IMG/VR virus record: IMGVR_UViG_3300028558_000791
Coordinates: 1-64,000 of that record
Direction: 5' to 3' (one strand)
Length of the DNA stretch: 64,000 nucleotides
Shown here: one piece after another, positions 1 to 64,000 of the stretch
Position numbering within the stretch: the first letter of the stretch is position 1
Layout of the letters: each line of letters opens with the position of its first letter
Notes under the pieces: generated by a model
Told to the model about the DNA's origin: nothing
The model's input: only the letters and a program-made list of their open reading frames with translations
The model's database searches: none
Position numbers and translations under genes: made by a program

Positions 1-882
1 ATGTCAACAGAAAAGAAATCGAAGGTTGGACTCTGGGCTTTGTTTGCTAAACTTGGCACCAAACTCTCCGGCGTTCTCGCTAAGCTTTTGAAGGGTCTCA
101 AACTAACTAAGGTTGGTTTGGCTGCCCTTTCTTTGGCTGGATACGCAGCAGTTTTCAATTGGAAATTCGGATTGCTTCTAATGGCAGCAATCGGTTTCCA
201 TGAGAGCGGGCACGTCTGGGCTATGAAGAAAATGGGAATCAAAACCAAAGGATTCTACTTCTTGCCCTTTATCGGAGGCGCTGCAATTGCCGAAGAGCAA
301 TACAAAACCTATGGGGAGAACGCTTACATTGCAATCATGGGTCCTGTCTGGGGCGCATTGATGGCGTGGTGTTCTGGTATTCTCTATTGGGTAACTGGTA
401 ATCCAATGTGGGCTGCGGCCGGTGCTTGGATGGCCACACTCAATCTGTTTAACCTCTTGCCCATTACTCCATTGGATGGTGGGCAGTTGATGCGAGCCAT
501 TGCATTCTCTGTTCACAAAAATCTTGGCGTGGTATTCTTAGCAATTTCTTTGCTAGGTGCCGGGATTATTATGTGGAAATTGCACATCGGATTGTTCGTA
601 CTAATTCTGGCAATTGGCGCCGCAGAACTATTCCTAGAAGTTCGTTACCGTCTTAGGATGGCTAGAGTGCGAGCAGGTACTCTTGACAAATGGAAACTAC
701 CTCAGAGTCATCTAGACTATGATCAACCGGATGGCCTGAAACGTTATCCTGATTCGATGAATAAAAAACAATTGGCGCTGACAGCCGTTGCATATGCTGG
801 AACAATCGCTGTGCTCATTGCACTGCTATTCCTGATGCAGGGAGTACCTGGATCTGATCTAGCGAAACAGTTCCTCGAATGA
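1..882 (+). CDS. Site-2 protease (peptidase M50) family membrane metalloprotease
   Basis: HESGH (HExxH) and NLLPITPLDGG (NxxPxxxLDG) motifs; multiple TM segments. Confidence 0.9.
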   Translation: MSTEKKSKVGLWALFAKLGTKLSGVLAKLLKGLKLTKVGLAALSLAGYAAVFNWKFGLLLMAAIGFHESGHVWAMKKMGIKTKGFYFLPFIGGAAIAEEQYKTYGENAYIAIMGPVWGALMAWCSGILYWVTGNPMWAAAGAWMATLNLFNLLPITPLDGGQLMRAIAFSVHKNLGVVFLAISLLGAGIIMWKLHIGLFVLILAIGAAELFLEVRYRLRMARVRAGTLDKWKLPQSHLDYDQPDGLKRYPDSMNKKQLALTAVAYAGTIAVLIALLFLMQGVPGSDLAKQFLE

Positions 883-1121
883 TCGATCATTAATCCTGAT
901 CAATAACAGGGTACGTACGATCAACTATTACATAACTCCCCCTATAGATCCCCCACGCGTTTGTCGAGATCGAGTTCAAAAAGATCCGGAATACGCGGCA
1001 CAGATGTGTCGGGACTCCAAAAGAGAATTACTAGATAATCAATATCTTACGAATTTTCTTGGGAGTCCTTATGGTAGGATGCGGGTACCAACCCGTGTAG
1101 TTCGATATAAATTACTGAACA

Positions 1122-1150
1122 TTGACCGGAGCCTCCGCTCCGGTTATAGT
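1122..1150 (+). promoter_or_regulatory. sigma70-like promoter
   Basis: TTGACC-N17-TATAGT upstream of a gene run. Confidence 0.6.
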
Positions 1151-1186
1151 TGTTCATGAACAGTAGAAATTGAATACGAGTAAGCA

Positions 1187-1381
1187 ATGAGTAACAAACT
1201 CTCAATGAAGCCGTGCCCTATTTGTCAAACCCAGATGTGGGTAATTGGTACGGATGCCAAAGGCAAGAAGATTACTTCTTGCGGTCACAAGTTTAAGTTC
1301 AAGAAAACCCGTTCCCAAAAAGAGATGGATCGGAAGTATGTCAGCACTCCCGATGGTGGTCTTGAATTAGTAAAGGAATAA
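1187..1381 (+). CDS. Small zinc-ribbon protein
   Basis: CPIC...SCGH. Confidence 0.5.
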   Translation: MSNKLSMKPCPICQTQMWVIGTDAKGKKITSCGHKFKFKKTRSQKEMDRKYVSTPDGGLELVKE

Positions 1382-1384
1382 GTT

Positions 1385-1840
1385 ATGGCCAATATTCAAG
1401 ATGATATTTCCAAACTTCAAAAGGAAGCTGCTACGGCTGTAGTAGAGGTAGAGCGTCTTGCCAAGATGGCAGCAGCTATTCCGGATCTTAAGAAGTACAC
1501 GGGTCGTTGGAACAAAGTAGCATATTACTCTGCCTCTCATAACGAGAAGGTTTCAGATTATGATATGCGTCATAACTGTGGCTGTTGTAATGATAGTCCA
1601 TTAGAAATCTGGCCGTATGTTGAGACTGAGTATGGCAAGATTTATTCAGACCCTCCCTGTTTTACAGTTGGTGAACGTCATTGGATTAGCGGAGATAAAC
1701 CTTATGATGGTTGGGAAAAGAAGTTGAAAGATGCTCATATCCCAGAGGCTATTATTGAAAAGATAGCTTATCATTTTCAGTCTGATAAGGAAGATAGAAT
1801 TGCTTCTGTTTTAGAGGAAGAAACAGATAATGGCGATTAA
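1385..1840 (+). CDS. Hypothetical phage protein
   Basis: Tightly packed ORF; HNCGCC motif. Confidence 0.6.
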   Translation: MANIQDDISKLQKEAATAVVEVERLAKMAAAIPDLKKYTGRWNKVAYYSASHNEKVSDYDMRHNCGCCNDSPLEIWPYVETEYGKIYSDPPCFTVGERHWISGDKPYDGWEKKLKDAHIPEAIIEKIAYHFQSDKEDRIASVLEEETDNGD

Positions 1841-2108
1841 TCAAAAGGTACTAGAAAAGATAGCTCAAGAACAATCAGACACAGAGTTTATGTGTCCGAA
1901 ATGTGGCAGTCGTCATTTTGAACGTAACATTCAGACGGGTATCTATCTCTGTCATGATGAGTATGAGAGGGGCTGTCACTGGTCCGGTTTGGGTGATGAG
2001 CACCAGGAAATTACTAGAGCTGGCATCGCTAAAGAATTACTCGAAGCCCGTCAGATAATAGCTACTCTCAATAGTGAAATTGCTGCCATGAAATATGGCT
2101 GGAAATAA
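1830..2108 (+). CDS. Hypothetical zinc-finger protein
   Basis: CPKC...CH...C; overlaps upstream stop. Confidence 0.55.
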   Translation: MAINQKVLEKIAQEQSDTEFMCPKCGSRHFERNIQTGIYLCHDEYERGCHWSGLGDEHQEITRAGIAKELLEARQIIATLNSEIAAMKYGWK

Positions 2109-2119
2109 GAAGGAACATA

Positions 2120-3193
2120 ATGTCAATTACTTTCAATATTAACGAGAAGGCTCTGCGCTCTCTGGGCGAGAAACCAATGGATGCAATCTCCCTTCAGCAA
2201 GCGTTCAAGCAGCGTAGCAAAGGGGAAATCGAAGCCTGTGGAGCTAGTCACCAACAGTTGATTGGTGGGCTGGACTCTCATGCATTCGTGGGCTCCATCC
2301 ACCTGAGTTACTCTCGTCACTACCCATTGATCCTTTCTCCCGATACTGTATGGTTGACCATTGCTCAAGGCTTCGGTAACCATGTCAATGCTAATGCAGA
2401 GAAGCTGCGCAAGCGTTTCGTCCAGCACGAAGGCAAGAAAATGATCTTGATTGAGAAAGATTCCTTTGTCAAAGGTAGTCCTGATAATGATTGGCAAAGT
2501 ACCTTCGGTAAGTTCTCCGAGGAGATTGCGAAGGATATCGGAAAGAAGCGTGACCTCGTAGTCAATGACTTCTCTACCACGGGTATCGTTGAGCGGGCTG
2601 CTTCTGAACTGGTACTGATGGATAGTATGAAGTCTTACTATAAGTATGCGGTCCGAACGCTGTGTGGAATTCCCAACATTACTTTGACCGGAACGGTTGA
2701 GGATTGGAAAAATATTCGCACCCGAGCCGAGAATCTTGCAGAATTTGATTTGGATTGGTGGGTCAATTCATTGATCCCAACTCTAGATCATTTCGTTAGC
2801 GCGGCTGAAGGTAAGGCTAACCTCAAGTTCTGGGACGAGATGTATAAGAACAGTGGTGGCTCTGGTGGTCCGTACATCAGTGGTTGGGTCAACACTTTGA
2901 TGCCATACCTTGAGGATTACAAAGGTAATTTGATCAAGAACAAGTACGCTGAGAAGTGGGATGATAAGAAGGGTTGGGGTGGTGGTCCGACTATGGATAA
3001 GTATCCAAGCTCTTTATGCAAGGTTCCATTTAAGTGGGAGTATCTCGGTAATACTTTCGACATGGAGTTCTTGGGAGGTACCGTTGGAGTACATCAGAAC
3101 GAGAATCTATCCATTGAACCAACTATCGGTTGGGCAGTGCGCGATGCTGGCAAGATGACTCCTGGCCCCATTAACGAAAAAGAAGATTGGTAA
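2120..3193 (+). CDS. DUF4419 family protein
   Basis: YSRHYPLILSPDTVWLTIAQG, CGIPNITLTGTVEDW and GGPYISGW motifs; RBS AAGGA. Confidence 0.75.
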   Translation: MSITFNINEKALRSLGEKPMDAISLQQAFKQRSKGEIEACGASHQQLIGGLDSHAFVGSIHLSYSRHYPLILSPDTVWLTIAQGFGNHVNANAEKLRKRFVQHEGKKMILIEKDSFVKGSPDNDWQSTFGKFSEEIAKDIGKKRDLVVNDFSTTGIVERAASELVLMDSMKSYYKYAVRTLCGIPNITLTGTVEDWKNIRTRAENLAEFDLDWWVNSLIPTLDHFVSAAEGKANLKFWDEMYKNSGGSGGPYISGWVNTLMPYLEDYKGNLIKNKYAEKWDDKKGWGGGPTMDKYPSSLCKVPFKWEYLGNTFDMEFLGGTVGVHQNENLSIEPTIGWAVRDAGKMTPGPINEKEDW

Positions 3194-3281
3194 TGATATT
3201 GGGCGGGTGGGATGTAGGTGCGCATCCCACCTTGACACGCCAATTTTCGTGATTAAATTGTAGGGGAATAAGGAGAACATC

Positions 3282-3755
3282 GTGAGTACACATTGTGGCA
3301 TTTGTTTTGGCCAAGGGCATACTGAAATTTCATGTGACAGCAAGCCACGAGTACGTGAAGATGACAGTAACCCAATGCATAAGATTGGGTATGGTCGAGG
3401 TGATGATAACACAGTACCTCAGTCACGAAAGACTCAGGCTTATTCTTTCATTAACCCACAAAGGGTTGTCAACGTAGGAGAAAAGAAGATGGACCCGACA
3501 GTCCCCATGCAGGCAGTAGAGAATCTTACCATCAAGGAGATCGTTCATCGTTTGATTGAGCGTAACCTTCAAGCATGGAAGGCTCTCCCTGAAAAGATTC
3601 GAGATGCTATGATGGAACGTCCGCAGGAGTTCCAGCTCATTCCTACCAAGAATCCCAAGGCAGATGACTTCGACTACAGTATCCTTTACAACGGAACTGT
3701 CTGGCGTTACCATCCTACTCAGTTGAGCTGGATCATTGCCGACATCGTACGATGA
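3282..3755 (+). CDS. Hypothetical protein
   Basis: AGGAG RBS before GTG; promoter TTGACA-N16-TAAATT at 3232. Confidence 0.5.
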   Translation: MSTHCGICFGQGHTEISCDSKPRVREDDSNPMHKIGYGRGDDNTVPQSRKTQAYSFINPQRVVNVGEKKMDPTVPMQAVENLTIKEIVHRLIERNLQAWKALPEKIRDAMMERPQEFQLIPTKNPKADDFDYSILYNGTVWRYHPTQLSWIIADIVR

Positions 3756-4039
3756 ATCCGTATCGAGTATCCGCAGTACCTACTCCCGAACCTAAAGGGA
3801 AACCTAGAAGCCGCGCAAAGACTCTATGGTGGAAGCTTCAGATTCGTGTGAGAGGTACCTGGAAACAACGCTATCATAGATGCGATCAGTGTTTGAAAGT
3901 TTTCAAAAGAGTGAGTGGCGACTACATAGATGCAGAGCCTATGTTCCATAGGATACAGCACTATGCTTTAGAACAACATGCGGCAGCAGCACGCCGTAGT
4001 CCAATCATTCCTCCCGACCCAGTGATGATTGAAGAATGA
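3752..4039 (+). CDS. Hypothetical protein
   Basis: ATGA coupling on both sides; N-terminal NPYR. Confidence 0.5.
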   Translation: MNPYRVSAVPTPEPKGKPRSRAKTLWWKLQIRVRGTWKQRYHRCDQCLKVFKRVSGDYIDAEPMFHRIQHYALEQHAAAARRSPIIPPDPVMIEE

Positions 4040-4542
4040 AAATCATATTTCTTGACATAGATGGAGTGCTAAACTCAGAAGATTACGGGCGGTCAGAGTT
4101 CTATTTAATTTCTACTGCCGGCTTATCTGATGCTGAGATTATGTTGACATTCCATCATCATCACCTGGACCCTAAAGCTATTGTCATACTCAATGATTTG
4201 GTCAAACGTTCAGGCGCTGAAGTAGTTCTTTCTTCTACTTGGAGGGGAAGGTACTCTCCAGAAGAGATGACAGCGATGCTCAAGGATCGTGGTGGTGAGA
4301 TCACTATCACGGCAGCAACTCCCGTTCTGCATGGTAAGATTAACTCTTCTCGTATCCCTCGTGGTAAAGAGATTGCAGCTTATCTTAAGACATTACCCGA
4401 GCAACCAGAGTCATTTGTAATTCTGGATGACCATAACGATATGGCACACTTGCTGCCATTCTTAGTTCTAACTGATATGGAACACGGACTGACAGCGGAT
4501 GACGTAGATAAAGCTCTCAAAATTCTAAACCCGGAGAAGTAA
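4036..4542 (+). CDS. HAD-superfamily phosphatase (Swiss-Army-Knife RNA-repair HAD type)
   Basis: IFLDIDGVLN, LSSTWR, RGKEI and FVILDD motifs. Confidence 0.85.
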   Translation: MKIIFLDIDGVLNSEDYGRSEFYLISTAGLSDAEIMLTFHHHHLDPKAIVILNDLVKRSGAEVVLSSTWRGRYSPEEMTAMLKDRGGEITITAATPVLHGKINSSRIPRGKEIAAYLKTLPEQPESFVILDDHNDMAHLLPFLVLTDMEHGLTADDVDKALKILNPEK

Positions 4543-4543
4543 A

Positions 4544-5038
4544 ATGCATTGGTGTATGGATGAGACTCTGGCGGTTTTAGCGATGCTCCCATTCATCGGC
4601 TATTTCTTCCGCAAGTTACACGCATGGTATCATAAGAAGATGGGACATACCTGTCATGAGAAGCATTGTGATGACATTCATGTAGAGCATGAGGAGCATG
4701 AATTTTCCCCTTATCATATGGATGCTTCTTGTCGAGGTAAGATGCAACGAGTATCTGAAGCGGATATGGAATACCTTCGTGGCACTCCGGCCCCTCTACA
4801 TATTACGGTTCCAATTACTATTTGGGATCCTCTTTCCCAAGATGATGTGAGTGAGCGTTATGGGAATGACCTTGTTGTCTTCCTGTATAAAGAGCTGGCT
4901 GATATTGGTATCCTAGATATCTCTGAAGAGGAAGTTCATTGGTATGTGAATGATAAAGCTGAGCTTTGGGTTCAAGTTCGTAATAAGAACTTCTTCCATG
5001 ACAGCGAAACCTGTGAACATGGCTGGAGAATAGCGTGA
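4544..5038 (+). CDS. Hypothetical protein
   Basis: Packed ORF, N-terminal TM, His-rich. Confidence 0.5.
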   Translation: MHWCMDETLAVLAMLPFIGYFFRKLHAWYHKKMGHTCHEKHCDDIHVEHEEHEFSPYHMDASCRGKMQRVSEADMEYLRGTPAPLHITVPITIWDPLSQDDVSERYGNDLVVFLYKELADIGILDISEEEVHWYVNDKAELWVQVRNKNFFHDSETCEHGWRIA

Positions 5039-5140
5039 ATACTTATTCAAAGGCAGACCTAATGGTCGCGCTTGAAAGAATTGAAAAAGAATATCCTGCT
5101 GTATTCAGGCATTTCTTTCTAGCAGAATTGGAGAAGCGTA

Positions 5141-5434
5141 ATGATTCCCGAACAAGTGATCCAGGATTGGGTCAAGAACAAGAGACGTATCAAGGATAGA
5201 CTCAACCGTATCAAGAAGCGTCTCAAGAAGTTGCAGAAGCAAGAGAAACATTTTGAAATGCGTGTAAGGGCGATTCAGAAACATGAAAAAGAAAATCGTA
5301 AAGAAAATCGTAAAGAAGAAGCCTCAAAAGATTCGGCACGAAATCCAGACAGATTATCTGGGCAAAGTGTACGGGATGGAGTTTCTGAAGTTGGTTCCCA
5401 GGACAGTCAAGAAGGTCCGGGCAATCAAACGTAA
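5141..5434 (+). CDS. Hypothetical basic coiled-coil protein
   Basis: GGAG RBS; overlaps the next gene. Confidence 0.4.
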   Translation: MIPEQVIQDWVKNKRRIKDRLNRIKKRLKKLQKQEKHFEMRVRAIQKHEKENRKENRKEEASKDSARNPDRLSGQSVRDGVSEVGSQDSQEGPGNQT

Positions 5435-5768
5435 GTATCCCTTTGATGCCATTGCATTTACTGGATCAAGCGGAGCGGCTTTAGCCTATCCGCTTTCTTA
5501 TTTGCTTAAGCTACCTCTCATTCATGTTCGGAAGGGCAGCAGCCATTATGGTCAGGGAAAGATAGAAGGAACCATTTCTTCTAGGCGGTATCTTATCATA
5601 GATGACTTCATCGATACTGGTGCTTCGATACGGCGTATTGTCAAGGCAGTTGATTCTGAGCTTGATGGAGCGAAGCCGGTGGCTATCTGTCTTTATAGCT
5701 CTGACCGACAATCCTATTTCGAACACAAAGATACAAACATCCCCGTCTTCAACGTACCCAAGAAGTGA
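5283..5768 (+). CDS. Type I phosphoribosyltransferase
   Basis: PRPP-binding loop YLIIDDFIDTGAS. Confidence 0.85.
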   Translation: MKKKIVKKIVKKKPQKIRHEIQTDYLGKVYGMEFLKLVPRTVKKVRAIKRKYPFDAIAFTGSSGAALAYPLSYLLKLPLIHVRKGSSHYGQGKIEGTISSRRYLIIDDFIDTGASIRRIVKAVDSELDGAKPVAICLYSSDRQSYFEHKDTNIPVFNVPKK

Positions 5769-6130
5769 ATTCAATGAAGCCCTATATGCACGCTAAGAAC
5801 AGCGCCAAGAAGCACGGTGGTAAACCTGAAGATTATCAGAAGGTCCACGACTTCATTGACTCTACCAAGGCAGCTATGCCTGATATGAGGCATCGAGCTA
5901 TTCTACATTCGGCATTTGGTATCTTCATGGTTGAGCAGGTCTTCGGTACAAATATTACCAACTCAGAAGGTAAGAAGGTTTCTACTCGTGACTTGGCAGA
6001 AGACCATGTCATTGAGGACTTGGGATTCATTCCGACCATGGAGCACTGGCTGAAGAACATGACTATGCAAAATTGGATGTTTGGTGGTCGACGTAAAGAA
6101 GTGAAAGAACGTTTCATCAAGATTGATTGA
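5765..6130 (+). CDS. Conserved phage protein (DUF6915-like)
   Basis: HAKNSAKKHGG...HDFID...RHRAILH...AEDHVIEDLG pattern. Confidence 0.65.
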   Translation: MNSMKPYMHAKNSAKKHGGKPEDYQKVHDFIDSTKAAMPDMRHRAILHSAFGIFMVEQVFGTNITNSEGKKVSTRDLAEDHVIEDLGFIPTMEHWLKNMTMQNWMFGGRRKEVKERFIKID

Positions 6131-6133
6131 GCT

Positions 6134-6460
6134 ATGTCTACCAAAGGAATGTGGGAAATCCTAGTACCGACTGTACGTAGAGATGTACCAGGGAAGTATT
6201 ATACCACAAGGTATCACCGTGTTTGGGATGCAAAAGTTAGAGAGATTACTGGCGGACTAACGGTTATGGTTCCAGCTATTGGGCAATGGGTTAATCCTAC
6301 TACGAGAGAACTCTTTAAAGAAAGAATGATTCCAGTTAGGATTATGGCTACCAGAGTCGAGATAGAAGAAATTGTAGACTTTACTCTTAAGTATTATGAT
6401 CAGCTTGCCATCCTATGTTACAAGATTAGTGATGAAGTGATCTTAAAGTATCGGGAGTAA
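6134..6460 (+). CDS. Hypothetical phage protein
   Basis: Packed ORF. Confidence 0.6.
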   Translation: MSTKGMWEILVPTVRRDVPGKYYTTRYHRVWDAKVREITGGLTVMVPAIGQWVNPTTRELFKERMIPVRIMATRVEIEEIVDFTLKYYDQLAILCYKISDEVILKYRE

Positions 6461-6463
6461 GTT

Positions 6464-6949
6464 ATGTTTTTGCCGCTCGGCCCTGTTCTCTGGGTAAAAG
6501 AAATCATTCGCCTTTGGTTTTTAACTAAAGAGATTATCTCTAAAGAAGGTGTAGTTCATTTCAGACGCTATCGTTTGTTAAGCACGCCTTGGTTTAACAT
6601 CTATATTCACAATATTCTCAAGTCTGATGAGGATGCTCATCCGCATGATCATCCTTGGCACTTCTTATCTTTCATCCTATGGGGTGGATACACGGAAGAA
6701 TGGCGTCCAGCCTATGAGGATCGGATGTACCGAAATGGATTTAGCTTGTATATTTCTAAGAGATATCCAGCTACCATGGTCTACCACCACGCCAAAGACT
6801 TCCATAAGATTACTCTACTCAAGAAGAGTGCATGGACCTTGGTGTTTACTTTTGGTAAGCGCCGCCCATCTTGGGGATATCAAACGCCGCAAGGGTGGAT
6901 TGATTTCAAAGACTATCGAGATTTGAAGAACGAAGGAAAGTTACAATGA
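6464..6949 (+). CDS. Cupin-like phage protein
   Basis: HDHPW...GGYTEE...FHKI motif. Confidence 0.6.
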   Translation: MFLPLGPVLWVKEIIRLWFLTKEIISKEGVVHFRRYRLLSTPWFNIYIHNILKSDEDAHPHDHPWHFLSFILWGGYTEEWRPAYEDRMYRNGFSLYISKRYPATMVYHHAKDFHKITLLKKSAWTLVFTFGKRRPSWGYQTPQGWIDFKDYRDLKNEGKLQ

Positions 6950-7410
6950 AGAAGAGTGAAGCGAAACCTGGTGTTAAAGTTCTAGCCTCGTACGCTGGCG
7001 CGTACGATGAGTATACCGATGAGATGATCATTCCCTATCGTTATGATGGAGATGGTGAGGACTATGGTTCTCTTGTGGGTGTAGTCCGTACCAAGGAAGC
7101 ATCTGCTGGAAAAGTTTGGGTCAAGTGGATTGAAGGGCAGTACCTAGATTCTCTTGATGAGGATGAATCGGAAATTGATCTCAAACTGCTTACCCTGGAA
7201 TCTGAACGTAGTTCTATCGAACAAGATTTCAAAAAGGTTAGCAAGGAAATCAAAGAGAAGATGAAAGAGGCTGGCAAGCTAGTCAAGGAAGCTAATGACT
7301 TAGCTGTAAAGGCAAGACTCGGGAACCTGGCCGCTCTATATGAAGCCTCGGGTCCATTGGTTGATGCTATGGATAATGCCGGTTGGCGCAGTTCTTCATG
7401 GGGATGTTAA
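6946..7410 (+). CDS. Hypothetical protein (paralog of 17687-17995)
   Basis: Shared EAN-LA-KA segment and C-terminal AM--xGW--SS--C. Confidence 0.6.
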   Translation: MKKSEAKPGVKVLASYAGAYDEYTDEMIIPYRYDGDGEDYGSLVGVVRTKEASAGKVWVKWIEGQYLDSLDEDESEIDLKLLTLESERSSIEQDFKKVSKEIKEKMKEAGKLVKEANDLAVKARLGNLAALYEASGPLVDAMDNAGWRSSSWGC

Positions 7411-7411
7411 G

Positions 7412-7867
7412 ATGGCAAAGCTATTTGATGAGTTGAAGGCGCTCAAAGAAGCCTACGATACGAAGCTGGCCGAAGAAGGCGAAGATGCTATCAAGGAACT
7501 TTTCAAAGAGTTTTTTGATAAGTACCCAAGGGCTGAATCTATTGCCTGGCGCCAGTATACTCCTTACTTCAATGATGGAGACCCATGCTACTTCAGTGTT
7601 CATGAGATGACTCTTGAAATGAATGAAGATGAAGAGGAGTCTGACGAAGACGAAGACGAAGACGAAGATGAGGATGACTATGATGATGAGGGCTATGATA
7701 GCTATAGCCTCCGCCATTCCGATGACCCCGCACTAAAACAAATGGGCGAAGACTTCATGTATCTTGAAGATATCCCTGATGATGTTATGGAACATGTGTT
7801 CGGAGATCATGTCAAAGTTACTGCAACTCGTGAAGGTTTCGATGTCGCTGAATACAACCACGACTGA
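7412..7867 (+). CDS. Acidic hypothetical phage protein
   Basis: WRQYTPYFNDGDPCYF motif, poly-D/E tract; start reassigned to ATG 7412. Confidence 0.65.
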   Translation: MAKLFDELKALKEAYDTKLAEEGEDAIKELFKEFFDKYPRAESIAWRQYTPYFNDGDPCYFSVHEMTLEMNEDEEESDEDEDEDEDEDDYDDEGYDSYSLRHSDDPALKQMGEDFMYLEDIPDDVMEHVFGDHVKVTATREGFDVAEYNHD

Positions 7868-7881
7868 GATAAGGAAGAACA

Positions 7882-9033
7882 ATGTTACAACTTCAAATTG
7901 CTGATGCAAACATCAGTAGCGGCAGCGTTGCAGTCTCATGGTGTCTTGACCACGAGCTTCTCAAGGTGCTTGCCGAAAAAGGACTGCACGATCCTCAAGT
8001 AGTAGTCGTAGTAGCTCCTGATAACAACTATCACACCTCGAAGGAATCCCGAAAGGTAGTTCCACTTAAAGACCTGATGACCTACATTGAGTGTAGGGCC
8101 GCGGGCAAGAGTAAGATTTATGGATTGATTTCTTTCCGTAAACCCAAGGAAGCTCGTGAACACTATCTCTCTAGAGAAGATGGCGCTTATCGAAATAACG
8201 TTTTAGACTATGATGGTGAGACCTATTCTTCCAACCTTCTTGGTCAGGAGGAGTACGAGGACCGGCAAAACAAAACCTATAAGTTTCTCAGTCAGCCTCT
8301 AGAAATTGATGTGCCCAAGGTGGTCTTTGCGCCTGATCCGCCCAAGTGGGAAAAGCCCTGGGTCAATCACTATTTCCGACAGAAGGTTGTAGACCAGTGC
8401 CATTACCGTAGGCGCCGTCTGTTTGCCTATTTAGTTCAGCCATTCATCGTACTCTTTTTCAGTATCGTCAAGACACTGATTCTAATCGCCGGATTGTTGA
8501 CCGGAGCTAGGGCTTGGTCTATGAAGTATCTACATCCGTTGACTTACGGATTGAAAGACACTTTTGAAATCTGGGAGAAGGGAAGTTTGTTCATTAAACA
8601 TCTTCCAGAAGATGAAGAAGAAAGTACGGACCTGAAATTTTTGACTCCGAGCTATGCTTGGCGTAGTTTCTGGGCGTTACTTTTCATGCCACTGTTCTCT
8701 TTTCCAATTATCTTCTTGATGATTTACCATCATCCAGTGATTGCAGGATTGATTGCTTTTGCCCCAGTCTTTATCATTGGAGTATTCTGCCTTATGGCCC
8801 ACCTCGTCTCACGAGGAAATGCCAGCAAGCTTCTTAAAGGAGCTTGGGAAGGTCTTCATAATTTGCTTACTAGTGATAAGCTGTGGTATATGGAGCAAGA
8901 AGATATTCAACTTATCACTTGCACTGGGGATAAAGGTCCCTTAACTTACAAAAATCTTCCTGCTAAACATAAGACGATTCGCTTAAGATTCCAGAACCTC
9001 AAGACCAAAGTTTGTAAGCCGTTTTCTGTTTGA
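7882..9033 (+). CDS. Hypothetical membrane protein
   Basis: About 3 hydrophobic segments; RBS AAGGA. Confidence 0.6.
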   Translation: MLQLQIADANISSGSVAVSWCLDHELLKVLAEKGLHDPQVVVVVAPDNNYHTSKESRKVVPLKDLMTYIECRAAGKSKIYGLISFRKPKEAREHYLSREDGAYRNNVLDYDGETYSSNLLGQEEYEDRQNKTYKFLSQPLEIDVPKVVFAPDPPKWEKPWVNHYFRQKVVDQCHYRRRRLFAYLVQPFIVLFFSIVKTLILIAGLLTGARAWSMKYLHPLTYGLKDTFEIWEKGSLFIKHLPEDEEESTDLKFLTPSYAWRSFWALLFMPLFSFPIIFLMIYHHPVIAGLIAFAPVFIIGVFCLMAHLVSRGNASKLLKGAWEGLHNLLTSDKLWYMEQEDIQLITCTGDKGPLTYKNLPAKHKTIRLRFQNLKTKVCKPFSV

Positions 9034-9037
9034 GGGC

Positions 9038-9050
9038 GGCTCCCATTCAC
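9038..9050 (+). promoter_or_regulatory. Repeated GGCTCCCATTCA motif (copy 1 of 4)
   Basis: Same 12-mer at 17348, 22734 and 38111. Confidence 0.5.
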
Positions 9051-9193
9051 ACGCCGTTAGCATGTGCATAATAGGTGATATAGTAATGAGGTACCTGCGT
9101 ACCAAAAATTTGGGATAGGCTGTTTACAAAACTAAGGTATTTCCCCTCCTTTCTGCCTTGGTTATATTTCGCTAAACAGCCTTACTCCCATTT

Positions 9194-9275
9194 GCTGAGA
9201 TGGTGGAATGGCAGACACAGAAGTCTCAAAAACTTCCGGGAAACCGTGAGGGTTCAAGTCCCTCTCTCAGCACCA
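9194..9275 (+). tRNA. tRNA-Leu(CAA)
   Basis: Cloverleaf; GAAGT-CTCAAAA-ACTTC; variable arm; ACCA end. Confidence 0.95.
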
Positions 9276-9298
9276 ACATTTTTATTTGAAAGTCAAAA

Positions 9299-9628
9299 AT
9301 GAAATTCTTATTTTTAGCCAGCTTGTTGGCTCTGTGTTCTTGTGCGGTAGGCTCTACTGCTGACACTGCTGATGAGCCCACTGGAACATATTCGGCTACT
9401 CCCAAAGCTCCACAGAAAAATCCTCCTCCTTCTACTACTCCAGAGGAACCGCAAGCTGATCCACAGTGTACGGTTAATTCCTACTGGGTTGGTAATTGCT
9501 ATGTCGTTGACATTGAGTGCAAGGGTAAGGACCCGCGCGTTGAAGTGTCATGCGGTCCAGGTCGCCCATTATGGCCATGGGAAATCATTCCCGATCCTCC
9601 GTATTACGATAACAATATTAGAAAGTAA
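9299..9628 (+). CDS. Lipoprotein, Pro/Cys-rich
   Basis: Signal peptide with lipobox-like LCSC. Confidence 0.6.
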   Translation: MKFLFLASLLALCSCAVGSTADTADEPTGTYSATPKAPQKNPPPSTTPEEPQADPQCTVNSYWVGNCYVVDIECKGKDPRVEVSCGPGRPLWPWEIIPDPPYYDNNIRK

Positions 9629-9631
9629 GTT

Positions 9632-11242
9632 ATGTCTTCTGAAGAAACACTAATTCAAGTTCGCAAGGATAAGCACTTCGAACTTAATGGTGGAACTTAT
9701 CCATTGGCCAGTGAACCCAATGTTCTGCCATTCATTACGCATACTAATCTTCTAAGCATTCATCAAGCACTTTCTCTGGATGTTGCTTCTGGTAAGCTTC
9801 CAGTCAGCCTTGATCCCATAGAGTTGGGCGAGATGCGCAAGTACATTACTCGTGGCCGCATCACTGCCTTCCGTAAGTCAGGCGCTATTACTTTCATTCG
9901 ACTGACCGACTTTACTGGAACTCTTCAGGTCATTGTTAGTAAGGCTGCGTTTGATAATTACGCTAGCCTTAAGCTGTTTGATTTGGGAGACATCGTTGAG
10001 ATTGCGGGTCGCGGCTGTCTTTCTAAGACTGGAGAGATGTCATTGCTGGCTTTCCGTGTCACTCTTTTGACGAAGGCCCACCGACCTCCGCCTGAAAAGT
10101 TCCTTGGTATTGCTGATCAAGAGCTTCAGTATCGCAAGAGGTATCTTGACCTGATGTCTTCAGAAGAAACTCGCGCTCGTTTTACGGTGCGTACCTATGC
10201 TATCCGAGCTATCCGTGATTTCATGGAGAAGAATAGTTTCTTGGAAGTTGAGACTCCTACGCTCGGAGCTATTGCTAGCGGGGCAAATGCCAAGCCATTT
10301 ATTACGCATCACAATGCACTTGATATGGATATGCGTTTGAGAATTGCGCCGGAGCTTTATCTCAAGAGGCTTTTGGTTGGTGGTATGGATAGGGTGTTCG
10401 AGATTGGTCGAAACTATCGTAATGAAGGTATCGACACTCGACATAACCCCGAGTTTACTATGATGGAGAGCTACCAAGCCTATGGTAACTTTGAAGAACT
10501 CATCTCATTCACTACCAATCTTTTACAGAGCGTATCCTTATATTTAAGGGTGAATCTTCCAGCGCGAGCAATCGAATACTACAAGACGTGGGAGCAAGAA
10601 GCTACCTACGAGTTTTTCAATTTCGTACAAGTTCCCATGCTGAGTGCTGTGTTGAAGGCGGCTCTAAAGGCCGGCATCAACATTGAAATGGACGATCAGA
10701 ATCATAGTGTAGTAGTTACACATGATTTGCAGAATGCTAATGAACGACTTCAACAGATTGATGTGAAGTCTTTATGGCACGCTTTAGATCAAGCCACTAG
10801 CAATGGTGAGAGGATTGCCTCTTTGTTCGAGTATGTGGCAGAACCTTTTCTCACGGAAGATTATCGTAATGCTGATGGAACAAAGTCTGTTCCAGTTTTC
10901 ATTACGGAGTATCCAAAGGAAATTTCTCCACTAGCTAGGGCCAATGATAGTGACCCAGTTATCTGCGATCGATTCGAACTCTTTGTGGATGGAAGAGAGT
11001 TGGCCAACGCTTTCCAGGAACTCAATGATCCTGATGAGCAAGCACTTCGATTCCAAGAGCAACTGGATGCCAACAATAAGGATCCAATGGACTATGATGC
11101 TGACTATGTAGAGGCGTTGGAGCATGGCATGCCGCCCGCCATTGGGTTTGGTATTGGCATTGATCGTTTGATAATGCTTCTAACCAACACTACATCTATC
11201 AAAGATGTGATTCTATTTCCGACTCTAAAGACAGAGAAGTAA
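9632..11242 (+). CDS. lysS: Lysyl-tRNA synthetase, class II
   Basis: OB fold, YRKRYLDL, RIAPELYLKRL, YRNEGIDTRHNPEFT, GIGIDRL. Confidence 0.95.
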   Translation: MSSEETLIQVRKDKHFELNGGTYPLASEPNVLPFITHTNLLSIHQALSLDVASGKLPVSLDPIELGEMRKYITRGRITAFRKSGAITFIRLTDFTGTLQVIVSKAAFDNYASLKLFDLGDIVEIAGRGCLSKTGEMSLLAFRVTLLTKAHRPPPEKFLGIADQELQYRKRYLDLMSSEETRARFTVRTYAIRAIRDFMEKNSFLEVETPTLGAIASGANAKPFITHHNALDMDMRLRIAPELYLKRLLVGGMDRVFEIGRNYRNEGIDTRHNPEFTMMESYQAYGNFEELISFTTNLLQSVSLYLRVNLPARAIEYYKTWEQEATYEFFNFVQVPMLSAVLKAALKAGINIEMDDQNHSVVVTHDLQNANERLQQIDVKSLWHALDQATSNGERIASLFEYVAEPFLTEDYRNADGTKSVPVFITEYPKEISPLARANDSDPVICDRFELFVDGRELANAFQELNDPDEQALRFQEQLDANNKDPMDYDADYVEALEHGMPPAIGFGIGIDRLIMLLTNTTSIKDVILFPTLKTEK

Positions 11243-11243
11243 A

Positions 11244-11486
11244 ATGGATAAGAAAGAGCTACATCCCCTTGATGTTCGCAATTGGACTAAAGAGGAATCT
11301 ATGCAAAAACTTTTTAAAGCAGAGATGACTTATTTAGCATCAAGGGGCTGGCAGATGTTATGTGGTACTCGTGATAGTAGGTACTATGTATCGCCAGAGG
11401 ATGATTATAAAGCGGAGGAAACGAAGCTATATACTCACGACGAGGCCCTCCAAATCCAAAAAGAAAAAGATAGTAAAGATGTCTGA
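11244..11486 (+). CDS. Hypothetical protein
   Basis: Packed ORF. Confidence 0.5.
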   Translation: MDKKELHPLDVRNWTKEESMQKLFKAEMTYLASRGWQMLCGTRDSRYYVSPEDDYKAEETKLYTHDEALQIQKEKDSKDV

Positions 11487-12516
11487 TATCCTCCTTGCCA
11501 AACCAAAGCTGCCGCCCGACTGGATTGATGTCTCCGTAGGGGAACCATATCTTGTCAGGGATAATCTAATCAAAATCTTTCAAGTAGAAGAGGAGCTTAA
11601 GATTGCTCACCTCAAAGTGGAAGACTTGGTTTATCCGTCTCCGACCGGATATCAGCCTTTGGTTAGGCATTTGGAGGAGAAGCATGGCTCTCCGGTTATT
11701 ATTACCAATGGAGCTAAGCAAGCATTAGGTGCAGTTTTCTATGCCTTAAAAAGATTAGGGTGGGATTATTGTCAGGAGAAGAGTCCGCATTGGGCATTGA
11801 TTCCTCCGCTTGCTAAGATGCATGGTGTCGATATGATCCATGCCAATGGGCCATGTTCAGAAGATAGGTCACCCTTCCTTCTTCTCTCTCCTAATAATCC
11901 AGATGGTCATTGTGAATCTCCTGAGGAATTGCTAAAGCTTTCCAAGGAATACAAGGAAGCTAACCTTCCTCTTATTCATGATGCGGCGTATTACACCCAC
12001 ATCTATCTGCCACCAATTCACACTCTCCCTAAAATTGGAGACGTACAGATTTACTCCATCAGTAAGATGTTCGGTTTCTCTGGTCTCAGGCTGGGATATG
12101 TGGTGTGCCACAATCTAGAATTCTATAAATTGATCCAGGAGTATATGGAGGCTATGACGGTAGGGGTTTCCATTGCCTCTCAGACCTGGCTTTATGACCT
12201 ACTGGACCGTCGTATGCGCAGCTTCCCTACTCTAATGGAGAAGTTTGAGAGCGTTAGCTCGATGGGTCTGGAGGCTAACAAGAAGCTCTGTCTTCAAATT
12301 GACCCAGAGATCCTAGAGGTACCTGCTAGCTTACCATCTAACCCTGGTATGTTTGGTTGGTTTAAGACTGGGCCGAAGTTCAGTCCGGAAAAATCAAAAA
12401 TTAATTTCATTGACGGGGCCTTGTTTGGAGCGCCGGGCATGATTAGAATGAACTTGGCTTTCAATCCGGAACAAATGCAAGAGATTGTAAAAAGGCTAAA
12501 CTCCCTCAAAGAATAA
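11479..12516 (+). CDS. PLP-dependent aminotransferase class I/II
   Basis: SPNNPDG, HDAAY, SISKMFGFSGLRLGY (PLP Lys). Confidence 0.9.
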   Translation: MSDILLAKPKLPPDWIDVSVGEPYLVRDNLIKIFQVEEELKIAHLKVEDLVYPSPTGYQPLVRHLEEKHGSPVIITNGAKQALGAVFYALKRLGWDYCQEKSPHWALIPPLAKMHGVDMIHANGPCSEDRSPFLLLSPNNPDGHCESPEELLKLSKEYKEANLPLIHDAAYYTHIYLPPIHTLPKIGDVQIYSISKMFGFSGLRLGYVVCHNLEFYKLIQEYMEAMTVGVSIASQTWLYDLLDRRMRSFPTLMEKFESVSSMGLEANKKLCLQIDPEILEVPASLPSNPGMFGWFKTGPKFSPEKSKINFIDGALFGAPGMIRMNLAFNPEQMQEIVKRLNSLKE

Positions 12517-12524
12517 GAAGTACC

Positions 12525-12899
12525 ATGTATATCTACTACTGTTGGGTTACAGCACTATTACCGGACTACCAAAACGGTATCATAGCCGGCTTAGTCAAGC
12601 ACGGTTATATGGTTGGGCCAGCAGCTAAAGATGGAAAGGTAGCTTCTATTACGGCAGGCTGCCCTTCTGTATTGATTGCTCTATCTGTCTACAAAGCGGA
12701 TGAGTCTGTTACTGCAACTACTATCTATGACGATATGGTTGTTATTCTAACAGAGATGAATGCAAGATACTATTCTGTGATTGTATCTCTTTCTCATGAA
12801 GCTACATGGGTTGGATCTAATTTCTCTATACCGGCCAAGAAGAAGGCCGAGCCACCACCAGTACCATCTGCGCCTGGTAAAAAGAACGAAGTTAACTAA
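12525..12899 (+). CDS. Hypothetical protein
   Basis: Packed ORF. Confidence 0.55.
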   Translation: MYIYYCWVTALLPDYQNGIIAGLVKHGYMVGPAAKDGKVASITAGCPSVLIALSVYKADESVTATTIYDDMVVILTEMNARYYSVIVSLSHEATWVGSNFSIPAKKKAEPPPVPSAPGKKNEVN

Positions 12900-13501
12900 T
12901 GTTTAGTAAGAAAGTTGCTTGTGGGGAGTTTGTCAAACGACAGACTCCAGAGTCAGGCTATTCACATTTCGAAGGAACTTGGGAACAATTAGAAGAACTT
13001 GTTACTAAACAAATGGAAGTTGACCCAACTAGAATTCATCCAGGTTATAAAGACGGGGTTGTTCTAGTTGATTTGGTTTCTTATGGTTTTCGTTCTGCTA
13101 TCGTAAAGCTGAATGAAGAATCAAAAATGATTGCTAGCTACGCTCCACGAAGATTGGGCGAAGCGCCTTTCATTAGAGTTTCGGCTAAGTCTGAAAAACA
13201 AAAAGCCAAGTATGCATCAGTTGTGTTATATCGACATGACGTGTTAGCGGAGAACAACGAACGCGAAACAGATGCAGAGTGGGAAATCGTGGCTATCAAA
13301 GCACGAACGACAGAGGAAGAGGAGCCAATGGATCCATATACAATGGCTCGCAACTTCCTGCACCTGAAGGGTGGAACCAAGGGTGATTTCACGGCCGAGC
13401 AATTCGCCAAATCAATTGTGTATTGGAACAGCCACTGTATGACTACTGGTAAGCCAAAGTGGTATAAGAAGATGATGAATTTCTTTCGAGGTGATAAGTG
13501 A
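12899..13501 (+). CDS. DUF3228 family protein
   Basis: VVLYRHDVL, PMDPYTMARN, GGT...SIVYW pattern. Confidence 0.65.
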   Translation: MFSKKVACGEFVKRQTPESGYSHFEGTWEQLEELVTKQMEVDPTRIHPGYKDGVVLVDLVSYGFRSAIVKLNEESKMIASYAPRRLGEAPFIRVSAKSEKQKAKYASVVLYRHDVLAENNERETDAEWEIVAIKARTTEEEEPMDPYTMARNFLHLKGGTKGDFTAEQFAKSIVYWNSHCMTTGKPKWYKKMMNFFRGDK

Positions 13502-13803
13502 GTCCGTATCGTCAGGCCGATGAGGCTTCTCAAGAAGAGCTATATGAGCTAGAAAAACAAGAGCAGTTAGCTATGTTTGGTATGCGGCAGACTCCTGATG
13601 GAGAGTGGAAGCCAATCCTTGAGAGGGTAAAGGTTAATCAATGTAGGGACTGTCGGGGATATGGAACCCATGGCAACCCGCTTTGTGGAGCGGTGTATAA
13701 CTGCGAACGTTGTGAAGGATGGGGATACGATCCTGATCCGATAGTCCCGCCAGAACCTGAAAAAAGTTTTTGGCAGAAGATTGTAAAGTTTTTTAAGGAA
13801 TAA
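13498..13803 (+). CDS. Small protein with DnaJ-type CxxCxGxG zinc finger
   Basis: CRDCRGYG...CERCEGWG. Confidence 0.55.
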   Translation: MSPYRQADEASQEELYELEKQEQLAMFGMRQTPDGEWKPILERVKVNQCRDCRGYGTHGNPLCGAVYNCERCEGWGYDPDPIVPPEPEKSFWQKIVKFFKE

Positions 13804-13807
13804 AATA

Positions 13808-15352
13808 ATGAGTAACATTGCGATTAAGACTGATGTACTGAAGGCCGTTATCAAGGATTTCGGTAAGACTGTACCATTTACTATTGGTACGGATAAGAAG
13901 ACGACAATCCCATTCTCTGATGAGAACAAGGATCTCTTGGAGTTTTTGCAGGAGAATATCTCTCTTACTCAAGCGCAGCAAAATGCGTTGAGCAAGTGGT
14001 TGTTTCCGCAGATGAGTGCCGACCAGAAGCTTGGGGATGTAACCTCTAGCTCCGTCAATGATTTCTTCCGTAAGATTGCTTTCATGAACTCTGAAGAGGA
14101 TCCGGTTGTCGAAATCAAGATTGCTAGCAAATGGTATCCGGTGCGGGCCACTGTCTCTAAGTTCAAGAGCATGAGTGGTCATATTATTCAGTTGACCTAC
14201 TACGCCCGGTTGGGCGCATTGCAGTACAGCAAGACTCTGTATATTGGTAACTGGGACTTCACCGACAACTACGACAAGCCTTGGAAGCGAACCTTCGATG
14301 AGGTTTTTGAGAAGCGTGGTCTTCGTGCAGCCTCTAAGGAGTCTGTTGAGAAAGCTAAGAAGCTGAACGCAGAGATCATGTCGTTTGCCGATAAGACTAA
14401 CCGGGCATATGATGCTTGGGGTACCGGCATTACTTACAGTGATTGGTGGGGTTTCGATGACATCAATGTTGGTTGGAAGGACTCTCCTTCTACTGTCATC
14501 ATTGAACCGCTGCTTGAGAATCGGCATGCAGGGCGGGAAATCGATCAGGGTACTGATTGGCACTTGCCATTCGTTCGTGCTTTCTCTATGAAGCACAAGA
14601 CATACATCTATGTGGATATCGAGTCTACCAAGGAGCACGAATACTTCCGAGAGGGTAAGGACAAGATTGTTCTCCCAAAGAAGATGTTCACTGCGTTGGA
14701 TTCTATCTTCAATGCTAAGCGTGAGAATATCTTCGGTGACTTGTTCCATGGTCGCCACGGTGGTATCGTTGTTCTCGCCAATGGACCTTCGGGTGTTGGT
14801 AAGACTCTGACTGCTGAAGTTTTTGCTGAGTACCAGGAGCGTCCTTTGTACTCCATGGAGATGAGCGAGATTGGAACCTCTGTCAAGGAAGTTGAAGCCA
14901 ATCTGCAACGCATCTTTGCTCGTGCAAAGAAGTGGAATGCTGTTCTTCTCTTTGACGAGGCGGACATTTTCTTGTCAGAGCGCGAAGCTTCTGACCTGGA
15001 ACGTTCGGCTATCGTTGGTATCTTCCTGCGCTTGCTGGATTACTATGAGGGAACCTTCTTCCTCACCACTAACCGTGGAGAGGGAATTGATAAGGCATTC
15101 AAGTCCCGCGTTACTCTGTACTTGAACTATCCTGAGCTTTCGGCGGAAACTCGTCGCAAGATTTGGAGAAGCATGTTGGAGTCTGCTGGTTTGAATGTCA
15201 TCGAGGATAACGTTACTTGGTCTGATGTTTCTGACCGCCCACTCAATGGTCGTCAGATTCGTAACCAGGTTCGTCTTCTTAAGCTGATGTATCCTGACAA
15301 CAACATCAAGACTTCTGATGTGCTCGCAAGCCTTGAATTTGCTGCCACCTGA
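13808..15352 (+). CDS. AAA+ ATPase
   Basis: Walker A GPSGVGKT, Walker B LLFDEAD, FLTTNR, arginine finger. Confidence 0.9.
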   Translation: MSNIAIKTDVLKAVIKDFGKTVPFTIGTDKKTTIPFSDENKDLLEFLQENISLTQAQQNALSKWLFPQMSADQKLGDVTSSSVNDFFRKIAFMNSEEDPVVEIKIASKWYPVRATVSKFKSMSGHIIQLTYYARLGALQYSKTLYIGNWDFTDNYDKPWKRTFDEVFEKRGLRAASKESVEKAKKLNAEIMSFADKTNRAYDAWGTGITYSDWWGFDDINVGWKDSPSTVIIEPLLENRHAGREIDQGTDWHLPFVRAFSMKHKTYIYVDIESTKEHEYFREGKDKIVLPKKMFTALDSIFNAKRENIFGDLFHGRHGGIVVLANGPSGVGKTLTAEVFAEYQERPLYSMEMSEIGTSVKEVEANLQRIFARAKKWNAVLLFDEADIFLSEREASDLERSAIVGIFLRLLDYYEGTFFLTTNRGEGIDKAFKSRVTLYLNYPELSAETRRKIWRSMLESAGLNVIEDNVTWSDVSDRPLNGRQIRNQVRLLKLMYPDNNIKTSDVLASLEFAAT

Positions 15353-15412
15353 GTGGAGATAGTCTTTTTGCTTATCTTTTAGAAAGCGGTCCTATTGTGG
15401 CATACAGGGACC

Positions 15413-15874
15413 ATGACTAAAAATAAAAATAAAAAGATAAGCAAAAAGATTAAACCACGTTTTTCGAAAAAACTACCTGTAATAGCAGCTCCTGTTGTGG
15501 TTTTACCGCCAACTGATTCTGCTGTTGCTACCATTCCTGAATCAGAATTTAAAAAGATATCAGGCTTCCCTACTGTAAATGTTCCTACACAGAATATAAA
15601 TAGTACAACTACAGCCGAGCAGGATTTGCATTCTGCTGGTCAAAGAAAGATTAACTATATCTGGGAGTATACTCAGGCAGCTATTGCTTTAATAACTGTA
15701 TTGGCTAACATTATCTACATTTTCGCTATGTTATTCATACCGAATATTTCTACTGGAGCAGCAACTGCCGCAACACTTTTAGCTAATGCTTTCTTCCTTG
15801 TAATTGGTTTCTATTTCGGTAGAACTAACCACGCTCGTATGGGGGAGAATCCTAAAGACACTCTAACATCCTAA
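15413..15874 (+). CDS. Two-TM membrane protein (holin-like)
   Basis: Two TM helices ending VIGFYFG. Confidence 0.45.
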   Translation: MTKNKNKKISKKIKPRFSKKLPVIAAPVVVLPPTDSAVATIPESEFKKISGFPTVNVPTQNINSTTTAEQDLHSAGQRKINYIWEYTQAAIALITVLANIIYIFAMLFIPNISTGAATAATLLANAFFLVIGFYFGRTNHARMGENPKDTLTS

Positions 15875-15885
15875 TAAGGTTTGAA

Positions 15886-16704
15886 ATGATCATCGACTGT
15901 CACACTCATATAGGACGCAACGAACACATCAAAGCCACAGTCAAAGAGCTTCTCCAGTCCATGGACGCGGCTAAGATTGATAAAGCGATGGTGTTTGCCG
16001 GTGACCTAAATGATTGTCCCAATAACTATCTATTGTCTGAGGTGAAACCTCATCGTGACAGACTGTTAGCTGTGGCAGCCGCTCATCCTAATAAGTGGAA
16101 GAAGATGTCTGAAATCCAGCAAGATGCTGGTCGTCTTGCTGATCTCTATCAAGCCGCTGACATTGTGGCCGTCAAATTCTATACAGGATATGACCACTAT
16201 TATCCGGGTGATGCTGCTGTTGCAGAGTATCTAATGGATCTAGAAGATGTTGGTTGTCCAGCCATCTTCCATATGGGAGATTGTCTTTGTTCAATCAATC
16301 ACGCCAAACTTAAGTATGCTCAACCATTGGGCATTGATGAGGTGGCCGTAGATTATCCTGACATGAATTTCATCATTGCTCATATGGCATATCCTTGGCA
16401 GCGTGATGCGGCCGAGGTCTGCTATAAGAACAAGAATGTCTTCGCCGATATTTCTGGGTTCGTTTATAAGAACTTTGAGACGGAAGATAAGATCAAATTC
16501 AAAAAAGTATTGGATGAGTTTTTGGATATCTCCAGTAGCGATAAACTTTTGTTTGGAACTGACTGGCCCATCTCAAATCAAAACTCCTACATTGAAGCTC
16601 TGGATTGGGTTGCCACTAACACGACTAACAAGAAGGTTAGTGAGACGTTCACTCCACAGTACATGACCCAGAACACTATCAAAGCATTCAAACTCAATGT
16701 CTAA
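15886..16704 (+). CDS. Amidohydrolase_2 family metal-dependent hydrolase
   Basis: IIDCHTH, IIAHM, LLFGTDWP. Confidence 0.9.
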   Translation: MIIDCHTHIGRNEHIKATVKELLQSMDAAKIDKAMVFAGDLNDCPNNYLLSEVKPHRDRLLAVAAAHPNKWKKMSEIQQDAGRLADLYQAADIVAVKFYTGYDHYYPGDAAVAEYLMDLEDVGCPAIFHMGDCLCSINHAKLKYAQPLGIDEVAVDYPDMNFIIAHMAYPWQRDAAEVCYKNKNVFADISGFVYKNFETEDKIKFKKVLDEFLDISSSDKLLFGTDWPISNQNSYIEALDWVATNTTNKKVSETFTPQYMTQNTIKAFKLNV

Positions 16705-17311
16705 GCCGAAGGTAAGAACGCGCGGTGATATGGCAGCAATGTCTACTGGCCATCGAGAGGCCATGCAAGACCCTGAAGCTAACTACCGTGCCTGGCAACG
16801 TAATGTAACTGATCCTCTAAAGGAGAAGTCCGAAGAGGAGATCCGTCAGATCCTACAGGAAACTGCTAACCCTTTCGCTGTTTGTTTTGAGCATTGGCTC
16901 GGAGATTTCAATATGTCCACTGGTGTTAGAAATGCTAATGGATTCAATGCCAAGGAAATCTATTACATCGGTGACAAGAAGTGGGACCGGCGTGGTGCAG
17001 TTGGAGTCCATAACTATACGGAAGTACAGTGGATTCCGACTGTTGCGGACTTCGCCTTGCTGAGAGAGAAGTATACATTCGTGGGAATTGACAATGTTCC
17101 CGGCTCAGTTCCAATGGCGAATTACGAATGGCCTGAGAATACTATGATGATTTTCGGGGAAGAAGGTCCTGGTTTAACCACAGCGATGCAGGCTTGGTGC
17201 AAAGATATTGTTCATATTGAAATGTTTGGAAGTGTTAGATCATTTAATTGTGGGTCAGCTTCTGCCATTGCAATGTACGATTTCACCTCGAAATATAAGG
17301 CTCGGCAATAA
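16697..17311 (+). CDS. SpoU/TrmH-family RNA 2'-O-methyltransferase
   Basis: N...R motif 1, FGEEGPGL, IEMFGSVRSFNCGSA. Confidence 0.88.
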   Translation: MSKPKVRTRGDMAAMSTGHREAMQDPEANYRAWQRNVTDPLKEKSEEEIRQILQETANPFAVCFEHWLGDFNMSTGVRNANGFNAKEIYYIGDKKWDRRGAVGVHNYTEVQWIPTVADFALLREKYTFVGIDNVPGSVPMANYEWPENTMMIFGEEGPGLTTAMQAWCKDIVHIEMFGSVRSFNCGSASAIAMYDFTSKYKARQ

Positions 17312-17342
17312 TCATGCCAAGAATTTTTAAGAATACTGCCGC

Positions 17343-17371
17343 TTGACGGCTCCCATTCACATGCTCATACT
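17343..17371 (+). promoter_or_regulatory. sigma70-like promoter containing the GGCTCCCATTCA motif
   Basis: TTGACG-N17-CATACT. Confidence 0.6.
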
Positions 17372-17380
17372 GTGGTATGT

Positions 17381-17659
17381 AAGGGAGACGTGCAGGATAG
17401 CGTCCTGCTATTGAGATGGAAACTCAAGAATACTGGAGTCGCTACCAGAAAGCCATCCCTGCTTGGGGGTTTCGTAAGAAACAAAAGCCCGCTGTTTAGG
17501 ACAGCGATGTTTAAGTAAAACCATTACGAAAGTTGAAGAGTAAGAATCTACAATATAAGTAGTGTCCACATAGCAAAAACAAAAACGGACTACCCAGATA
17601 ACAACACAGATGTACAGACTTCGGTCTCATCGCAGAAACGGGTTAAGCCGTATCCTTTT
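17381..17659 (+). ncRNA. Candidate large structured ncRNA (family unassigned)
   Basis: No ORF in the track; ends pair (AAGGGAGACG/CGTATCCTTT); at least 7 hairpins including UUCG and GNRA loops; own promoter. Confidence 0.6.
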
Positions 17660-17686
17660 ATTCGGAATTCAAAATTGAGAAAGAAC

Positions 17687-17995
17687 ATGTCAGAATTAGA
17701 TCAAGACTTCAATAGTCTCGTGGAGCAGATCAATGCCAAGATCAAAGAGTCTGCCGCGGCATTGCAAGAAGCAAATGCTCTTGCTACTAAGGCCGGCCTC
17801 CCCACTTTGTTTTATTCTCAGTTCACTAGAGAGAACATGCAGTATGACAATCGTTATGCTGAGCCACCTCTCTCTAAAGAAGAACTCAATGAGAAGTGCC
17901 GGGAGATTGAAGACAAGCTTAATCTGATTGATGTTGGTCCACTTGAAGCCGCGATGGGTGATGGTGGTTGGTCAACCTCTTCCTCTTACTGCTGA
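17687..17995 (+). CDS. Hypothetical protein (paralog of 6946-7410)
   Basis: Shared C-terminal motif. Confidence 0.6.
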   Translation: MSELDQDFNSLVEQINAKIKESAAALQEANALATKAGLPTLFYSQFTRENMQYDNRYAEPPLSKEELNEKCREIEDKLNLIDVGPLEAAMGDGGWSTSSSYC

Positions 17996-18002
17996 GGCTC
18001 AT

Positions 18003-18431
18003 ATGAAACAAGCTGGAGTAATGCTCATCATCAAGGATGGTCTCATCCTATCTGTATCTCGCCGATATGATAAGACTATCTTCGGTCTGCCTGGTGGTAA
18101 GTTCAATTCTGAACCGCCCGACAATGATAAGGACACAAAAGATACCGCCATCCGTGAGACCCAAGAAGAGACATCGGTAACCGTTCATGAGGCTACTTTC
18201 ATCTACGAACGAGTGGAACTTGGTGGGGGTCCTAATCCTGTCGATTATTATTCTCGATGTTACTATGCAGATTCTTGGGAAGGTATTCCCCAGAACTCGG
18301 AAGAAGGGGAAGTAAAGTGGCTAACGGCCGAAGAACTTACTTCTACTAAAGCAGCGTTCGGAGTTTACAATCGTAAGACTCTTGAAGTATTCAAAACAAT
18401 GTATCCTGATGTTTACATCAAAGGTGAATGA
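18003..18431 (+). CDS. NUDIX hydrolase
   Basis: LPGG...AIRETQEET Nudix box. Confidence 0.88.
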   Translation: MKQAGVMLIIKDGLILSVSRRYDKTIFGLPGGKFNSEPPDNDKDTKDTAIRETQEETSVTVHEATFIYERVELGGGPNPVDYYSRCYYADSWEGIPQNSEEGEVKWLTAEELTSTKAAFGVYNRKTLEVFKTMYPDVYIKGE

Positions 18432-18745
18432 AAATGAAGACCGATAACCGTCGTGTGTATCCTGATGCATCTCGTCAACCCCGTCACTTGGATGCACTTC
18501 GTAAGGAAGGCGTCAGGGAACGCCAGGAAGCTTATGATAAGCTGACCTTGGATGAGAAGCTTGCAAAGCTTCCGCCTGAGCCTCATGCTGCAAAGCAGCG
18601 TGCTCGTTTGCTGGCCCTGAAGAACAAGAAGGCTCAACCGAAGCAGGAAGAACCCGCTTTGGTTCCAGGTGAACTGCAAGTCGTTATTGCAGACACTTCT
18701 CCGAAAACCAAGACACAAAAGAAGTACATGAAAGGTGCTAAGTGA
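18428..18745 (+). CDS. Hypothetical basic protein
   Basis: Coupled ORF. Confidence 0.55.
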   Translation: MKMKTDNRRVYPDASRQPRHLDALRKEGVRERQEAYDKLTLDEKLAKLPPEPHAAKQRARLLALKNKKAQPKQEEPALVPGELQVVIADTSPKTKTQKKYMKGAK

Positions 18746-18746
18746 A

Positions 18747-19472
18747 ATGAAACTGTTTAATCTTGCTATGGTCGTGATGTTGTCTGTTTCCAGTGTTGCC
18801 GTCGTTGGCTGTGATGTCAACAAGCACATGGAAGACGTTGGCTTCAAGCAGGGAGAGAATCCTGTGGAGAAGGGCACTATCAAGTATGATGGCCTGGTTG
18901 ACAGGGACGAAGCTTGCAATCGAGCATGGGCCGACTATGAAGCCAATCTGACTCGTCGTGGCCAGATGATTCCCCAGGTTGTGGCAGTTGTTCGTGCACA
19001 GTCTGCCAATGAGTCTTCGACTCTCGTTGCAATTCAACAGGCCCAGGCCAATGCAACTCGACCTGAGATCAAGCTCGATACGTCCAAGGGCGACATGGAA
19101 GACCCCGATAAGGTCAAGGCTTTCCAACAGGCTCAGGGTACTCTTGGTACTCAGTTGAGTCGCCTGATGGTTCAGGCTCCTGCTCAGTTCCCGACCCTTG
19201 GTGCAAACCAGGCGTTCCATGATTTGCAGGTACAAATCGAGGGTACTGAGAATCGATTGCTTCGTGCTCGTGAGCAGTACAACAAGACTGTCGAAGCGTT
19301 CAATACTGACCTTCGCCATGTCAGTGGTAAGATTATCAACCCTGTAACGGGTCATGAGTTCAAGCCTCGTGTCTATTTCCAGGCGGATGAGGCTGATAAG
19401 GCTGCTCCGAAGCTGGACTTCGGAACCCCTGCTGCTGCTCCGGCAGTGACGGTTGCCCCTACCCACAAGTGA
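18747..19472 (+). CDS. lemA: LemA family lipoprotein
   Basis: AW...RR...IP, FPTLGANQAF, QIEGTENR...YN; lipobox VVGC. Confidence 0.85.
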   Translation: MKLFNLAMVVMLSVSSVAVVGCDVNKHMEDVGFKQGENPVEKGTIKYDGLVDRDEACNRAWADYEANLTRRGQMIPQVVAVVRAQSANESSTLVAIQQAQANATRPEIKLDTSKGDMEDPDKVKAFQQAQGTLGTQLSRLMVQAPAQFPTLGANQAFHDLQVQIEGTENRLLRAREQYNKTVEAFNTDLRHVSGKIINPVTGHEFKPRVYFQADEADKAAPKLDFGTPAAAPAVTVAPTHK

Positions 19473-19482
19473 TTGAGGTAGA

Positions 19483-19737
19483 ATGAGTATACCAAAAAAG
19501 AAGTTACTTAAGAAACAGGTTCGTAAAATCGAAGATGAATTCGGTGTCGATTCCACTGTTGAAGATATCGTTGATGGTATCCTCAGCATTTTTGGAGATG
19601 ATGACGAAGACGATTCTGAAGATGATGGTAACCTCATTTCTGAGAGTGACGATTCAGATGATGACACCGATGACTCAGACGATGATGATTTCGGTGGCGG
19701 TGATTTCGGAGGAGGCGGCGCCTCCAGTGATTGGTAA
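19483..19737 (+). CDS. Acidic mini-protein ending FGGGDFGGGGASSDW
   Basis: GAGG RBS; TPM-type Gly tail. Confidence 0.7.
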   Translation: MSIPKKKLLKKQVRKIEDEFGVDSTVEDIVDGILSIFGDDDEDDSEDDGNLISESDDSDDDTDDSDDDDFGGGDFGGGGASSDW

Positions 19738-19741
19738 ATAA

Positions 19742-19849
19742 ATGCTAACCATAATTGTCATTATCATAGTGCTTCTAATTCTATTGGCACTAGGCTCCAA
19801 ATTTGGTGGTGGTGATTTCGGGGGCGGCGGTTCGTCTTCCGATTGGTAA
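19742..19849 (+). CDS. 35-aa single-TM peptide ending FGGGDFGGGGSSSDW (not in ORF track)
   Basis: Hand translation MLTIIVIIIVLLILLALGSKFGGGDFGGGGSSSDW*. Confidence 0.75.
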   Translation: MLTIIVIIIVLLILLALGSKFGGGDFGGGGSSSDW

Positions 19850-19872
19850 GCTCAATCTAACAAAAGGACATT

Positions 19873-20109
19873 ATGTTTACTGTTTTGTTTATTATTGTAG
19901 CGGTACTTTTTGTACTCGCCTTAGTGTGGCTAGCTGTCAAGTTTTTTGGCAGCGGTAGTAGTTCTAGTTGGAGCAGTGGTAGCAGTAGCTACTCTAGCTG
20001 GGGCAGTTCCGATTCTAGTTCTTCCAGCAGCTCGTCTAGTTCCTCTTCGGACAGCGGCTCCTTCGGTGGTGGAGATTCCGGTGGTGGTGGCGCTTCAGGT
20101 GATTGGTGA
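19873..20109 (+). CDS. Single-TM Ser-rich mini-protein ending FGGGDSGGGGASGDW
   Basis: AAGGA RBS; TM plus Ser linker plus tail. Confidence 0.75.
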   Translation: MFTVLFIIVAVLFVLALVWLAVKFFGSGSSSSWSSGSSSYSSWGSSDSSSSSSSSSSSSDSGSFGGGDSGGGGASGDW

Positions 20110-20116
20110 TCATATC

Positions 20117-21382
20117 ATGAAAAAGTATCTCTCTATGTTGGTTGCCCTTGCGGTAACCCTGTTCGCTGTCAATAGTTTCGCTTGGGATCCTCCGGCATCT
20201 CCTGCTCCTAAGAGCTGGATTTCGGATAACTCTGGCGTTCTCTCGCCTGCTGCGCATGCCCGCTTGGATGCTAAGCTGAAGATGATTAACCAAAGCTCTG
20301 CTAATGAAGTTGCAGCGCTTGTTCTTCCGACCCTTGATGGGGCTGATATTGCCGATGTTGGCGATTTGACGGCCAAGTCATGGGGTGTTGGTAAGAAGGG
20401 ATTGGACAATGGTGTTCTCGTGGTTCTCGCCATGAAGGAACATAAGAGTCGAATCTCTACGGGTAAGGGTGTTGAGGGAGACCTCCCCGACCTGAAGACC
20501 AAGGATATTTTAGATGCTGCTCGCCCTTATCTTCGTAAGGGTGATGTAGAAGGTGCGCTTGGATTCATTTTCGATAGCGCTTCCAGTTCGATTGCAAACC
20601 ACAAAGCTGAAGCTCAAGCAGCCAAAGAAGCTGCTGCTAAGGCCGGGACTCAGAACCCTGTAACTACGACCACTACAACCACGACTACTGGTAGTACCAA
20701 GTCTGGTTGCTCTGCTTCTGGTGCAGGAGTTAGTGATGGTGGTGGCTTGATGTTACTGTTTGTTGGTGGTGCAGTTCTCTTAGTGTGGTATCTGGCTCGT
20801 CAACAGATGAAGCGCCGTGCGGCTGAAGAAGCTGAACGACTTGCCGCCGCTCAAAGAGCAGATGCTCGTAGGCGTCAAGTTGAGGAACGAGAAGCAGCCC
20901 GTAGGCGTGATGCAGAAAAGGCCCGACAGTTACACTTGAGCAAGCCGACTCCGGTTGTTCCAGTTCCTGAAGTTCCTCGTCCTGCTCCGCGCTCTGTTGC
21001 ACCCCCTCCTGTGGTTCACTACCCAGTGAATGCACCTGTTACTCATCACAAGCCTGTGACTCATCCAGTTGCTACTGTTGCAGTTGCTGCAACTGCTGTA
21101 ACGGCTGCCGCTGTTCTTGCTGAGCAAGAAGCTCGCCAGCATCGTGCTGAGGCCGATCGTCTTCGTCGTGAACGTGAAGAAGAGCGTAATCGTAGGCAGC
21201 GTGAACAGGATGAAGAAGACCGTAGGCGCCGACAGCGTGAACGAGATGAGGAAGATAGCCGTTCTTCCAGTAGTTCTTCTAGCTCCTTTGATTGGGGTGG
21301 AAGCTCTAGTGGTGGAGGTTCTGACTCTGGTGGCTTCGGTGGTGGTGATTCAGGCGGTGGTGGTTCTTCCGGCGACTGGTGA
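20117..21382 (+). CDS. TPM (TLP18.3/Psb32/MOLO-1; YgcG-like) domain membrane protein
   Basis: Signal peptide, WGVGKKGLDNGVL, GKGVEGDLPD, TM, Gly tail ...SSGDW. Confidence 0.88.
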   Translation: MKKYLSMLVALAVTLFAVNSFAWDPPASPAPKSWISDNSGVLSPAAHARLDAKLKMINQSSANEVAALVLPTLDGADIADVGDLTAKSWGVGKKGLDNGVLVVLAMKEHKSRISTGKGVEGDLPDLKTKDILDAARPYLRKGDVEGALGFIFDSASSSIANHKAEAQAAKEAAAKAGTQNPVTTTTTTTTTGSTKSGCSASGAGVSDGGGLMLLFVGGAVLLVWYLARQQMKRRAAEEAERLAAAQRADARRRQVEEREAARRRDAEKARQLHLSKPTPVVPVPEVPRPAPRSVAPPPVVHYPVNAPVTHHKPVTHPVATVAVAATAVTAAAVLAEQEARQHRAEADRLRREREEERNRRQREQDEEDRRRRQRERDEEDSRSSSSSSSSFDWGGSSSGGGSDSGGFGGGDSGGGGSSGDW

Positions 21383-21422
21383 AGCCGGGTAAGTGCAAAG
21401 CCATTAAATCGCGCGTGCCCCA

Positions 21423-21454
21423 GCAACCCCTAATCTTGACTGGTTAGGGGTTGC
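21423..21454 (+). terminator. Hairpin after LemA/TPM locus
   Basis: GCAACCCCTAA/TTAGGGGTTGC inverted repeat. Confidence 0.55.
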
Positions 21455-21457
21455 CTA

Positions 21458-21826
21458 ATGTTTTTAGGTTTATACCCACTAGATAATTTTGGCCCCAAGT
21501 CCCACAATAAGGTAGGAGACTTCTTTCAATACAGATACATTGTAGAAGACTCCGAGTTTACTGAGGAATGGATAGGGCTTTGTAAGCAACGTCTCAACTA
21601 TTCTGATGTTAGATGCGGTGCCGTTATCTCATGCTATGAAGCAAAGAAGGATAACGTCCCCTACCAGCTAGCTCTGTATCATAGATACATGATGGATACC
21701 CATAAATGGTATAAGCTGGAGGATGAGATTAGGTATAACATCGAGCATACTCCTATGTATGGTGAGTATGCGCCGCAAGTTCTTCATTATATGAAGCGTA
21801 TCAATAACCTCAAAGCATTTTGGTAA
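21458..21826 (+). CDS. Hypothetical phage protein
   Basis: C-terminal RINNLKAFW resembles RIIKLKAFL of 62016-62222. Confidence 0.55.
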   Translation: MFLGLYPLDNFGPKSHNKVGDFFQYRYIVEDSEFTEEWIGLCKQRLNYSDVRCGAVISCYEAKKDNVPYQLALYHRYMMDTHKWYKLEDEIRYNIEHTPMYGEYAPQVLHYMKRINNLKAFW

Positions 21827-21831
21827 TACAA

Positions 21832-22344
21832 ATGTCTCACGAACCCGCTAGAGATTCTCATTGTTCATACTGTGGAACCAGATTCACGGAGCAAAAGGAA
21901 TGGCCCCGCAAATGTTTCCGTTGCTACAATGATTCCTATAAGAATCCACTGCCTGTAGTGGTTACTCTCTTGAATGTTTGGGAGAATGGTAAGCTCGGTA
22001 CCCTCATTCAGCAGCGTAATCATGACCCCAAGAAGGGTGAGTGGGCATTTACTGGTGGTTACATTGACCAGGATGAGACCTGGCAAGAGGCTATCGTCCG
22101 TGAAGTACGAGAAGAACTTGGACTTGAAACATCTGTAGGTGATTATCTACTGTCTGATGTTGTATCTAATACAGATAAGTCTAACCTATTAGTATTCTCT
22201 ATTTGTCTTAAAGCATTTGATATGAAGGAAATACATTTCATTCCTAATGCCGAGGTAACTGCAATCCAAATTATTCATGAACCAATCGAGTTGGCGTTCC
22301 CAACCCATACAGAAATGTTGGCTTTGAGATTCGAGAAGAAGTAA
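21832..22344 (+). CDS. NUDIX hydrolase with N-terminal zinc ribbon
   Basis: CSYC/CFRC; GGYID...REVREELG. Confidence 0.9.
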   Translation: MSHEPARDSHCSYCGTRFTEQKEWPRKCFRCYNDSYKNPLPVVVTLLNVWENGKLGTLIQQRNHDPKKGEWAFTGGYIDQDETWQEAIVREVREELGLETSVGDYLLSDVVSNTDKSNLLVFSICLKAFDMKEIHFIPNAEVTAIQIIHEPIELAFPTHTEMLALRFEKK

Positions 22345-22670
22345 TGGCTAGTACACCTGATTCAGAAAAGACCGAACGAATAGGATGGCTTTGTGTCACT
22401 ATGATGATACTCGGCCTGTTCCTTATGATTACTAAGAGTAATGCCTGTGGCTCTGTTTTTGGCTCTTGTAATGCTCCTGCTAAGACTGAGGCTTGCAAGG
22501 ATGAGTTCTTTGAGATTGGTGATAATAGTCGATACGGCAATAACCATTCTTGTACTCCAGGCGCACGCGCTGAAGTAGTCTCCTCTCCTCCCGCACCTAA
22601 GCCTGGTATCATATGCCACTGTATAAATAAGGATCAGGACGGCCAGGCTACTCAGGACGCCGGCAAGTAA
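22344..22670 (+). CDS. Membrane-anchored Cys-rich protein
   Basis: TM plus several Cys; DAG motif. Confidence 0.5.
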   Translation: MASTPDSEKTERIGWLCVTMMILGLFLMITKSNACGSVFGSCNAPAKTEACKDEFFEIGDNSRYGNNHSCTPGARAEVVSSPPAPKPGIICHCINKDQDGQATQDAGK

Positions 22671-22780
22671 GTAATTTAATAGATTAGTTTACGGGCTTGA
22701 CAATTGATTTTATAGGGTTAAGTTTATAGGGAAGGCTCCCATTCAGTGCTCCGGCACTCGTAGAGTAAGGACGAAATAAA

Positions 22781-23896
22781 ATGTCGTGGTCTGATAAACT
22801 AAAAGAAGCTGGCGTTAGTATCCATGTTATTGCGACTGGTGGTGGTGCTGGTTTACAGCAACTACTTTGGCAAGTACCTGGTAGCTCTGCTTATTTATCA
22901 GGCGCTAGTTTTCCTTACTCCCCTGAAGAACAGAGAGAGTTGCTTGGTTTCATGCCTGAGCATTTTTCTTCTGAGGAGGCAGCTATCGACCTAGCATCTG
23001 AAGCTTATATGAAGGCTTACAAGTTTGGTGGTAAGAAGCCAGTTGGACTTGGGATTGCAGCTTCAGTTGCTTCTGAGAAAATTCATCGTGGAGATCATCG
23101 AGTTTTTGCATGTATCATTACTGAAGAGCAAGTCCGTACTTGCCAGTATACCCTAGAGAAAGGTGCGGGTTCTGAGGTTAGATTGTTGGATGGTGAGACC
23201 TGTGATGACATTGGCTTCCTGCTTCTTACTGAAGCCCTGGCTTTAGATGAGGTTGAATACACTCATCCAGACCATCCGTATCAAACAAAGCGTGCAGAGG
23301 ATAAGGCCAAGGCTCGTTTCTTTGAGCGACCTTTCTTTGCAGCCAACGGCCAGCGTTTGAGTACCATGCCAAACAACAAGCATGTGGCCTTGATGCCTGG
23401 TGCTTACAATCCTCCTCATGAGGGACATTTTGGTACCGCTCAACATGTGATGGATGAGTATGGTCGCACCGTAGTGTATGAGGTAACGGCCGAACCTCCT
23501 CATAAAGAAGCGCTTCCAGTGCAGCTTTTACTACAACGAGCCAAGCTATTGCACGGCCGTGATAGACTCTTTACTCGTAAGGAGCCTTTTTACATCGATA
23601 AGGCCCGAGCATTCCCAGGTATTCCTTTAGTTCTTGGGGCAGATGCAATGGTTCGCATGTTGGATCCAAAGTGGGGAATAGAATTAACTCCTCTATTCAA
23701 GGAGTTCAAGAAGCTTGACACCAAATTATTGGTGGCAGGGCGTACTATTGGTGACAAGTTTGTTACCTTAGATGATATCTCAAAGAATTTACGCCTACAA
23801 GATCCTCATGCGTGGGGACAAACTGTAGGGGTGATGCTTCCAATCAGTGGTAGGATTGATATTTCTTCTACCGAACTGAGGGGTAAGTTGGTATAA
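22781..23896 (+). CDS. CinA/PncC-like domain fused to HIGH-type nucleotidyltransferase (NMNAT-like)
   Basis: ATGGGAG...VPGSS N-domain; PGAYNPPHEGH, LGAD, ISSTELR. Confidence 0.75.
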   Translation: MSWSDKLKEAGVSIHVIATGGGAGLQQLLWQVPGSSAYLSGASFPYSPEEQRELLGFMPEHFSSEEAAIDLASEAYMKAYKFGGKKPVGLGIAASVASEKIHRGDHRVFACIITEEQVRTCQYTLEKGAGSEVRLLDGETCDDIGFLLLTEALALDEVEYTHPDHPYQTKRAEDKAKARFFERPFFAANGQRLSTMPNNKHVALMPGAYNPPHEGHFGTAQHVMDEYGRTVVYEVTAEPPHKEALPVQLLLQRAKLLHGRDRLFTRKEPFYIDKARAFPGIPLVLGADAMVRMLDPKWGIELTPLFKEFKKLDTKLLVAGRTIGDKFVTLDDISKNLRLQDPHAWGQTVGVMLPISGRIDISSTELRGKLV

Positions 23897-23902
23897 AGAT
23901 AT

Positions 23903-24016
23903 GGAGCGGTGGCGGAATGGCGTACGCGGGTGGGAAAGGATCGTGCATGGTCCTGATCACCTATTCCAAACTAATGCAACTAGTAGGAATTGCACGTTCA
24001 ACTCGTGCCCGCTCCA
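23903..24016 (+). ncRNA. tRNA-like RNA with extended anticodon arm and long variable arm
   Basis: GGAGCGG/CCGCTCC acceptor, D arm, GCACG-TTCAACT-CGTGC T arm; no 7-nt anticodon loop. Confidence 0.75.
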
Positions 24017-24022
24017 CAATAG

Positions 24023-24415
24023 GTGACTGATATGTATAGTGTAACTCGCCGTTCACACGAGCGCTACGGCTCCGTTATCCACATCGAGAGATCGGAGAAT
24101 GGGAGGCTAATGACACCCTTCCAAGCGGTTCAATCTGCAATGAAAGAACGAAGACTTTGGATAGAATCTGGAGTAAAGAAAGTTCGAATCTTAGTAGATG
24201 ACAAGGTAATGTCAACCAAACAGGCAGAACACTGGGCTCATGAAGAGTATATCTCATTACCTAAGTGTGAAGGATGCGCCAAGATTCTTGATGGAGATAT
24301 TCATACTCATCAATTATCGGGTACTAAGTTCTTCTGTTCAAAGGTTTGTGCTGACCGGGACTATATTGAAGAAGTAGAGAGGCTGAAAGATGAAGAAGAA
24401 ATCGACTACCTCTGA
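24023..24415 (+). CDS. Hypothetical protein with C-terminal zinc finger
   Basis: CEGC...FCSKVC. Confidence 0.55.
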   Translation: MTDMYSVTRRSHERYGSVIHIERSENGRLMTPFQAVQSAMKERRLWIESGVKKVRILVDDKVMSTKQAEHWAHEEYISLPKCEGCAKILDGDIHTHQLSGTKFFCSKVCADRDYIEEVERLKDEEEIDYL

Positions 24416-24704
24416 CCATCCGACTATTGGTATGGGGGCTACAATCCATATTGGATCAGACTCTCATCCAGCAACAGTTATTCAAGTTACCAATAATGGT
24501 AAGAGGGTTGTTGTTCAAGAAGATAATGCGACTAGGACAGATAGTAATGGTATGTCTGAGTCTCAAAGTTACACATACGAACCTGATCCAAATGGTGCTA
24601 CCTATATAGCCACTTTACGTAAGGATGGAAGGTACCGAATTACTGGCGGTAAGATGCCAATTTCTATTGGATTCCGCCGTAAATATTACGATTACTCGTT
24701 CTAA
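24390..24704 (+). CDS. Conserved phage protein
   Basis: GMGAT...SD.HP.TV...YYDYSF pattern. Confidence 0.6.
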   Translation: MKKKSTTSDHPTIGMGATIHIGSDSHPATVIQVTNNGKRVVVQEDNATRTDSNGMSESQSYTYEPDPNGATYIATLRKDGRYRITGGKMPISIGFRRKYYDYSF

Positions 24705-24725
24705 ACAAATAGCTGGGGATATATA

Positions 24726-24974
24726 ATGTTTGTGTATAAAGACTGCCTCGCTTTCAAGATACTTGATGAGGAAGTAAACATCATCTCGGATGAGACGGCG
24801 TATGGCAGAAACACAGTAGTGGAGATTGATAAAGTCTATCATTATATGGGTGATGAATTTCCTGGTGTTGCCGCAGCAATTTTTGCTTGGCAAGAAGTTA
24901 AAGGTCGCGACCTAACGAACGAGGAACTGCACCAGATAATGGAAGACAATAAGTTACTCTCCAAAGCTATCTAA
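24726..24974 (+). CDS. Hypothetical protein
   Basis: ORF after GATATATA motif. Confidence 0.55.
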   Translation: MFVYKDCLAFKILDEEVNIISDETAYGRNTVVEIDKVYHYMGDEFPGVAAAIFAWQEVKGRDLTNEELHQIMEDNKLLSKAI

Positions 24975-24991
24975 ACGTTTAGGAGAACAGA

Positions 24992-25222
24992 ATGCCAGTC
25001 AAGAAAGCCGCAGCCAAAAAGGTTGCTAAGAAGCCAGTAAAGAAAGTAGTTAAGAAGCCAGCTAAAAAGACAGTCAAGAAGGCCGTCAAAAAGCCAGTAA
25101 AGAAGACTGTCCGTAAGCCCAAGACATCTCGTGACCCTGATGTTGTGGTAACTCCTGTTGTAGATTCCTCAGGTGTTGTCACTATGAATCCAGTCCCAGA
25201 TGACCTTCTTAATAAAGGCTAA
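24992..25222 (+). CDS. Histone H1-like Lys-rich DNA-binding protein
   Basis: KKxx repeats; AGGAG RBS. Confidence 0.65.
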   Translation: MPVKKAAAKKVAKKPVKKVVKKPAKKTVKKAVKKPVKKTVRKPKTSRDPDVVVTPVVDSSGVVTMNPVPDDLLNKG

Positions 25223-25289
25223 TTCATTACACATCTATTAGAACGAATGCCCAAGCTAATCCCTTGGGCATTTCTATTTGTAGGATTCA

Positions 25290-25913
25290 ATGCTAGTATT
25301 ATCCTTGTGCAGGCAGTTGTGCCCCGATAAGATTCCATACTCCACTGACATTCGCCTTGGTGACGGAGCAGATGGTGAAGTATTCTCTATCACAGATGTG
25401 CCTGACAAGGTACTTAAGCTGGGTATCTTCTATGAGCGTCATGATAAAGGGTTCGAGAAGCACTATAAACAGATTCAAAAAGTCCTAGACTATTTGATTG
25501 TTTCTCGGCCAGCCGGGTACGCACGCGTGTATGAGCATGGATATCTAGGTACCTATACTAGGAAGGCCGAACACTGGCGTAGTGGTGAACAGAAGTTCAT
25601 CATCTATTATTACACGATGGAAAAGTTGAACAAAATTTCGGAGGATGAGAAGAAAGTATTTCATACAATTCTTTCACACGAAGATCGTGGAATTGAAAAG
25701 AATTTTTCTCCAGATAAAATTCGAGAAATGTTACGGGGTATGAGCCGGGGGCTTGACTTTGATGCGGAAAAGGTTATCTTATTCTGCAACAATATCAGGA
25801 CCGCGCCCGTCTCGCACCTGGACATACACGTTCGTAATATCATGAAGAATGATGCGGGCGATTTCAAACTGATCGATTTAGATCGCATAGAACTGGAGAG
25901 AACCGATGGGTAA
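25290..25913 (+). CDS. Protein-kinase-like fold protein
   Basis: LGDGADGEV Gly loop, VLK, HLDIHVRN catalytic loop, LID. Confidence 0.75.
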   Translation: MLVLSLCRQLCPDKIPYSTDIRLGDGADGEVFSITDVPDKVLKLGIFYERHDKGFEKHYKQIQKVLDYLIVSRPAGYARVYEHGYLGTYTRKAEHWRSGEQKFIIYYYTMEKLNKISEDEKKVFHTILSHEDRGIEKNFSPDKIREMLRGMSRGLDFDAEKVILFCNNIRTAPVSHLDIHVRNIMKNDAGDFKLIDLDRIELERTDG

Positions 25914-26190
25914 AAAAGTAGACCTAGATACCATCAAAAGGTTGATGGCTGAACTAGAATCAACGCTGGCAACAGCAGAAAACATTACTACCGATGTCAA
26001 GGCTGACAAGGTTGAGTTCGTTGTTGAAATGAACAAGGCCACTGGACTAGCGGCCGGTATCATGATGGAAGCAGGACTGTTGATGGGAGATATTCAGTAC
26101 CTGATTTCAGGAGGTGGAGCACCCGCTGGCAAGTCAGACTTCTTAGAGAAGCTTATGGCAGGTTTGAAGGGGCCGGGCAACACGAATTAA
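25906..26190 (+). CDS. Hypothetical protein
   Basis: GGAG RBS. Confidence 0.55.
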   Translation: MGKKVDLDTIKRLMAELESTLATAENITTDVKADKVEFVVEMNKATGLAAGIMMEAGLLMGDIQYLISGGGAPAGKSDFLEKLMAGLKGPGNTN

Positions 26191-26274
26191 AAACAATTCG
26201 AGGCCCTTGCCACGTCAAAGATTCGTGATTATTTTTGTAGAATTCCCTCTTAGAGGAAAATTAGGAGATTGAAA

Positions 26275-26571
26275 ATGTCTAATACTAACGTTCGTAATGC
26301 AGTGAGCCAAATCGCTCAACAGATCGAGAACCTTGCTCGTCAGGTTCAGGACAAGCTTGCTCAGGGTGGGGACCTCATTCCTGTCGCCAATGAGCTGGTT
26401 CGTAACAGCAGCACCTTCACTTTTGCTTTGGGTGAATTGTTTGCTTTGGAAGAGGGCGTCAAGACCAAGAGGGTCAAGACCACTGTGGTTAGCAACCCAA
26501 GCGGTACTGCCCAGGCCCGCCCCAACTATCATAACGTCCGAGACTCCTTGGGACGTTTCCGTAGGGTCTAA
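26275..26571 (+). CDS. Hypothetical protein with C-terminal RDxxGRF motif
   Basis: AGGAG RBS; VRDSLGRF. Confidence 0.55.
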   Translation: MSNTNVRNAVSQIAQQIENLARQVQDKLAQGGDLIPVANELVRNSSTFTFALGELFALEEGVKTKRVKTTVVSNPSGTAQARPNYHNVRDSLGRFRRV

Positions 26572-26820
26572 ATGAACCTCTACGATAAGATAGCTACTGC
26601 GTTGGCTGTGATTCCTGTCATCATCATGGTGACGTTAGCTAACGTTCTTATCGCTTCAGTCATGGCCGGCATGACTTTCATACAGCTTGTGGCTGTAGCC
26701 GGCTGGTCCAAGAACGTTTCTTTGGGGGTGGCTATCCTAGTAGCCATAGTTGTTCACGCATACATCGTGTTTCAACCAAAGATTAGGAAGTACATAGACA
26801 CGAGGAGTGGAAATATATGA
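26572..26820 (+). CDS. Small membrane protein
   Basis: 2-3 TM segments. Confidence 0.55.
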   Translation: MNLYDKIATALAVIPVIIMVTLANVLIASVMAGMTFIQLVAVAGWSKNVSLGVAILVAIVVHAYIVFQPKIRKYIDTRSGNI

Positions 26821-27269
26821 GTATTCCAGTACACATTCAAGCTTACTTAGATAGTAAAGTCACCATGTTTCAGATCGTTGATGAAGTTCTCAATGACTGG
26901 ACCGGAGATGGTTGCCTTCAGTTCCCCACTTTGATGGGAACGGTAACCGCCAAGATTGGTTGGTCAGGCGAAGAAGGCGAGAAACTTGCCCGAGCTAATG
27001 AACCAATCATTCGAGACTACGTGCGTAACCATCCGGATTGGTATGTTACTCGTGGCGCTCATGGTGGGATTATGAGGGCATCCGAAAAGCAGAAGAAGGA
27101 AGATGCTAAGGCCGCGAAGGATAAGGCTAAGGCGGAACTAGCCGCTGCCATTGAAGCAACCATTGCCCGTAAGAAGGCAGAGGCTGCTGCCGCATTGGCA
27201 CAGCAACCAGTTGTATCAACTCCTACTGTTGATGGCGACGAAGACAATACCAATATTGCATCCGAGTAA
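26817..27269 (+). CDS. Hypothetical protein (paralog of 58880-59203)
   Basis: Shared YVTRGxxGGI motif. Confidence 0.6.
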   Translation: MSIPVHIQAYLDSKVTMFQIVDEVLNDWTGDGCLQFPTLMGTVTAKIGWSGEEGEKLARANEPIIRDYVRNHPDWYVTRGAHGGIMRASEKQKKEDAKAAKDKAKAELAAAIEATIARKKAEAAAALAQQPVVSTPTVDGDEDNTNIASE

Positions 27270-27286
27270 ATCGGAACAGATGCATA

Positions 27287-27318
27287 AAAGGCAGATAGGA
27301 TGAAACTTATCTGCCTTT
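27287..27318 (+). terminator. Intrinsic terminator
   Basis: AAAGGCAGATA/TATCTGCCTTT hairpin. Confidence 0.6.
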
Positions 27319-27334
27319 CTAATTAGGGGTCCCA

Positions 27335-27949
27335 ATGAATTTTGACTTCACAGATTTCAAGAACTTTTTTACAGTAAAACATATTACTGTCGTATTGTTT
27401 GTGGCAGCGTGCCTGTTCCTCATCTGTTCTCCGCATTCAGATAATAGTTCCGTCGTAGCACAAACTTGTAGTGATGCCTCATGTCCCTACCCAAAGGTAG
27501 ATGGAGGTGCTACATTATCAGTTACCGTACTAACATCAGTCTCCGATGAGAACTGGTCAATAAATTTGGTTGGCGAAGGCTGGGAGAGAATGGAAGGTTC
27601 TCGGTCAGAATTCAAAATGGTTCAACGAAATGCCGACCAACAGTGCATGGTTCTTCTTATTAAAGAACCAACCGGCCATATGTCGTTTGGTCAGTATATA
27701 CTTGAATCTATTAAAGGCTTCAGTGAGGGTGGCGCCCAAGTCACTGCTATCAAACAGGTTTCATTAAATGAACAGAAGTTTGTTTTGATGGAAAGCCACG
27801 TTGAAGGTAGCGATGTATTGATGGCTTGGAATGGAATCAAAGATGGCTTTGGTTATAGTCTCAGTTGCTTCTACCATCCCGATGTTGATGCAGGTAGCAC
27901 CCAACACGATCTCTGTGTAGAGATTGCTGAATCGCTACAGATAAAGTAA
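27335..27949 (+). CDS. Exported/membrane-anchored protein
   Basis: N-terminal TM. Confidence 0.5.
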   Translation: MNFDFTDFKNFFTVKHITVVLFVAACLFLICSPHSDNSSVVAQTCSDASCPYPKVDGGATLSVTVLTSVSDENWSINLVGEGWERMEGSRSEFKMVQRNADQQCMVLLIKEPTGHMSFGQYILESIKGFSEGGAQVTAIKQVSLNEQKFVLMESHVEGSDVLMAWNGIKDGFGYSLSCFYHPDVDAGSTQHDLCVEIAESLQIK

Positions 27950-27951
27950 AG

Positions 27952-28239
27952 ATGATCATTGCAATAGATTATGATAACACCTACACTATGGATCCTAATC
28001 TCTGGAATAATTTCGTTACAACTGCCCTGGAAATAGGGCACACTGTTGTTTGTGTTACAGCCAGACCTGAGGTTATGGGGCAAGTTGTTCTAGATTCAAT
28101 TGGTAAATTAGTGCCAGTTGTATTTGCAGGCGGTGAATGGAAACGTGAGATAGCCTTGAAAAATGGCTATAAGGTTGACGTTTGGATTGATGATATGCCA
28201 GAATACATCGGACCACAGAATATCGTAGGTCATCGGTAA
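27952..28239 (+). CDS. Small HAD-family phosphatase
   Basis: IAIDYDNT, VTAR, K, WIDD. Confidence 0.75.
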   Translation: MIIAIDYDNTYTMDPNLWNNFVTTALEIGHTVVCVTARPEVMGQVVLDSIGKLVPVVFAGGEWKREIALKNGYKVDVWIDDMPEYIGPQNIVGHR

Positions 28240-29132
28240 TGGATAAAGTATTGCTTATTGACGCTCATAATGCTATGTGGCGTGCTAGCATTGCCTTCTC
28301 TCCAAAGAAGGCGGCTGCTCCAGTATCAGATGACGGTTGGGATATGCGTGGCGAACCTACCCCTCCTCAACCAGAAAAGAAAGAGATAGACGAAAGCTTC
28401 GTTCTCATCTTTAATTTCTTTCGCAACCTGCGCCCTATCATCGAGCAGTTTGCCCCCGACAAATGCTTTTTTGTATTAGAAGGTCATCCACAGTTTAGAT
28501 ATGATTTGTTTTCTGATTACAAAGCAAATCGTATTATTAAGCAGGCTGCTAGCAAAGACAAGCTAGATTCTTTTCTTAAAAACAAAGATGAGATTGTTAG
28601 GTTGATGCAGCACTTTCCTATCACAGTAGCCCGAGCTTCTAACTACGAAGCCGACGACCTTATTGGTACGCTCTGTGAGAACATGCGCGATGAAGACTTG
28701 ACTGTTCTGAGTAACGACTCAGATTACATTCAACTTCTACAGCGTGGGTATCCTCACTGTCAGGTCTACAATCCTATCAAAAAGGTTTTTATGGAAGCCC
28801 CGGCCTATCCATATGTAGCCTGGAAGTCTTTGAACGGGGATAAATCTGACAATATTCCATCTATCCTTAAGCCTAAGAAGGCGTTGGATACTGTAAATAG
28901 TCCAGAGCTTTTCAAAAAGTTTATGGAGATAGAAGAGAACCGCGCCAACTTTAGCGTCAACCGACAGCTAATTGAATTTCGTTCGGTTCCAGTGGAAGAA
29001 ATTCTTCTACACGAAGGTATCCGTAACTTCGATATAGTCAAACAAGAGTTTGCTAGAATGGATTTCCAATCCATAATTAACGATAAATCCTGGGCCAAAT
29101 ATACAAAAACGTTTGACTGTCTGAGGTATTGA
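28239..29132 (+). CDS. 5'-3' exonuclease / flap endonuclease (T4 RNase H, T5 D15-like)
   Basis: LLID, YKANR, YEADD, SNDSD, GDKSDNIP. Confidence 0.92.
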   Translation: MDKVLLIDAHNAMWRASIAFSPKKAAAPVSDDGWDMRGEPTPPQPEKKEIDESFVLIFNFFRNLRPIIEQFAPDKCFFVLEGHPQFRYDLFSDYKANRIIKQAASKDKLDSFLKNKDEIVRLMQHFPITVARASNYEADDLIGTLCENMRDEDLTVLSNDSDYIQLLQRGYPHCQVYNPIKKVFMEAPAYPYVAWKSLNGDKSDNIPSILKPKKALDTVNSPELFKKFMEIEENRANFSVNRQLIEFRSVPVEEILLHEGIRNFDIVKQEFARMDFQSIINDKSWAKYTKTFDCLRY

Positions 29133-29929
29133 ACATGGACCACAAAGCACTAAAGTCCGACCTGACTTACGCACTCAAGAAGCTTTCTAAGGAAGGCAAG
29201 ATCATTACCTGCGAAGCTCTCGCGGATAACATGAGTCTTGTGGACGGTCAGTTTGTATTGAGCGGAGACAATGTAGACGTGCTTGAGGCCCTAGTCTTTG
29301 TCAAGGGATATGCGTGCCCCAAGATTGAACAAGGTTATTCAATTCCTCTATCAGACCTCATCTCTGAAAATGGACAGATTGCCAAGACAGACCTCTATGA
29401 TTTTATGGATGGTCTAGAGAACGTAGCTGGCAATGACAAGACTGAGTTCTACAAGGTTGGAGTTTACATTCGTGAGAAGTTTACTCCAGCCGGTGTACGC
29501 ACTGAGCTGTTGCCAAAGACAAAATACCAGTATTCTACTGCCGTAGAAACTGTTCGTAGGTTCATTGTCCATAACAGACCAATGCCAGGCTGTCGTAAAA
29601 CCGGTGCACCCTCTATCGTAGAGGTAGATTGTGAACTGTTTACTCCAGTTCTTGCTAGAGAAGGTGAGTTCGCTGCCCGCATTCTCAAGCCAGAATTCTT
29701 GTGGGAGCCTACTCGTATCCTCCAGGATGGAGTCTTGAAGGATGTAACCCTGCCTCCCGTATACGTTAGTCATGCCGTATTCGAAACTATCGAACAAGCA
29801 AGGGAAACTGCGAAGCAACAGGTTCGTGGTGGCTTTGATTTCGAAGTTCGTAAGGGTAAGATTCCTTCCTATACTGAGGAGGAGTTGAAGGCCAAATGTG
29901 ATCTAATTCAAGAAGTTATGATGTCATGA
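29129..29929 (+). CDS. Hypothetical protein
   Basis: Packed ORF. Confidence 0.6.
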   Translation: MNMDHKALKSDLTYALKKLSKEGKIITCEALADNMSLVDGQFVLSGDNVDVLEALVFVKGYACPKIEQGYSIPLSDLISENGQIAKTDLYDFMDGLENVAGNDKTEFYKVGVYIREKFTPAGVRTELLPKTKYQYSTAVETVRRFIVHNRPMPGCRKTGAPSIVEVDCELFTPVLAREGEFAARILKPEFLWEPTRILQDGVLKDVTLPPVYVSHAVFETIEQARETAKQQVRGGFDFEVRKGKIPSYTEEELKAKCDLIQEVMMS

Positions 29930-30537
29930 AAATCTTCATTATAGGTTTACCAAAGAGTGGTCGAACGACCGTATCCAAAGCCTTAGTGGAAGCTCACGGC
30001 TTTGAATACATTGACGCAACGTCATGGGTTCGATCTACCTATCGTGACCGTAAAGAGGGCGAACACCCTCACCAATATGAAGATGAATACCAGGCATACT
30101 TAACTAAAAGAATGATGGTTAATCCATGGTTTATTAGCGATCATGTTAGAGAGATGATGAAGGTTGTTGGTAAAGAGTATACAAACTTTGTCATCGATGG
30201 CATCATTAGTCCTAAAGACTTTTCTGTCTTATTCGATTATCGAGAAGACGTCGCTGTCTTTTTGAATAGAACGGATAATGAACACGAGTACAGAGACCAC
30301 GAAAACATTGGCGTCTCGGTTATCCGAGACTATTGTTTCTGGATGTCTGCTGCCGGCGTTCTATCTAAAGATAGATGGCTGGAATACAACTTCAAAATTC
30401 CTGGAGAGGATTCTGATTTTGTCAAGGCCATGGGTGCACAGAACAGTGTATTCATTACGAAGTCAATCAATAAAGTGATTGCTCATTTGATTGAACGTCT
30501 TAAAGGAAGCCCTCAAGATGGGAATCAAATTTATTGA
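29926..30537 (+). CDS. P-loop nucleotide kinase-like protein
   Basis: GLPKSGRTT Walker A variant; VIDG. Confidence 0.65.
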   Translation: MKIFIIGLPKSGRTTVSKALVEAHGFEYIDATSWVRSTYRDRKEGEHPHQYEDEYQAYLTKRMMVNPWFISDHVREMMKVVGKEYTNFVIDGIISPKDFSVLFDYREDVAVFLNRTDNEHEYRDHENIGVSVIRDYCFWMSAAGVLSKDRWLEYNFKIPGEDSDFVKAMGAQNSVFITKSINKVIAHLIERLKGSPQDGNQIY

Positions 30538-31474
30538 TTTGTTTGCTGGTATTGGGGGATTCAGAGTAGCTCTGGAAAATGCCGGGGCTACCTGCGTCTT
30601 CTCGTCTGAAATAGATAAATATGCCCTACAGGTTTATAAGGCAAATTTCAATGAAGATGCTAGTGGCGATATCACAAAAATCAAAGCGGAAGATATCCCG
30701 GCGCATGATGTTTTATGTGCTGGGTTTCCCTGTCAAGCCTTCTCTGAGTTTGGACAGAGAAAAGGGTTTAGTGATCCAAGAGGTACCCTTTTCTTTGAGA
30801 TACTTAGAGTAGCCAAACACCATAAACCTAAAGTAGTTTTACTAGAAAATGTATTGGGACTCACTTATCATAATGGTGGGGATACGTTTGAAACTATTAA
30901 GAATAGTCTAGGTGCTATGGGGTACCAAGTCCATTGGCAGCTCTTAGATGCATCTATGTTTGATCTTCCTCAAAGAAGAAAGAGAGTTTTCATAGTTGGC
31001 ATCAGAAAAGATATTAAGAAGCCCTTCAAGTTCCCAGAGGGACAATTAACAAGTAAAGGTATGAAGGACATCATAGAGTCTAATGTAGACGCTAATCACT
31101 TCATAGCTGAAGAGCGCTGGGAACATGTACTAAAGCAAAAGGCTGCTGGCAAATGTAAGCTGAGTCACTTTGTAATTGCACCAGACGAACTAGCTCACAC
31201 TCTACTTACCTCTAAATATGAGCACAACCTAGTAGTGGATCATAGTGTGCCGACTGGTACGTTTCATAATGTGAAAGCAAAAACGGCGAAAGCGGCTCGT
31301 ATCAACAAGCAACATGTCCGCCGTTTGACTCCCAAGGAATATTGTAGATTACAAGGGTTCCCAGATACATTCCAGATGCCGGTCTCTAACAAGCAATGCT
31401 ATAGATTGTTTGGTAACGCCGTAGCTGTTCCAGTAGTCGCTGCAATTTTCGAAGAGATTAAGAAAGTGTTATGA
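30518..31474 (+). CDS. DNA (cytosine-5)-methyltransferase
   Basis: FAGIGG, GFPCQ, ENV, QRRKR, RLQGFP, GNAV. Confidence 0.95.
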   Translation: MGIKFIDLFAGIGGFRVALENAGATCVFSSEIDKYALQVYKANFNEDASGDITKIKAEDIPAHDVLCAGFPCQAFSEFGQRKGFSDPRGTLFFEILRVAKHHKPKVVLLENVLGLTYHNGGDTFETIKNSLGAMGYQVHWQLLDASMFDLPQRRKRVFIVGIRKDIKKPFKFPEGQLTSKGMKDIIESNVDANHFIAEERWEHVLKQKAAGKCKLSHFVIAPDELAHTLLTSKYEHNLVVDHSVPTGTFHNVKAKTAKAARINKQHVRRLTPKEYCRLQGFPDTFQMPVSNKQCYRLFGNAVAVPVVAAIFEEIKKVL

Positions 31475-31641
31475 TTGAAGTAGCTTCTGAAGCTCTTCTT
31501 GAAACAATTGATCAAAGATATCTTGAGCCATTTTGTCAGCTTGAGCTTGGTCAATTTCTCCTGGCTGGTTGCCCACTTCTTGAGCCATCTTACGAATCTT
31601 TGCTTCTTCCATAATTTGGGAGAGAGTATCCATTCTTTTAG

Positions 31642-34134
31642 TCATTGTAATGGTCCTTGTGTTTTAACATATTCTAGATACTGAATAATAGTAGCAAGAA
31701 TTGATTTGGTTGGTTCCAGGTTTATATTTTTGAAATGCTGTGAAATTAAATCAGATAATCTAGTTGCTAGATCAATTGTACTGCTAATAAAAAATTGGTC
31801 ATTTGGCGTCAACCGATAATCATTATTAGTTGGTCCTTGCCATTTAGCAATGGTTTTTAGTGCGCCTCTTAGTTTTCTAAAATGTGGCATTAATCTAGCA
31901 AACTTAATTAAAGGCGATCTTTCATCTCTTCGTAAATGATCTGCGCTAATTTCTCTAATTTTTTGTATGGCTTCATATTTCGCTTGATTGTTTTTCTTCA
32001 CTATAGCGCTAGCTAAAGCATCAACAAATGGTTTAAATTGCGGATCGCCGCCATCTACTGGTCTAGAAACTCTTTGTTTGAGACGAGTAAAGTCTGAATT
32101 AAATCTTGTTTGAAGCTCATTAATAAGACCTAAAAATGTAGCTAGTTCAAAATCTGGCTGCATCGGATATTCTAAGTTTTTTATAGAAACACGACCGCCG
32201 CCTTTTGTTGGAGCATATTCTGGAACATCTTCTCGCATTTGCTCTCTGCCTTTTTGTTTTGTGAGCATTCTATCAGTTTCACGTTTTGACTGCTGAGGAG
32301 ACTTTTTATTTAACATATCTTCTAAAGATTGGGCAGTTGTTTCAAGGGATGGTTGTTCCTCTTGTAAAATGTTATCATAGATATATTTGACAAGAGAAGG
32401 ATAAAACTTCACTGATGTCATATAGTGTGAGCGTCCATACCTACCACCTTTTTCAGGGAAGTATTTAGTGTAGATATCATACATTCTATTAATTTGAGCA
32501 GCAGCAGTTCGTAACATATCTCTTTCACTTTCGCTCAAGTTCCAAACACCACTAGCATTTTGTTTGGATTTGATATTGTAGAGAAATTCTTCAATAGTCT
32601 TGAAGTGTGGAGCCAATCTAATAGACCAGAGGTAACCTCTTAGTGAAGCATCGCTTACTAAGGTTTCTTTGATGGCAGCTTTCAAAGCATTGATTGCTGT
32701 AAACTTAGCGGCCTGGTCTTTTCTTTTGATAGCCATAGATACGGCCTCAACATATGGCTGCATTTTATCATCACCTTTTTCTTTACCAGAACGGGCGACA
32801 TACTTCTTAGCGTCAGAGGTAATAGTATTGTTTAGTTCTCTAAAACGTTTTAGTAGGGTTGGATAAGATGCGGTATCAAAGTCTACTTGAGGTTTCTTGA
32901 TTCTACCGCCACCTCTCATTGGTGCTGCCGTAGGAGCCTCTCTACCCTCTTCCTCTCTTGTCTTTTGTACAGTACGAATTCTATCATACTGCGCCTTAGT
33001 GATTCTGTCAGTAAACTGCGCTGCCCCATTGATGGCTTCTTCCATCTTTTTAAACTGCTCGTCAGATAGATTAGGGTCAGCGGTTAGCGCATTGATTAGT
33101 CTAGTTCTTTCCTGGGCTTCTTTGCCGTAACCATACTTGCCAGACGTACGTAGCTCTTGAAGCTTGATCTTCTCTTGTAGAATGCGTCTCTCCTGCCCAC
33201 TCATTGGTGCCGTGAGTTTTCCTTGGAGTACGCCTAACTCATTCTCTTTATAGAATTTACTGAGACTACGTTTCAATAGGCGTCTCTCACGTTCACCAGC
33301 ACTAAGTTTTAAACGAATATCAGCTAACTGAGCCTCTTCTTTGGGGTGGGCGATTTCAGTTTCAATATCGATTTGGTTTTGAATTTTTAGTGCATCAATA
33401 GTTAGTTTACTAAGAACACCTAAAACTTTAATCAATGCTTCTAGATTAGCTCTGACCTTTGGATTTTGACGAGCTTGCTGGCTAGCTGGTGTTAATAAGC
33501 TAGAAGAACCATTCAAGTCTTCATTATACTTATCAGCTTCATTAGCATATAATGCGGCCCAATCTTTGAGAGAACGAGCTTTACCTACACTATAACCTCT
33601 TCCAGTTCCACTCTGAGCGGCTTCTTGGTTTACACCGCCAGTCATATCGAACTGTCCACCGCCATAACCTAGCAAGCTAGCCTCATAGGCAGAGACATCT
33701 TCTTCTTCTTCTTCAGGTTCTTCATAGGAGAATGGGCTATCTTCAGTACGTGCAGCAGAGCCGGCCATCTGGAGTTCACGCATGTCTCCAGGAGAATCAG
33801 GACGAGCAGCCCTAGCCTTAATAGAGCTGGCAATTTGATTCAAAAGGTCTTCGACTGATTCAGTCTCCTCTTCATCAGGATCCATATCTTCAACCATTCC
33901 CTGAATGGCTTTGTAGATGGTATTGAATCCACCATTCATCTCAAGCGCTTTGTTGTACATAGCAGCTAGGACACGCAAGTTATAAGACACCTCAGGGTTG
34001 AGGGTCTGTTGAGCGGCTTTCGATAATTCGGCAACTAGTTTAGTATCGTCAGCTCCCAAAGAAACTAAACTGTAATGTTCGGCAACTTTGAAAAATTCAT
34101 CTATTCTTCTGATTAGACTGGGTAAAAGCGGCAT
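31642..34134 (-). CDS. Large hypothetical protein with internally duplicated C-terminal domain
   Basis: Only credible minus-strand gene; two related helical repeats. Confidence 0.75.
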   Translation of the reverse strand: MPLLPSLIRRIDEFFKVAEHYSLVSLGADDTKLVAELSKAAQQTLNPEVSYNLRVLAAMYNKALEMNGGFNTIYKAIQGMVEDMDPDEEETESVEDLLNQIASSIKARAARPDSPGDMRELQMAGSAARTEDSPFSYEEPEEEEEDVSAYEASLLGYGGGQFDMTGGVNQEAAQSGTGRGYSVGKARSLKDWAALYANEADKYNEDLNGSSSLLTPASQQARQNPKVRANLEALIKVLGVLSKLTIDALKIQNQIDIETEIAHPKEEAQLADIRLKLSAGERERRLLKRSLSKFYKENELGVLQGKLTAPMSGQERRILQEKIKLQELRTSGKYGYGKEAQERTRLINALTADPNLSDEQFKKMEEAINGAAQFTDRITKAQYDRIRTVQKTREEEGREAPTAAPMRGGGRIKKPQVDFDTASYPTLLKRFRELNNTITSDAKKYVARSGKEKGDDKMQPYVEAVSMAIKRKDQAAKFTAINALKAAIKETLVSDASLRGYLWSIRLAPHFKTIEEFLYNIKSKQNASGVWNLSESERDMLRTAAAQINRMYDIYTKYFPEKGGRYGRSHYMTSVKFYPSLVKYIYDNILQEEQPSLETTAQSLEDMLNKKSPQQSKRETDRMLTKQKGREQMREDVPEYAPTKGGGRVSIKNLEYPMQPDFELATFLGLINELQTRFNSDFTRLKQRVSRPVDGGDPQFKPFVDALASAIVKKNNQAKYEAIQKIREISADHLRRDERSPLIKFARLMPHFRKLRGALKTIAKWQGPTNNDYRLTPNDQFFISSTIDLATRLSDLISQHFKNINLEPTKSILATIIQYLEYVKTQGPLQ

Positions 34135-34205
34135 GTGACCTTCTAAAACTTTTGGATTTGCTAGACTGTTATATATACAGCATTATGACCAAAAGGGGAT
34201 AACTA

Positions 34206-35393
34206 ATGAAAGTAGTGTATACTGGCGAGGATATGCCTGAAACGTTTACAAAATCCATCTTTTTAGCTGGACCTACGCCACGCAATAAAGATGAGCAGGA
34301 ATCCTGGCGTCCCGATGCCTTGCAGATTCTAGAAGATAAAGGATTTGATGGAGTTGTTTTCGTCCCTGAAGGACGTGATGGCCAGTTTAAACTAGATTAT
34401 GATGACCAGGTTGGCTGGGAAGAGAAGTATCTCAACGTGGCTGATTGTATCGTCTTCTGGGTTCCTCGTGACCTAGAACCAGATAGCAAAGGTTATCCTA
34501 AGATGGCAGCCTTTACTACTAATGTAGAGTTTGGAACCTGGCAGTCGAGCGGTAAGATTGTATTTGGTGCTCCGCCTGACGCGACTAAGAATGGGTATTT
34601 AAAACATTACGCCGAGAAGTATAGCGTCCCGGTAGCTGAGTCGCTGGTGGAAACGCTAGACGATGCCATGGGAATGGTAGAAGATGGTGCCGAGCGTAGT
34701 GGCGGGGAGCGATATGTTCCACTGTTCATCTGGAAACAGGATTCATTTCAGTCTTGGTATAAATCTCAGACTGATGCCGGTAATCGTTTAGAAGAAGCGC
34801 GTTTGCTTTATAGCTTTCGTCCCCGCTATAAGAGTTTTGTTTTCCTTTGGATTCTACATACTAAAATCTATGTTGAATCAGAAGATAGGGTAAAAGATAA
34901 TGAATTTGTTCTGGCCCGTCCTGATATTTCTTCTGTCTGCCTATACCACAAAGTGTCTGCTGGCTTCCCTGCGTCGTGGAAAGACATCGAAGTAGTTTTG
35001 GTTAGGGAATTTAGGGCTCCAGCCTCTACTAAAAATGGATTCATTCTGGAACTTCCAGGAGGAAGCTCAACTAAGGAAGCTAATCCAGAAGAGGTTGCTG
35101 CCGAAGAGGTGCATGAGGAGATGGGATTTTATATAGAACCATCTCGTTTGAAACTGCATGGCACTCGTCAGCTAGCTGCTACACTTTCCTCACACAAGTC
35201 TCATCTTTTTTCAGCGGAAATTACCGAAGAAGAAGCTGATTGGTTTAAGTCTCAGGAAGATATTGCTCACGGTAAAGAAGAAGATAGCGAAAGAACATTT
35301 ATTGAAGTTCACCCCATCTCTCAGTTAGTAAATGAAGAGTCAATTGACTGGACTACATTAGGACAAATTCTATCTGTAATTTCTAAAGTTTAA
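34206..35393 (+). CDS. Nucleoside 2-deoxyribosyltransferase-like domain fused to NUDIX hydrolase
   Basis: IFLAGPTPR...WE...TNVEFG; ELPGGS...AAEEVHEEMG. Confidence 0.8.
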   Translation: MKVVYTGEDMPETFTKSIFLAGPTPRNKDEQESWRPDALQILEDKGFDGVVFVPEGRDGQFKLDYDDQVGWEEKYLNVADCIVFWVPRDLEPDSKGYPKMAAFTTNVEFGTWQSSGKIVFGAPPDATKNGYLKHYAEKYSVPVAESLVETLDDAMGMVEDGAERSGGERYVPLFIWKQDSFQSWYKSQTDAGNRLEEARLLYSFRPRYKSFVFLWILHTKIYVESEDRVKDNEFVLARPDISSVCLYHKVSAGFPASWKDIEVVLVREFRAPASTKNGFILELPGGSSTKEANPEEVAAEEVHEEMGFYIEPSRLKLHGTRQLAATLSSHKSHLFSAEITEEEADWFKSQEDIAHGKEEDSERTFIEVHPISQLVNEESIDWTTLGQILSVISKV

Positions 35394-35421
35394 GAACCGG
35401 GTAATTTTGTCATATGATATT

Positions 35422-35583
35422 ATGTTCGATGACAAACTATACAAGTTTCTTTTTAAATGCGATGACTGTGCAATGATTGTCTCTATCGAGTTAGAGGAAG
35501 AAGACGAGCTAGAGAAGGTCAATGAGAATAAGTTCGTTCTCGAATGTCCTTGCGGTGGCCAGAGTCACGTACTGCGAGACTAA
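35422..35583 (+). CDS. 53-aa zinc-ribbon protein (not in ORF track)
   Basis: Hand translation: CDDC...CPCG. Confidence 0.55.
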   Translation: MFDDKLYKFLFKCDDCAMIVSIELEEEDELEKVNENKFVLECPCGGQSHVLRD

Positions 35584-35683
35584 TTTCATATACATACCTA
35601 TCAATACTGATATATAAAACGTATCGAAAGAGGGTTTCGATTTTCGGGCTACGTCCGTTTATTTTAGAAAATTATCTACGTCC

Positions 35684-35712
35684 TTGACGGCGAATGTGCA
35701 GAGTTTTACTAT
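35684..35712 (+). promoter_or_regulatory. sigma70-like promoter of Ro60 gene
   Basis: TTGACG-N17-TACTAT. Confidence 0.6.
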
Positions 35713-35787
35713 GCGCAACTCGACGACATCGGCATGTTTCGTTTCAATTTGTTGGGACTATTTCCCAAATATGGAAGGTGTATTATT

Positions 35788-37419
35788 ATGTCAAACAAGA
35801 ACTTATTCTCAAACAAGAACAAGCTAACGGTATCTGTTTCTAAGAAGGTAACTCTGCCAACCAACACGGTTAATGAGGCAGGTGGAACTGCATATAAGCT
35901 GTCCGACAAGGCTGCTTTGGCGCAGTACGCCATGACTGGTACGTTCAACGGTACATACTATGCATCCGATGCAGATCAACTTAAGAAGGTCCTTGAGTTG
36001 GCAAACAAGGTAGATCCAAAGTTCGTCGCTAAGCTGGCAGTGTACGCACGCCAGAGAGGCTTGATGAAGGATATGCCTGCCGTTCTTGCAGCCGTCATTG
36101 CTGGAAGAGACGCTGACCTATTGGCTACGATTTTCGATAGAGTAATCGACAATCCAAAGATGCTTCGTAACTTCGTTCAGATCATCCGATCTGGCGCAAC
36201 TGGCCGTAAGTCCTTGGGAACTCGCCCAAAGAAGTTGGTACAGAAGTATCTTGAGAACTTGACCGACGAGCAGTTGTTCAAGGCTGATGTTGGTAACGAT
36301 CCGTCGTTGCAGGACATCATCAAGTTGGTTCACCCAAAGCCAACTAACAAGCAGCGTTCTGCGTTGTACGGTTACTTGCTCGACAAGGAGTACAACAAGA
36401 GAGACCTCGTGTCTTTGGCACAACAGTTCGAAGCATTCAAGAAGGATATGAAGGGAGAGATCCCAGATGTTCCGTTCCAGATGTTGACGGCTCTGCCATT
36501 GACTGATACGCACTGGAAGCAGATTGCTGAGAATGCAACCTGGAACCAGATCCGTATGAACCTCAATACGTTTGCTCGTCACAACGTATTGGCTGACAAG
36601 AAGCTGGTCGATGTTTTGGCAGCAAAGCTATCGGACCCAGAGCAGGTCAAGCGTTCCAAGACGTTCCCATATCAGTTGTTCACCACTTACTTGAACGTGG
36701 ACGCCACGATTCCAAGCAAGCTGACGAACGCATTGCAAGATGCGGCTGATTCTTCTTTGGATAACATTCCTGAGTTCCCAGGAAAGGTCTTCGTAATGGT
36801 TGACACTTCTGGTTCTATGGGCTCTGCCGTCACCGGTAAGAGAGTAAATCCAAAGACTGGTAAGGAGGAATCCTTTACGACTAAGGCTCGATGCGTAGAC
36901 GTGGCAGCACTTTTCGCAGCAGCAATCTTGCGCAAGAATCCAGACACTGAGATTGTGCCATTCGACACCTCAGTACATGTTGGTCACCGATTCAATCCAC
37001 GTGATTCGATCATGACCAATGCAAAGACTCTAGCTTCATTCGGTGGTGGTGGTACCAACTGCTCCGCTGCTTTGGAGTATGTCAACAAAAAGGCTGGCAA
37101 GGGCGACCTTGTCATCTACGTGTCTGACAATGAGTCATGGGTTGATACGAAGGCATCTAACTCAGGTGTGTTCGGATACTACCGCCGTAATGGCACTGCC
37201 ACTATGGAAGAGTGGAATAAGTTCGCAGCCCGTAACAAGGGTGCAAAGCTTGTCTGTATCGACATTCAACCAAACTCCTCCACCCAAGCACACGACAGGG
37301 ATGACATCCTGAACGTGGGAGGATTCAGTGACCAGGTGTTCGATGTAATCGCAAGATTCGCCGAGCTTGGAAACAACAAGGATCTCTGGATCAAGACGAT
37401 CGAAGACGTCAAACTCTAA
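35788..37419 (+). CDS. rsr: Ro60 / TROVE domain RNA-binding protein (Rsr) with vWA domain
   Basis: NEAGGTAY, TGTFNGTYY, LVHPKP, RMNLNTFARH, MIDAS VDTSGSM, GGGTNCS, VSDNESW. Confidence 0.93.
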   Translation: MSNKNLFSNKNKLTVSVSKKVTLPTNTVNEAGGTAYKLSDKAALAQYAMTGTFNGTYYASDADQLKKVLELANKVDPKFVAKLAVYARQRGLMKDMPAVLAAVIAGRDADLLATIFDRVIDNPKMLRNFVQIIRSGATGRKSLGTRPKKLVQKYLENLTDEQLFKADVGNDPSLQDIIKLVHPKPTNKQRSALYGYLLDKEYNKRDLVSLAQQFEAFKKDMKGEIPDVPFQMLTALPLTDTHWKQIAENATWNQIRMNLNTFARHNVLADKKLVDVLAAKLSDPEQVKRSKTFPYQLFTTYLNVDATIPSKLTNALQDAADSSLDNIPEFPGKVFVMVDTSGSMGSAVTGKRVNPKTGKEESFTTKARCVDVAALFAAAILRKNPDTEIVPFDTSVHVGHRFNPRDSIMTNAKTLASFGGGGTNCSAALEYVNKKAGKGDLVIYVSDNESWVDTKASNSGVFGYYRRNGTATMEEWNKFAARNKGAKLVCIDIQPNSSTQAHDRDDILNVGGFSDQVFDVIARFAELGNNKDLWIKTIEDVKL

Positions 37420-37427
37420 TCGTCAGA

Positions 37428-37492
37428 GCCTCTAACCGAAGGGTGCCCGAGTGAAGACCGGGTTGCTGATGCAAGTTCAGCATGGAGGCCCA
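37428..37492 (+). ncRNA. Compact tRNA-like RNA directly after Ro60
   Basis: GCCTCTA/TGGAGGC plus CCA; GCTGA-TGCAAGT-TCAGC T-like arm; CCCG/CGGG arm. Confidence 0.55.
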
Positions 37493-37494
37493 TC

Positions 37495-37911
37495 ATGAAT
37501 AAGTTAGAAGATTTAGTGGCGGCAGCAAGACTAGCCGCCCAACATTCGTACAGTCCATACAGCAACTTCAAAGTTGCATCCGCCGTAGAAATGGAAGATG
37601 GAAGCATCTTTAGCGGCTCTAATGTAGAGAATGCGTCTTACGGTCTCACTATCTGTGCAGAGCGCAACGCAATCTTTCAAGCTGTGTCTAAGGGACATCG
37701 CCTAATAAAACGTATCATTGTCTACGCTCCTTCACCAACTGTTCGTACTGGCCCTTGTGGAGCCTGTAGGCAGGTAATTAAAGAATTTGCCGATGAATAT
37801 ACACTAATCATTGGCGCCTGTAACTCAGACGATATATTAACTTTTACAATGGAAGATTTGTTACCAAAGAGTTTTGGTCCCGATAATCTTCTAAAGAAAA
37901 GAAACCAATGA
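37495..37911 (+). CDS. cdd: Cytidine deaminase
   Basis: YSPYS, NVENASYGLTICAER, PCGACRQ. Confidence 0.93.
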   Translation: MNKLEDLVAAARLAAQHSYSPYSNFKVASAVEMEDGSIFSGSNVENASYGLTICAERNAIFQAVSKGHRLIKRIIVYAPSPTVRTGPCGACRQVIKEFADEYTLIIGACNSDDILTFTMEDLLPKSFGPDNLLKKRNQ

Positions 37912-38753
37912 TTAAGCGAAATGGCGTAGAGGTAATGAACGCCCGCACTAAAAACGTCTCTATTGCCAAAGAAACAATCGCTATAATCAACAACCAAAAA
38001 TACACCAATCTCAATGGAGATACAGTAGATATCTCAGTAGAAATGGATGCGGCCATAGACGGCACTCATTACTATGAGGCTGACGTTTTAGTCGGCATGC
38101 CCGCCGATCAGGCTCCCATTCACGCTACGATTGAGGTAGTAAATGAGACTACTGCTCAAGCTGCTGTTCGATTGCAAGCTAAAGGAAAAACTAATCTAGT
38201 TGCCCTTAACTTCGCTTCAGCGCGTAATCAAGGTGGAGGCTTTCTTTCTGGAGCTTTGGCTCAAGAAGAAGACTTGTGTAGGGCTTCTGGCCTATATGGT
38301 TGCCTGAAACGCAAACCATTGTTCTACAATGCAAACATCCTGTGTGACGATGCATTCTATACAAATGGAGTTCTCTACTCACCTAACGTTCCGTTCTTTA
38401 GGGATGATCATAATCTGTTTTTAGAGAAGCCTTTTCCGCTTTCTATCGTCTCAGCACCAGCTCCTAACCTTTCTAGCACCAAGTCGAACATCGACCCTAA
38501 AGTATTAACCTCTCTTATTAGAGAGCGTACTGTTAGGATTCTACAGGTGGCTCATGCCAATGGGCATAAGAACATCATTTTAGGTGCCTGGGGCTGTGGA
38601 GCCTTCGGAAATGATCCTGAAATGGTATCAAAAGCATTTATGTTGGCCCTAACTAAAGTTCCATATTTCGAGCATGTAACCTTTGCGGTATATGATACCA
38701 GAGAGCCGTACGTTTTATATGAAACGTTCAAAGAAGTCTGTAACGCTGTATAG
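37908..38753 (+). CDS. TIGR02452/DUF2263 bacterial-type poly(ADP-ribose) glycohydrolase
   Basis: LNFASA..GGGF..GALAQEEDLCRAS, LGAWGCGAFGN. Confidence 0.9.
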   Translation: MIKRNGVEVMNARTKNVSIAKETIAIINNQKYTNLNGDTVDISVEMDAAIDGTHYYEADVLVGMPADQAPIHATIEVVNETTAQAAVRLQAKGKTNLVALNFASARNQGGGFLSGALAQEEDLCRASGLYGCLKRKPLFYNANILCDDAFYTNGVLYSPNVPFFRDDHNLFLEKPFPLSIVSAPAPNLSSTKSNIDPKVLTSLIRERTVRILQVAHANGHKNIILGAWGCGAFGNDPEMVSKAFMLALTKVPYFEHVTFAVYDTREPYVLYETFKEVCNAV

Positions 38754-39315
38754 ACCAACCGGCCCAAAAGAGTTAGATTTGATTAAAAAGTCTAACTATA
38801 AGAAGTTCCCGCCCCGCTTGCCTGAACAACCAATTTTCTATCCAGTTCTTACAAAAGAGTATGCGGTAAAGATTGCACGAGATTGGAATGTAAAAGCTTC
38901 CGGAATAGGTTTTGTACTAGAATTCAAGGTCCGAAAGGATTTTCTAGACAAATATCCAGTGCAAGTAGCTGGCGGCAATTCTCATCAGGAGTATTGGATT
39001 CCAGCGGAAGAATTAGAAGACTTCAATCAAGCTCTAGTGGGCGAGATAAAGGTCACTGAGACGTACCAAGAGTGGTACATTTACATCCTAAAGTGTTCTG
39101 ATGGTACTTTGTACACAGGTATCACGAACAATCTGGGTAAACGAATCAAACAACATAACGAGGGTAAAGGCGCAAAGTACACGAAGGGTCGTGGTCCCGT
39201 TGCCCTTGTTAAGTTTTTCACCCGATTAACTAAGGGTGAAGCCCTGAAACTTGAATATCAGATCAAACAACTCTCTAAAGAAGAGAAACTGAATTACAAT
39301 GAGCAGAAGAGGTAA
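38719..39315 (+). CDS. Conserved LYRP..RLPEQPIFYPV domain fused to GIY-YIG nuclease
   Basis: C-terminal YIYILKCSDGTLYTGITNN..R..HN..GAKYT. Confidence 0.75.
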   Translation: MKRSKKSVTLYRPTGPKELDLIKKSNYKKFPPRLPEQPIFYPVLTKEYAVKIARDWNVKASGIGFVLEFKVRKDFLDKYPVQVAGGNSHQEYWIPAEELEDFNQALVGEIKVTETYQEWYIYILKCSDGTLYTGITNNLGKRIKQHNEGKGAKYTKGRGPVALVKFFTRLTKGEALKLEYQIKQLSKEEKLNYNEQKR

Positions 39316-39871
39316 AAAAAGTTTTAGTCCTCAATTTGAAAGAGACTACACTTTTTATCTGTCTAATAAAGATAACTTCACATTTGCTGGTTCAGATCTA
39401 AAATTACAATATCGTATTCAGTTTCCAGGAGAACCGGAACCAATTGGTAAGGATGAAGGGGGAAAGGACATTAATGTTCCATTCTCTATTCCTTACTCAG
39501 CAACTGGTAAAACTGCCAAGGTATGTTTCTATTCGCTAGATAGCGAAGGTAAATGTAAACCTTGTGCAGAACCGCAACTTCTAGTAGAAATTCTCACTTG
39601 TAAGGCCGCAATCAATCTACAGATTAAGATTTGGTCACAGAGTCGAGCCGAGTATACTTTATCCAAGATTGAGTTACAAGAATATCTTGATCACTATCAA
39701 GCTCCTGAATGGGTTTTCAAAGCGATTGAGAATCAAAAACTTAAGATTTTGAAGGAATGGAGCGCCGAAAAGCTTTATAAATCCGACTATTACAAGCGGG
39801 CTTATGAGCTTCATATGGGCGAATTTTTAGAAGAGATGCGTGGTTCCGGTGTTATATTAGATCCGAAATGA
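39299..39871 (+). CDS. Hypothetical protein
   Basis: Packed ORF. Confidence 0.55.
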   Translation: MSRRGKKSFSPQFERDYTFYLSNKDNFTFAGSDLKLQYRIQFPGEPEPIGKDEGGKDINVPFSIPYSATGKTAKVCFYSLDSEGKCKPCAEPQLLVEILTCKAAINLQIKIWSQSRAEYTLSKIELQEYLDHYQAPEWVFKAIENQKLKILKEWSAEKLYKSDYYKRAYELHMGEFLEEMRGSGVILDPK

Positions 39872-39893
39872 TCAAACACTGATTAGGAACATA

Positions 39894-40595
39894 ATGACCA
39901 AGGAAAACTTTACATCTATCAACGTAATCATCGACGCATCTGGCTCGATGTCTCACCTCACCCATGACACCATCGGGAACTTTAATACCTTCTTGCAAGA
40001 GCAAAAGGCATTCCCCGGTGAAGCTGTCTTCACTCTTTGTACTTTCAATACTGATTATCACTTGGTCCATGACTTCGTGAAGATTGCTGGTGTCCCTAGC
40101 TTGGATGCTAAGACCTATGTTCCACAAGGTGGAACCGCTTTGTTAGATGCTATGGGATCAACTATTGATTCTGTTGGTAAGAAGTTGGCCGCATTACCAG
40201 AAGAGGAACGTCCTTCTAAGGTTATTTTCCTCATCATCACTGATGGTCATGAAAACTCCAGTCGTCGTTTTGATGCGGCTCAAGTTAAGTCTATGGTCGA
40301 ACATCAGAAGGATACTTATAGTTGGGAGTTCGTATTCATGGGCGCTAACATTGATGCTATCTCTGCCGGCACCAACCTTGGTATCTCTATGCAGAACACT
40401 CTCAACTACGTTCCAAGTGCCGCTGGTACCGAGAATTTGTACAAGAGTATCAGTTCTAACGTAAGCAGCTATCGTGGCTCCAACTCTTCTAGAGTTGACT
40501 TTTTCAATCAGACTCAACAGGGCGTTGGCTCAGTTACTCCTCCAGTCGTAGTTACAACTACCACTACGGTAACTCCTCCAAAGACCTCAAAGTAA
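39894..40595 (+). CDS. von Willebrand factor A domain protein
   Basis: IIDASGSM, GGTALLDA, ITDGHENSS. Confidence 0.88.
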   Translation: MTKENFTSINVIIDASGSMSHLTHDTIGNFNTFLQEQKAFPGEAVFTLCTFNTDYHLVHDFVKIAGVPSLDAKTYVPQGGTALLDAMGSTIDSVGKKLAALPEEERPSKVIFLIITDGHENSSRRFDAAQVKSMVEHQKDTYSWEFVFMGANIDAISAGTNLGISMQNTLNYVPSAAGTENLYKSISSNVSSYRGSNSSRVDFFNQTQQGVGSVTPPVVVTTTTTVTPPKTSK

Positions 40596-40599
40596 TATC

Positions 40600-40806
40600 A
40601 TGTGTGCCGTTTCAGTTATCTATGACATGTTTGGTGGACAACCAGACGATTGGTATACGCTGGAACGTATTGATCTTTTCAAACGTATGGTGGCTGATGC
40701 TCGACTCTTCGATGAGGAGTCGGGCCAGCCCGATTGCGAAGACCCTGAAAAAACTAAAGTTACTGAACGCATTGAAAAAATCGAAGAAGAACTAGAGCAG
40801 AAGTAA
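40600..40806 (+). CDS. Hypothetical phage protein
   Basis: MCAVSVIYD...QPDCEDPEK. Confidence 0.55.
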   Translation: MCAVSVIYDMFGGQPDDWYTLERIDLFKRMVADARLFDEESGQPDCEDPEKTKVTERIEKIEEELEQK

Positions 40807-40807
40807 A

Positions 40808-41416
40808 ATGACTAAAGCATTATATGTTGGTAGTTTCGACCCTATCACCAACGGTCATATTGATATTATGAAGCGTAGCTTACAGTTCTGTAAGCAACTG
40901 GTGATTGGGATAGGTATCAATCCTAACAAGACTACTATGTTTGATGAGCGGGAGAGGAACTCCATGATTTTTCAAACGATAGTGAAGGAGTTTGACTTCC
41001 TTCATTCAACCAATACTTCGGTTGCTTCTTTTCAGGGACTTACAGTAGAGTATGCTAAAGAAATTGGTGCAACGATTCTAATTCGCGGAATTAGATCCGT
41101 TTCTGATTTCGAATATGAAATTAATTTGGCCAACATCAACAAGGTTCTGGCCCCATCAATTGAAACAATTTTCCTGCCCACCAGTCCTGATCTGGCGGTT
41201 GTCTCCTCTTCAATGGTAAAAGAAATTGCAAAGTTGAACGGAGATATTTCAAGATTCGTACCCAGCTATATTGCCGAGAGGATTCATTCAAAATTCGGTT
41301 TCTTCAAGCATGGCAAGACAGAGATTGGCACTGATACTATCAATAGATTACGAGAAGCTACAGTAGCTATTGAGAAAGAATTGGGAATCAAACCAAAAGA
41401 TGAGGGCGAAAAATAA
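40808..41416 (+). CDS. coaD: Phosphopantetheine adenylyltransferase
   Basis: GSFDPITNGH, IRGIRSVSDFEYE, VSSSMVKEIA. Confidence 0.92.
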   Translation: MTKALYVGSFDPITNGHIDIMKRSLQFCKQLVIGIGINPNKTTMFDERERNSMIFQTIVKEFDFLHSTNTSVASFQGLTVEYAKEIGATILIRGIRSVSDFEYEINLANINKVLAPSIETIFLPTSPDLAVVSSSMVKEIAKLNGDISRFVPSYIAERIHSKFGFFKHGKTEIGTDTINRLREATVAIEKELGIKPKDEGEK

Positions 41417-41430
41417 AAATTAGCGACGGG

Positions 41431-41458
41431 TTGACGAGCTAATTTTTAAGACTACAAT
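41431..41458 (+). promoter_or_regulatory. sigma70-like promoter of the RNA cluster
   Basis: TTGACG-N16-TACAAT. Confidence 0.55.
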
Positions 41459-41561
41459 GTTCGTTACTTCGGAGGCGCAAACCAAAGAATAATCAAAAAA
41501 GAATAGTGTGATAAAAATCTAGGCATAGCGTGATATAATACATACGATTCACCATTTTCAT

Positions 41562-41644
41562 GGGGGAGTAGCTCAGCGAAAGAGCGCAAGGATACCGTAA
41601 GGAAAACCTTGAGGTCCCTGGTTCAATTCCAGGCTCCCCCACCA
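41562..41644 (+). ncRNA. tRNA-like RNA with 15-nt anticodon loop
   Basis: Intact acceptor, D and T arms plus ACCA; CAAGG-ATACCGTAAGGAAAA-CCTTG. Confidence 0.85.
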
Positions 41645-41708
41645 TTTCAGTAGTTGTCTGAAAGTTTACCAAAGCATTAGCCTGGTATTACAATCAAAAC
41701 AACATTAT

Positions 41709-41784
41709 GGGACTGTAGCTCAGTGTTAGAGCGTCGGATTAAAAACCCGAAGGTCGCAGGTTCAACTCCTCGCCAGTCCCACCA
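41709..41784 (+). tRNA. Atypical tRNA, anticodon AAA (Phe)
   Basis: GGGACTG/CAGTCCC plus ACCA; loop TTAAAAA; bulged T stem. Confidence 0.7.
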
Positions 41785-41790
41785 TCTAAT

Positions 41791-41877
41791 CCCTCGTAAT
41801 TGGATCCGTGGGAGGATCTCCGGTCTGTAAAACCGGCGCCAATGTGCTAGGTAGTTCGATTCTACTGCGGGGGACCA
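41791..41877 (+). tRNA. 8/4-fold tRNA (allo-tRNA/Sec-like), anticodon GTA
   Basis: 8-bp acceptor CCCTCGTA/TGCGGGGG, 4-bp T stem, 6-bp D stem, CCGGT-CTGTAAA-ACCGG. Confidence 0.75.
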
Positions 41878-41967
41878 AACTGTAAGAGGAGCTTCGGCTC
41901 CAGTATTTATGCGGTACAAACCAACTAAGTATTTACAGTCTGTTCAATGACAACTTAATATTTGTTT

Positions 41968-42044
41968 CGGGGACTGGCTCAACCTGGTAGAGCGTCTGTT
42001 TTGGGTACAGAAGGTTGCGAGTTCAAATCTCGCGTCCCCGACCA
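41968..42044 (+). tRNA. tRNA-Pro(TGG)
   Basis: Canonical cloverleaf, C1-G72, A73. Confidence 0.95.
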
Positions 42045-42047
42045 TAT

Positions 42048-42081
42048 CCTTCTTTTTGGGTTAAACCGAAGAGAGGGGCCA
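42048..42081 (+). ncRNA. Minihelix: 12-bp hairpin plus G-CCA
   Basis: CCTTCTTTTTGG-GTTAAA-CCGAAGAGAGGG-G-CCA. Confidence 0.6.
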
Positions 42082-42084
42082 TAA

Positions 42085-42159
42085 GCCTCTGTAGCTCAAG
42101 AAACAGAGCGTCGTCCGTTGAGGACGATGATGTAGGTGTAAAGCCTACTGGAGGCTCCA
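42085..42159 (+). tRNA. Atypical tRNA (loop CG-TTG-AG, T-loop TGTAAAG)
   Basis: All four stems pair; G33; T-CCA end. Confidence 0.7.
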
Positions 42160-42168
42160 TGTTACTAT

Positions 42169-42245
42169 GCCACTACTAGCTCAATTGGTTAGAGCACTGG
42201 ATTGTGGATCCGGGGGTTTCGGTTCGATTCCGAAGTTTGGTACCA
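42169..42245 (+). tRNA. tRNA-His(GTG)-like, imperfect acceptor
   Basis: CTGGA-TTGTGGA-TCCGG; lacks C73. Confidence 0.75.
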
Positions 42246-42353
42246 TGACGAATGTCCGAGTAGGATTACATTTTTATGCAAAAAAACCGATGGGGTTCGA
42301 TTCCCCTTTAGGGCTGGCGCCAGGCAAAACATCTTATTCATTTCTTGTCGTCA
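42246..42353 (+). ncRNA. Y RNA-like 1 (T-arm cargo)
   Basis: TGACGA-ATG..GAGTAGGAT-TACA / ATCTTATTC..TTG-TCGTCA; internal GGGG-TTCGATT-CCCC. Confidence 0.8.
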
Positions 42354-42355
42354 AT

Positions 42356-42432
42356 CAGAGAATGTTGTTTAATGGTTAGCATCCGTGCCCTGGAAGCATG
42401 TGGTCCCGGTTCGAATCCGGGTTCTCTGACCA
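42356..42432 (+). tRNA. tRNA-Pro(TGG), atypical loop
   Basis: CAGAGAA/TTCTCTG plus ACCA; CGTGC-CCTGGAA-GCATG. Confidence 0.75.
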
Positions 42433-42503
42433 ATGCCAGTATATCTGGAAACTAATGAAGAACATTATTGGTAGTTCTGTTCTCGATGAAGTTTCTTGCT
42501 GGT

Positions 42504-42619
42504 CATACCGAATGAGCTTTAAGAGCTACTCAGTCTTAATAAATAAGTGCATGGGATAGCTACCTTAAAAATAACCGTTATAGTTAAGGCTCATAAGGAA
42601 ACACAATTTTGTCGGTATG
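42504..42619 (+). ncRNA. Y RNA-like 2 (divergent)
   Basis: CATACCGA-ATG / TTTTG-TCGGTATG; second helix GAGCTTTAA/TTAAGGCTC; lacks GGATTACA. Confidence 0.6.
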
Positions 42620-42623
42620 TTTT

Positions 42624-42724
42624 TGGGATACATTAAGTTGGTAATCATTACGATTCTGGTTCGAGTGGTAGGAACACAAATCGGAAACGTAAGTGAGAAG
42701 GTTCGAATCCTTCTGTCCTGACCA
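42624..42724 (+). ncRNA. tRNA-like RNA with long replaced anticodon arm
   Basis: TGGGATA/TGTCCTG plus ACCA; GAAGG-TTCGAAT-CCTTC; arm TTAC-GATT..AATC..GTAA. Confidence 0.7.
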
Positions 42725-42727
42725 AAT

Positions 42728-42801
42728 GACTTTGTGGACAAATTATTAAGTCACTCCCGTTAGAGGGAGAGATGTAAGTGCAAGGCTTGCCAAGGTCACC
42801 A
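42728..42801 (+). ncRNA. tRNA-like RNA with 6-nt anticodon loop (GTTAGA)
   Basis: GACTTTG/CAAGGTC plus ACCA; CTCCC/GGGAG; T-loop TGCAAGG. Confidence 0.7.
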
Positions 42802-42802
42802 T

Positions 42803-43019
42803 GTAACAAATGCCCCGAGAGGATTACATTCATTAGGAGAACGAGGTCGTGGGTCCGAGTCCCACCACTGCTACCATCCCAAAGCACGTCATTAAATTGA
42901 AGGGACACTCGAAAGAGTGATGTTGCCTGACTTACTTAGCGAAAGCTATCTAAGTCCTCATAGCAGTGTAGCTCAGTTGGCAGAGCGCGAAAAACATCTT
43001 TTCAAATTTTTGTTGTTAC
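42803..43019 (+). ncRNA. Y RNA-like 3 containing a circularly permuted tRNA with internal CCA
   Basis: GTAACAA-ATG..GAGAGGAT-TACA / ATCTTTTC..TTG-TTGTTAC; T arm plus CACTGCT-A-CCA precedes AGCAGTG plus D arm. Confidence 0.85.
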
Positions 43020-43022
43020 TAT

Positions 43023-43056
43023 CTCCGCTGTAGGGTCAAACCTAAAGCGGGGACCA
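43023..43056 (+). ncRNA. Minihelix: 12-position hairpin plus A-CCA
   Basis: CTCCGCTGTAGG-GTCAAA-CCTAAAGCGGGG-A-CCA. Confidence 0.6.
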
Positions 43057-43348
43057 AAAGACCAATCGTATCGGTCTTTATGAGAGAGATACATTCCTCT
43101 CAAAAGCATCTAGTGGTCGTCCGTTATCACTGGAGCTAAATAGTTAGCGGGCAGTATTCAGGGTTTGCTCCAGCCGAATTATGAATACTATTATTGAGAT
43201 TAAATTTGTTGGGGGCGTATTCGGTTGCGCTTGATATTCCGAAACTCTAATGGGAGTGAATATAGTTCCATTGTAACACTCAGCTATAACGATTAAGTAA
43301 CTCAGAGTGTTGCGCTTTACTAGCAATAACAATGCATAGTATATGTAT

Positions 43349-43422
43349 TCCGAGGTCGTTCAACGGTAGGACGGGTCGCTGTTAACGACTCTATATTGGT
43401 TCGATTCCAGTCCTCGGAGCCA
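43349..43422 (+). tRNA. tRNA-Asn(GTT)
   Basis: Canonical; G73-CCA. Confidence 0.95.
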
Positions 43423-43428
43423 GAATAT

Positions 43429-43515
43429 TCTGTGGTAGCCTAATGGTAAGGCAGGTGGCTGTTAACCACCCGGTGGTAAAACACTTTCTAGGTTCGAGTC
43501 CTAGCTGCAGAGCCA
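43429..43515 (+). tRNA. tRNA-Asn(GTT) with long variable arm
   Basis: GGTGG-CTGTTAA-CCACC; V-arm GGTG-GTAAAA-CACT. Confidence 0.85.
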
Positions 43516-43624
43516 AATAATACGGGGATTGATTAGACCGAAATGATCCGTATTAGCTGTTATGTTTGGTCAATTCTGCATAACGACAGAAGCTATGTCC
43601 AGTAAAATGGAGTCGTCTTCTGAA

Positions 43625-43880
43625 GATGAATGCCGATAAGGATTACACTAATACAACCGAGCCTCACGCCGTAGAATGCCCGCAAGGATTTCATTCCACA
43701 AATACCGGGTGGCTCACATCTCCCACTACATTACAAGAGATGATGAAAATTAAACTGAGATGTCTGACAAGCCTGCCTACCAGTTAGAGTAACAGGCTCA
43801 GTGGTGTAACTGATAATACACTGTGATTACTTGTTTACTTGTAAACAAAATAATTGCTATCTTTATCAACTTTAGTCATC
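43625..43880 (+). ncRNA. Y RNA-like 4 (large unknown cargo)
   Basis: GATGA-ATG..GATAAGGAT-TACA / ATCTTTATC..TAG-TCATC. Confidence 0.7.
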
Positions 43881-43887
43881 AAAATAT

Positions 43888-43962
43888 TCTGCTCTAGTGT
43901 AATTAGCACGGCGATCTCTTTGTAGGTCGAGGGTCATGGTTTAAGTCCATGGGGCGGAGCCA
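43888..43962 (+). ncRNA. tRNA-like RNA (Gln-like T1-A72, G73) with irregular anticodon arm
   Basis: TCTGCTC/GGGCGGA plus GCCA; CGATCT-CTTTGT-AGGTCG. Confidence 0.65.
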
Positions 43963-43982
43963 AAGCAAATCATGAGAAAGCA

Positions 43983-44411
43983 ATGTTTACTTCAACCGGA
44001 ATCCTTCAATATGATCCTGGTCAGGGTCTAAAACATTTCGATCCATGGTGGGCTCTTCTAGCCTGTGACGATGAAGTATCTAGGTATTATGCCTGGTTAC
44101 TAAAGAGACACGGAGTAGAAGTCTACCCTAACGATAAAGGGTTGTGGGGAACACACGTTTCAGTTTTGAAAGGTGCCGTCCCTCCCAATCAAGATAAGTG
44201 GGGCAAGTATCAAGACTTCGAAGTAGAAATCCATCTCAATCATCTTGTCCGTTATGATAACGGGAAACATGCTTGGGTAGATGTATACTCAGAAGATTTA
44301 TCAGCAATCCGACAGGAGTTAGGCTTCGATGCCAAGCCCTGGTACCATCTGACAATTGGTAGGTTGGTGAGACCATTTGATGTGGACTTTACCAAATATG
44401 GCATAACCTGA
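43983..44411 (+). CDS. 2H phosphoesterase family protein
   Basis: Two HxS/T motifs (THVSV, YHLTI) about 65 aa apart. Confidence 0.7.
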   Translation: MFTSTGILQYDPGQGLKHFDPWWALLACDDEVSRYYAWLLKRHGVEVYPNDKGLWGTHVSVLKGAVPPNQDKWGKYQDFEVEIHLNHLVRYDNGKHAWVDVYSEDLSAIRQELGFDAKPWYHLTIGRLVRPFDVDFTKYGIT

Positions 44412-44427
44412 TATATAATCAGCACAT

Positions 44428-44502
44428 ACCCTCGTACGCATCGGGTGAGGCGGGAAGCTTGTCAAGCTTTTGAGGGCGGTTCGAGTCCGCTCGGGGGTGC
44501 CA
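44428..44502 (+). tRNA. tRNA-Asp(GTC)
   Basis: GAAGC-TTGTCAA-GCTTT; G73-CCA. Confidence 0.85.
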
Positions 44503-44569
44503 AAGTCAAATGCCTTGATAGGATTACATTTTACCAAAAGAAAACATCTTATCTACTTTTTGTTGACTT
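44503..44569 (+). ncRNA. Y RNA-like 5 (minimal, stem only)
   Basis: AAGTCAA-ATG..GATAGGAT-TACA / AAAC-ATCTTATC..TTG-TTGACTT. Confidence 0.8.
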
Positions 44570-44572
44570 TTT

Positions 44573-44666
44573 CGATCACGCGTAGCTGGTTGCTCGGGCG
44601 AGACTTATAATCTTGCAAGGACTGATATTCCGTAACGGCAGGGTTCGATTCCCTGGTGATCGACCA
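44573..44666 (+). tRNA. Atypical tRNA-Ile(TAT), 6-bp anticodon stem, long variable region
   Basis: CGATCAC/GTGATCG plus ACCA; GCGAGA-CTTATAA-TCTTGC. Confidence 0.75.
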
Positions 44667-44669
44667 TAT

Positions 44670-44746
44670 GGCACTGTAGCCCAAAGGCAGGAGGCACCTG
44701 ACTTAAAATCAGTTCAGTGTGGGTTCAAATCCCACCAGTGCTACCA
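44670..44746 (+). tRNA. tRNA-Leu(TAA) with short variable loop
   Basis: CTGA-CTTAAAA-TCAG; no type II arm. Confidence 0.85.
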
Positions 44747-44765
44747 ATAAAGATATAGTTAATAT

Positions 44766-44841
44766 GGAACTTGAGCAAGTATGGTTATTGCATCGGTCTG
44801 AAAAGCCGACAAACGGGGTTCGATCCCCCGAGGTTCCACCA
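44766..44841 (+). tRNA. tRNA-Phe(GAA)
   Basis: TCGGT-CTGAAAA-GCCGA; ACCA. Confidence 0.9.
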
Positions 44842-44842
44842 A

Positions 44843-45193
44843 ATGAGAATTGTTCAAAAGCCTTGGGGCCATGAAGAAATCTGGGCAGAAACTCCCAACT
44901 ATGTTGGAAAAGTTCTCTCAATCAATCCTGGTCACAGACTCTCAAGACAATATCATAATCTCAAAGAAGAAACATTCAGAGTTCTTTTTGGGACGTTGAC
45001 GCTAGAAATAGGTGAGGGTGACGATATAGTTACTCACGTATTAACGGCAGGTCAAACTTTTCACTGTCCTCCAAAGACAGTTCATAGAATGATTTGCCAA
45101 CGAGTTATCAACTATGCACCAGTAAATGTATTGGAAGTATCAACCAATCATTTAGATGATGTAGTAAGATTAGAAGACGATTATAAAAGATAA
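44843..45193 (+). CDS. Cupin domain protein (mannose-6-phosphate isomerase C-terminal-like)
   Basis: KPWG, LSRQYH..KEE, HR, DDVVRLEDDY. Confidence 0.85.
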   Translation: MRIVQKPWGHEEIWAETPNYVGKVLSINPGHRLSRQYHNLKEETFRVLFGTLTLEIGEGDDIVTHVLTAGQTFHCPPKTVHRMICQRVINYAPVNVLEVSTNHLDDVVRLEDDYKR

Positions 45194-45270
45194 CGTGCTA
45201 TAGCTCAGTTGGTTAGAGTGCCTCTCTGATAAGGAGGAAGTCCCAGGTTCGAATCCCGGTAGCACGACCA
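45194..45270 (+). tRNA. tRNA-Ile(GAT)
   Basis: Canonical cloverleaf. Confidence 0.92.
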
Positions 45271-45481
45271 GTAACGAATGCAGTTAGGATTACATCCATA
45301 ACGACCTTAAAGTAGTTGACAGAGCCGCGAGGCGCTGAATCGATGGCAACAAAACGATCACCAGGTAATGCTGAGGTCCATCAGACTCTTGAGTCGAAGT
45401 TGCGGGGCGAACGGGAAGTATCTCGAAAGAGACTTTCAATGTGCCGGTCACACCCAGTATCTTAGCAATTTTTGTCGTTAT
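45271..45481 (+). ncRNA. Y RNA-like 6 (large unknown cargo)
   Basis: GTAACGA-ATG..GTTAGGAT-TACA / ATCTTAGC..TTG-TCGTTAT. Confidence 0.78.
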
Positions 45482-45485
45482 ACAT

Positions 45486-45561
45486 GGGACGGTAGCTCAG
45501 TGGTTAGAGCGCAACGCTGATAACGTTGAAGTCGATGGTTCGATTCCATCTCGTCCTACCA
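45486..45561 (+). tRNA. tRNA-Ile(GAT)
   Basis: Canonical cloverleaf. Confidence 0.95.
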
Positions 45562-45697
45562 ATGGCAAGCCATTAAAGCCCTTCCTTCTATAATTAATTG
45601 ATAAAACAGGACTTTTGCTTTCTTGCCAGATGATATTACATTTATGGCCCCACGCTTTAGTGGGTCACCATAAATAATAAATGAAGGTCGCACCTTC

Positions 45698-45786
45698 AGC
45701 CTGCCCACATGGATGGAAACTGTGGCGTCACCTTGGTAAACCAAGTAGTAAAGTGACAAGCCTGCCCACATGGTTGGAAACTGTGG
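45698..45786 (+). repeat. 28-nt direct repeat x2 with 33-nt hairpin spacer
   Basis: AGCCTGCCCACATGGWTGGAAACTGTGG at 45698 and 45759. Confidence 0.85.
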
Positions 45787-45789
45787 AAA

Positions 45790-45866
45790 GAATCGTTTAG
45801 CTCAATGGTAGAGCGTGGTCACTAGTGACGACTAAGATGCGGGTTCGATTCCCGTAATGATTCCCA
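45790..45866 (+). ncRNA. His-like tRNA (G-1:C73) with 9-nt anticodon loop
   Basis: GAATCGTT/AATGATTC-CCA; TGGTC-ACTAGTGAC-GACTA. Confidence 0.75.
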
Positions 45867-45894
45867 AGGGGACAACATTGTTGCTCCCTCAATC

Positions 45895-46048
45895 GAGGCA
45901 AATGCACCGAAGGTTTACATTTGGAATAATCATATCGTCGTAAGACGGTCGCAGGTTCGAATCCTGCAACTTCCGAAAGGAAGTTTGGCTGAGTGGTCTA
46001 AAGCAATGATGCTGAAAAGCATGCTAACTTTCAAATTTTTGTTGCTTC
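45895..46048 (+). ncRNA. yrlA: Y RNA-like 7, classical YrlA architecture
   Basis: GAGGCAA-ATG / TTG-TTGCTTC; T arm GCAGG-TTCGAAT-CCTGC, acceptor AACTTCC-GAAA-GGAAGTT, then D arm. Confidence 0.85.
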
Positions 46049-46050
46049 AT

Positions 46051-46179
46051 CTCCCGCTAGTTTAAAACGAAACACTTGTTATAGAGGACGTATACTTAAT
46101 CTATGATGAGCAAGTAGTAGAGCAAAACACCTCCACGCTAAGGAGGAGATTGCGAGTGCAAGTCTCGCAAGGGAGACCA
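46051..46179 (+). ncRNA. tRNA-like RNA with ~50-nt hairpin inserted in the D loop
   Basis: CTCCC/GGGAG plus ACCA; CCTCC-ACGCTAA-GGAGG; GCGAG-TGCAAGT-CTCGC. Confidence 0.7.
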
Positions 46180-46184
46180 AGGGT

Positions 46185-46511
46185 ATGAACCAAGACAAGC
46201 CGACAATGAAGGACCTGAAAGAAGGTCCGCCATTACTTTGTCCTATCTGTGATAGACCAAACTACTTCCCTTCAGACCATCACATGGTTCCGAAGTCAAG
46301 AGGCGGCAAGTCTACTGAAACGATCTGTGAAGATTGCCACAAAGCAATCCATGCACACTTCACCAATAAAGAATTGGAAGAAACGTATCATACGCCAGAA
46401 GCTTTGTTAGCTCATGAAGGTTTTGCCAAACAGATTAAATTTCTATCGAAACAAGATCCCGGCGGCAGATCGAAAACTAAAAAGAATAAAGATCGTCTAA
46501 GACGAGAATAA
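46185..46511 (+). CDS. HNH endonuclease
   Basis: CPIC, DHHMVPKSRGG, CEDCHKAIH. Confidence 0.85.
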   Translation: MNQDKPTMKDLKEGPPLLCPICDRPNYFPSDHHMVPKSRGGKSTETICEDCHKAIHAHFTNKELEETYHTPEALLAHEGFAKQIKFLSKQDPGGRSKTKKNKDRLRRE

Positions 46512-46516
46512 ATTGT

Positions 46517-46595
46517 GGTGCTATCGTATTTGTGGCCTTCAAGACTGCCCGCTGAAAACGGGACAAAATGAGTTCGATTCTCATTGGCACCACCA
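46517..46595 (+). tRNA. tRNA-Phe(GAA), weak D arm
   Basis: CCCG-CTGAAAA-CGGG; GGTGCTA/TGGCACC plus ACCA. Confidence 0.8.
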
Positions 46596-46664
46596 GCTAA
46601 TCGCGTGATATATCCTGTGTAACCAAGCGTGAGCCCCCGAGGCCACGATCGAAAAGGCGGTAAT

Positions 46665-47276
46665 ATGGGACAAGTAATTCTAGCGAAATGCGTTGTAACA
46701 ACAGAAGAAGATTGGGTTCCAGTTGTATTAGAGGATGACCTCGAAACCTTAGCTGTACAGCAAGGTATTCTACAAGAGAATCAATCTAAAGCGCGAAGAC
46801 TAAACGATAGAGCAATCAATAAAGATCCCGAAGCTAGTCTTAGGAACACGATCTTTTCTAAGCGCTCTGAGTATGCAGTACATCAGTACTTCGATAAAGT
46901 TCCCCGAGTTACTTTACCCGGAGAGTTTCATGACTGGCCAGATGTTGGTCAGGCGAATGTTAGATTCATCGGTGATGCAGCCGATGGCTTAATGATACAA
47001 GATAGAGACCAGGGCGAACTGCCCATGATACTAACTACAACCAAGGACTTGACATTTCAAGACCGAACGATATGGTTAATCGGTTGGGGTCTCACAGATC
47101 AATTACGACGTAATTTTTATCTAATCAACCAGTTCCGAGAGAATAAGAATTGGGGTAGAATGGGCGGAGACTTTGAGGACCATGAGCAATTCATTTATCC
47201 TCGCTCGATGCTGACTCCGATGAAATGGTTTAGCAAAGAAACCATGAACGTACCATATATCAATAAAAAGAAATAA
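46665..47276 (+). CDS. Hypothetical protein, related to 50396-50908 (possible PD-(D/E)xK-like fold)
   Basis: E-x-A..., DVG..VR..L....D pattern shared. Confidence 0.5.
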   Translation: MGQVILAKCVVTTEEDWVPVVLEDDLETLAVQQGILQENQSKARRLNDRAINKDPEASLRNTIFSKRSEYAVHQYFDKVPRVTLPGEFHDWPDVGQANVRFIGDAADGLMIQDRDQGELPMILTTTKDLTFQDRTIWLIGWGLTDQLRRNFYLINQFRENKNWGRMGGDFEDHEQFIYPRSMLTPMKWFSKETMNVPYINKKK

Positions 47277-47323
47277 TACTTAGTGGTGCAACCTCAGCCA
47301 CTCTAATTAGCGATGAGGTTCAT

Positions 47324-47398
47324 GGGGCTATGATGTTAATGGTAGCATAGTTGACTCTTAATCAATCCGTCTGAGTTCGATCCTCAGTGGCCCTACCA
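47324..47398 (+). tRNA. tRNA-Lys(CTT)
   Basis: GTTGA-CTCTTAA-TCAAT; ACCA. Confidence 0.92.
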
Positions 47399-47399
47399 A

Positions 47400-47654
47400 A
47401 TGAAAAGATGCAGTGTTTGCAAAAGAAGCGACGTAGAATTCGGCAAGAATAAGAATAAAAAAGATGGCCTACAAGTTCAATGTAAGATTTGTCAGGCACA
47501 AACTTCTGCAAAACATTATCTTTGTAATAAAGAAAAACAGTTAGAAAGAATTTACGAACGCCGTAATCAGTTAAGGCAATCAATCTTTGATTATTTCAAA
47601 GAGCATCCTTGTGTTGATTGTGGCGAGACTGATCCAATAGTTTTAGAGTATAAT
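47400..47654 (+). pseudogene. Truncated HNH endonuclease
   Basis: CSVC..CKIC..CVDCGETDPIVLE, then runs into a tRNA where the catalytic DH is expected. Confidence 0.6.
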
Positions 47655-47731
47655 GGGTCCATAGTGTTAGCGGAGAGCACCACGGTCTTTTAAACCGTCT
47701 AGGCTGGGTTCGAATCCCAGTGGACCTACCA
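47655..47731 (+). tRNA. tRNA-Lys(TTT)
   Basis: ACGGT-CTTTTAA-ACCGT; ACCA. Confidence 0.92.
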
Positions 47732-47734
47732 CAT

Positions 47735-47899
47735 ATGAGCAAGCTTATTGAGGGTGAGGACTTCTACTACGATGAAAGTGGTAAGATGGTTCTCACCCAA
47801 GCTTTTTTATTGAGGCGTGGTTACTGCTGTAACTACAGGTGCAAACATTGTCCGTATAAGAAGGTCCCCGATGGAAAAGATAAAGACCACGATAATTAA
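47735..47899 (+). CDS. DUF5522-like Cys-rich small protein (not in ORF track)
   Basis: Hand translation: EGEDFYY...LLRRGYCCNYRCKHCPY. Confidence 0.75.
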   Translation: MSKLIEGEDFYYDESGKMVLTQAFLLRRGYCCNYRCKHCPYKKVPDGKDKDHDN

Positions 47900-48428
47900 C
47901 CTGTACGGCGGGCCTGGTGCTGGTAAATCTACCTCAGCCGCTTATTTGTATTATCTATTGAAGTGTCAACAAGAAAATGTTGAACTTGTTCGTGAGTATG
48001 TCAAGAACTGGGCCTGGGAAGGTCGAGCGTTCAATGTCTACGATGAACTTTACTTCTTAGGTAAACAGGTTCGACATGAGAGTATGTTGTTCGGCAAAGT
48101 GAAATATATCGTGACTGATGCTCCCGTCTATATGACAGCTTATTATGCCGGCATCTATTGCAGTCAAGGTCTTGCGCAAGGCGTTGAGAAAGCTGCTACG
48201 GCGTTCTATCAGCAAGCCAAGGACGATGGCCACAATCACCTCCACGTCTATTTAAAGCGTCACAGGCCCTATCAGGCTGAGGGGCGTTACCAGTCCGAGA
48301 CTGAAGCGTTGTCCGTTGACTCTGGTGTCTTGGAAATGTTATCTAGACTAGATGTTCCAGTTCTTCATGCCTCACCTGAAGAGGAAGACATGAAGCGAGT
48401 GCTGGAGTTGATTCAGAAAGACGCATAA
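47871..48428 (+). CDS. P-loop ATPase/kinase (NadR/AAA_28-like)
   Basis: INLYGGPGAGKST, ELVREYVK..AWE, IVTD, GRYQ. Confidence 0.8.
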   Translation: MEKIKTTIINLYGGPGAGKSTSAAYLYYLLKCQQENVELVREYVKNWAWEGRAFNVYDELYFLGKQVRHESMLFGKVKYIVTDAPVYMTAYYAGIYCSQGLAQGVEKAATAFYQQAKDDGHNHLHVYLKRHRPYQAEGRYQSETEALSVDSGVLEMLSRLDVPVLHASPEEEDMKRVLELIQKDA

Positions 48429-48429
48429 C

Positions 48430-48843
48430 ATGATTGAAACATTCAAAGACCTTGTGGGTGATGACGCAAAGACGCCCGAAGATATCGATGCAAAACTCAA
48501 AGAGAAGCTTGGTATCGGACTAGATGCAATGGCTGGTGCCCTATGTGACTCTCTCAAGAATAAAGCGGAAGAGGTTGCCGAAGATTGTTTTAGTATTGCT
48601 CCCTACGGAGACTATTCTAAAATGATTGAAGACAAAGCAGAGATGGTTAAGTTCCTCCGAGAGGAGGCGTCTAAGCCAGAACATTGGAAGCTAGACTTCT
48701 TGGAAGTCAAGAAGAAGGAAGATAAACTAATCGAGTTCATCTTCGTAAATTCATCCGTTGATGATGGAGACATTCTCAAAGGATTCGTCTTCGTTGGATT
48801 CAGCGGCATTATCCGTCATGCCTTCGCCCAAATTCACACATGA
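48430..48843 (+). CDS. Hypothetical protein
   Basis: Packed ORF. Confidence 0.55.
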   Translation: MIETFKDLVGDDAKTPEDIDAKLKEKLGIGLDAMAGALCDSLKNKAEEVAEDCFSIAPYGDYSKMIEDKAEMVKFLREEASKPEHWKLDFLEVKKKEDKLIEFIFVNSSVDDGDILKGFVFVGFSGIIRHAFAQIHT

Positions 48844-49070
48844 AAATAATTCTATTATGTTTATGCCTCGTTGGTTGTAACGAGGAATCTAGAGAGGGTT
48901 TTAGGAAAGAAGTTTTCCCAACTGTTCATGAAGAGGCCCAGCGCATTACCTATGTGAAGGATACGAGAACAAATCTATGCTTCGTAAGGAATTCAGTACT
49001 TACGGATGTCAATAGTGTTGTTTTCACCAATGTTCCTTGTACGCCAGAGGTAGAGAAATTGATTAGATGA
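48840..49070 (+). CDS. Small lipoprotein
   Basis: LVGC lipobox. Confidence 0.6.
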   Translation: MKIILLCLCLVGCNEESREGFRKEVFPTVHEEAQRITYVKDTRTNLCFVRNSVLTDVNSVVFTNVPCTPEVEKLIR

Positions 49071-49082
49071 ATTGGAGAATGT

Positions 49083-49172
49083 ATGATTTTATTGGGTGTT
49101 TCCGCACTAGTCCTTACAGGATTTGCATTCTCTTTGACCTTTGAGTTTGTTTACAAGCTAGTCATTAAATGA
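49083..49172 (+). CDS. 29-aa hydrophobic peptide
   Basis: GGAGA RBS; single TM. Confidence 0.45.
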   Translation: MILLGVSALVLTGFAFSLTFEFVYKLVIK

Positions 49173-49212
49173 CATCTAAGGGTAAGTTTCAATTTTAACC
49201 TGGAGACATATT

Positions 49213-49314
49213 ATGCTTTCTACTTTGACTTTCGTTATGGTAGCATGCTTGTTTGCAGACTTCTGCTACGAAAAAGGTGGCATGTTGGTTGCACTCGTAA
49301 AGAGCAAGCTCTAA
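49213..49314 (+). CDS. 33-aa hydrophobic peptide
   Basis: GGAGA RBS; hydrophobic N-terminus. Confidence 0.45.
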   Translation: MLSTLTFVMVACLFADFCYEKGGMLVALVKSKL

Positions 49315-49419
49315 TTAACTCAATAGAAAGCGCTCTTGATTGGGCACTTTCTATCTAAACTAAAAAAAATATCAGGGTTGACACCTGGCAATAAAGCGTT
49401 ATATTATGTGACAGGTTAT

Positions 49420-49495
49420 GGGGCATTAGCTCATCTGGGAGAGCGTCTGCTTTGCACGCAGAAGGCGATCGGTTCAAGTCCGATATGCTCCACCA
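49420..49495 (+). tRNA. tRNA-Ala(TGC)
   Basis: Canonical, G3-U70; TTGACA promoter at 49378. Confidence 0.95.
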
Positions 49496-49639
49496 TAACT
49501 GACTGGTCAAGTACGAAACAGAATTCAATTCGCGAATGTTTCAATAGTTACTTGAACCAGCCTCAGTAAAATTTTGAGTCTCACCCAAGAGATTCTACAA
49601 GTCCTGGACATGACTTGGATTCGGAAACTGTCCGGTAAT

Positions 49640-49713
49640 GGGAACATGGTGTAATATAAACACGAGGCCGTAACTGGCTTAGTTCCAGGTGAAACTCCTG
49701 GTGTCATCCACCA
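49640..49713 (+). ncRNA. tRNA-like RNA with 6-nt anticodon loop
   Basis: AGGCC-GTAACT-GGCTT; CCAGG-TGAAACT-CCTGG; ACCA end. Confidence 0.65.
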
Positions 49714-49844
49714 TCGAGCTGGCATATCCAGCAGAACTGAAGTCTGCGGAAGCTTCAGCGAAGATTAACAAAAAGCGCAACCAAACACTATACATCAGCG
49801 TAGTGTAATCCTAAAAGAGTAATATGCAATTAGGAAGCTGATAT

Positions 49845-49920
49845 GGGGCCTTAGCTCAATTGGGAGAGCGTCACGCTGGCAGTGTGAAGGTCGCGGGTTC
49901 GACCCCCGCAGGCTCCACCA
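49845..49920 (+). tRNA. tRNA-Ala(GGC)
   Basis: Canonical, G3-U70. Confidence 0.95.
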
Positions 49921-50072
49921 TCAAGTTTGTTTGAACATCTCCGTCTAACGGAGTGAACGTTGTCAGCGGCTGGTATGATAGCTCCAGCAACAAATTTGAT
50001 TGGTAGTTGCATTGTAACAGATGCTCTGGGTCCTTGGGAAAATGACCCGGTGAAAATAAACTGTCCCTAGTT

Positions 50073-50149
50073 GGGTCTTTTGATGTAAAGGCTGGCCTCT
50101 AGACTTTAGTGCTAGAGGACATCGGGTTCGACTCCCGAATGATCCGCCA
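50073..50149 (+). ncRNA. tRNA-like RNA, no D stem, loop CT-TTA-GT
   Basis: GGGTC/GATCC plus GCCA; CCTCTAG/CTAGAGG; TCGGG-TTCGACT-CCCGA. Confidence 0.65.
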
Positions 50150-50271
50150 ATGCTTTAGTGGCACTACGTTTGTGGATTTTGTAATGGAATCCCGCAGAAA
50201 CTTGGTGTATTACGTTACCAAGTAGCAAACCATCGCAAGGTGTAAGGCTAGGTCATTACGGCGTGTTTTAT

Positions 50272-50374
50272 GCTTCGCAATTCGAAATAATCTCTGCTGG
50301 CTGTCTTCCGCGGCTGCAAACAAAGAATACTGGCACGGACAGAGAACATGGTGAAATTCCATGGCGAAGCACCA
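50272..50374 (+). ncRNA. tRNA-like RNA with tmRNA-TLD-like layout
   Basis: GCTTCGC/GCGAAGC plus ACCA; CTCTG/CAGAG enclosing about 43 nt; CATGG-TGAAATT-CCATG. Confidence 0.7.
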
Positions 50375-50395
50375 TTAGTTGTTATAGGTAGCTCA

Positions 50396-50908
50396 ATGAA
50401 TCACGATCCGATTACAGTTAAGCTAACCGCCATTGAAAAAAGAGTTGCCATTCTAGTTGGAGATACTAGAACATCAGTATCTAAAGATGATGATGATCGT
50501 CCTGATGCTCATGGTTTAGAGGCTACCAGAGAAGAGGGTCAGAAGATCGATAGACAGGGAGCTACTGCGGAATCAGCTTTCGCCAAGCATCTCAATGTAT
50601 ATTGGTGTGGCTCTGTCAATACTTTCAAGAGCGAGAAGGATGTAGGATCTGTTTTTGAAGTAAGATCCATCGATTCTTTCAAAAAGTCCTTGATTGTTAG
50701 GGCTGATGATGCAGATGATGCGTATTTCGTTTGTGTTGCAGTTCTTGATGATGCCTGTTATATTATGGGCTACCTTCTTGGTAAAGACGCTAAGAAGGGC
50801 AAGTGGTTACGAGATGTCAATGGCCGAGAGCCATCCTTCTTTGTCCCCGTAGATTTTTTGAGAGATCCGCGAGAACTGAAAGATTTGTACTTAAAGATAA
50901 AGAAATAA
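50396..50908 (+). CDS. Hypothetical phage protein (possible PD-(D/E)xK-like fold)
   Basis: GATAESAFAK, DVG..FEVRS; start moved past the RNA gene. Confidence 0.55.
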   Translation: MNHDPITVKLTAIEKRVAILVGDTRTSVSKDDDDRPDAHGLEATREEGQKIDRQGATAESAFAKHLNVYWCGSVNTFKSEKDVGSVFEVRSIDSFKKSLIVRADDADDAYFVCVAVLDDACYIMGYLLGKDAKKGKWLRDVNGREPSFFVPVDFLRDPRELKDLYLKIKK

Positions 50909-51051
50909 TCAAATAAACTACGCAAATGCTTGTATAGGGTTACAAACCCTATCCTCTATGGAGAACGGAGGGCTCATCATGAGCGGTAAAAGTAGAAAAG
51001 GTAACAGAGAATCCTAAGAAAGATACGCTGTCACAGCGTCTATCAGACCAT

Positions 51052-51405
51052 ATGGCCAAGGTATTTAGAACCTGGGCCTTCGTAGCCACTCAAATAGCTT
51101 TTGTAGCCTCTTGGTTTGGCGCACACCACTTCTTCCCACTGCAAGTATCTTTTGATGTCTTGCAGATTTTGCTTCTTACAGAAGGGTGTTGTATCGGTTC
51201 GGTTTTTCTAATGCATCAACACAATGAGCATTCTCTAGATCGTCGCATTGCTCTCAACGATTACATCGTTGATTGTCAGATTCGAAAAGATGTAAAAGAG
51301 TTACTCAAGGACGCAGAAAAGAAAAACAATTTCTGGTGTAATGGATGCGGGGAACCACGATATAAATGTTGCTGCAATGAGCGCTCCCAAGCTCATCAAA
51401 GCTAA
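51052..51405 (+). CDS. DUF1003-like membrane protein
   Basis: Two TMs; (RLSD)HMA..TWAFV..LMHQ..DR pattern. Confidence 0.5.
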   Translation: MAKVFRTWAFVATQIAFVASWFGAHHFFPLQVSFDVLQILLLTEGCCIGSVFLMHQHNEHSLDRRIALNDYIVDCQIRKDVKELLKDAEKKNNFWCNGCGEPRYKCCCNERSQAHQS

Positions 51406-51442
51406 GGGTTTCTATGTATATTGATATATACTTGTTACCTAT

Positions 51443-51516
51443 TCAGGAATCGTCTAATGGTAGGACGCGGGCCTTTGACTCCCGATATGCTGGTTCGAAT
51501 CCAGACTCCTGAGCCA
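51443..51516 (+). tRNA. tRNA-Gln(TTG)
   Basis: Loop CTTTGAC; T1-A72, G73. Confidence 0.9.
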
Positions 51517-51523
51517 GAACCAT

Positions 51524-51597
51524 TCAGGGTTCGTCTAATGGTAGGACAGCAGACTCTGACTCTGCTTATCGAGGTTCGAATCCTTGCCCCTGAGCCA
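51524..51597 (+). tRNA. tRNA-Gln(CTG)
   Basis: GCAGA-CTCTGAC-TCTGC. Confidence 0.93.
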
Positions 51598-51603
51598 GTT
51601 TAT

Positions 51604-51677
51604 TCGGGATTCGTCCAATGGCAGGACAACGGTCTCTGAAGCCGCTAATAGGAGTTCGAATCTCTTATCCCGAACCA
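51604..51677 (+). tRNA. tRNA-Gln(CTG)
   Basis: CGGT-CTCTGAA-GCCG; ACCA. Confidence 0.88.
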
Positions 51678-51698
51678 GTAACAATAGTTACATAATAT

Positions 51699-51776
51699 AG
51701 CAGTATAGAGCAGTCCGGTAGCTCGTCAGGTTCATACCCTGAAGGTCACGTGGTTCAAATCCCGTTACTGCAACCA
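51699..51776 (+). tRNA. tRNA-Met(CAT), initiator-like
   Basis: 1:72 mismatch, GAGC/GCTC D stem, loop TTCATAC. Confidence 0.85.
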
Positions 51777-51778
51777 TA

Positions 51779-51855
51779 TGCGGAAGAGTGAAACGGCTTC
51801 CACGCAGGTCTCATAAGCCAGCAACACCAGGTTCGACTCCTGTGTTCCGCACCCA
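51779..51855 (+). tRNA. tRNA with CAT anticodon (Met)
   Basis: TGCGGAA/TTCCGCA; loop CTCATAA. Confidence 0.78.
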
Positions 51856-51877
51856 CTCAAACAGATATTAAGTTGTC

Positions 51878-52288
51878 TTGGATCCTTTAGCAAAACTTAT
51901 ACTCAACGCCCTTAAGTGTCCCATCTGTCAGTCTAGATTAGACTTACTCGATTGGAAAGACCACATACCAGGACCCAAGTATAATTTCACTTGCTCTTCT
52001 AATTGGGAGCACTATCGTATCTTCTTTGTACATTGGGAACCAGTGTGCAGAGTTGAATACGAAACAGTAATTGTTTACGAAGGTAAACACCAATATCGAA
52101 TAACTCAGTATGGTATGCCTGACCGTACTGAGATTTTTATTCATGATGTCGATGCCGAAAATCGAATCATTGATAACCGTAGTAAAACCAATAATAAGTT
52201 TTCCTATGAGAAAAAGCTTTTTGATTTCGCAAATACTACTCGCGAAAAAGTTGTGAATAGAGTTAGAACCATTCTGGTTTTCTCGTAA
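51878..52288 (+). CDS. Hypothetical protein
   Basis: CPIC motif. Confidence 0.5.
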   Translation: MDPLAKLILNALKCPICQSRLDLLDWKDHIPGPKYNFTCSSNWEHYRIFFVHWEPVCRVEYETVIVYEGKHQYRITQYGMPDRTEIFIHDVDAENRIIDNRSKTNNKFSYEKKLFDFANTTREKVVNRVRTILVFS

Positions 52289-52309
52289 TTTGTCTCCTCG
52301 GAGAATGCT

Positions 52310-53233
52310 ATGTCCACTAAGAATCTCGCCCGTACCGTCATTGAAGGCGGTCGTCATAAGGGCAACAAATGGGATCGTCACTACTCAAACGCAGAAGAAC
52401 GCGCCCATCTCAGAAACTATATGCAGGAAGTTCGTCAAGACCCTGACAACTATGATGCTTACGATATTGAACCTCGTCAGCACGTTTACAAAGGTTTCGA
52501 TGATAAACTTGGCCCTATCTATCGTTGGTTAGACCGTCAGGTTGGTCGTCCTTGGGATGAAGTTCGTTCCGACGTTACCAAAACTTTTGACACTCGTACC
52601 ACGGCTGGCCGTCACATTGTCTACGATCATATGCTACAATCTGTTGAGGTAACTCCAGATGTCAGGCGCCGATATTATTCCAATCCAGATGATCCAACAA
52701 CCTCTTATTCTAAGCATGATTTCTATGTAGATGATGATGGGTTCTTACAGAAAAAGCGTTACCTTGGCCGCCGCTATGCTCGCGAAAAGGTACCACCATT
52801 TGATATTAACCAGATTTCCAATTGGCTCAACGGCAAAATCGTTGGCAAGGTTGGCAACAAATTCTTCTGGTTTGTCCCCGCCACCAAGAGCAAGAAGGGT
52901 GGTTACAGCCACATCTGGGCTACTGAATGGCACCGTGGCAGCTACTATGCTCCAACTGGTCCTCAGTTCTTATACCTCTCTTATGAGCCTGTGCACAAGA
53001 CAGACTCGGCTGGTCGGGCCATTATTGGTGAAGATGGTAAGATGATTGTCATTGGCCGCACTGCTAAGTGGGTTCGTGCCAGTACCCCAACTCTTCGTCA
53101 GGATCGCAAGCTTAATCCAAAAGAATTGGATTACTGGAACTCTTTGCCAGAGTATTATCAGACTAAAATCCTTCAGCTTTCGCCGGGTTATCCAAAGCCT
53201 CCGAAGAGAGATTCTTGGGGATATTACTACTAA
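52310..53233 (+). CDS. Hypothetical phage protein
   Basis: GGAG RBS; QVGRPWDEVRS motif. Confidence 0.65.
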   Translation: MSTKNLARTVIEGGRHKGNKWDRHYSNAEERAHLRNYMQEVRQDPDNYDAYDIEPRQHVYKGFDDKLGPIYRWLDRQVGRPWDEVRSDVTKTFDTRTTAGRHIVYDHMLQSVEVTPDVRRRYYSNPDDPTTSYSKHDFYVDDDGFLQKKRYLGRRYAREKVPPFDINQISNWLNGKIVGKVGNKFFWFVPATKSKKGGYSHIWATEWHRGSYYAPTGPQFLYLSYEPVHKTDSAGRAIIGEDGKMIVIGRTAKWVRASTPTLRQDRKLNPKELDYWNSLPEYYQTKILQLSPGYPKPPKRDSWGYYY

Positions 53234-53248
53234 TTTCACATCTTCTTT

Positions 53249-53770
53249 ATGAAGGTGCATGGTCCTTACAAGAGAAAAGATGGTCGTCAAATTGTTATCG
53301 TCATAGAAGATGACGGAACAAAACGTACTATTTCATATCCAAAATGGCTTCTAGAATTGCAATTAGGCCGCAGGCTTGACCCAAATCTAGAAACCGTTGA
53401 CCATATTGATTCTAATTTCGATAATAATAATTTCGAGAATCTAAGAATCATGCCGCGTAATGAACACTCTCGTGAAGATACTAGGCGTGTCAAGCATGTG
53501 AAGTTTGATTGTGCCTGGTGTAAAAAGGAATTCGAACGTAGCCCACGTCTCATTAGAGATAAAGCACGTAAGAATAAGGCAGGCCCATTCTGTTCTAGAC
53601 AGTGTGCCGGCAAGTACAGTCGAAAGTTACAACTTAAATTGATTGACAAATTCGACACCCAGCCGGTCATTGATTCGGAATATTATAAGAAGAAATACGT
53701 GAAAGCGTTTTCTTCGATCATTGACAGCGACTCTCTAATTGATTATCTTTGTGACGTTTGGGAAGAATAA
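53249..53770 (+). CDS. HNH homing endonuclease
   Basis: ETVDHIDSNFDNNNFENL; CAWC..FCSRQC. Confidence 0.85.
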   Translation: MKVHGPYKRKDGRQIVIVIEDDGTKRTISYPKWLLELQLGRRLDPNLETVDHIDSNFDNNNFENLRIMPRNEHSREDTRRVKHVKFDCAWCKKEFERSPRLIRDKARKNKAGPFCSRQCAGKYSRKLQLKLIDKFDTQPVIDSEYYKKKYVKAFSSIIDSDSLIDYLCDVWEE

Positions 53771-53852
53771 AGATCTTCATTTGACATTTGATAAGTGCCG
53801 ACATATGTTGTGCGATGGTTGTTATGACCTACAACAAAAGGAAGCAAAATCA

Positions 53853-54890
53853 ATGAAGAAATTTTTGAAAGTATTTAGTGCTGCTCTATTGGGGGCAGGA
53901 TTATTTGCATTACCTTCTTTGGCGCATGCCCAAGAAGTTACTCTTAGAGTAGAGCCTGGTGTAGCTATTCCGCTCACTAACCCGCAAGCTCAGCGATTCG
54001 ATGTTGGTGGCGCAGTTGCCGTCAAGCCAGAGATTGGTATTGGACCCTATTTTAGTGTGGGTCCCCAGTTAACCTATATGGTTTTACCCTCTTCCGTTTC
54101 CGGCGTTGATGCCGGAACTGCATTAAGCCTTGGTGCTTTTGCACGTGTAAAGAGACCACATGATTACGCACATAACCCTGGCACTGGTTTCGATGCAGTC
54201 TCTCCTTGGATTGACGGCGATGCAGGATATGTTCGCACAGATTCTCTAGATCGTTTTAACTGGTCTGTTGCTGTTGGAGCTTCTGTTCCAACCAGTGATA
54301 GTCGATGGTTATGGGTTGGTCCATTCGCACGCTTCAATGATATTCATGAGGCATACGATAAGGCTGGCACTAATACCAATAATGCCAAGACTTTGATTCT
54401 TGGACTGAGCTTTGAACTTGGCGCGGCTGCAAAGCGTGTTGAAGAGCCAAAGCCAGTTGCTCCGCCGCCTCCTGCACCTCCACCAATTGTAGAACAACCA
54501 AAGAAGGTTGAACCACTTCCTCCACCACCTCCGGTTGAGATTGTCAAGTTCAAGCCTCGTATTCAGTTCGCTTGGGACTCTGCAATTCTAGATTCAACAC
54601 AGACCACTGCATTAGCCGGTGTTGTCAAGTCTCTCTTAGCCGACAAGACTTATAATGTCAAAATTGAAGGCCATGCGTCTTCTGAAGGGCAAGTAGAGCA
54701 TAACAACAAGTTAGCTCAAAAGAGAGCTGATGCAGTTCGTAACTTCCTTATTGCCAATGGTGTCGATGGGAAGCGTTTGACCGCAACGGGATTCGGGTCT
54801 AAGGTTCCAGTTGCCGATAACAAGACTGAAGCTGGACGTATTCAAAATCGTCGAGTTGAGTTTGATGTTTCATTCGTAGTGGTAAAGTAA
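53853..54890 (+). CDS. OmpA family outer-membrane protein
   Basis: Signal peptide, beta-barrel, Pro linker, IEGHAS..N..LAQKRA..NRRVEF. Confidence 0.9.
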   Translation: MKKFLKVFSAALLGAGLFALPSLAHAQEVTLRVEPGVAIPLTNPQAQRFDVGGAVAVKPEIGIGPYFSVGPQLTYMVLPSSVSGVDAGTALSLGAFARVKRPHDYAHNPGTGFDAVSPWIDGDAGYVRTDSLDRFNWSVAVGASVPTSDSRWLWVGPFARFNDIHEAYDKAGTNTNNAKTLILGLSFELGAAAKRVEEPKPVAPPPPAPPPIVEQPKKVEPLPPPPPVEIVKFKPRIQFAWDSAILDSTQTTALAGVVKSLLADKTYNVKIEGHASSEGQVEHNNKLAQKRADAVRNFLIANGVDGKRLTATGFGSKVPVADNKTEAGRIQNRRVEFDVSFVVVK

Positions 54891-54903
54891 AGAGGTTAAA
54901 GCA

Positions 54904-55710
54904 ATGAAGAAATTTTTTCTTGTATTATCGCTTCTTGCAGTAGGTATCTTCGCCGGCTGTGGTTCTCAATTAGTTGAGTTCCCAGAAGACGGGGCGGCCA
55001 CCGCAGATAGCGGCGTTCCAGTAGACGACGGCTCTACTGATAACGATGTAAATGTAACACCACCTGATAGTGGTGTATGCGTGGATCAAAATTGTCCTTT
55101 GGGACAAGCATGTCAAAATGGCGTTTGTACTCCTGTCGATCCTTGCTCCGGCGTTACCTGCCCTGATGGTGACGTTTGCAAAGATGGAACCTGTACTCCA
55201 GTTGACCCATGCGTTGGTGTAACTTGCCCTGATGGCAGCGTATGTAAAGACGGCATTTGCACTCCAGTTGATCCTTGTGCTGGCGTAACTTGCCCTAAAG
55301 GTGTTCAGTGTGTGAATGGCACTTGCCCAACTCCACCTGATGCTGGCTTGCCTGATTCCGGTCCACCAAAGGATCCATGTGATGGTGTCTGCTGTCCCAA
55401 GAATGATGTCTGCAAAGACGGAGCTTGTGTACCAGTTGATCCTTGTGCAGGCGTGAAGTGCTGTGTTGGTAAGGTCTGTAAGGAAGGTGCTTGTGTCCCA
55501 GTTGACCCATGTGCTGGAGTACAGTGCCCAGAAAGCAGGGTCTGTAAGAATGGCTCATGTGTATGTGATGGTGATAATGATGATGACAACCACGGTTGCA
55601 AGAGCGGTCAAGACCGTGTCTGTAGCTGGAGTCATGGACAGAAACATCACCACTGTGTTGATCATGACAAGACCTCTTGTCATCAGAAGCATGGTGATAA
55701 AAAAGAGTAA
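54904..55710 (+). CDS. Cys-rich repeat lipoprotein
   Basis: FAGC lipobox; about 6 PVDPCxGVxCPxxxVCKDGxC repeats. Confidence 0.8.
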   Translation: MKKFFLVLSLLAVGIFAGCGSQLVEFPEDGAATADSGVPVDDGSTDNDVNVTPPDSGVCVDQNCPLGQACQNGVCTPVDPCSGVTCPDGDVCKDGTCTPVDPCVGVTCPDGSVCKDGICTPVDPCAGVTCPKGVQCVNGTCPTPPDAGLPDSGPPKDPCDGVCCPKNDVCKDGACVPVDPCAGVKCCVGKVCKEGACVPVDPCAGVQCPESRVCKNGSCVCDGDNDDDNHGCKSGQDRVCSWSHGQKHHHCVDHDKTSCHQKHGDKKE

Positions 55711-55733
55711 TTAACCTCACTCTAACTTCAGAT

Positions 55734-55761
55734 AGCCTATACTGTAACAGGTATAGGCTTT
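55734..55761 (+). terminator. Intrinsic terminator
   Basis: AGCCTATAC/GTATAGGCT plus T tract. Confidence 0.6.
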
Positions 55762-55843
55762 CCTATTTTTACAAATGATCACGCCTTGACACGGGATAAT
55801 TCCGTGAATATCTTGGGGCGTGTAACCAAGGAAAACAATTACG

Positions 55844-56566
55844 ATGCAAGCTACTACCGTTGCCGCTCAAGGCACTGCTGAGACGAAGTTCAATCAAGTG
55901 ACGTTTAGCGTTCATTTGACTGAAGAAGCGCAGACCGTTCCTAATGCCAAGAACAAATTGGGATTGGCAATACTTGGGCTCAATGAAGCTCTTGATGAAG
56001 TGAAGAAGGAATTAGGATTGGAGTTTGTAAAGAACTCAGTCCGTACATCATCCAGTACCCAAGAGAACTGGGAGTACGTTGGTAAGAACAATACTCGCGA
56101 ACTCAAAGGATATACGATGAGTTATTCTCTGGCGTTCAGTATTAGTGATTTGGATAAGGTTTCTAAGGTCTATGATGCTTTAACTTCTATTCCAAAGGTC
56201 AGGGTGTTACCGCCAGCATTTAGTCTCAAGAATCATGACCGTCTCAACAAGCGTGCTCTCAAAGCTGCTCAGAAGAAAGTCGAAGAACGTTTCGCTATGG
56301 AGTGTGAGATTTTGGGTCTTGTCCCAGCAGATTTCGAAATTGCCAGTTGGGAAACTAGTTACAGCGATTCTCAACGCTCTGATCGAGTTGCTAAGATGTC
56401 AATGCGTTCTGTCGCTCCTATGGCAGGAGCACAGAATTATTCGTCTACTGACATCAATATTATTGAATCAGCAGCAGCACCACATGAACCTGCAATTGGA
56501 TTCACCGTTGGCTTAGCCAGCGTTACCGTCAATCTTGAAATAGGATATGTTCGTAAGGCGCGTTGA
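55844..56566 (+). CDS. SIMPL (DUF541) domain protein
   Basis: V.A.G.A, P.F.L, AL..A pattern; TTGACA-N17-TATCTT promoter at 55786. Confidence 0.7.
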   Translation: MQATTVAAQGTAETKFNQVTFSVHLTEEAQTVPNAKNKLGLAILGLNEALDEVKKELGLEFVKNSVRTSSSTQENWEYVGKNNTRELKGYTMSYSLAFSISDLDKVSKVYDALTSIPKVRVLPPAFSLKNHDRLNKRALKAAQKKVEERFAMECEILGLVPADFEIASWETSYSDSQRSDRVAKMSMRSVAPMAGAQNYSSTDINIIESAAAPHEPAIGFTVGLASVTVNLEIGYVRKAR

Positions 56567-56898
56567 ACATGAGCTTAGCTTGGTCAAAGGATATGGAATT
56601 GGATCCTGGTACGTTTGGAGGTTCTCCGGCATGCCATGTTTTAGTAGATATGATGAATCACAATGTTATTCCTATTATAGAGAAGCATCGTGTTTTATCA
56701 TTCATCAATGATGCTATCTATCAATTCAAGTGGTTATCCACTGTGAAGGAGTATGGCGTCAAGGAGAGGTCTATGGTTCTGATGAGGGACGATATTCTAT
56801 CTAGGGTGGATCATATGCCATATCCTGCCAAGTTTAATTCACATCTGAAGAACGTGATAACTCACCACTTCAGACGATACTTGAAAGAAGAGACCTAG
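56563..56898 (+). CDS. Hypothetical protein
   Basis: Packed ORF. Confidence 0.5.
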   Translation: MNMSLAWSKDMELDPGTFGGSPACHVLVDMMNHNVIPIIEKHRVLSFINDAIYQFKWLSTVKEYGVKERSMVLMRDDILSRVDHMPYPAKFNSHLKNVITHHFRRYLKEET

Positions 56899-57250
56899 AC
56901 AATCGCTCCCGTAAGGAGAGGAAAGTCGGAGCTACGTAGGGCAATTTGCTGGCTAACGGCCAGGCGCAGTGATGCGACAGATAGTGCAACAGAAAAGAAA
57001 CCGCCATGAATCCGCCAGGCCCGAAAGGGAGCAACGGTAGATGGTAAGGGTGAAATGGTGGGGTAAGAGCCCACCGCACCTATAGTGATATAGGTGGCAA
57101 GGTAAACCTCAGATGTAGCAAGCTAAATAGAGAGTGACTTGTCCGGTCAATACTCTCGGGTTAGTGCTGGAGCCATTAGGTAACTAACGGCCAAGATTAA
57201 TGATTGTCTCGATTTATAGACAGGACTCCGCTTATAGGGTGTCTTCTTTC
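56883..57250 (+). ncRNA. rnpB: RNase P RNA, bacterial type A
   Basis: GAGGAAAGTCGGAG, AGTGCAACAGAAA, GGGTGAAA..GGTAAGAG, GGTAAACC, ACAGGACTCCGCTTA; P1 GAAAGAAGA/TCTTCTTTC. Confidence 0.93.
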
Positions 57251-57276
57251 AGGTTCTATTTTTACAAGGATACACA

Positions 57277-57966
57277 ATGACAAACAAAGTTACTACCGTG
57301 TCGGCTCGTGGATGTGTCGTGACAGATTACGATACTGCCACTTTTACCCTTTCCTTCAACGAATTCGCCCCTAAAGCGAAGGAAGCAAAGTTGAAGTTAA
57401 AGAAGGGTGCGTCTAAAATTACTGCCGCCCTTGATGAACTCAAGAAGAGGGGCTTGGAGTTTTTGACCAACAACTACCGCTCTAACATTTCGGTTGCTCC
57501 GAATTATGTTTATGACCGTACCAATGGTGTAAACCGAATGGAAGGCCAAAAGGCTACCTATTCCGTTACTTTCCAGACTCCCACATTGGAGATGGTCAAT
57601 GAAGCATATGATGTGCTTTCTGAGTTGGAAGTAAATGAATACACGGTTAACTCCCCAACCTACTCTGTTAGGGCTGAGGCGCAATTCAAACAACAGGCAT
57701 TGGAAGATGCTTGGAAGGTAGCGCAAGTATTGTTTGCTCACCAGTGCAAAACGCTTGGGTTTGAAGCAGACAAGTTCTCTGTGGATAGCTGGCAGGTAAA
57801 CTACAGCGGTCGTGACCATGGTGGTTTCTCTAAGGGAGCTAACTATACTAACGGTCTCGCTGGTGGTAGCGCAGGCGGTAGTGAAGATGACGCCATCGAG
57901 TTGAATGCTGGTCGTGCAGCTATCGATGTCATCCTTACTGTAGATTACGTTCGTACCGGATCATGA
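57277..57966 (+). CDS. SIMPL (DUF541) domain protein
   Basis: Paralog of 55844-56566; ALEDA, PNYVY. Confidence 0.7.
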   Translation: MTNKVTTVSARGCVVTDYDTATFTLSFNEFAPKAKEAKLKLKKGASKITAALDELKKRGLEFLTNNYRSNISVAPNYVYDRTNGVNRMEGQKATYSVTFQTPTLEMVNEAYDVLSELEVNEYTVNSPTYSVRAEAQFKQQALEDAWKVAQVLFAHQCKTLGFEADKFSVDSWQVNYSGRDHGGFSKGANYTNGLAGGSAGGSEDDAIELNAGRAAIDVILTVDYVRTGS

Positions 57967-58607
57967 AAATCAAACTTGCCTACCCCAAGATTCCCGATAC
58001 ACTAGACTGTCCACTCAAGCAGTGTATTGCATTTGAGAAGTATGATGGAACCAATATCCATTGGACTTTCATGCCGGGTGAGGGGTGGCAAGACTACGGT
58101 GCTCGACGTGACAGATATGCCATCAATACAACTGGTGTTAGAGCCTTTGAGGAAGCGCATCCAGAGTTGAAGGGTGTCCATACTCTATGGGATCAAAAGG
58201 ATCTTCTAAATGATTTCCTTAATGAGAATCCTAAATACAATACTGCTAAAGAAATTATTGTATTCACTGAGTATCTTGGACCCCATTCTTTTGCAGGTCA
58301 ACATGACCCGAAAGATGTTATCAAGCAATTAATTATATTTGATGTCCAAGTTGATGGGAGCTTAATTCCTCCTGAACAATTTGTAGAAGACTTCAAACAA
58401 TTCAATATTGCGAGAGTTGTCTTCCAAGGAAAGTTTTCTGGCCAACTCTTCGTAGATGTTCGAAAAGGCAAGTACGATGTCAAAGAAGGGGTAGTAGTTA
58501 AGGGCATTTACAACAATCAAATCTATATGGCTAAGATTAAGACTGAAGCCTATATGGAACGATTGAAGAACGAATTCAAAGATAATTGGAAAGAATATTG
58601 GGAATGA
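57963..58607 (+). CDS. RNA ligase (Rnl2-like adenylation domain)
   Basis: Motif I EKYDGTN, FTEYLG, IFDV, EGVVVK, AKIK. Confidence 0.8.
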   Translation: MKIKLAYPKIPDTLDCPLKQCIAFEKYDGTNIHWTFMPGEGWQDYGARRDRYAINTTGVRAFEEAHPELKGVHTLWDQKDLLNDFLNENPKYNTAKEIIVFTEYLGPHSFAGQHDPKDVIKQLIIFDVQVDGSLIPPEQFVEDFKQFNIARVVFQGKFSGQLFVDVRKGKYDVKEGVVVKGIYNNQIYMAKIKTEAYMERLKNEFKDNWKEYWE

Positions 58608-58807
58608 TGCGGCATTTCTTCGTGGAGAACGAAGATCAACCGTGTCAGGCTTCTTGGTTTGCCGTAAGCTATGAAACCACCTTTTTTACGGTTTCTGGTG
58701 GTGGATGCAACGCTTCAGGGCTTGGCCCTGGGGTCGGTGACCAGGGAGTTTCCACACCAATCCTATAATTTGAATTAGACGATCTTATTATTTTTCTTTT
58801 GATCTCG

Positions 58808-58835
58808 TTGACAGTGTTGAAAGCGTGCATATAGT
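58808..58835 (+). promoter_or_regulatory. sigma70-like promoter
   Basis: TTGACA-N16-TATAGT. Confidence 0.6.
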
Positions 58836-58879
58836 TATGAATATACACGAGGCACGTCCTCGAATTTTGGAGAATTACA

Positions 58880-59203
58880 ATGAGTTCAAAAGATGTTGAG
58901 CGTATGACCGCTTTTTCACAACAGTGCTATGAAGCCGCTGAGCATGCTCTTGAAGCGATGCAAGATGGCGAACGCATTCAAATCAAACAGTTAGCCCAAG
59001 TAGTTGGTCTAGCAGTTGCCAAGGACCCAAAAGAAGTTCTAGGTTTTGTCAATCACTACGCACATGATAACAGTCTTGCTTACGTCACCCGAGGTAAGAA
59101 TGGCGGCATTATCAAGGGCCTAAAACCAGCAAAAGTTGTCAAGGCCAGCAAGCGCCAGAAAAAGGCTGATGCTGACGTTGCCACATCTACTGACGCAACC
59201 TAA
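58880..59203 (+). CDS. Hypothetical protein (paralog of 26817-27269; possible winged helix)
   Basis: YVTRGKNGGI; GGAG RBS. Confidence 0.6.
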   Translation: MSSKDVERMTAFSQQCYEAAEHALEAMQDGERIQIKQLAQVVGLAVAKDPKEVLGFVNHYAHDNSLAYVTRGKNGGIIKGLKPAKVVKASKRQKKADADVATSTDAT

Positions 59204-59212
59204 GAGGGTTAT

Positions 59213-59545
59213 GTGTCAAAAGATAGAGATACCCTTGCTCAGCTTCTAAAGAACTGGGCTCAAGACCATGACCACAATTTCATAATTGCATCACCTGAAC
59301 CTGGTGATGATGGCCTTACTCAGACCGGATCTTTCCTCTCATACGTTCTTCGGCAAGAAGGAGCTAGTGTTGATCTAGTTGGATTACTAGACCGCATAGA
59401 ACTCTACGTTGATAGAATCAGAGGTAAGGTCGGCCTGGATGGTATGTTCTGTCGTAAGTGTAAGTCCTTCTACAAGTATGCTGAAGGCAACCAGCCCGAC
59501 GGCTCTTTATTGTGTTATTCGTGTCGAAGTAGTCCATATACCTAA
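59213..59545 (+). CDS. Zinc-finger protein
   Basis: CRKC...CYSC. Confidence 0.6.
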   Translation: MSKDRDTLAQLLKNWAQDHDHNFIIASPEPGDDGLTQTGSFLSYVLRQEGASVDLVGLLDRIELYVDRIRGKVGLDGMFCRKCKSFYKYAEGNQPDGSLLCYSCRSSPYT

Positions 59546-59554
59546 GAGGATGTC

Positions 59555-60910
59555 ATGAAGAACTTTGTAGTCATTGGTGGCGGTACAGTCTCCCATGTTC
59601 GTAATCATTTGGCCCTATGTGCCCCAGCTTACGGAACTACTGCAAAGAAAATGTTTACCATGCTCTACCATAAGCTAGGAGTGAGTGGTGCTGAAGCTAG
59701 CCTCCGAGAGTATGGTTACTGGCCTTCTAGACAAGAATTTGACGTCCAACTCTATCTAACTAAGATGGCTGGACATGATGAGTATGCTCAGCCTTCCAAT
59801 CTAGAAACCAATGAAGACGTTTCCAAACTGGTTGACGAGCTAATTGCAGACCCTAATACTAAAGCCATCATCTTCAACCCAGCTTTGGTAGATTTTGAGG
59901 GTGGAATCGAAAAAGAGCCTCATCTAGAAGATAAAACTAAAGACTATTTTGAATTTAGCACAGTTACCTCTAGTGGTAAATATGAGCCTCGTCTAAAAAC
60001 TTCTGAAGGCGAACAAACGATGTTGTTGTGGCCTGCGGAGAAATTAGTAAAGAAAATTCGCAAAGAACGCAAGGATATTTTCTTGGTCGCTTTCAAGACA
60101 ACTTGTGGGGCAACCGAGGATGAGCAGTTTTTAACTGGCCTGCACTTACTCAAATCTAACTCCTGTAACCTAGTCCTAGCTAACGATACTAAGACTCGCG
60201 TCAACATGATCATCACACCCGAGCAAGCTCGTCACTGTGTCACTACTGACCGTGACATTGCTCTGGACATGTTGATGGAGATGACCATCTCTCGTTCCAA
60301 GGGTACCTTCACTAGGTCTAAAGTAGTCACTGGTAGGGGTGTTCCATGGGGTCATGAGCTGGTTCCAAGCTCTCTTAGAGCGGTAGTTGACCACTGTGTC
60401 AAGGCAGGGGCCTATAAGCCCTTCCAAGGTTCAACAGTTGGTCACTTTGCCGTCAAGGTAGATGACAACAAGTTCCTCACCTCTATGCGTAAGACCAACT
60501 ACAACCAGCTAGAGGAGCTGGCATTGGTCCATGCCAATGGTGATAATGAGGTTTGGAGTCAGGGAGGTAAGCCTTCGGTGGGTGGTCAGTCACAACGTAT
60601 CGTCTTCCGCGAGCATCCAGGCATGGACTGTATCGTTCACTTTCACTGCCCTCCCAAGCCTGGAGCAAAGCTTTCTGTTAGAGACCAGGCGCCCTATGAA
60701 TGTGGTAGCCATGAGTGCGGCAAGAACACCAGTGCAGGTCTTAGAGAGGAAGAAACGGGTATCAAGTGTGTCTATTTGGACAACCATGGCCCCAATATTG
60801 TCTTCAATCGTAATGTCGACCCTGAGAGGGTTATCAAGTTTATCGAAGAGAACTTCGACCTCACCAAGTCTACTGACGGGGTGGATAGGACAAAAGTAGC
60901 GGTGGTATAA
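59555..60910 (+). CDS. CoaB/DFP-like domain fused to class II aldolase/adducin-like domain
   Basis: GGGT..VR, ALVDF, LVAFK, LVLAND; C-terminal PS, IVHFH, NHG. Confidence 0.7.
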   Translation: MKNFVVIGGGTVSHVRNHLALCAPAYGTTAKKMFTMLYHKLGVSGAEASLREYGYWPSRQEFDVQLYLTKMAGHDEYAQPSNLETNEDVSKLVDELIADPNTKAIIFNPALVDFEGGIEKEPHLEDKTKDYFEFSTVTSSGKYEPRLKTSEGEQTMLLWPAEKLVKKIRKERKDIFLVAFKTTCGATEDEQFLTGLHLLKSNSCNLVLANDTKTRVNMIITPEQARHCVTTDRDIALDMLMEMTISRSKGTFTRSKVVTGRGVPWGHELVPSSLRAVVDHCVKAGAYKPFQGSTVGHFAVKVDDNKFLTSMRKTNYNQLEELALVHANGDNEVWSQGGKPSVGGQSQRIVFREHPGMDCIVHFHCPPKPGAKLSVRDQAPYECGSHECGKNTSAGLREEETGIKCVYLDNHGPNIVFNRNVDPERVIKFIEENFDLTKSTDGVDRTKVAVV

Positions 60911-61233
60911 TGTTCATTCACTATGATAAACAGATTCTCAACTCTGACACTATTAGATGGATTGAGTGCTATAATTTGGTCAATGGAGGCTATATCCGCC
61001 TCTATCTTCAGGATGGTTCATCTGAATTGGTAGAGGGGCCAGCCGCATTCGATATAGTGATGCGGCTGTGTCCTGATGCACTAGAGGGTGAGCGGGCCAA
61101 GTATAAGCGCCATGCATGGGCGATTCATAATTTAATTGGTCACCCCTTGATGCAGGTTTTTTCGTGGTTAGGTTTAACAAAGTTAGGGCTGAAAATTCAT
61201 GACATTACTGTCCCCAATCCTATCACTAAGTAG
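60910..61233 (+). CDS. Hypothetical phage protein
   Basis: WAIHNLIGHPL..IHD motif. Confidence 0.55.
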   Translation: MFIHYDKQILNSDTIRWIECYNLVNGGYIRLYLQDGSSELVEGPAAFDIVMRLCPDALEGERAKYKRHAWAIHNLIGHPLMQVFSWLGLTKLGLKIHDITVPNPITK

Positions 61234-61243
61234 GTAAGCAAGC

Positions 61244-61783
61244 ATGGGAACTAAACTGGAAATCGAGCGAAAGTACTTGGTCAAGCTTCCAACATCTTGG
61301 GCGGCTCTCGCAGAACTTTTTGATGGCATAGTAGATGTCAAGCGCATTTCACAGACGTATCTGGTGGCAGAAAAGGGTGAACAGTCATCCAGGGTTAGAA
61401 AAACCATAGAAGGGCTGAGCGGTGACACTGAAACTGTATACCATCATAACCAGAAGAAGCCAACGGGCGATACTGGAGTCCATGAAGAAACCGAGTCAGA
61501 GATTAATGAAAAAGAGTATAACAAGGCCCTCAAGGGAGCAAGACCTGATAAGTGCGCTGTTGAAAAGACCCGCTTCGTCTTCGAGTGGCACGATCAAATT
61601 TTTGAGCTTGACCTGTTCAAAGGGCACCTCAAGGGGCTGGCTATATTGGAGATTGAGTTAGAAGACAAAGACGATACTGTAGAGTTACCGCCCTTTCTCA
61701 AAATTGTCAAAGAGGTAACTAAGGACAAGAAGTTTACTAATTTCAGTCTAGCTGATAAAAAATTAAAAGAGAAATGTGAGTAA
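61244..61783 (+). CDS. CYTH domain protein
   Basis: EIERKYL (ExExK), RVRK, KTR, ELD, EIE. Confidence 0.88.
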   Translation: MGTKLEIERKYLVKLPTSWAALAELFDGIVDVKRISQTYLVAEKGEQSSRVRKTIEGLSGDTETVYHHNQKKPTGDTGVHEETESEINEKEYNKALKGARPDKCAVEKTRFVFEWHDQIFELDLFKGHLKGLAILEIELEDKDDTVELPPFLKIVKEVTKDKKFTNFSLADKKLKEKCE

Positions 61784-62015
61784 GACTATGGCAAGTTTGA
61801 AAGACCTATCATCCAAAATCACTGCTGCTTTGGATAAAATCCTCCCAGAAGAGGTTCGTTGCGCCTTCGTTATGATTGATATCAAGGAGAAGGAAGTCTC
61901 GACAGTTTCCAATATGAGCGACGAAAGTACCATCGCTTTGCTGGAAGAGGCTATCAAAGGGCTGCAAGATCCTGAAGTTGTTGTAAGTGATGTGGATGAA
62001 TTGAAAATCAACTGA
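61776..62015 (+). CDS. Hypothetical protein
   Basis: Packed ORF. Confidence 0.5.
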   Translation: MSKTMASLKDLSSKITAALDKILPEEVRCAFVMIDIKEKEVSTVSNMSDESTIALLEEAIKGLQDPEVVVSDVDELKIN

Positions 62016-62222
62016 ATGCATCCTGAGATTAGGAAATTCTGGGAAGATGCTGGCCATGTTGTACATGGCCCTTCCATTATAGATACATATGAGATATACA
62101 TTGGTCCTGGTCCAGCTAGACTAATTGAAACAATTGCTCACGGCAACAAGTACCGATTTAATAAACAATGGTATTCGGAAGAGGAAGCGCTAAGGATTAT
62201 CAAGCTAAAAGCTTTTCTTTAA
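62016..62222 (+). CDS. Hypothetical phage protein
   Basis: C-terminal LKAFL. Confidence 0.5.
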   Translation: MHPEIRKFWEDAGHVVHGPSIIDTYEIYIGPGPARLIETIAHGNKYRFNKQWYSEEEALRIIKLKAFL

Positions 62223-62259
62223 CCTATCAATAGGTGGATATATAAGATACGCTATTTAA

Positions 62260-62335
62260 GTCGTCGTACCCAAATGGTTAAGGGACGGAGCTGCAACCTC
62301 CGTATGTGTCCGTTCGAATCGGACCGACGACTCCA
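62260..62335 (+). tRNA. tRNA-Cys(GCA)
   Basis: CGGAG-CTGCAAC-CTCCG; U73. Confidence 0.93.
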
Positions 62336-62344
62336 TACCACTAA

Positions 62345-62434
62345 GGAGATTTGCGTGAGTGGTTGAAACGGTCACCCTGGAAAGGTGAAGGGGTCGCAAG
62401 GCTCCCATGGGTTCGAATCCCATAGTCTCCTCCA
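62345..62434 (+). tRNA. tRNA-Ser(GGA)
   Basis: Type II cloverleaf. Confidence 0.93.
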
Positions 62435-62440
62435 AAACAA

Positions 62441-62638
62441 ATGTGCTATCTATGTTTACAAGACAATCCATTTAATATCCAGGATTTATCTAAAGAAAAG
62501 ATAGATATTAAGAGGAATAGAGCTAAGTTAGTTAAAGAGCTATTAGAGTTTTATTATAAAGAAGTTGTTTGTGATGATGGTAAGTTGGAGATAATAAAAC
62601 TAAAAGAAGAGCAGTATAAATTATCCCGAGAGATGTAA
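62441..62638 (+). CDS. Small hypothetical protein
   Basis: ORF filling the gap between tRNAs. Confidence 0.45.
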   Translation: MCYLCLQDNPFNIQDLSKEKIDIKRNRAKLVKELLEFYYKEVVCDDGKLEIIKLKEEQYKLSREM

Positions 62639-62643
62639 TATAT

Positions 62644-62733
62644 GGAAACTTGGCCGAGTGGTTTAAGGCGCTAGTCTTGAAAACTAGAGATCTCGAAAGG
62701 GGTCCGGGGGTTCGAATCCCTCAGTTTCCGCCA
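62644..62733 (+). tRNA. tRNA-Ser(TGA)
   Basis: Type II cloverleaf. Confidence 0.95.
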
Positions 62734-62755
62734 GATTCATTATTGAAAGATTAGA

Positions 62756-63676
62756 ATGAATAAGATTGCAACATTAGTAGGATGTGCCATTGGAGATGCT
62801 CTTGGCAATCCATTTGAGATGTGGAGTGTCCATGAGCCCAAGCTTAAAGAGTGGGATGGTCAGTTCAAAGCTGGCGGTACTTTCTGGGTAGGAGAGGCCG
62901 GACAATATACCGATGATACCCTAATGAGCCTTGCTTTGTCATATTCTTTGCTTGAGAAGAGCGGATTCGATCAAGAGCACGTAGGTCTTCAGTACTTGGC
63001 TTGGATGGAGTCTGGTAACACTCGCGGTATTGGCGGGACTACTCACAGAGCTTTGACACGAATGAAGAACGGAGCATCCGCTCTTGAGAGTGGTGTTACC
63101 CATAACGATGGCAAGCCTGCCTCTGGTAATGGAACTGCTATGAGAGCCACACCAATTGGCCTCTGGTACCGTAAAGATATCGGCAAGTTGATTGAGGTTG
63201 CAATGGCGGACGCATCCATCACTCATAATTCATTTGAACCCAAGATGGGTTCTGTGGCGGTTGCACTAGGTACTGCATTGATTGCTAATGGTGCAACTGA
63301 CATGATTGAGGTCTTAGAAGAGGTAGCTGAGGTAATCTCTGAATCTATTGTCAAAGAGAAGTTAGTATTGGCCTTAACCCATCTAAAACTGGGTACCGAA
63401 CATTTTGAGGCCCTTGCGCAGATCGGCGTCAATGGCTATGTTCCAGAGACGGTTGGCGCGGCATTCTATTGTTTAGGGGCCAACGCAAACTATAGAGATA
63501 CTGTAGTGTTAGCTGTCAAGGCTGGCGGAGATACTGATACCACTGCGGCGATTGCTGGTGGCATGGCTGGTACTTTATACGGACTTGATGGTATTCCATT
63601 AGAATATAAGGATAAAGTAGAGAATTTCGAGTTATTGCAATCATTGACTGATGAACTTGTCAATAATGAGATATAA
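62756..63676 (+). CDS. ADP-ribosylglycohydrolase (DraG/ARH family)
   Basis: GDALG, YTDDT, GNGTAMR, GGDTDT. Confidence 0.93.
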   Translation: MNKIATLVGCAIGDALGNPFEMWSVHEPKLKEWDGQFKAGGTFWVGEAGQYTDDTLMSLALSYSLLEKSGFDQEHVGLQYLAWMESGNTRGIGGTTHRALTRMKNGASALESGVTHNDGKPASGNGTAMRATPIGLWYRKDIGKLIEVAMADASITHNSFEPKMGSVAVALGTALIANGATDMIEVLEEVAEVISESIVKEKLVLALTHLKLGTEHFEALAQIGVNGYVPETVGAAFYCLGANANYRDTVVLAVKAGGDTDTTAAIAGGMAGTLYGLDGIPLEYKDKVENFELLQSLTDELVNNEI

Positions 63677-63691
63677 TAGTTAGCATAACAC

Positions 63692-63781
63692 GGAGAGTTG
63701 TCCGAGTGGTCTATGGTGAGAGTTTGCTAAACTCTTGGGGTCGAAAGGCCCCCACAGGTTCGAATCCTGTACTCTCCGCCA
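63692..63781 (+). tRNA. tRNA-Ser(GCT)
   Basis: Type II cloverleaf. Confidence 0.93.
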
Positions 63782-63792
63782 CACTGTGTTAA

Positions 63793-63883
63793 GGAATAGT
63801 GCGTGAGTCCGGCTGAAACGGTCTGTCTCGAAAACAGAAGCTCCTTATGGGAGCCAGGGGTTCAAATCCCTTCTATTCCTCCA
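63793..63883 (+). tRNA. tRNA-Ser(CGA)
   Basis: Type II cloverleaf. Confidence 0.93.
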
Positions 63884-63890
63884 ACAATAC

Positions 63891-63961
63891 AGGGTCGAGT
63901 ATAGGATACAACGGAGCCTCCAAAACTCCGGAAGAGGGTTCAATTCCCTCCGGCCCTGCCA
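63891..63961 (+). tRNA. tRNA-Trp(CCA) with shrunken D arm
   Basis: AGGGTCG/CGGCCCT plus GCCA; loop CTCCAAA. Confidence 0.8.
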
Positions 63962-64000
63962 ACTATTATAGAATTGGTTATTACATGAAAAGGTGCGCTG

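What the first reader, a model, noticed from the sequence alone, without database searches (positions are those of the whole stretch)
43625..43880. Y RNA-like element with a ~210-nt non-tRNA cargo
Seen: the conserved stems enclose several hairpins (GAGCC/GGCTC, CATCTC/GAGATG, AGCCTG/CAGGCT, CAGTG/CACTG, TTGTTTAC/GTAAACAA) and no T-loop. GACAAGCCTGCC is shared with the repeat at 45755. Inference: an unrecognised effector domain.
Basis: partly seen in the sequence, partly recalled or inferred. Interest (0 to 1): 0.7.

Follow-up and report, generated by a model that had tools for sequence, protein, structure and literature searches.

The report
Phage Y RNA with pseudoknot cargo
A 481-kb phage encodes, beside its own Ro60 protein and inside a tRNA gene array, a 256-nt RNA whose ends form a Y RNA-type (Ro60-binding type) stem and whose interior is a conserved chain of pseudoknots unlike any catalogued RNA, which would make it a new kind of module on a known RNA scaffold.

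Summary
43625-43880 (+) is closed by two helices (GAUGA/UCAUC; GAUAAGGAU/AUCUUUAUC) around an AUGCC / AACUUUAG internal loop. Five other elements between 42.2 and 46.0 kb share this architecture, and it resembles the Rfam YrlB/YrlA consensus (weak scores, far below gathering). A Ro60/Rsr gene (TROVE + Ro60-vWA) lies 6.2 kb upstream on the same strand.

The 215-nt interior has no tRNA features and no Rfam match. The 53-codon ORF is not conserved (7-53 codons in 24 homologues). The interior is not random hairpins. Twenty-four distinct homologues from soil and sediment phage contigs share a ~106-nt core, with compensatory changes in:
- hairpin Hb, whose loop pairs downstream (K);
- an extended hairpin Hc, whose loop pairs upstream (S1);
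- a probable third pseudoknot (S1'/Hd).

Cells paired are 92-96%, against 20-50% when partners are slid.

CAGTG/CACTG is better drawn as a pseudoknot. The 12-mer shared with 45755 is chance.

Best reading: a Y RNA-type scaffold carrying a new structured module. Rsr binding, expression and the module's partner are untested.

The parts
43625..43629 (+). P1, 5' strand (GAUGA). With the next three bases it reads GAUGAAUG, the counterpart of the YrlA motif GNCGAAN0-1G with U in place of C.
   Evidence: Pairs with 43876-43880. In paralogues and relatives the strand varies as CGA/CAA/UGA with UCG/UUG/UCA opposite. In 17 short relatives the five core P1 pairs are 100% paired with many two-sided changes.
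43630..43634 (+). 5' side of the internal loop, AUGCC (conserved AAUGC motif).
   Evidence: Present in all six elements of the window and in the Rfam YrlA and YrlB consensus lines.
43635..43643 (+). P2, 5' strand GAUAAGGAU, followed by the conserved UACA.
   Evidence: Nine pairs with 43859-43867. The extra A relative to element E3 (GAUAGGAU) is matched by an extra U opposite. E4 orthologues covary at the ends of the helix.
43644..43716 (+). Variable 5' domain of the cargo: GAGCC 43659-63 / GGCTC 43711-15, enclosing GAAUG 43674-78 / CAUUC 43692-96 and a GNRA-capped hairpin CC-GCAA-GG at 43680-87.
   Evidence: Close relatives have only a short GNRA hairpin here (CCC-GGAA-GGG), while others have unrelated insertions. 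It is lineage-specific and was not testable by covariation.
43717..43742 (+). Hairpin Hb: CAUCUC 43717-22 / GAGAUG 43737-42 with a 14-nt loop.
   Evidence: 96.4% paired, with 4 of 6 pairs changed on both sides. RNAalifold predicts it de novo. 90.4% paired on the model-based alignment.
43728..43731 (+). K, 5' strand (ACAU), inside the Hb loop.
   Evidence: Pairs with 43760-63 (AUGU). Variants are GCAU/GUGC, GUAC/GUAC, ACAC/GUGU, GCAC/GUGC and GUAUC/GAUAU. 96.2% paired on A6. 90.3% on A9, an alignment not fitted to this helix. Swap test p<=0.0002.
43760..43766 (+). K 3' strand (AUGU, 43760-63) directly followed by S1 5' strand (CUG, 43764-66).
43771..43797 (+). Extended hairpin Hc: GCCUG 43771-75 / CAGGC 43793-97 plus inner UAC 43778-80 / GUA 43789-91. 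Its 8-nt loop starts with CAG 43781-83 (S1 3' strand).
   Evidence: Hc is 100% paired in 22 distinct sequences. The refined Hc + S1 model is 91.7% paired against 28-44% slid, with 10 of 12 pairs changed on both sides. S1 is 98.1% paired on A9. A further relative carries A43779G together with T43790C.
43798..43822 (+). Probable third pseudoknot: S1' UCAG 43798-801 / CUGA 43810-13, interleaved with Hd GGUGU 43803-07 / ACACU 43818-22.
   Evidence: Parsed by hand. Variants are GUAG/CUAC, UCCA/UGGA, CCCG/UGGG and ACAG/CUGU, with only 2 bp in five lineages. Swap test p<=0.0004. T43822C turns G-U into G-C in a relative. A rule-based anchor mis-registered several sequences, giving 56.7% paired against 61.7% at slide +1, so that count did not support the helix. 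It was not countable on a tool alignment.
43831..43848 (+). Hairpin He (UUGUUUAC / GUAAACAA), at the position of a variable hairpin.
   Evidence: Relatives have a hairpin of different sequence and length here. It could not be aligned, so it was not tested.
43859..43880 (+). 3' arm: P2 3' strand AUCUUUAUC (43859-67), loop AACUUUAG (43868-75), P1 3' strand UCAUC (43876-80).
   Evidence: Same layout as the YrlB consensus AUCC..AUuuAUUUGuCg.
35734..37419 (+). Ro60/Rsr orthologue (561 aa), the presumed protein partner.
   Evidence: Pfam vWA_Ro60 9e-14 and TROVE 3e-9. Orthologues of 74-86% identity lie about 8 kb upstream of the E4 orthologue in all three relatives' contigs that are held.
43888..43963 (+). 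tRNA-like gene 7 nt downstream, ending in CCA. The scanners do not call it. Its 5' end would define the 3' end of the element after RNase P cleavage (inferred).
   Evidence: Folds as a cloverleaf with T loop UUUAAGU. Conserved in relatives.
42247..46047 (+). The array of six Y-type elements: E1 42247-42352, E2 42805-43017, E4 43625-43880 (this finding), E3 44505-44567, E6 45273-45479, E5 about 45895-46047.
   Evidence: Weak YrlB hit on E3 (22.3 bits) and weak YrlA hit on E5 (24.2 bits).

Best explanation
The element is a genuine, conserved non-coding RNA gene of a huge phage. It is one of six Y RNA-type RNAs embedded in the phage's tRNA array.

Shown:
- Its 5' and 3' ends pair into the two-helix, internal-loop stem that characterises bacterial YrlA/YrlB RNAs.
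- The phage encodes the matching Ro60/Rsr protein on the same strand.
- The interior holds a conserved ~106-nt core (43717-43822). The loop of hairpin Hb pairs with a strand that abuts the next helix. The loop of the extended hairpin Hc pairs with that upstream strand. A third pseudoknot probably follows.
- Variable hairpins flank this core on both sides.

Inferred:
- The RNA is made as part of the tRNA-array transcript and released by tRNA-processing enzymes. RNase P would cut at the tRNA-like gene 7 nt downstream, and the phage carries its own RNase P RNA.
- The stem docks on phage Rsr.
- The pseudoknot module, in place of the tRNA-like module of YrlA, gives this particular Rsr particle its specificity. 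It could do so by binding a partner protein or RNA, or by protecting the RNA.
- Any exoribonuclease partner would have to be the host's, because the phage encodes no S1-domain or PNPase-type protein. This parallels the PNPase recruitment reported for D. radiodurans Yrn1 and for Thermus phage phiLo Yrl RNAs.
For: Arms:
- Same architecture and motifs as Rfam YrlB and YrlA.
- Six elements clustered at 42.2-46.0 kb: five found by the structure scan, E5 by its 5' arm. Only about six weak chance hits elsewhere in 2 x 481 kb.
- P1 and P2 covary among paralogues and in unrelated phages.

Protein partner:
- TROVE + Ro60-vWA gene at 35734-37419.
- Rsr orthologues beside the E4 orthologue in 3 of 3 relatives held.
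- TROVE in 3 of 5 other phage contigs with such arrays. The two without are fragments, 6-13% complete.

Cargo:
- 24 distinct homologues, 195-282 nt.
- Hb + K 96.3% paired against 20-50% slid.
- Hc + S1 91.7% paired against 28-44% slid.
- On an alignment fitted only to Hb and Hc, K is 90.3% and S1 98.1% paired.
- RNAalifold finds Hb and Hc unaided.
- A model built from one clade finds the other clade at E 0.006-0.017.
- Further compensatory changes in a ~90% relative.

Not coding: the ORF from the arm's AUG is 7-53 codons across homologues, with no Pfam hit.

Not a repeat or mobile element: single copy in the genome.

Precedents from the literature:
- Y RNAs co-transcribed with a tRNA, RNase P cleavage of a YrlA, and several Y RNAs per genome with different modules (PMC4201824).
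- A phage Ro60 binding phage Yrl RNAs and host PNPase (PMC12135203).
Against: - No evidence of transcription. No RNA run on record holds it.
- Rsr binding is untested.
- Rfam scores are far below gathering: 22 bits against 97 for YrlB and 24 against 69 for YrlA. These hits are on sister elements, not on this one.
- The published 5' motif GNCGAAN0-1G is met only as GAUGAAUG.
- The element lies 6.2 kb from rsr, outside the 4-kb window used in the published survey.
- P1 is only 5 bp.
- All 24 homologues were collected with a pattern that fixes P1 and most of P2. Their arm conservation is therefore partly by construction.
- The shuffle and swap tests do not correct for relatedness of the sequences.
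- The third pseudoknot is reduced to 2 bp in five lineages, rests on a hand parse, and a rule-based count did not separate it from a slid register.
- An alignment-free test for S1 was not significant (p = 0.25). Only fixed-register tests were.
- Nothing indicates what the module binds.
Confidence: 0.6

Rival explanations
1. The pseudoknot domain is an autonomous functional RNA, such as a ligand-sensing, catalytic or protein-sponging domain. The Y-type arms would serve only as a generic closing and processing cassette of the tRNA array, for stability or excision, without a role for Rsr in this element.
For: The arms enclose very different contents: nothing, tRNA-like domains, or two unrelated large cargos. 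The core is highly ordered with conserved unpaired stretches. The element lies 6.2 kb from rsr, and tRNA genes flank it on both sides.
Against: The arms carry sequence motifs, not just pairing, and these are shared with Rsr-bound Salmonella YrlB/YrlA as modelled in Rfam. Arm arrays co-occur with TROVE genes. No known riboswitch or ribozyme family matches in the window or in eight relatives.
Confidence: 0.2
2. A Y RNA gene interrupted by an insertion, such as an intron-like or other selfish element. The cargo would then have no role in the Y RNA itself.
For: The interior is much longer than in any sister element with a tRNA-like domain. An HNH endonuclease gene (46185-46511) and a GIY-YIG gene (38683-39315) lie in the region. 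The variable domains show lineage-specific insertions.
Against: It is single copy in the 481-kb genome. It sits at the same position with the same core in 24 diverged homologues, under purifying selection on pairing. No tRNA-like remnant flanks the cargo. No group I or II intron or other Rfam match was found.
Confidence: 0.07
3. A small protein gene: the 53-codon ORF 43626-43787.
For: The ORF exists and starts at an AUG.
Against: The AUG is part of the conserved arm motif present in every element. In the 24 homologues the frame closes after 7-53 codons. There is no Pfam match. Substitutions preserve base pairing, not a reading frame.
Confidence: 0.02
4. Chance hairpins in a spacer of the tRNA array.
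For: The folding energy is no better than shuffled sequence (z = -0.24). The shared 12-mer is at chance level.
Against: The core is conserved with compensatory changes across 24 homologues, 92-96% paired against 20-50% for slid partners.
Confidence: 0.01

Closest known systems
Salmonella/Mycobacterium YrlB and YrlA (Rfam RF02565, RF02553; Chen et al. 2014, PMC4201824)
   Same: The termini pair into a stem with an internal loop. The motifs AAUGC, GGAUUACA and UUUG-U sit at the same places. The gene is on the same strand as a Ro60 orthologue, and several differently equipped copies occur per genome.
   Different: There is no tRNA-like domain (YrlA) and no small loop (YrlB). Instead there is a 215-nt interior with a pseudoknot core. 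The motif reads GAUGAAUG rather than GNCGAAN0-1G. The element lies 6.2 kb rather than <=4 kb from rsr. There is no Rfam score on this element, and sister elements score far below gathering.
Deinococcus radiodurans Yrn1 in the Rsr / Y RNA / PNPase particle
   Same: It works like this by hypothesis: one end binds Ro60 and the other end is a structured module that recruits another component (described in PMC4201824).
   Different: The Yrn1 module is about 60 nt and contains a T-arm. Here the module is larger, pseudoknotted and unrelated in sequence. No partner is known.
Thermus phage phiLo Ro60 with Yrl1 and Yrl2 (PMC12135203)
   Same: A phage encodes Ro60 together with its own Y-like RNAs, and host PNPase is reported to join the complex. 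The phage studied here likewise lacks its own PNPase or S1-domain protein.
   Different: The phiLo RNAs are two short RNAs next to the gene. Here there are six elements within a tRNA array, two of them with large non-tRNA cargos.
Strings of H-type pseudoknots beside tRNA-like domains (tmRNA PK2-PK4; the upstream pseudoknot domain of tobamovirus 3' ends). Recalled from general knowledge, not tested.
   Same: Consecutive short pseudoknots in an RNA associated with tRNA mimicry and tRNA-processing enzymes.
   Different: No sequence or model match: ARAGORN and Rfam find no tmRNA here. The resemblance is architectural only.

Membership tests
Bacterial/phage Y RNA of the YrlA/YrlB type | Long stem formed by pairing of the 5' and 3' termini, interrupted by an internal loop or bulge (the Ro60-binding module). 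| tested here: met
   P1 43625-29/43876-80, loop AUGCC / AACUUUAG, P2 43635-43/43859-67. The pairing covaries in paralogues and relatives.
Bacterial/phage Y RNA of the YrlA/YrlB type | GNCGAAN0-1G motif near the 5' end (Chen et al. 2014). | tested here: inconclusive
   The element reads GAUGAAUG, which is 7 of 8 positions with U for C. The partner strand changes UCG to UCA. Sister element E1 reads GACGAAUG, an exact match. Across phage elements the position varies CGA/CAA/UGA with its partner.
Bacterial/phage Y RNA of the YrlA/YrlB type | Encoded next to a Ro60/Rsr orthologue on the same strand (<=4 kb in the published survey). | tested here: inconclusive
   Same strand. The rsr gene ends at 37419 and the element starts at 43625, which is 6.2 kb. 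The array's first Y element is 4.8 kb away.
Bacterial/phage Y RNA of the YrlA/YrlB type | Bound by, and stabilised by, Ro60/Rsr. | not testable with these tools
   Only co-occurrence could be measured: TROVE genes in 7 of 9 phage records carrying such arms.
Rfam RF02553 YrlA | tRNA-like module (T arm, D arm, closed acceptor stem) and a score at or above gathering (69 bits). | tested here: not met
   No T-loop motif. No tRNA or YrlA hit at E<=10 on 43560-43980.
Rfam RF02565 YrlB | Short hairpin-type Y RNA with a score at or above gathering (97 bits). | tested here: not met
   No hit on this element. The bare sister element E3 scores 22.3 bits.
tRNA / tmRNA | Cloverleaf or tRNA-like domain detectable by ARAGORN or Rfam. 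| tested here: not met
Any other Rfam 15 family (riboswitches, ribozymes, introns, large ornate phage RNAs) | A match to the covariance model. | tested here: not met
   Only noise (E>2) on the element. Nothing on the homologous cargo in eight relatives at E<=1.

The most novel reading that the evidence does not exclude
Huge soil phages would use Ro60 as a common platform and an array of Y-type RNAs as interchangeable adaptors. The pseudoknot-chain module described here would be a previously unknown structured RNA domain that directs the phage Ro60 particle to a specific host target: a host exoribonuclease, the ribosome, or a defence RNA. Alternatively, the module itself would have ligand-binding or catalytic activity.
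Probability: 0.3. Interest if true: 0.85.

Novelty: new variant of a known kind. Interest (0 to 1): 0.66.

Why it matters
In the paper read here (PMC4201824), Y RNAs are described as two-part adaptors: a Ro60-binding stem plus a module that decides what the particle does. The bacterial and phage modules described there are tRNA mimics or small loops.

A Y-type scaffold carrying a conserved, covariation-supported pseudoknot domain of about 106 nt would widen that repertoire. So would the five sister scaffolds with other contents in one phage. Together they offer a natural experiment: the same protein and the same stem with six different modules. That makes the long-standing question of what Y RNA modules recruit directly testable.

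It also adds an apparently uncatalogued structured RNA motif (no match in Rfam 15), with at least 24 members in environmental phages.

Tried and rejected
- **Phage record search:** blastn of 43000-47000 against deposited phages found only tRNA matches.
- **First arm pattern in IMG/VR:** mostly chance hits. The real ones were picked out by requiring a complementary 3' arm.
- **Cargo BLAST:** against the loci and the own genome it gave only chance-level short matches.
- **Whole-element MAFFT alignments:** they misplace the window's longer 5' domain. RNAalifold and a naive all-against-all covariation scan on them found almost nothing.
- **Automatic best-scoring search for two pseudoknots:** it picked spurious alternatives.
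- **Alignment-free 'longest helix' test:** significant for K (p<=0.0005) but not for S1 (p = 0.25), and marginal for S1' (p = 0.04). Helices of 3-4 bp arise by chance in 10 x 12-nt windows. Fixed-register counts and swap tests were used instead.
- **MAFFT on the third pseudoknot block:** not structurally consistent. A rule-based anchor mis-registered several sequences and gave 56.7% paired against 61.7% at slide +1. That helix therefore has no count on a tool alignment.
- **P2 in the 17 short elements:** partly misregistered, 74% paired.
- **Sequencing runs:** no RNA run on record holds the element. The RNA runs cover only the neighbouring tRNA-Asn, from other organisms.
- **Promoter and terminator scans:** nothing beyond chance next to the element.
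- **Own-genome searches:** S1 domain, RNase PH/PNPase and RtcB were all negative.
- **Complex prediction:** not used, because it gives no verdict for RNA.
- **Cellular genomes:** the pseudoknot model was not searched against them.

Full report
**Context.** The window is the first 64 kb of a 480,838-bp IMG/VR virus record. Its genes run almost entirely on the + strand. It holds 29 ARAGORN tRNA genes, mostly at 41.5-52 kb and 62-64 kb, and a bacterial class A RNase P RNA at 56887-57250 (272 bits). Upstream of the tRNA array lies a 561-aa protein (35734-37419) with Pfam Ro60-vWA (9e-14) and TROVE (3e-9) domains, that is, a Ro60/Rsr orthologue. Sequencing runs holding the region are rhizosphere and soil metagenomes.

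**The observation.** The interval 43625-43880 is bounded by two helices:
- P1, GAUGA (43625-29) with UCAUC (43876-80);
- P2, GAUAAGGAU (43635-43) with AUCUUUAUC (43859-67).

The helices are separated by an internal loop, AUGCC on the 5' side and AACUUUAG on the 3' side.

The same layout recurs in five other elements:
- E1, 42247-42352
- E2, 42805-43017
- E3, 44505-44567
- E6, 45273-45479
- E5, about 45895-46047

Each has a 5-nt P1 ending in A, then AUGC(N0-4), an 8-9-bp P2, UACA, the contents, the P2 partner, (N)A(N)UUUUUG and the P1 partner. A scan for this architecture over both strands of the whole 481-kb genome returned five of these elements plus about six weak chance hits with long spacers. 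E5 has a 7-bp P2 and was found through its 5' arm.

The helices covary between paralogues:
- P2: GAGUAGGAU/AUCUUAUUC, GAGAGGAU/AUCUUUUC, GAUAGGAU/AUCUUAUC, GUUAGGAU/AUCUUAGC, and GAUAAGGAU/AUCUUUAUC in the element under study.
- P1: GACGA/UCGUC, AACAA/UUGUU, GUCAA/UUGAC, AACGA/UCGUU, GAUGA/UCAUC.

**Are the arms Y RNA arms?** On an 86-nt search the short element E3 aligns end to end with Rfam YrlB (22.3 bits, E = 0.009). It shares GaAUG-CU, GGAUUACAU, CAUC and AUUUGU at corresponding places. E5, whose contents are a T arm, a closed acceptor-like stem and a D arm, hits YrlA (24.2 bits). The YrlA consensus shows the same cgaAUGC ... AaAcUuGucg frame. These scores are far below gathering (97 and 69 bits), so this is a resemblance, not Rfam membership.

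The motif that Chen et al. (PMC4201824) describe near the 5' end of YrlA and YrlB, GNCGAAN0-1G, is exact in E1 (GACGAAUG). In E4 it reads GAUGAAUG, with the partner strand changed to match.

The same arm family occurs in many other IMG/VR phage contigs, often as tandem arrays with 15-184-nt contents. In 17 short elements from nine contigs the five core P1 pairs are 100% paired with numerous two-sided changes. P2 is 74% paired on a partly misregistered alignment.

TROVE genes accompany the arms:
- the window's own genome;
- all three relatives' contigs that are held, at 74-86% identity and about 8 kb upstream of the E4 orthologue;
- three of five unrelated contigs, the two negatives being fragments 6-13% complete.

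**The interior is not a tRNA, not a known RNA, and not a gene.** There is no T-loop motif. There is no tRNA, tmRNA or other Rfam match better than E = 2.7 on 43560-43980. Nothing matches the homologous interiors of eight relatives at E <= 1. The 53-codon ORF begins at the AUG of the conserved arm motif, and in 24 homologues that frame closes after 7 to 53 codons. It has no Pfam match. The interior is single copy in the genome.

**Relatives.** The downstream 142-aa gene (a weak 2H-phosphoesterase match) led to syntenic contigs with an orthologous element. One metagenome scan with the arm pattern then gave 24 distinct elements of 195-282 nt. One of them, on a 498-kb contig, is identical to the window's copy. 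Because the pattern fixes P1 and most of P2, arm conservation in this set is partly by construction. The interior was unconstrained.

**Structure of the interior.** Anchoring on one hairpin present in all 24 (Hc: 5 bp, loop 16-17 nt, or 44 nt with an inserted hairpin in three sequences) puts the neighbouring segments in register. The core spans 43717-43822 in the window and has four parts.

1. *Hb* is CAUCUC/GAGAUG. Elsewhere it reads CCACUC/GAGUGG, CCAUUC/GAAUGG, AUACUC/GAGUAU, CUGCUC/GAGCAG or CCUC/GAGG.
2. *K* is four to seven bases of the Hb loop (ACAU 43728-31) pairing with AUGU 43760-63. Elsewhere it reads GCAU/GUGC, GUAC/GUAC, ACAC/GUGU, ACAUGA/UCAUGU or GUAUC/GAUAU.
3. *S1 and Hc.* Directly abutting K, CUG (43764-66) pairs with the first bases (CAG 43781-83) of the 8-nt loop of the extended hairpin Hc. 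Hc is GCCUG/CAGGC plus UAC/GUA. At the same register, S1 elsewhere reads CUC/GAG, CUGGU/AUCAG, CUCG/CGAG, UCUU/GAGG, CCUU/AAGG or AUCA/UGAU.
4. *S1' and Hd.* Immediately after Hc, UCAG (43798-801) pairs with CUGA (43810-13) inside the loop of Hd (GGUGU/ACACU).

Formal counts:

| Alignment and helices | Cells paired | Slid partners | Two-sided changes | Call |
|---|---|---|---|---|
| MAFFT, 14 sequences, Hb + K | 96.3% | 20-50% | 7 of 10 pairs; 0 of 500 shuffles as high | 60 |
| 24 sequences (22 distinct), Hc + S1 | 91.7% | 28-44% | 10 of 12 pairs | 81 (first version) |
| Model R1 alignment (fitted to Hb and Hc only), all helices | 93.6% | 24-43% | 17 of 22 pairs | 91 |

On the R1 alignment, which was not fitted to the pseudoknot helices, K is 90.3% paired and S1 98.1%. 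RNAalifold predicts Hb and the extended Hc without guidance. Model R1 was built from one clade only. It finds members of the other clade at the right place at E 0.006-0.017.

A swap test compared complementarity within a sequence with complementarity between lineages. It gave p <= 0.0004 for S1, 0.0002 for K and 0.0004 for S1'. A ~90% relative seen in two runs adds A43779G with T43790C, compensatory in Hc, and T43822C, which turns G-U into G-C in Hd.

Caveats:
- The shuffle and swap controls do not correct for shared ancestry.
- An alignment-free test was not significant for S1.
- S1'/Hd could be parsed only by hand, shrinks to 2 bp in five lineages, and a rule-based count did not separate it from a slid register. 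I call it probable.

- CATCTC/GAGATG is Hb and AGCCTG/CAGGCT is Hc. Both are supported.
- CAGTG/CACTG overlaps S1'/Hd and is better drawn as that pseudoknot.
- TTGTTTAC/GTAAACAA occupies a position where relatives have a hairpin of other sequence. It was not testable.
- GAGCC/GGCTC belongs to a 5' domain (43644-43716) that is replaced in close relatives by a single GNRA hairpin. It too is lineage-specific.
- The 12-mer shared with 45755 is not conserved in relatives (they read GACAAACUUGAU). It is within chance, since 29% of random 256-nt segments share as many 12-mers.

**How it most likely works.**

*Shown:* a conserved structured RNA gene with Y-type arms, in a tRNA array, in phages that encode Ro60.

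*Inferred from the literature read (PMC4201824, PMC12135203):*
- The stem binds Rsr.
- The RNA is cut out of the array transcript. D. radiodurans Yrn2 is co-transcribed with a tRNA, and M. smegmatis YrlA is cut by RNase P.
- The module determines the partner.

A tRNA-like gene that the scanners miss starts 7 nt after P1 (43888-43963), so RNase P would set the 3' end. The only promoter-like site of note lies before the array (41431-41458, 10 of 12 matches), and nothing beyond chance flanks the element.

The phage has no S1-domain, PNPase-type or RtcB gene. An exoribonuclease partner, if any, would therefore be the host's, as reported for phage phiLo. The suggestion that pseudoknots might be bound by S1/KH-type domains is my own conjecture, not a result.

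**Comparison and novelty.** The element works like a YrlA/YrlB-type Y RNA by architecture and context. It fails the tests for membership of the Rfam families, and it lacks the tRNA-like domain that defines YrlA. In the papers read and searched here I found no Y RNA with a pseudoknotted or comparably large module, and no description of six-member Y arrays in phage tRNA islands. That search covers only open-access text. I rate it a new variant of a known kind. The module itself is an apparently uncatalogued RNA motif (no Rfam 15 match) with at least 24 members.

**What remains open.** Transcription, ends, Rsr binding, the fold in solution and the partner are all untested. No RNA run on record holds the element.

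Noticed in passing
window 42805-43017: Y-type element E2. Inside the arms come a T arm, a 3' acceptor strand and an encoded CCA (42851-42877). About 80 nt with two GNRA-capped hairpins follow, and then the matching 5' acceptor strand and D arm (42959-42988). This is a permuted or split tRNA-like domain whose insert could be removed by tRNA end-processing.
   Followed up: partly
window 45273-45479: Sixth Y-type element (E6: AACGA AUGCA GUUAGGAU ... AUCUUAGC AAUUUUUG UCGUU). Its second large non-tRNA cargo (168 nt, hairpins capped GCGA and GAAA) is unrelated to the one studied. An orthologue lies at L122:3393-3591.
   Followed up: partly
window 56887-57250: A full-length bacterial class A RNase P RNA (272 bits, E 8e-88) encoded by the virus record, a few kb from the tRNA and Y RNA array.
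   Followed up: no
window 43888-43963: A tRNA-like gene missed by ARAGORN and Rfam. It folds as a cloverleaf, has an unusual T loop (UUUAAGU) and an encoded CCA, and is conserved in relatives.
   Followed up: partly
window 50073-50149, 42728-42801, 44573-44666: Unusual tRNAs: one with anticodon UUA (reads the UAA stop codon), one that ARAGORN reports with a two-base anticodon, and a 94-nt tRNA-Ile(UAU).
   Followed up: no
window 45689-45717 and 45759-45787: A direct repeat, AGCCUGCCCACAUGG(A/U)UGGAAACUGUGG, each copy containing a CCACA/UGUGG hairpin, between two tRNA genes. It is conserved in relatives (blastn matches to L122, L123, L127).
   Followed up: no
window 34206-41416 and 43983-44411: Genes around rsr: nucleoside deoxyribosyltransferase-like/NUDIX, dCMP deaminase, microbial PARG, GIY-YIG nuclease and a cytidylyltransferase-like protein. 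A weak 2H-phosphoesterase-like gene sits inside the tRNA array. This looks like a nucleotide and RNA-repair neighbourhood.
   Followed up: partly
window 55108-55539: Five 66-nt repeats, two tandem runs 102 nt apart, encoding a cysteine-rich unit of 22 residues.
   Followed up: no
L135:1160-1385, L147, L148: In three homologues the loop of hairpin Hc carries an extra 28-nt insert after the S1 strand. The pseudoknot core tolerates an expansion at that point.
   Followed up: partly
L066 (IMGVR_UViG_3300032164_000003), minus strand, about 1016-1828 in reversed coordinates: Six Y-type elements in tandem within about 800 nt in an unrelated phage contig that also has a TROVE gene. Arrays of Y-type RNAs therefore seem widespread in phages.
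   Followed up: partly

What the first reader, a model, noticed from the sequence alone, without database searches (positions are those of the whole stretch)
44503..44569. Cargo-less 67-nt minimal Y RNA
Seen: only the two conserved helices and a ~20-nt loop (TACATTTTACCAAAAGAAAAC), wedged between tRNA-Asp CCA and the next tRNA. It defines the minimal conserved unit. Inference: it could act as a Ro60 plug or sponge, or be the blank scaffold into which cargoes insert.
Basis: partly seen in the sequence, partly recalled or inferred. Interest (0 to 1): 0.65.

Follow-up and report, generated by a model that had tools for sequence, protein, structure and literature searches.

The report
Hairpin-only Y RNA in a jumbo phage
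The 67-base element is a real, conserved small structured RNA: the hairpin-only (YrlB-like) member of a family of Ro60-associated Y RNAs that this 481-kb soil phage and its relatives carry between their tRNA genes. That makes it a new example of a known kind of RNA, not a new kind.

Summary
Confirmed. Window 44503-44569 (+) folds as described. It has an outer helix (AAGUCAA/UUGACUU), an asymmetric internal loop (AUGCCUU / UACUUUUUG), an inner helix (GAUAGGAU/AUCUUAUC) and a 21-nt loop. It fills the spacer between tRNA-Asp CCA and the next tRNA.

It is one of seven paralogues in this 480,838-bp phage record. All lie on the + strand in tRNA arrays, downstream of a Ro60 orthologue (35734-37419; TROVE + Ro60-vWA). 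It is the only one without a large insert.

A covariance model built only from other phages' short copies finds it at 62.5 bits, E about 1e-12. Twenty-two short copies from 11 viral records share both helices, and 12 of 14 pairs show compensatory changes. Copies at the same tRNA-Asp to tRNA-Ile(UAU) position exist in three relatives whose Ro60 is 74-84% identical.

The conserved letters (AAUG-C, GGAUUACAU, AUC, UUUGU) match the Salmonella YrlB consensus column for column. The Rfam score is nevertheless far below threshold.

Most likely it is a YrlB-class Ro60 ligand, cut out of a tRNA-Y RNA precursor by tRNA end-processing. Expression and binding could not be tested because no RNA runs exist. 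The "blank scaffold" idea is disfavoured; "gate or plug" remains open.

Novelty: new member of a known kind.

The parts
44503..44569 (+). Whole hairpin-only Y RNA (67 nt), YrlB-like
   Evidence: R2, a model built without this genome, scores it 62.5 bits, E about 1e-12. R1 scores it 70.8 bits. Fold.
44503..44509 (+). H1 5' strand, AAGUCAA
   Evidence: Pairs with 44563-44569. H1 columns covary across the family.
44505..44512 (+). GUCAAAUG, the counterpart of the GNCGAAN0-1G motif proposed for Rsr contact
   Evidence: Seven of eight positions fit the motif of PMC4201824. The G-to-A change is matched by C-to-U on the 3' strand. That column pair (10/82) reads GC 14, AU 6, GU 2.
44510..44516 (+). 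5' side of the internal loop, AUGCCUU. AUG is invariant in the family.
   Evidence: AATG is invariant in 22 of 22 short copies. It aligns to AAUG-C of the Rfam YrlB consensus.
44517..44524 (+). H2 5' strand, GAUAGGAU
   Evidence: Pairs with 44546-44553. Seven of eight H2 pairs show compensatory changes.
44525..44545 (+). 21-nt loop, UACAU followed by an A-rich stretch
   Evidence: Loops of the 22 short copies are 14-31 nt. Twenty-one begin UACAU and one (L130) UACUU. The last 10 nt are 55% A, against 28% A in the window.
44546..44553 (+). H2 3' strand, AUCUUAUC
44554..44562 (+). 3' side of the internal loop, UACUUUUUG
   Evidence: The conserved UUUUUG(U) aligns to AUUUGu of the YrlB consensus.
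44563..44569 (+). H1 3' strand, UUGACUU. It is followed by UUU (44570-44572).
44428..44502 (+). tRNA-Asp(GUC) with encoded CCA. Its 3' end abuts the Y RNA 5' end.
   Evidence: ARAGORN; Rfam tRNA 40 bits. In 14 of 22 short copies an upstream tRNA ends within -1 to +4 nt of H1.
44573..44666 (+). Next tRNA, Ile(UAU)-like, 94 nt. Its 5' end lies 3 nt after the Y RNA.
   Evidence: ARAGORN. The same tRNA follows the syntenic copies in L130, L133 and L124.
35734..37419 (+). Ro60/Rsr orthologue (561 aa), the presumed protein partner
   Evidence: Pfam vWA_Ro60 52.1 bits and TROVE 37 bits, both above cut-off. PDB matches to Thermus phage phiLo Ro60 (9KOP, E 3e-12) and D. radiodurans Rsr (2NVO, E 9e-9).
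42245..42354 (+). Paralogue A (110 nt): same Ro60-type stem plus a T-arm-like hairpin
42803..43019 (+). Paralogue B (217 nt): insert holds a permuted tRNA-like module with an encoded CCA
43623..43882 (+). Paralogue G (260 nt), the weakest member
   Evidence: Descriptor scan. R1 26.3 bits, E 2.5e-4.
45271..45481 (+). Paralogue D (211 nt)
45895..46048 (+). Paralogue E (154 nt): T-arm and D-arm-like insert, weak full-length YrlA match
   Evidence: (YrlA 24.2 bits).
56887..57250 (+). Phage-encoded RNase P RNA (class A). It may take part in cutting the tRNA-Y RNA precursor. This is an inference.
   Evidence: Rfam RF00010, 272.5 bits.

Best explanation
The element is a hairpin-type Y RNA of the YrlA/YrlB lineage, closest to Salmonella YrlB. 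It consists only of the Ro60-binding module (H1, the AAUG / UUUUUG internal loop, H2 and UACAU) closed by a short A-rich loop.

Proposed pathway:
1. It is transcribed with the tRNA array as one precursor (inferred).
2. Its 3' end is released by RNase P cleavage at the next tRNA, 3 nt downstream. Its 5' end is released by 3' maturation of tRNA-Asp, whose CCA it abuts (inferred from the anatomy; D. radiodurans Yrn2 is made together with tRNA-Asp).
3. It binds the phage's own Ro60 ring, encoded 7 kb upstream on the same strand (inferred from motif conservation and co-occurrence).
4. It lacks the tRNA-like effector module of its six paralogues. It therefore most likely serves either as a gate or competitor that occupies Ro60 without the tRNA-like tether, or as a minimal tether through its single-stranded A-rich loop to a host exoribonuclease such as PNPase. 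The phage encodes no PNPase or RNase PH.

Shown: the structure, its conservation, its synteny and its association with Ro60. Inferred: expression, processing, binding and role.
For: Structure and conservation:
- An independent model finds it at E about 1e-12.
- H1 and H2 are recovered by RNAalifold on two different alignments, with 8 of 15 and 12 of 14 compensatory pairs.
- 93.5% of cells are paired, against 71% in shuffles and 34-68% in slid controls.

Link to known Y RNAs:
- The Rfam YrlB model aligns full length to exactly this element (22.3 bits). AAUG-C, GGAUUACAU, CAUC and UUUGU coincide.
- A second short copy in a relative hits YrlB independently at 27 bits.
- The motif fits GNCGAAN0-1G and YUAY of PMC4201824.

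Link to Ro60:
- A Ro60 orthologue lies in the window.
- Eight of 10 other records carrying the RNA family have a TROVE ORF. The two without are 27-52% complete fragments.
- The RNAs are always on the Ro60 strand and 0.1-13 kb downstream of it.
- In the complete 118-kb record G007, the order is Ro60 stop codon, 78 nt, two short copies, then one long copy, with no tRNAs alongside. This mirrors Salmonella rsr-yrlB-yrlA.
- Only 323 of 50,697 phage records match this Ro60 at all.

Stable class:
- Syntenic short copies lie between tRNA-Asp and tRNA-Ile(UAU) in G002, G001 and L124, whose Ro60 is 84%, 78% and 74% identical. Their stems carry compensatory changes.

Processing:
- Fourteen of 22 short copies start within -1 to +4 nt of an upstream tRNA end. 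Ten of 22 end 2-7 nt before the next tRNA.
- The phage encodes an RNase P RNA.

Host nuclease:
- No RNase PH/PNPase or RtcB domain is found in the genome.
- Phage phiLo Ro60 and its Y-like RNAs form ternary complexes with host PNPase (PMC12135203).
Against: - There is no expression or binding evidence. No RNA run holds the sequence.
- Rfam scores are far below the gathering thresholds: YrlB 22.3 against 97, and no YrlA hit for this element.
- The GNCGAA motif has A in place of G here.
- The element lies 7.1 kb from Ro60, beyond the 4 kb used as a criterion in PMC4201824.
- It is dispensable in some lineages. Relative L123 has only a 36-nt spacer at this site. A soil-metagenome contig about 92% identical across the upstream ORF and tRNA-Asp keeps only the H1 arms, with H2 and the loop deleted (joint 44512 to 44579).
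- Model R1 finds nothing near the Ro60 genes of phiLo, Gordonia phage Sixama or LR745206. The link to experimentally validated phage Y RNAs is therefore indirect.
Confidence: 0.8

Rival explanations
1. It is a decaying remnant: a formerly module-bearing Y RNA that lost its tRNA-like insert by deletion and is on its way out, with no function of its own.
For: - A close relative in a soil metagenome has gone further and deleted H2 and the loop, keeping only the H1 arms.
- L123 has no element at this site.
- The loop (UUUUACCAAAAGAAAAC) resembles the first small hairpin of paralogue A followed directly by the A-run that precedes H2. That pattern is compatible with a deletion.
Against: - Both helices are perfectly paired and every family-invariant base is kept.
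- The site holds a short copy in three diverged relatives, with compensatory stem changes.
- Short copies occur one to three times in every related genome checked.
- This is the only short copy in this genome.
Confidence: 0.08
2. It is a tRNA-precursor spacer hairpin that guides or punctuates processing of the tRNA array (an RNase P, RNase E or RNase III signal) and has nothing to do with Ro60.
For: It sits flush between two tRNAs, as most short copies do.
Against: - In G007 the same short elements lie directly behind the Ro60 stop codon with no flanking tRNAs.
- The unpaired letters, rather than just a stem, are conserved, and they coincide with the Salmonella YrlB consensus.
- Most tRNA spacers in the window lack the element.
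- The family tracks the presence of Ro60.
Confidence: 0.05
3. It is a blank scaffold or landing pad: an empty copy of a modular element into which effector modules are inserted over evolutionary time.
For: - Inserts in all long copies sit at the same place, between UACAU and the A-run before H2.
- Insert size changes between likely orthologues with an identical outer helix (GUAACAA): B is 217 nt, its L123 counterpart 141 nt.
Against: - The copy at this site has stayed short across phages whose Ro60 differs by 16-26%.
- No case was seen of a short copy at a site where an orthologue carries an insert.
- There are no signs of mobility such as target duplications, and the arms covary rather than being conserved repeats.
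Confidence: 0.05
4. It is an intrinsic terminator or attenuator within the tRNA array, because the stem is followed by a U-run.
For: H1 is followed by UUUUU (44568-44572).
Against: - The terminator scan finds nothing on the + strand here.
- The outer stem is A/U-rich with a 53-nt interior.
- tRNAs continue immediately downstream on the same strand.
- The U-run is not conserved in other short copies.
Confidence: 0.02

Closest known systems
Salmonella enterica YrlB (Rfam RF02565), the short Rsr-bound Y RNA of the rsr-yrlB-yrlA-rtcBA operon
   Same: - Same size class: 67 nt here against a 78-position model.
- Same architecture: terminal helix, asymmetric internal loop, inner helix, small loop.
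- Same conserved letters in the same places: AAUG-C, GGAUUACAU, AUC and UUUGU.
- No tRNA-like module.
- Encoded downstream of Ro60 on the same strand.
   Different: - It scores only 22.3 bits against a gathering score of 97.
- It reads CAAAUG rather than CGAAUG.
- Its loop is A-rich and lacks the 4-bp third helix of the model.
- It is encoded by a phage inside a tRNA array and abuts a tRNA CCA.
- No RtcB is present.
YrlA (Rfam RF02553), bacterial and phage Y RNAs with a tRNA-like effector module (PMC4201824; bioRxiv 10.1101/312249)
   Same: It shares the Ro60-binding module (GNCGAAN0-1G, YUAY). Its six paralogues in this genome look like YrlA relatives: the insert runs T-arm, closing stem, then D-arm, and copy E gives a weak full-length YrlA hit.
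   Different: This element has no tRNA-like module at all. No copy here reaches the YrlA gathering score.
D. radiodurans Yrn2 and M. smegmatis YrlB, hairpin-type second Y RNAs (PMC4201824)
   Same: They are long hairpins with a small loop that coexist with a tRNA-like Y RNA. [quoted passage not shown]
   Different: The D. radiodurans RNAs have the metazoan-type bulged helix and are a separate lineage. No sequence similarity was detected.
Thermus phage phiLo Yrl1 and Yrl2 with phage Ro60 (PMC12135203; PDB 9KOP, 9L5Y)
   Same: A phage-encoded Ro60, the best PDB match of the window's protein (E 3e-12), has phage-encoded Y-like RNAs nearby. Binding and a ternary complex with host PNPase were shown there.
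   Different: The phiLo RNAs lie upstream of Ro60 and are not detected by model R1. There are two copies, against seven here, and they are not interleaved with tRNAs.

Membership tests
Bacterial/phage Y RNA (YrlA/YrlB lineage) | Encoded near a Ro60/TROVE gene on the same strand (PMC4201824 used a distance of 4 kb or less) | tested here: met
   The strand is the same and the element lies 7.1 kb downstream of Ro60 (35734-37419), which is further than 4 kb. In relatives the family lies 0.1-13 kb downstream on the same strand in 5 of 5 records.
Bacterial/phage Y RNA (YrlA/YrlB lineage) | Long stem formed by pairing of the 5' and 3' ends, interrupted by an internal loop | tested here: met
   H1 has 7 bp and H2 has 8 bp, supported by covariation.
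Bacterial/phage Y RNA (YrlA/YrlB lineage) | GNCGAAN0-1G motif near the 5' end | tested here: inconclusive
   This element reads GUCAAAUG, which fits 7 of 8 positions. The G-to-A change is compensated on the 3' strand. At that column, 16 of the 22 short copies have G (the canonical CGAAUG or a UGAAUG/AGAAUG variant) and 6 have A.
Bacterial/phage Y RNA (YrlA/YrlB lineage) | Bound and stabilised by Ro60/Rsr | not testable with these tools
   No RNA-protein prediction tool was available and no RNA runs exist.
Bacterial/phage Y RNA (YrlA/YrlB lineage) | Expressed as a discrete small RNA | not testable with these tools
   All 24 runs that hold the sequence are DNA metagenomes.
Rfam RF02565 YrlB | Score at or above the gathering threshold (97 bits) | tested here: not met
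   It scores 22.3 bits in a full-length alignment, with E 0.03 over 301 nt and 2.6 over 24 kb. The threshold is very high for a 78-position model, and BLAST with YrlB itself found orthologues only in other S. enterica serovars (PMC4201824).
Rfam RF02553 YrlA | tRNA-like effector module (T arm, D arm, closing stem) | tested here: not met
   The loop is 21 nt with no T or D arm, and this element gives no YrlA hit.
Metazoan-type Y RNA (bulged-C helix GGUCCGA/UUGACU) | Conserved bulged helix | tested here: not met
   No Rfam Y_RNA match was found. The UUGACU at the 3' end varies among paralogues, so the resemblance is coincidental.
Intrinsic terminator | G+C-rich short hairpin followed directly by a U-run | tested here: not met
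   The scan finds no + strand terminator at this place.
tRNA | Cloverleaf detected by ARAGORN or Rfam | tested here: not met
   Neither tool calls a tRNA in 44503-44569.

The most novel reading that the evidence does not exclude
Soil jumbo phages of this clade run a multi-adaptor Ro60 system. One Ro60 ring is served by three to ten Y RNA paralogues whose effector modules differ. The conserved hairpin-only copy would be the dedicated 'off' ligand: a gate that caps phage Ro60, or a decoy for a host Rsr, and competes with the tRNA-like tethers. Its dosage would be set by being cut from the same precursor as tRNA-Asp.
Probability: 0.15. Interest if true: 0.7.

Novelty: new member of a known kind. 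Interest (0 to 1): 0.42.

Why it matters
Y RNAs are modular: a Ro60-binding stem plus an effector module. For the bacterial YrlA/YrlB lineage, only the 5' strand of the Ro60-binding region was recognisable in the RNAs studied so far (PMC4201824), and that region has been modelled on the frog complex (bioRxiv 10.1101/312249).

This phage clade offers a natural experiment. Dozens of paralogues share one stem and differ in everything else, and the hairpin-only copies show what is indispensable: H1, AAUG, H2, UACAU and UUUUUG-U. That gives a 60-70-nt construct for binding and structural work with a phage Ro60.

It also shows that Ro60 systems in large phages can carry many Y RNAs. These are embedded in tRNA arrays and probably matured by tRNA-processing enzymes.

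The element itself, however, fits an existing category. It does not overturn anything.

Tried and rejected
- **Loose pattern scan:** a 5'-arm pattern run over viral contigs returned mostly single chance matches and was dropped. A tighter pattern worked.
- **Distant Ro60 loci:** model R1 found nothing convincing near the Ro60 genes of Thermus phage phiLo, Gordonia phage Sixama or the 635-kb phage LR745206. Rfam at gathering thresholds found no YrlA or YrlB in any relative. The family is therefore not linked to experimentally validated phage Y RNAs by sequence.
- **Model R2 structure:** the automatic consensus for R2 captured only H1, because MAFFT misaligned the 3' strand of H2. R2 was used only as an independent detector.
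- **Third helix:** the small helix in the loop of this element (UUUU/AAGA) is weak and is not conserved across short copies. It was dropped from the model.
- **Promoter and terminator scans:** these gave nothing specific at the element. A promoter-like site at 41431-41458, ahead of the array, is no better than the shuffled background.
- **Expression:** no RNA runs exist, and the reads laid were DNA contigs only.
- **Reviews:** two Y RNA reviews (PMC10870794, PMC6047535) are not held in the library.
- **Overlapping ORF:** the antisense 72-aa ORF at 44319-44537 was dismissed because it runs through tRNA-Asp.

Full report
**What is there.** The window is the first 64 kb of a 480,838-bp virus record from a rhizosphere or soil metagenome. 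It holds 29 tRNA genes, a class A RNase P RNA and a Ro60 orthologue.

- Outer helix H1: AAGUCAA (44503-44509) pairs with UUGACUU (44563-44569).
- Asymmetric internal loop: AUGCCUU on the 5' side and UACUUUUUG on the 3' side.
- Inner helix H2: GAUAGGAU (44517-44524) pairs with AUCUUAUC (44546-44553).
- Loop: the 21-nt UACAUUUUACCAAAAGAAAAC.

The minimum-free-energy fold gives this shape (-11.6 kcal/mol, z = -2.1). tRNA-Asp(GUC) ends with its CCA at 44502. The next tRNA, Ile(UAU)-like, starts at 44573. The element therefore fills the spacer apart from three U.

**It is one of a family.** Repeat finding and a descriptor scan of the whole genome found seven copies with the same arms.

| Copy | Coordinates | Length (nt) |
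|---|---|---|
| A | 42245-42354 | 110 |
| B | 42803-43019 | 217 |
| G | 43623-43882 | 260 |
| C (this element) | 44503-44569 | 67 |
| D | 45271-45481 | 211 |
| E | 45895-46048 | 154 |
| F | 76351-76474 (genome coordinates) | 124 |

All seven are on the + strand and lie inside tRNA arrays. A covariance model of six of them (R1) finds nothing else in the 481 kb. Duplex folding gives the same H1, internal loop and H2 architecture for every copy. The H1 sequences differ between copies while staying complementary, so these are not conserved inverted repeats. RNAalifold on the plain alignment recovers exactly H1 and H2, with 8 of 15 pairs compensated. C is the only copy without a large insert. In the long copies the insert always lies between UACAU and the A-run that precedes H2. 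In four of six it contains a T-arm-like hairpin, and B and E also have D-arm-like sequence.

**Is it more than chance?** R1 found further members in relatives that were fetched through the Ro60 protein, including short ones of 64-83 nt. A tighter DNA pattern followed by R1 brought in about ten more viral contigs of 17-447 kb.

- A model built only from 21 short copies of other records (R2) has its best hit in the window at 44499-44572. The hit is full length, 62.5 bits, E about 1e-12.
- On a MAFFT alignment of 22 short copies, RNAalifold again predicts H1 and H2. Twelve of 14 pairs show double-sided changes.
- On 19 members aligned to R1, 93.5% of cells are paired, against 71% in shuffles (0 of 500 reached it) and 34-68% when the partner is slid. 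Thirteen of 15 pairs are compensated. That alignment is fitted to the model, so it leans towards the structure. One search does not have this bias.

**Why call it a Y RNA?** Three lines of evidence point the same way.

1. *The protein.* ORF 35734-37419 has the TROVE and Ro60-vWA domains above the Pfam cut-offs. It matches the solved Ro60 of Thermus phage phiLo (E 3e-12) and D. radiodurans Rsr (E 9e-9).
2. *The association.*
   - Eight of 10 other records that carry the RNA family have a TROVE ORF of 528-597 aa. The two without are fragments estimated at 27% and 52% complete.
   - In five whole records the RNAs (three to ten per record) are always on the Ro60 strand and 0.1-13 kb downstream of it.
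   - In the complete 118-kb record G007, the Ro60 stop codon is followed after 78 nt by two short copies and one long copy with T and D arms. No tRNAs flank them. This is the rsr-yrlB-yrlA order of Salmonella.
   - Ro60 is rare in phages. Only 323 of 50,697 records match this protein.
3. *The letters.*
   - The Rfam YrlB model aligns end to end with exactly this element. AAUG-C, GGAUUACAU, CAUC and UUUGU coincide and the helices are compensated.
   - A short copy in relative L123 hits YrlB independently at 27 bits.
   - These letters include the GNCGAAN0-1G and YUAY motifs that Chen et al. describe for YrlA and YrlB (PMC4201824).
   - Element C reads GUCAAAUG. At the varying position the family reads G or A, with the partner C or U changing in step (GC 14, AU 6, GU 2).
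   - The Rfam scores are far below the gathering thresholds, so formal Rfam membership is not met. BLAST with YrlB itself found orthologues only in other S. enterica serovars (PMC4201824).

**A stable class or an accident?** The same junction, tRNA-Asp CCA then a short Y RNA then tRNA-Ile(UAU), is present in three relatives.

| Record | Locus and coordinates | Ro60 identity to the window's |
|---|---|---|
| G002 | L133 653-732 | 84% |
| G001 | L130 3808-3885 | 78% |
| L124 | L124 20037-20103 | 74% |

The stems have changed in a compensated way. For example, the H2 G-U pair becomes U-A in G001, and U-A in H1 becomes G-C in L124. Every related genome examined has one to three short copies beside the longer ones. 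Loops of short copies are 14-31 nt, begin UACAU in 21 of 22 (UACUU in L130) and are A-rich at the 3' side. This matches the published observation that each characterised bacterium has a tRNA-like Y RNA plus a hairpin-type one with a small loop (PMC4201824).

The site can also be lost. L123 (Ro60 69% identical) has only a 36-nt spacer there. One soil-metagenome contig, about 92% identical across the upstream ORF and tRNA-Asp, joins 44512 to about 44557. That removes H2 and the loop and keeps the H1 arms. The copy is therefore conserved but not indispensable in every lineage. In this genome it is the only short copy.

**How it probably works.** What has been shown is a conserved two-helix RNA module that is tied to Ro60 genes. 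Everything below is inferred.

- *Release from a precursor.* The element starts at the base after the tRNA-Asp CCA and ends 3 nt before the next tRNA. Fourteen of 22 short copies abut an upstream tRNA end, and ten of 22 end 2-7 nt before the next tRNA. The simplest route is release from a polycistronic precursor by RNase P at the 3' side and by tRNA 3'-end maturation at the 5' side. D. radiodurans Yrn2 is likewise made from one precursor with tRNA-Asp (PMC4201824). The phage carries its own RNase P RNA.
- *Binding to Ro60.* The RNA would then bind the outer face of the phage Ro60 ring through the H1, AAUG and H2 module.
- *Role.* It lacks the tRNA-like module. It may act as a gate or competitor; Y RNA blocks Rsr-dependent rRNA maturation in D. 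radiodurans, as cited in PMC4201824. Alternatively it may still tether a host nuclease through its single-stranded A-rich loop. The genome encodes no RNase PH/PNPase or RtcB domain, so any nuclease partner would be the host's, as shown for phage phiLo (PMC12135203).

**Rivals.**

- *Decaying remnant.* This is possible, given the deletion variant. It is disfavoured by perfect pairing, retention of all invariant letters and syntenic conservation.
- *Plain tRNA-spacer processing hairpin.* This is contradicted by the tRNA-free arrangement behind Ro60 in G007 and by the conserved unpaired letters.
- *Blank scaffold for insertions.* This is disfavoured because the site stayed short across diverged phages and no short-to-long transition was seen at an orthologous site.
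- *Terminator.* None is predicted, and tRNAs continue downstream.

**Novelty.** Phage Ro60 with Y-like RNAs is known in mycobacteriophages, CcrColossus, Bacillus phage G and phiLo (PMC4201824, PMC12135203). Hairpin-type Y RNAs are also known. This element is a new member of that kind. What is less usual is the context: seven to ten paralogues per jumbo-phage genome, interleaved with tRNAs and flush with CCA ends, and a Ro60-binding module close to that of enterobacterial YrlB. The closest isolate is Myxococcus phage Mx1 (Ro60 52% identical). It has two unannotated family members, and one overlaps a 40-aa 'hypothetical protein'.

**Limits.** There is no RNA evidence of any kind. Binding is inferred. 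E-values from the home-made models are rough. The pattern used to collect short copies selects for similarity to this element, so the collection is not an unbiased census.

Noticed in passing
window 56887-57250 (+): A full-length bacterial class A RNase P RNA (272.5 bits) is encoded by the phage, 5 kb beyond one tRNA block. It may serve the phage's own tRNA and Y RNA maturation.
   Followed up: partly
window 42803-43019 (+): The insert of paralogue B looks like a circularly permuted tRNA. A T arm plus a 3' acceptor strand ending in an encoded CCA (42851-42877) comes first. About 80 nt later come the 5' acceptor strand and a D arm (42960-42988). This recalls M. smegmatis YrlA, which is cut by RNase P and receives CCA.
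   Followed up: partly
window 44512/44579 joint in run X3: A soil-metagenome contig of a relative about 92% identical lacks about 44 nt (44513 to about 44556). The Y RNA is reduced to its outer helix with AAUG joined directly to AUUUUGU.
   Followed up: partly
window 43623-43882, inner motif at 43675-43700: The 260-nt paralogue G carries a second, partial 5'-arm-like motif inside its insert (GAATGCCCGCAAGGATTTCAT). It may be a nested or duplicated arm.
   Followed up: no
L125 (Myxococcus phage Mx1, OR576727.2) 8197-8329 and 8549-8659: Two unannotated members of the family lie in the tRNA array of phage Mx1, 11-12 kb upstream of its TROVE gene on the same strand. The second overlaps CDS WNM70101.1, a 40-aa 'hypothetical protein' that is probably a mis-call.
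   Followed up: partly
L153 (G007) 913-1260, - strand: In a complete 118-kb phage whose Ro60 is only 34% identical, the Ro60 stop codon is followed after 78 nt by two short Y RNAs and one tRNA-like Y RNA. This is the same order as Salmonella rsr-yrlB-yrlA.
   Followed up: yes
window 50073-50149 and 42728-42801 (+): ARAGORN calls a tRNA with anticodon UUA, which reads the stop codon UAA and may be a suppressor. It also calls a tRNA-like gene with an irregular anticodon loop.
   Followed up: no
window 63891-63961 (+): There is a weak tmRNA-like match (22.5 bits, below threshold). Mx1 and Gordonia phage Sixama carry full tmRNA genes beside their Ro60 and tRNA regions.
   Followed up: no
window 55108-55539 (+): Five tandem 66-nt coding repeats are rich in TGC/TGT codons (cysteine-rich 22-aa units).
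   Followed up: no
window 34206-41416 and 43983-44411 (+): The neighbours of Ro60 are nucleotide and RNA-end enzymes. They are a nucleoside 2-deoxyribosyltransferase-NUDIX fusion, a dCMP deaminase, a microbial PARG, a GIY-YIG nuclease and a cytidylyltransferase. A weak 2H-phosphoesterase-like ORF lies directly upstream of tRNA-Asp.
   Followed up: partly
G000 229261-229659 (+) and 258639-259010 (-): The phage genome has two CCA-adding/poly(A) polymerase-family nucleotidyltransferase genes. No RtcB and no RNase PH/PNPase domain was found.
   Followed up: partly

What the first reader, a model, noticed from the sequence alone, without database searches (positions are those of the whole stretch)
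45271..45481. Second large-cargo Y RNA-like element between two tRNA-Ile genes
Seen: it begins at the base after CCA and ends 4 nt before the next tRNA. The interior is multi-branched (GACC/GGTC, GCC-GCGA-GGC, GACTC/GAGTC, TCTC-GAAA-GAGA). GNRA loops suggest a compact tertiary fold. I could not match it to a known ribozyme.
Basis: partly seen in the sequence, partly recalled or inferred. Interest (0 to 1): 0.7.

Follow-up and report, generated by a model that had tools for sequence, protein, structure and literature searches.

The report
Phage Y RNA with novel domain
A 211-base non-coding RNA gene, wedged between two tRNA genes of a giant soil phage, has the stem of a Y RNA (the partner of the Ro60 protein, which the phage also encodes) but carries a conserved, previously undescribed four-armed RNA domain where bacterial Y RNAs normally carry a tRNA look-alike.

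Summary
The element runs from 45271, the base after the CCA of tRNA-Ile(GAU), to 45481, 4 nt before the next tRNA-Ile.

The window is the start of a 481-kb phage record. It encodes a Ro60 orthologue at 35734-37419 and a long tRNA array. At least six array spacers in the window hold paralogous elements with one shared outer structure. That structure matches the Ro60-binding stem of the Rfam YrlA consensus.

The finding has this stem. In place of a tRNA-like module it has a 147-nt four-way junction.

Four diverged lineages carry the same domain inside the same stem, always in a tRNA array: the window group, L103, L128 and L130. All three large records that carry it encode Ro60. Across them 48 pairs are 97% paired and 20 show compensatory changes, against 2-6 in slid controls. 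The junction sequences are nearly invariant.

A metatranscriptome contig carries a variant with four compensatory pairs. No copy matches Rfam, and nothing in GenBank phages or 185,579 species genomes matches.

Verdict: a real, conserved RNA gene, best read as a phage Y RNA with a new effector module. Ro60 binding and the module's role are inferred, not shown.

The parts
35734..37419 (+). Ro60 (Rsr/TROVE) orthologue, 561 aa; the presumed protein partner
   Evidence: Pfam vWA_Ro60 52 bits and TROVE 37 bits. PDB hits 9KOP and 9L5Y (Thermus phage phiLo Ro60, E 3e-12) and 2NVO (D. radiodurans Rsr, E 9e-9).
45194..45270 (+). tRNA-Ile(GAU) no. 1, CCA encoded; its 3' end abuts the element
   Evidence: ARAGORN; Rfam tRNA 66 bits.
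45271..45481 (+). The element: Y RNA-like outer stem plus a 147-nt four-way-junction domain
45271..45277 (+). Stem I, 5' strand GUAACGA. It pairs with 45475-45481 (UCGUUAU) and holds the start of the CGAA motif (45275-45278).
   Evidence: 3 of 6 pairs show compensatory change across lineages; covaries among paralogues.
45278..45282 (+). 5' side of the internal loop, AUGCA. Together with the stem end it reads ACGAAUGCA (YrlA consensus CgaAUGCuu).
   Evidence: motif GNCGAAN0-1G in PMC4201824.
45283..45290 (+). Stem II, 5' strand GUUAGGAU. It pairs with 45459-45466 (AUCUUAGC) and includes an invariant G.U pair, so it works only on the + strand RNA.
   Evidence: 5 of 8 pairs compensatory.
45291..45302 (+). 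J1, UACAUCCAUAAC. CAUAAC is nearly invariant in all lineages.
45303..45306 (+). P1, 5' strand GACC. It pairs with 45446-45449 (GGUC) and closes the four-way junction.
   Evidence: A-U to G-C compensatory change in L130.
45307..45315 (+). J2, UUAAAGUAG (consensus YUAARGUAG), a conserved junction strand
45320..45337 (+). H1 hairpin, CAG-A-GCC GCGA GGC-G-CUG; the loop is GYGA in all lineages
   Evidence: 2 compensatory pairs.
45341..45347 (+). Conserved block CGAUGGC (consensus CGAYGGC), leading into P2
45346..45403 (+). P2 arm. GCAAC (45346-45350) pairs with GUUGC (45399-45403). It encloses hairpin a (about 45356-45382, loop GGUAAUG at 45364-45370) and hairpin b (GACUC 45384-45388 with GAGUC 45391-45395).
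   Evidence: P2 has 2 compensatory pairs, plus the A-U to G-C change in the RNA-library variant. The hairpin b arms are conserved (one G-C to G.U change in L103) and the loop is 2-4 nt. The hairpin a loop is GGUAAY in L128 and L130; pairing inside hairpin a is unresolved.
45406..45445 (+). P3 arm. GGCG (45406-45409) pairs with UGCC (45442-45445). Internal loop AACG (45410-45413) opposite AAUG (45438-45441). Variable hairpin H3 with GAAA loop (45425-45428).
   Evidence: 6 compensatory pairs in P3 and H3. The loop changes GAAA to GAGA in the RNA variant, still GNRA.
45450..45458 (+). J4, ACACCCAGU. Variable; L128 and L130 have an extra GAAA-capped hairpin here.
45467..45474 (+). 3' side of the internal loop, AAUUUUUG (YrlA consensus AaAaAcUuG)
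45482..45485 (+). 4-nt spacer ACAU before the next tRNA
   Evidence: AU in L002.
45486..45561 (+). tRNA-Ile(GAU) no. 2. RNase P cleavage at its 5' end would release the element's 3' end (inferred).
41431..41458 (+). Promoter-like site TTGACG-16-TACAAT at the head of the array; candidate start of a polycistronic tRNA and Y RNA transcript
   Evidence: consensus match only. No promoter or terminator lies next to the element.

Best explanation
The element is a phage-encoded Y RNA, a small non-coding partner of the phage's own Ro60 protein. Its effector module is a new conserved four-way-junction domain instead of the tRNA-like domain of YrlA.

Proposed course:
1. It is transcribed with the tRNA array on the + strand.
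2. tRNA maturation enzymes cut it free: 3' processing of tRNA-Ile no. 1 at 45270/45271, and RNase P at 45485/45486. The phage carries its own RNase P RNA.
3. Its ends pair into stem I, internal loop, stem II, and Ro60 binds the ACGAAUGC strand of this structure.
4. The 147-nt domain sits in the apical loop of that hairpin. As in the known Ro60-Y RNA-PNPase complexes, it would tether Ro60 to a particular protein or RNA, or gate Ro60's cavity.

Shown here: the gene's limits, its conserved structure, its homology with the other Y-like stems, its co-occurrence with Ro60, and its presence in RNA libraries.

Inferred: processing, Ro60 binding, and any role of the domain.
For: - Partner gene: Ro60 orthologue on the same strand, 7.9 kb upstream.
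- Stem family: the outer stem matches in sequence and shape at least five other elements in the window, 23 distinct versions in related phages, and 8 or more per array in distant phages. An independent RNAalifold run on the minimal members finds 7 of 14 pairs compensatory.
- Match to YrlA: both strands match the Rfam YrlA consensus stem and contain the CGAA motif named as the Ro60 contact (PMC4201824, PMC12135203).
- Paralogues: they carry T arms, D arms and closed acceptor hairpins like YrlA.
- Domain conservation: four lineages share it. Their Ro60 proteins are only 47-52% identical (G005, G007) to the window's, and their G+C runs from 46 to 64%. It always sits inside the Y stem, after a tRNA.
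- Covariation: 20 of 48 pairs compensatory, 97% of cells paired, slid controls 2-6; 13 compensatory pairs on a plain MAFFT alignment.
- Selection: the first 140 nt have no substitution in four DNA variants whose flanks are 78-84% identical. The neighbouring tRNAs differ at 5-33% of positions.
- Strand: an invariant G.U pair makes the structure specific to the + strand.
- RNA evidence: a 248-nt contig at depth 26 in a metatranscriptome carries a variant with four compensatory pairs, while the neighbouring protein gene is not covered. Four RNA runs from three studies hold part of the element.
- Ro60 co-occurrence: all seven large related or homologue-bearing records tested encode Ro60.
Against: - No direct evidence of Ro60 binding. 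The complex prediction was not run for RNA.
- The element gives no Rfam YrlA or YrlB hit even at E < 10. Its first motif position is A, not G.
- Ro60 lies 7.9 kb away here and 28 kb away in G005. That is further than the 2 kb reported for Salmonella.
- All the phages are huge phages with tRNA arrays, so co-occurrence with Ro60 is not phylogenetically independent.
- The element is absent from the same site in close relatives: L005 and an RNA contig in X21. It is therefore dispensable or recently gained.
- Metatranscriptome contigs may contain DNA.
- The fold's energy is not better than that of shuffled sequence.
Confidence: 0.6

Rival explanations
1. The four-way-junction domain is an autonomous functional RNA: a catalytic, ligand-binding or protein-binding RNA of a new class. 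The recurrent outer stem would be a generic clamp or processing cassette of tRNA arrays that stabilises any inserted RNA, with no role for Ro60.
For: - The junction strands are nearly invariant while the helices covary and accept insertions at their tips. This pattern is typical of ribozymes and aptamers.
- The same stem carries unrelated inserts of 9 to about 190 nt.
- Every element starts directly after a tRNA.
- Ro60 is not adjacent.
Against: - The stem is not generic. Its loop and stem sequences match the YrlA Ro60-binding consensus on both strands.
- All large records with the domain encode Ro60.
- No known ribozyme or riboswitch model matches any of three copies scanned, representing three of the four lineages.
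- The two readings are not exclusive: the domain may be such an RNA and still be carried by a Y scaffold.
Confidence: 0.22
2. It is a selfish or passively shuffled DNA cassette (MITE-like, or spread by the array's HNH and GIY-YIG homing endonucleases). Its near-identity among diverged phages would reflect recent transfer, not RNA function.
For: - Presence or absence at an otherwise conserved site.
- No substitutions in 140 nt against 16-22% divergence in the flanks.
- Terminal inverted 7-mers.
- HNH (46185-46511) and GIY-YIG (38683-39315) genes lie nearby.
Against: - No target-site duplication.
- The stems contain conserved G.U pairs that would be A.C mismatches on the other strand or in DNA hairpins.
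- The H3 hairpin has diverged by many compensated changes while the rest stayed fixed. This indicates long purifying selection rather than a recent copy.
- Homologues exist in lineages with 48% Ro60 identity, and they covary.
- Cassette mobility may still explain how the gene moves.
Confidence: 0.08
3. It is a degenerate tRNA, an intron-containing tRNA, or a small protein-coding gene.
For: - A 7-bp terminal stem followed by an unpaired A recalls an acceptor stem, and the topology is cloverleaf-like.
- Frames of 49-53 codons overlap the element.
Against: - No tRNA call by ARAGORN and no Rfam tRNA hit at E < 10.
- No T or D loop.
- Indels of 1, 3, 5 and 8 nt among the variants break every frame.
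Confidence: 0.02

Closest known systems
YrlA (Rfam RF02553): bacterial and mycobacteriophage Y RNA with a tRNA-like module (Chen et al. 2014, PMC4201824)
   Same: - Encoded in a genome with Ro60, on the same strand.
- The ends pair into a stem with an internal loop.
- The 5' strand CGAAUGC and the 3' strand UUGUCG match the family consensus.
- The module branches from the top of the stem as a four-way junction, the same topology as the YrlA tRNA-like domain.
- Lies among tRNA genes in a phage.
   Different: - No T arm, D arm or acceptor-like hairpin.
- The three arms are a GYGA-capped hairpin, a branched arm with two hairpins, and an arm with a conserved ARCG/AAUG internal loop.
- No Rfam score at all.
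- An extra helix (stem II) lies between the Ro-binding stem and the module.
- About twice the length of YrlA: 211 nt against a 114-position model.
YrlB / Yrn2-type Y RNAs (Rfam RF02565): long hairpins with a small loop
   Same: With the 147-nt domain removed, the remainder is the same hairpin as the minimal paralogue at 44504-44568: stem I, loop, stem II, then an apical loop starting UACAU. That paralogue gives a weak full-length YrlB match of 22 bits.
   Different: The finding carries a large structured insertion in the apical loop. The scores are far below the gathering value of 97 bits.
Yrl1 / Yrl2 of Thermus phage phiLo, bound by phage Ro60 (PMC12135203; PDB 9L5Y)
   Same: - Phage-encoded Y RNA-like RNAs, identified by a 5'-3' stem flanking a bulge with the CGAA motif.
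- The phiLo Ro60 is the closest solved relative of this phage's Ro60.
   Different: Those RNAs were found next to the Ro60 gene and are described as stem-bulge-stem molecules. According to the parts of the paper read here, they have no large junction domain and are not reported as parts of a tRNA array.
Stable small RNAs in the phage T4 tRNA gene cluster (species 1 and 2; recalled from memory, not tested here)
   Same: Non-tRNA small RNAs encoded inside a phage tRNA cluster and released by tRNA processing enzymes.
   Different: No sequence comparison was made. T4 has no Ro60, and the function of those RNAs is unknown.

Membership tests
Y RNA (bacterial/phage, YrlA/YrlB type) | Encoded in a genome that has a Ro60/Rsr orthologue, nearby and on the same strand | tested here: met
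   Ro60 at 35734-37419 (+), 7.9 kb upstream. Ro60 is also present in G001-G005 and G007. The distance is larger than the 2 kb reported for Salmonella, and is 28 kb in G005.
Y RNA (bacterial/phage, YrlA/YrlB type) | 5' and 3' ends pair into a stem interrupted by an internal loop or bulge | tested here: met
   Stem I (45271-45277 with 45475-45481) and stem II (45283-45290 with 45459-45466). Compensatory changes in 3 of 6 and 5 of 8 pairs; 7 of 14 in the minimal paralogues.
Y RNA (bacterial/phage, YrlA/YrlB type) | 5'-strand motif GNCGAAN0-1G (CGAA core) at the Ro60 contact site | tested here: inconclusive
   The element reads AACGAAUG: the CGAA core and 7 of 8 positions match, but the first G is an A. 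The window paralogue at 42246 and the out-of-window paralogue at genome position 76352 read GACGAAUG, a full match. The wider string CGAAUGC equals the Rfam YrlA consensus.
Y RNA (bacterial/phage, YrlA/YrlB type) | Binds Ro60 and depends on it for accumulation | not testable with these tools
   Complex prediction did not fold a protein-RNA job. This needs immunoprecipitation or a gel shift.
YrlA (RF02553) | tRNA-like module: T arm, D arm, closed acceptor-like hairpin | tested here: not met
   No T- or D-loop sequences; no tRNA or YrlA hit at E < 10 within 45265-45490. The paralogue at 45895-46048 has them.
YrlA / YrlB (Rfam models) | Reaches the family's gathering score | tested here: not met
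   No match at all for the element. The paralogues score 22-24 bits against cut-offs of 69 and 97.
tRNA / tRNA with intron | Cloverleaf with D and T loops, recognised by ARAGORN or Rfam RF00005 | tested here: not met
Known self-cleaving ribozymes, riboswitches and other Rfam 15 families | Match to any of 4227 covariance models | tested here: not met
   No match at E < 10 for the window copy. Only chance-level hits (E 5-9) for L130 and L128.
MITE-like mobile element | Terminal inverted repeats with target-site duplication, working at the DNA level | tested here: not met
   No duplication at filled versus empty sites. The stems rely on G.U pairs.

The most novel reading that the evidence does not exclude
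Huge phages that encode Ro60 may use the Y RNA stem as a general scaffold, displaying a set of different RNA modules. This phage alone has modules of none, T arm only, full tRNA mimic, tRNA mimic with encoded CCA and an insert, and two unrelated large domains. On this reading the domain in the finding is a new class of functional RNA with an invariant junction core. It would aim the Ro60 machine, or an exonuclease tethered to it, at a specific target such as damaged tRNAs or a host defence RNA. Alternatively it would itself bind a ligand or catalyse a reaction.
Probability: 0.3. Interest if true: 0.8.

Novelty: new variant of a known kind. Interest (0 to 1): 0.62.

Why it matters
Bacterial Y RNAs are thought to work as adaptors: one end holds Ro60 and the other selects a partner. 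So far the only well-described bacterial modules are the tRNA mimic and a plain hairpin.

This element is a third kind of module. It is large, strongly conserved and structurally defined, and it sits on the same scaffold in several lineages of uncultured giant phages. Up to seven or more Y-like paralogues sit beside it in one tRNA array.

This gives a concrete handle on what phage Ro60 complexes do during infection. It also adds a candidate new structured RNA class with a ready-made comparative model for probing, binding and structural work.

Tried and rejected
- Rfam: gathering and permissive scans of the window, the element alone and two distant homologues found nothing inside the element.
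- Folding energy is not significant on either strand.
- Coding potential is rejected: indels among the variants break all frames.
- GenBank phages: blastn matched only the flanking tRNAs for the window copy and nothing for L130 or L103.
- Species genomes: an exact 21-mer found nothing. A looser pattern gave 21 hits in G+C-rich genomes; none is a convincing homologue (best 13 bits, L119).
- Metagenome pattern hits L089, L090, L092, L094, L097 and L099, and the viral hit L127 (a coding region), are chance matches.
- Cargo model R1 finds a single copy in the 481-kb genome. It finds none in 26 loci of relatives apart from L002.
- Antisense idea: complementarity to E. coli 16S, 23S and 5S rRNA and to the phage RNase P RNA is no longer than in shuffles. 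No antisense target was found in the phage genome.
- The 13-mer match at genome position 78272 lies in a coding-looking stretch with no partner strand.
- Hammerhead-like strings (CUGAUGA in L103) are not conserved and no hammerhead model matches.
- L087:18008-18173 shares only the Y stem and an H3-like hairpin and is not syntenic, so it was not counted as a homologue.
- Complex prediction of Ro60 with the RNA was not folded, so it gives no evidence either way.
- RtcB is absent from the genome.

Full report
**Setting.**
- The window is the first 64 kb of a 480,838-bp virus record.
- It holds 29 tRNA genes in arrays at 41.5-52 kb and 62-64 kb.
- It also holds a bacterial class A RNase P RNA at 56887-57250, scoring 272 bits.
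- A 561-aa ORF at 35734-37419 has Pfam TROVE and vWA_Ro60 domains. Its closest solved relatives are the Ro60 of Thermus phage phiLo (9KOP, 9L5Y) and D. radiodurans Rsr (2NVO).

**The observation.**
- tRNA-Ile(GAU) occupies 45194-45270 with its CCA, and the next tRNA-Ile(GAU) starts at 45486.
- The sequence between them begins GUAACGA at 45271. It ends UCGUUAU at 45481 and is followed by ACAU.
- No Rfam family matches inside the element, even at E < 10.
- The folding energy is not better than that of shuffles, with z about -1. Energy alone therefore gives no support.

**What the outer part is.**
- The string AGGAUUACAU recurs on the + strand through the array. Each copy lies in the 5' strand of the same structure.
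- That structure is a 6-7 bp terminal stem ending in C(G/A)A, an internal loop (5' AUGC.., 3' ..AUUUUUG), an 8-bp second stem, and then UACAU leading into a variable insert.
- Members in the window:

| Coordinates | Insert |
|---|---|
| 42246-42353 | T arm |
| 42803-43019 | permuted tRNA-like module with encoded CCA and an extra insert |
| about 43624-43881 | large, unrelated insert |
| 44504-44568 | stem only |
| 45271-45481 | the finding |
| 45895-46048 | T arm, GAAA-closed acceptor hairpin, D arm |

- A further member lies at genome position 76352.
- Related phages add more, giving 23 distinct stem versions with inserts of 9 to about 190 nt.
- RNAalifold on seven minimal members recovers both stems, with 7 of 14 pairs compensatory.
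- The Rfam YrlA consensus reads cggCgaAUGCuu at its 5' end and AaAaAcUuGucGccg at its 3' end. The finding reads ACGAAUGCAG and AAUUUUUGUCGUUAU.
- Chen et al. (PMC4201824) defined GNCGAAN0-1G as the likely Ro60 contact. The phiLo study (PMC12135203) used the CGAA motif inside a 5'-3' stem with a bulge to find phage Y RNAs that did bind phage Ro60.
- The outer part of the finding is therefore a Y RNA-type Ro60-binding stem by sequence and shape.

**What the inner part is.**
- Removing 45303-45449 leaves a hairpin like the minimal paralogue. The 147-nt domain is an insertion in its apical loop.
- Close relatives carry almost the same element: L002, L095, L093/L098 and several soil runs. There are no substitutions in the first 140 nt in four DNA variants.
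- The flanks of those relatives are only 78-84% identical, and the neighbouring tRNAs differ at 5-33% of positions.
- What variation there is sits in the tip of one hairpin and is compensated.
- A 248-nt contig from a sediment metatranscriptome (depth 26) carries a further variant:
  - A-U to G-C in P2.
  - G-C to A-U, G.U to U-A and G-C to A-U in H3.
  - GAAA to GAGA in the loop.
- Patterns built on the conserved blocks then found three distant copies:

| Locus | Context | R1 score |
|---|---|---|
| L103 5898-6116 | G+C 64% | 59 bits |
| L130 433-650 | 363-kb record | 51 bits |
| L128 about 3439-3730 | complete 407-kb record; 66 extra nt in one arm | 27.6 bits |

- All three lie in dense tRNA arrays, directly after a tRNA and inside the same Y-type stem. 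Both large records encode Ro60 that is 47-52% identical to the window's.

**Comparative structure.**
- An anchor-based alignment of seven sequences, folded with RNAalifold, gave 48 pairs.
- 323 of 334 cells are paired, and 20 pairs show changes on both sides. Controls with the 3' partner slid by 1-3 columns gave 2-6 such pairs and about 35% pairing.
- A plain MAFFT alignment of five sequences already gave 13 compensatory pairs.
- The model:
  - P1: GACC with GGUC.
  - H1: GCC-GYGA-GGC, extended by CAG with CUG.
  - P2: GCAAC with GUUGC. It encloses hairpin a (loop GGUAAY) and hairpin b (GACUC with GAGUC, arms conserved, loop 2-4 nt).
  - P3: GGCG with UGCC, then a conserved internal loop ARCG opposite AAUG, then a variable hairpin.
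- Nearly invariant single-stranded blocks are CAUAAC before P1, YUAARGUAG after it, CGAYGGC before P2, and GG between P2 and P3.
- The minimum-free-energy pairing inside P2 is not kept in the distant copies.
- An invariant G.U pair in stem II makes the fold specific to the + strand.

**What it is not.**
- Not a tRNA.
- Not coding: the variants differ by frame-breaking indels.
- Not a known ribozyme or riboswitch.
- Not present in GenBank phages.
- Not found in one genome per prokaryote species by exact pattern.
- Not detectably antisense to rRNA, to the phage RNase P RNA or to the phage genome.

**Presence and absence.**
- In L005 the two tRNA-Ile genes are 9 nt apart.
- An RNA contig in run X21 shows an empty site.
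- Another relative (X23) has a different Y-like element after the second tRNA-Ile.
- Y-like cassettes are therefore gained, lost or exchanged within arrays. HNH and GIY-YIG endonuclease genes lie nearby.
- No target duplication is seen.

**Mechanism, with its standing.**
- Shown:
  - A conserved, strand-specific, covarying RNA structure with defined ends.
  - Homology of its stem to YrlA-type stems.
  - Co-occurrence with Ro60.
  - Sequence present in RNA libraries.
- Inferred from the known biology of Y RNAs (PMC4201824, PMC12135203):
  - Release from the polycistronic array transcript by tRNA 3' processing and RNase P.
  - Binding of the CGAAUGC strand by phage Ro60.
  - Use of the domain as the effector end, to tether a partner or to gate the Ro60 cavity.
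- The identity of the partner is unknown.
- The near-invariance of 140 nt suggests dense contacts or a tight tertiary fold.

**Novelty.** Phage Ro60 and phage Y RNA-like RNAs are known. A Y-type stem carrying this domain is not in Rfam 15 or in the papers found. I rate it a new variant of a known kind, and the domain itself is a candidate new RNA class.

Noticed in passing
window 56887-57250 (+): A full-length bacterial class A RNase P RNA gene (272 bits, model 1-367) is encoded by the phage, a few kb from its tRNA arrays.
   Followed up: no
window 42803-43019 (+): A Y-like element whose module is a permuted tRNA mimic: T arm, acceptor 3' strand with an encoded CCA, then about 85 nt with two GAAA-capped hairpins, then acceptor 5' strand and D arm. 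Relatives L095 and L086 have the same element without the 85-nt insert. It recalls M. smegmatis YrlA, which RNase P cuts and which then receives CCA.
   Followed up: partly
window 42246-42353, 44504-44568, 45895-46048 (+); genome 76352-76473: Further Y RNA-like elements with a T arm only, no module, and a full YrlA-like module (weak Rfam YrlA at 24 bits and YrlB at 22 bits). Each lies directly after or before a tRNA.
   Followed up: partly
window about 43624-43881 (+); L005 1226-1450, L086 18308-18528, L087 18673-18872, L095 4208-4004: Another large-insert Y-like class (stem AGAUGA with UCAUCU). Its 160-190-nt insert is unrelated to the finding's and is conserved across more diverged relatives.
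   Followed up: partly
window 45699-45725 and 45760-45786 (+): Two copies of a 27-nt hairpin motif (GCCUGCCCACAUGG.UGGAAACUGUGG) upstream of tRNA-Thr. The same motif appears at the matching place in L004 and L005. Function unknown.
   Followed up: no
window 50073-50149 (+); 42728-42801 (+); 44573-44666 (+): Three unusual tRNA calls: a predicted suppressor-type tRNA with anticodon UUA (reads UAA), a tRNA-like gene with an irregular anticodon loop, and an unusually long (94-nt) tRNA-Ile(UAU) call with a weak tRNA-Sec-like score.
   Followed up: no
window 46185-46511 (+), 38683-39315 (+): HNH and GIY-YIG endonuclease genes in or beside the tRNA array. They are possible drivers of the cassette shuffling seen between relatives.
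   Followed up: no
window 34206-35393, 37495-38753, 40808-41416, 43983-44411 (+): The genes around Ro60 suggest nucleotide, NAD and RNA-end metabolism: nucleoside deoxyribosyltransferase-like plus NUDIX, dCMP deaminase, microbial PARG, a cytidylyltransferase-like protein, and a weak 2H phosphoesterase hit inside the array. No RtcB is present, but there are two CCA-adding-type nucleotidyltransferases elsewhere in the genome.
   Followed up: partly
L002 3376-3390; L095 at the matching place: A 15-nt hairpin (UCCCUCUUAUGAGGG) lies between the CCA of tRNA-Ile and the start of the element in two relatives, but not in the window.
   Followed up: no
L128 and L130 (records of 407 kb and 363 kb): Distant huge phages carry 28-35 tRNA genes within 8-14 kb. 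Eight or more Y-like stems are interleaved with them in each array.
   Followed up: partly
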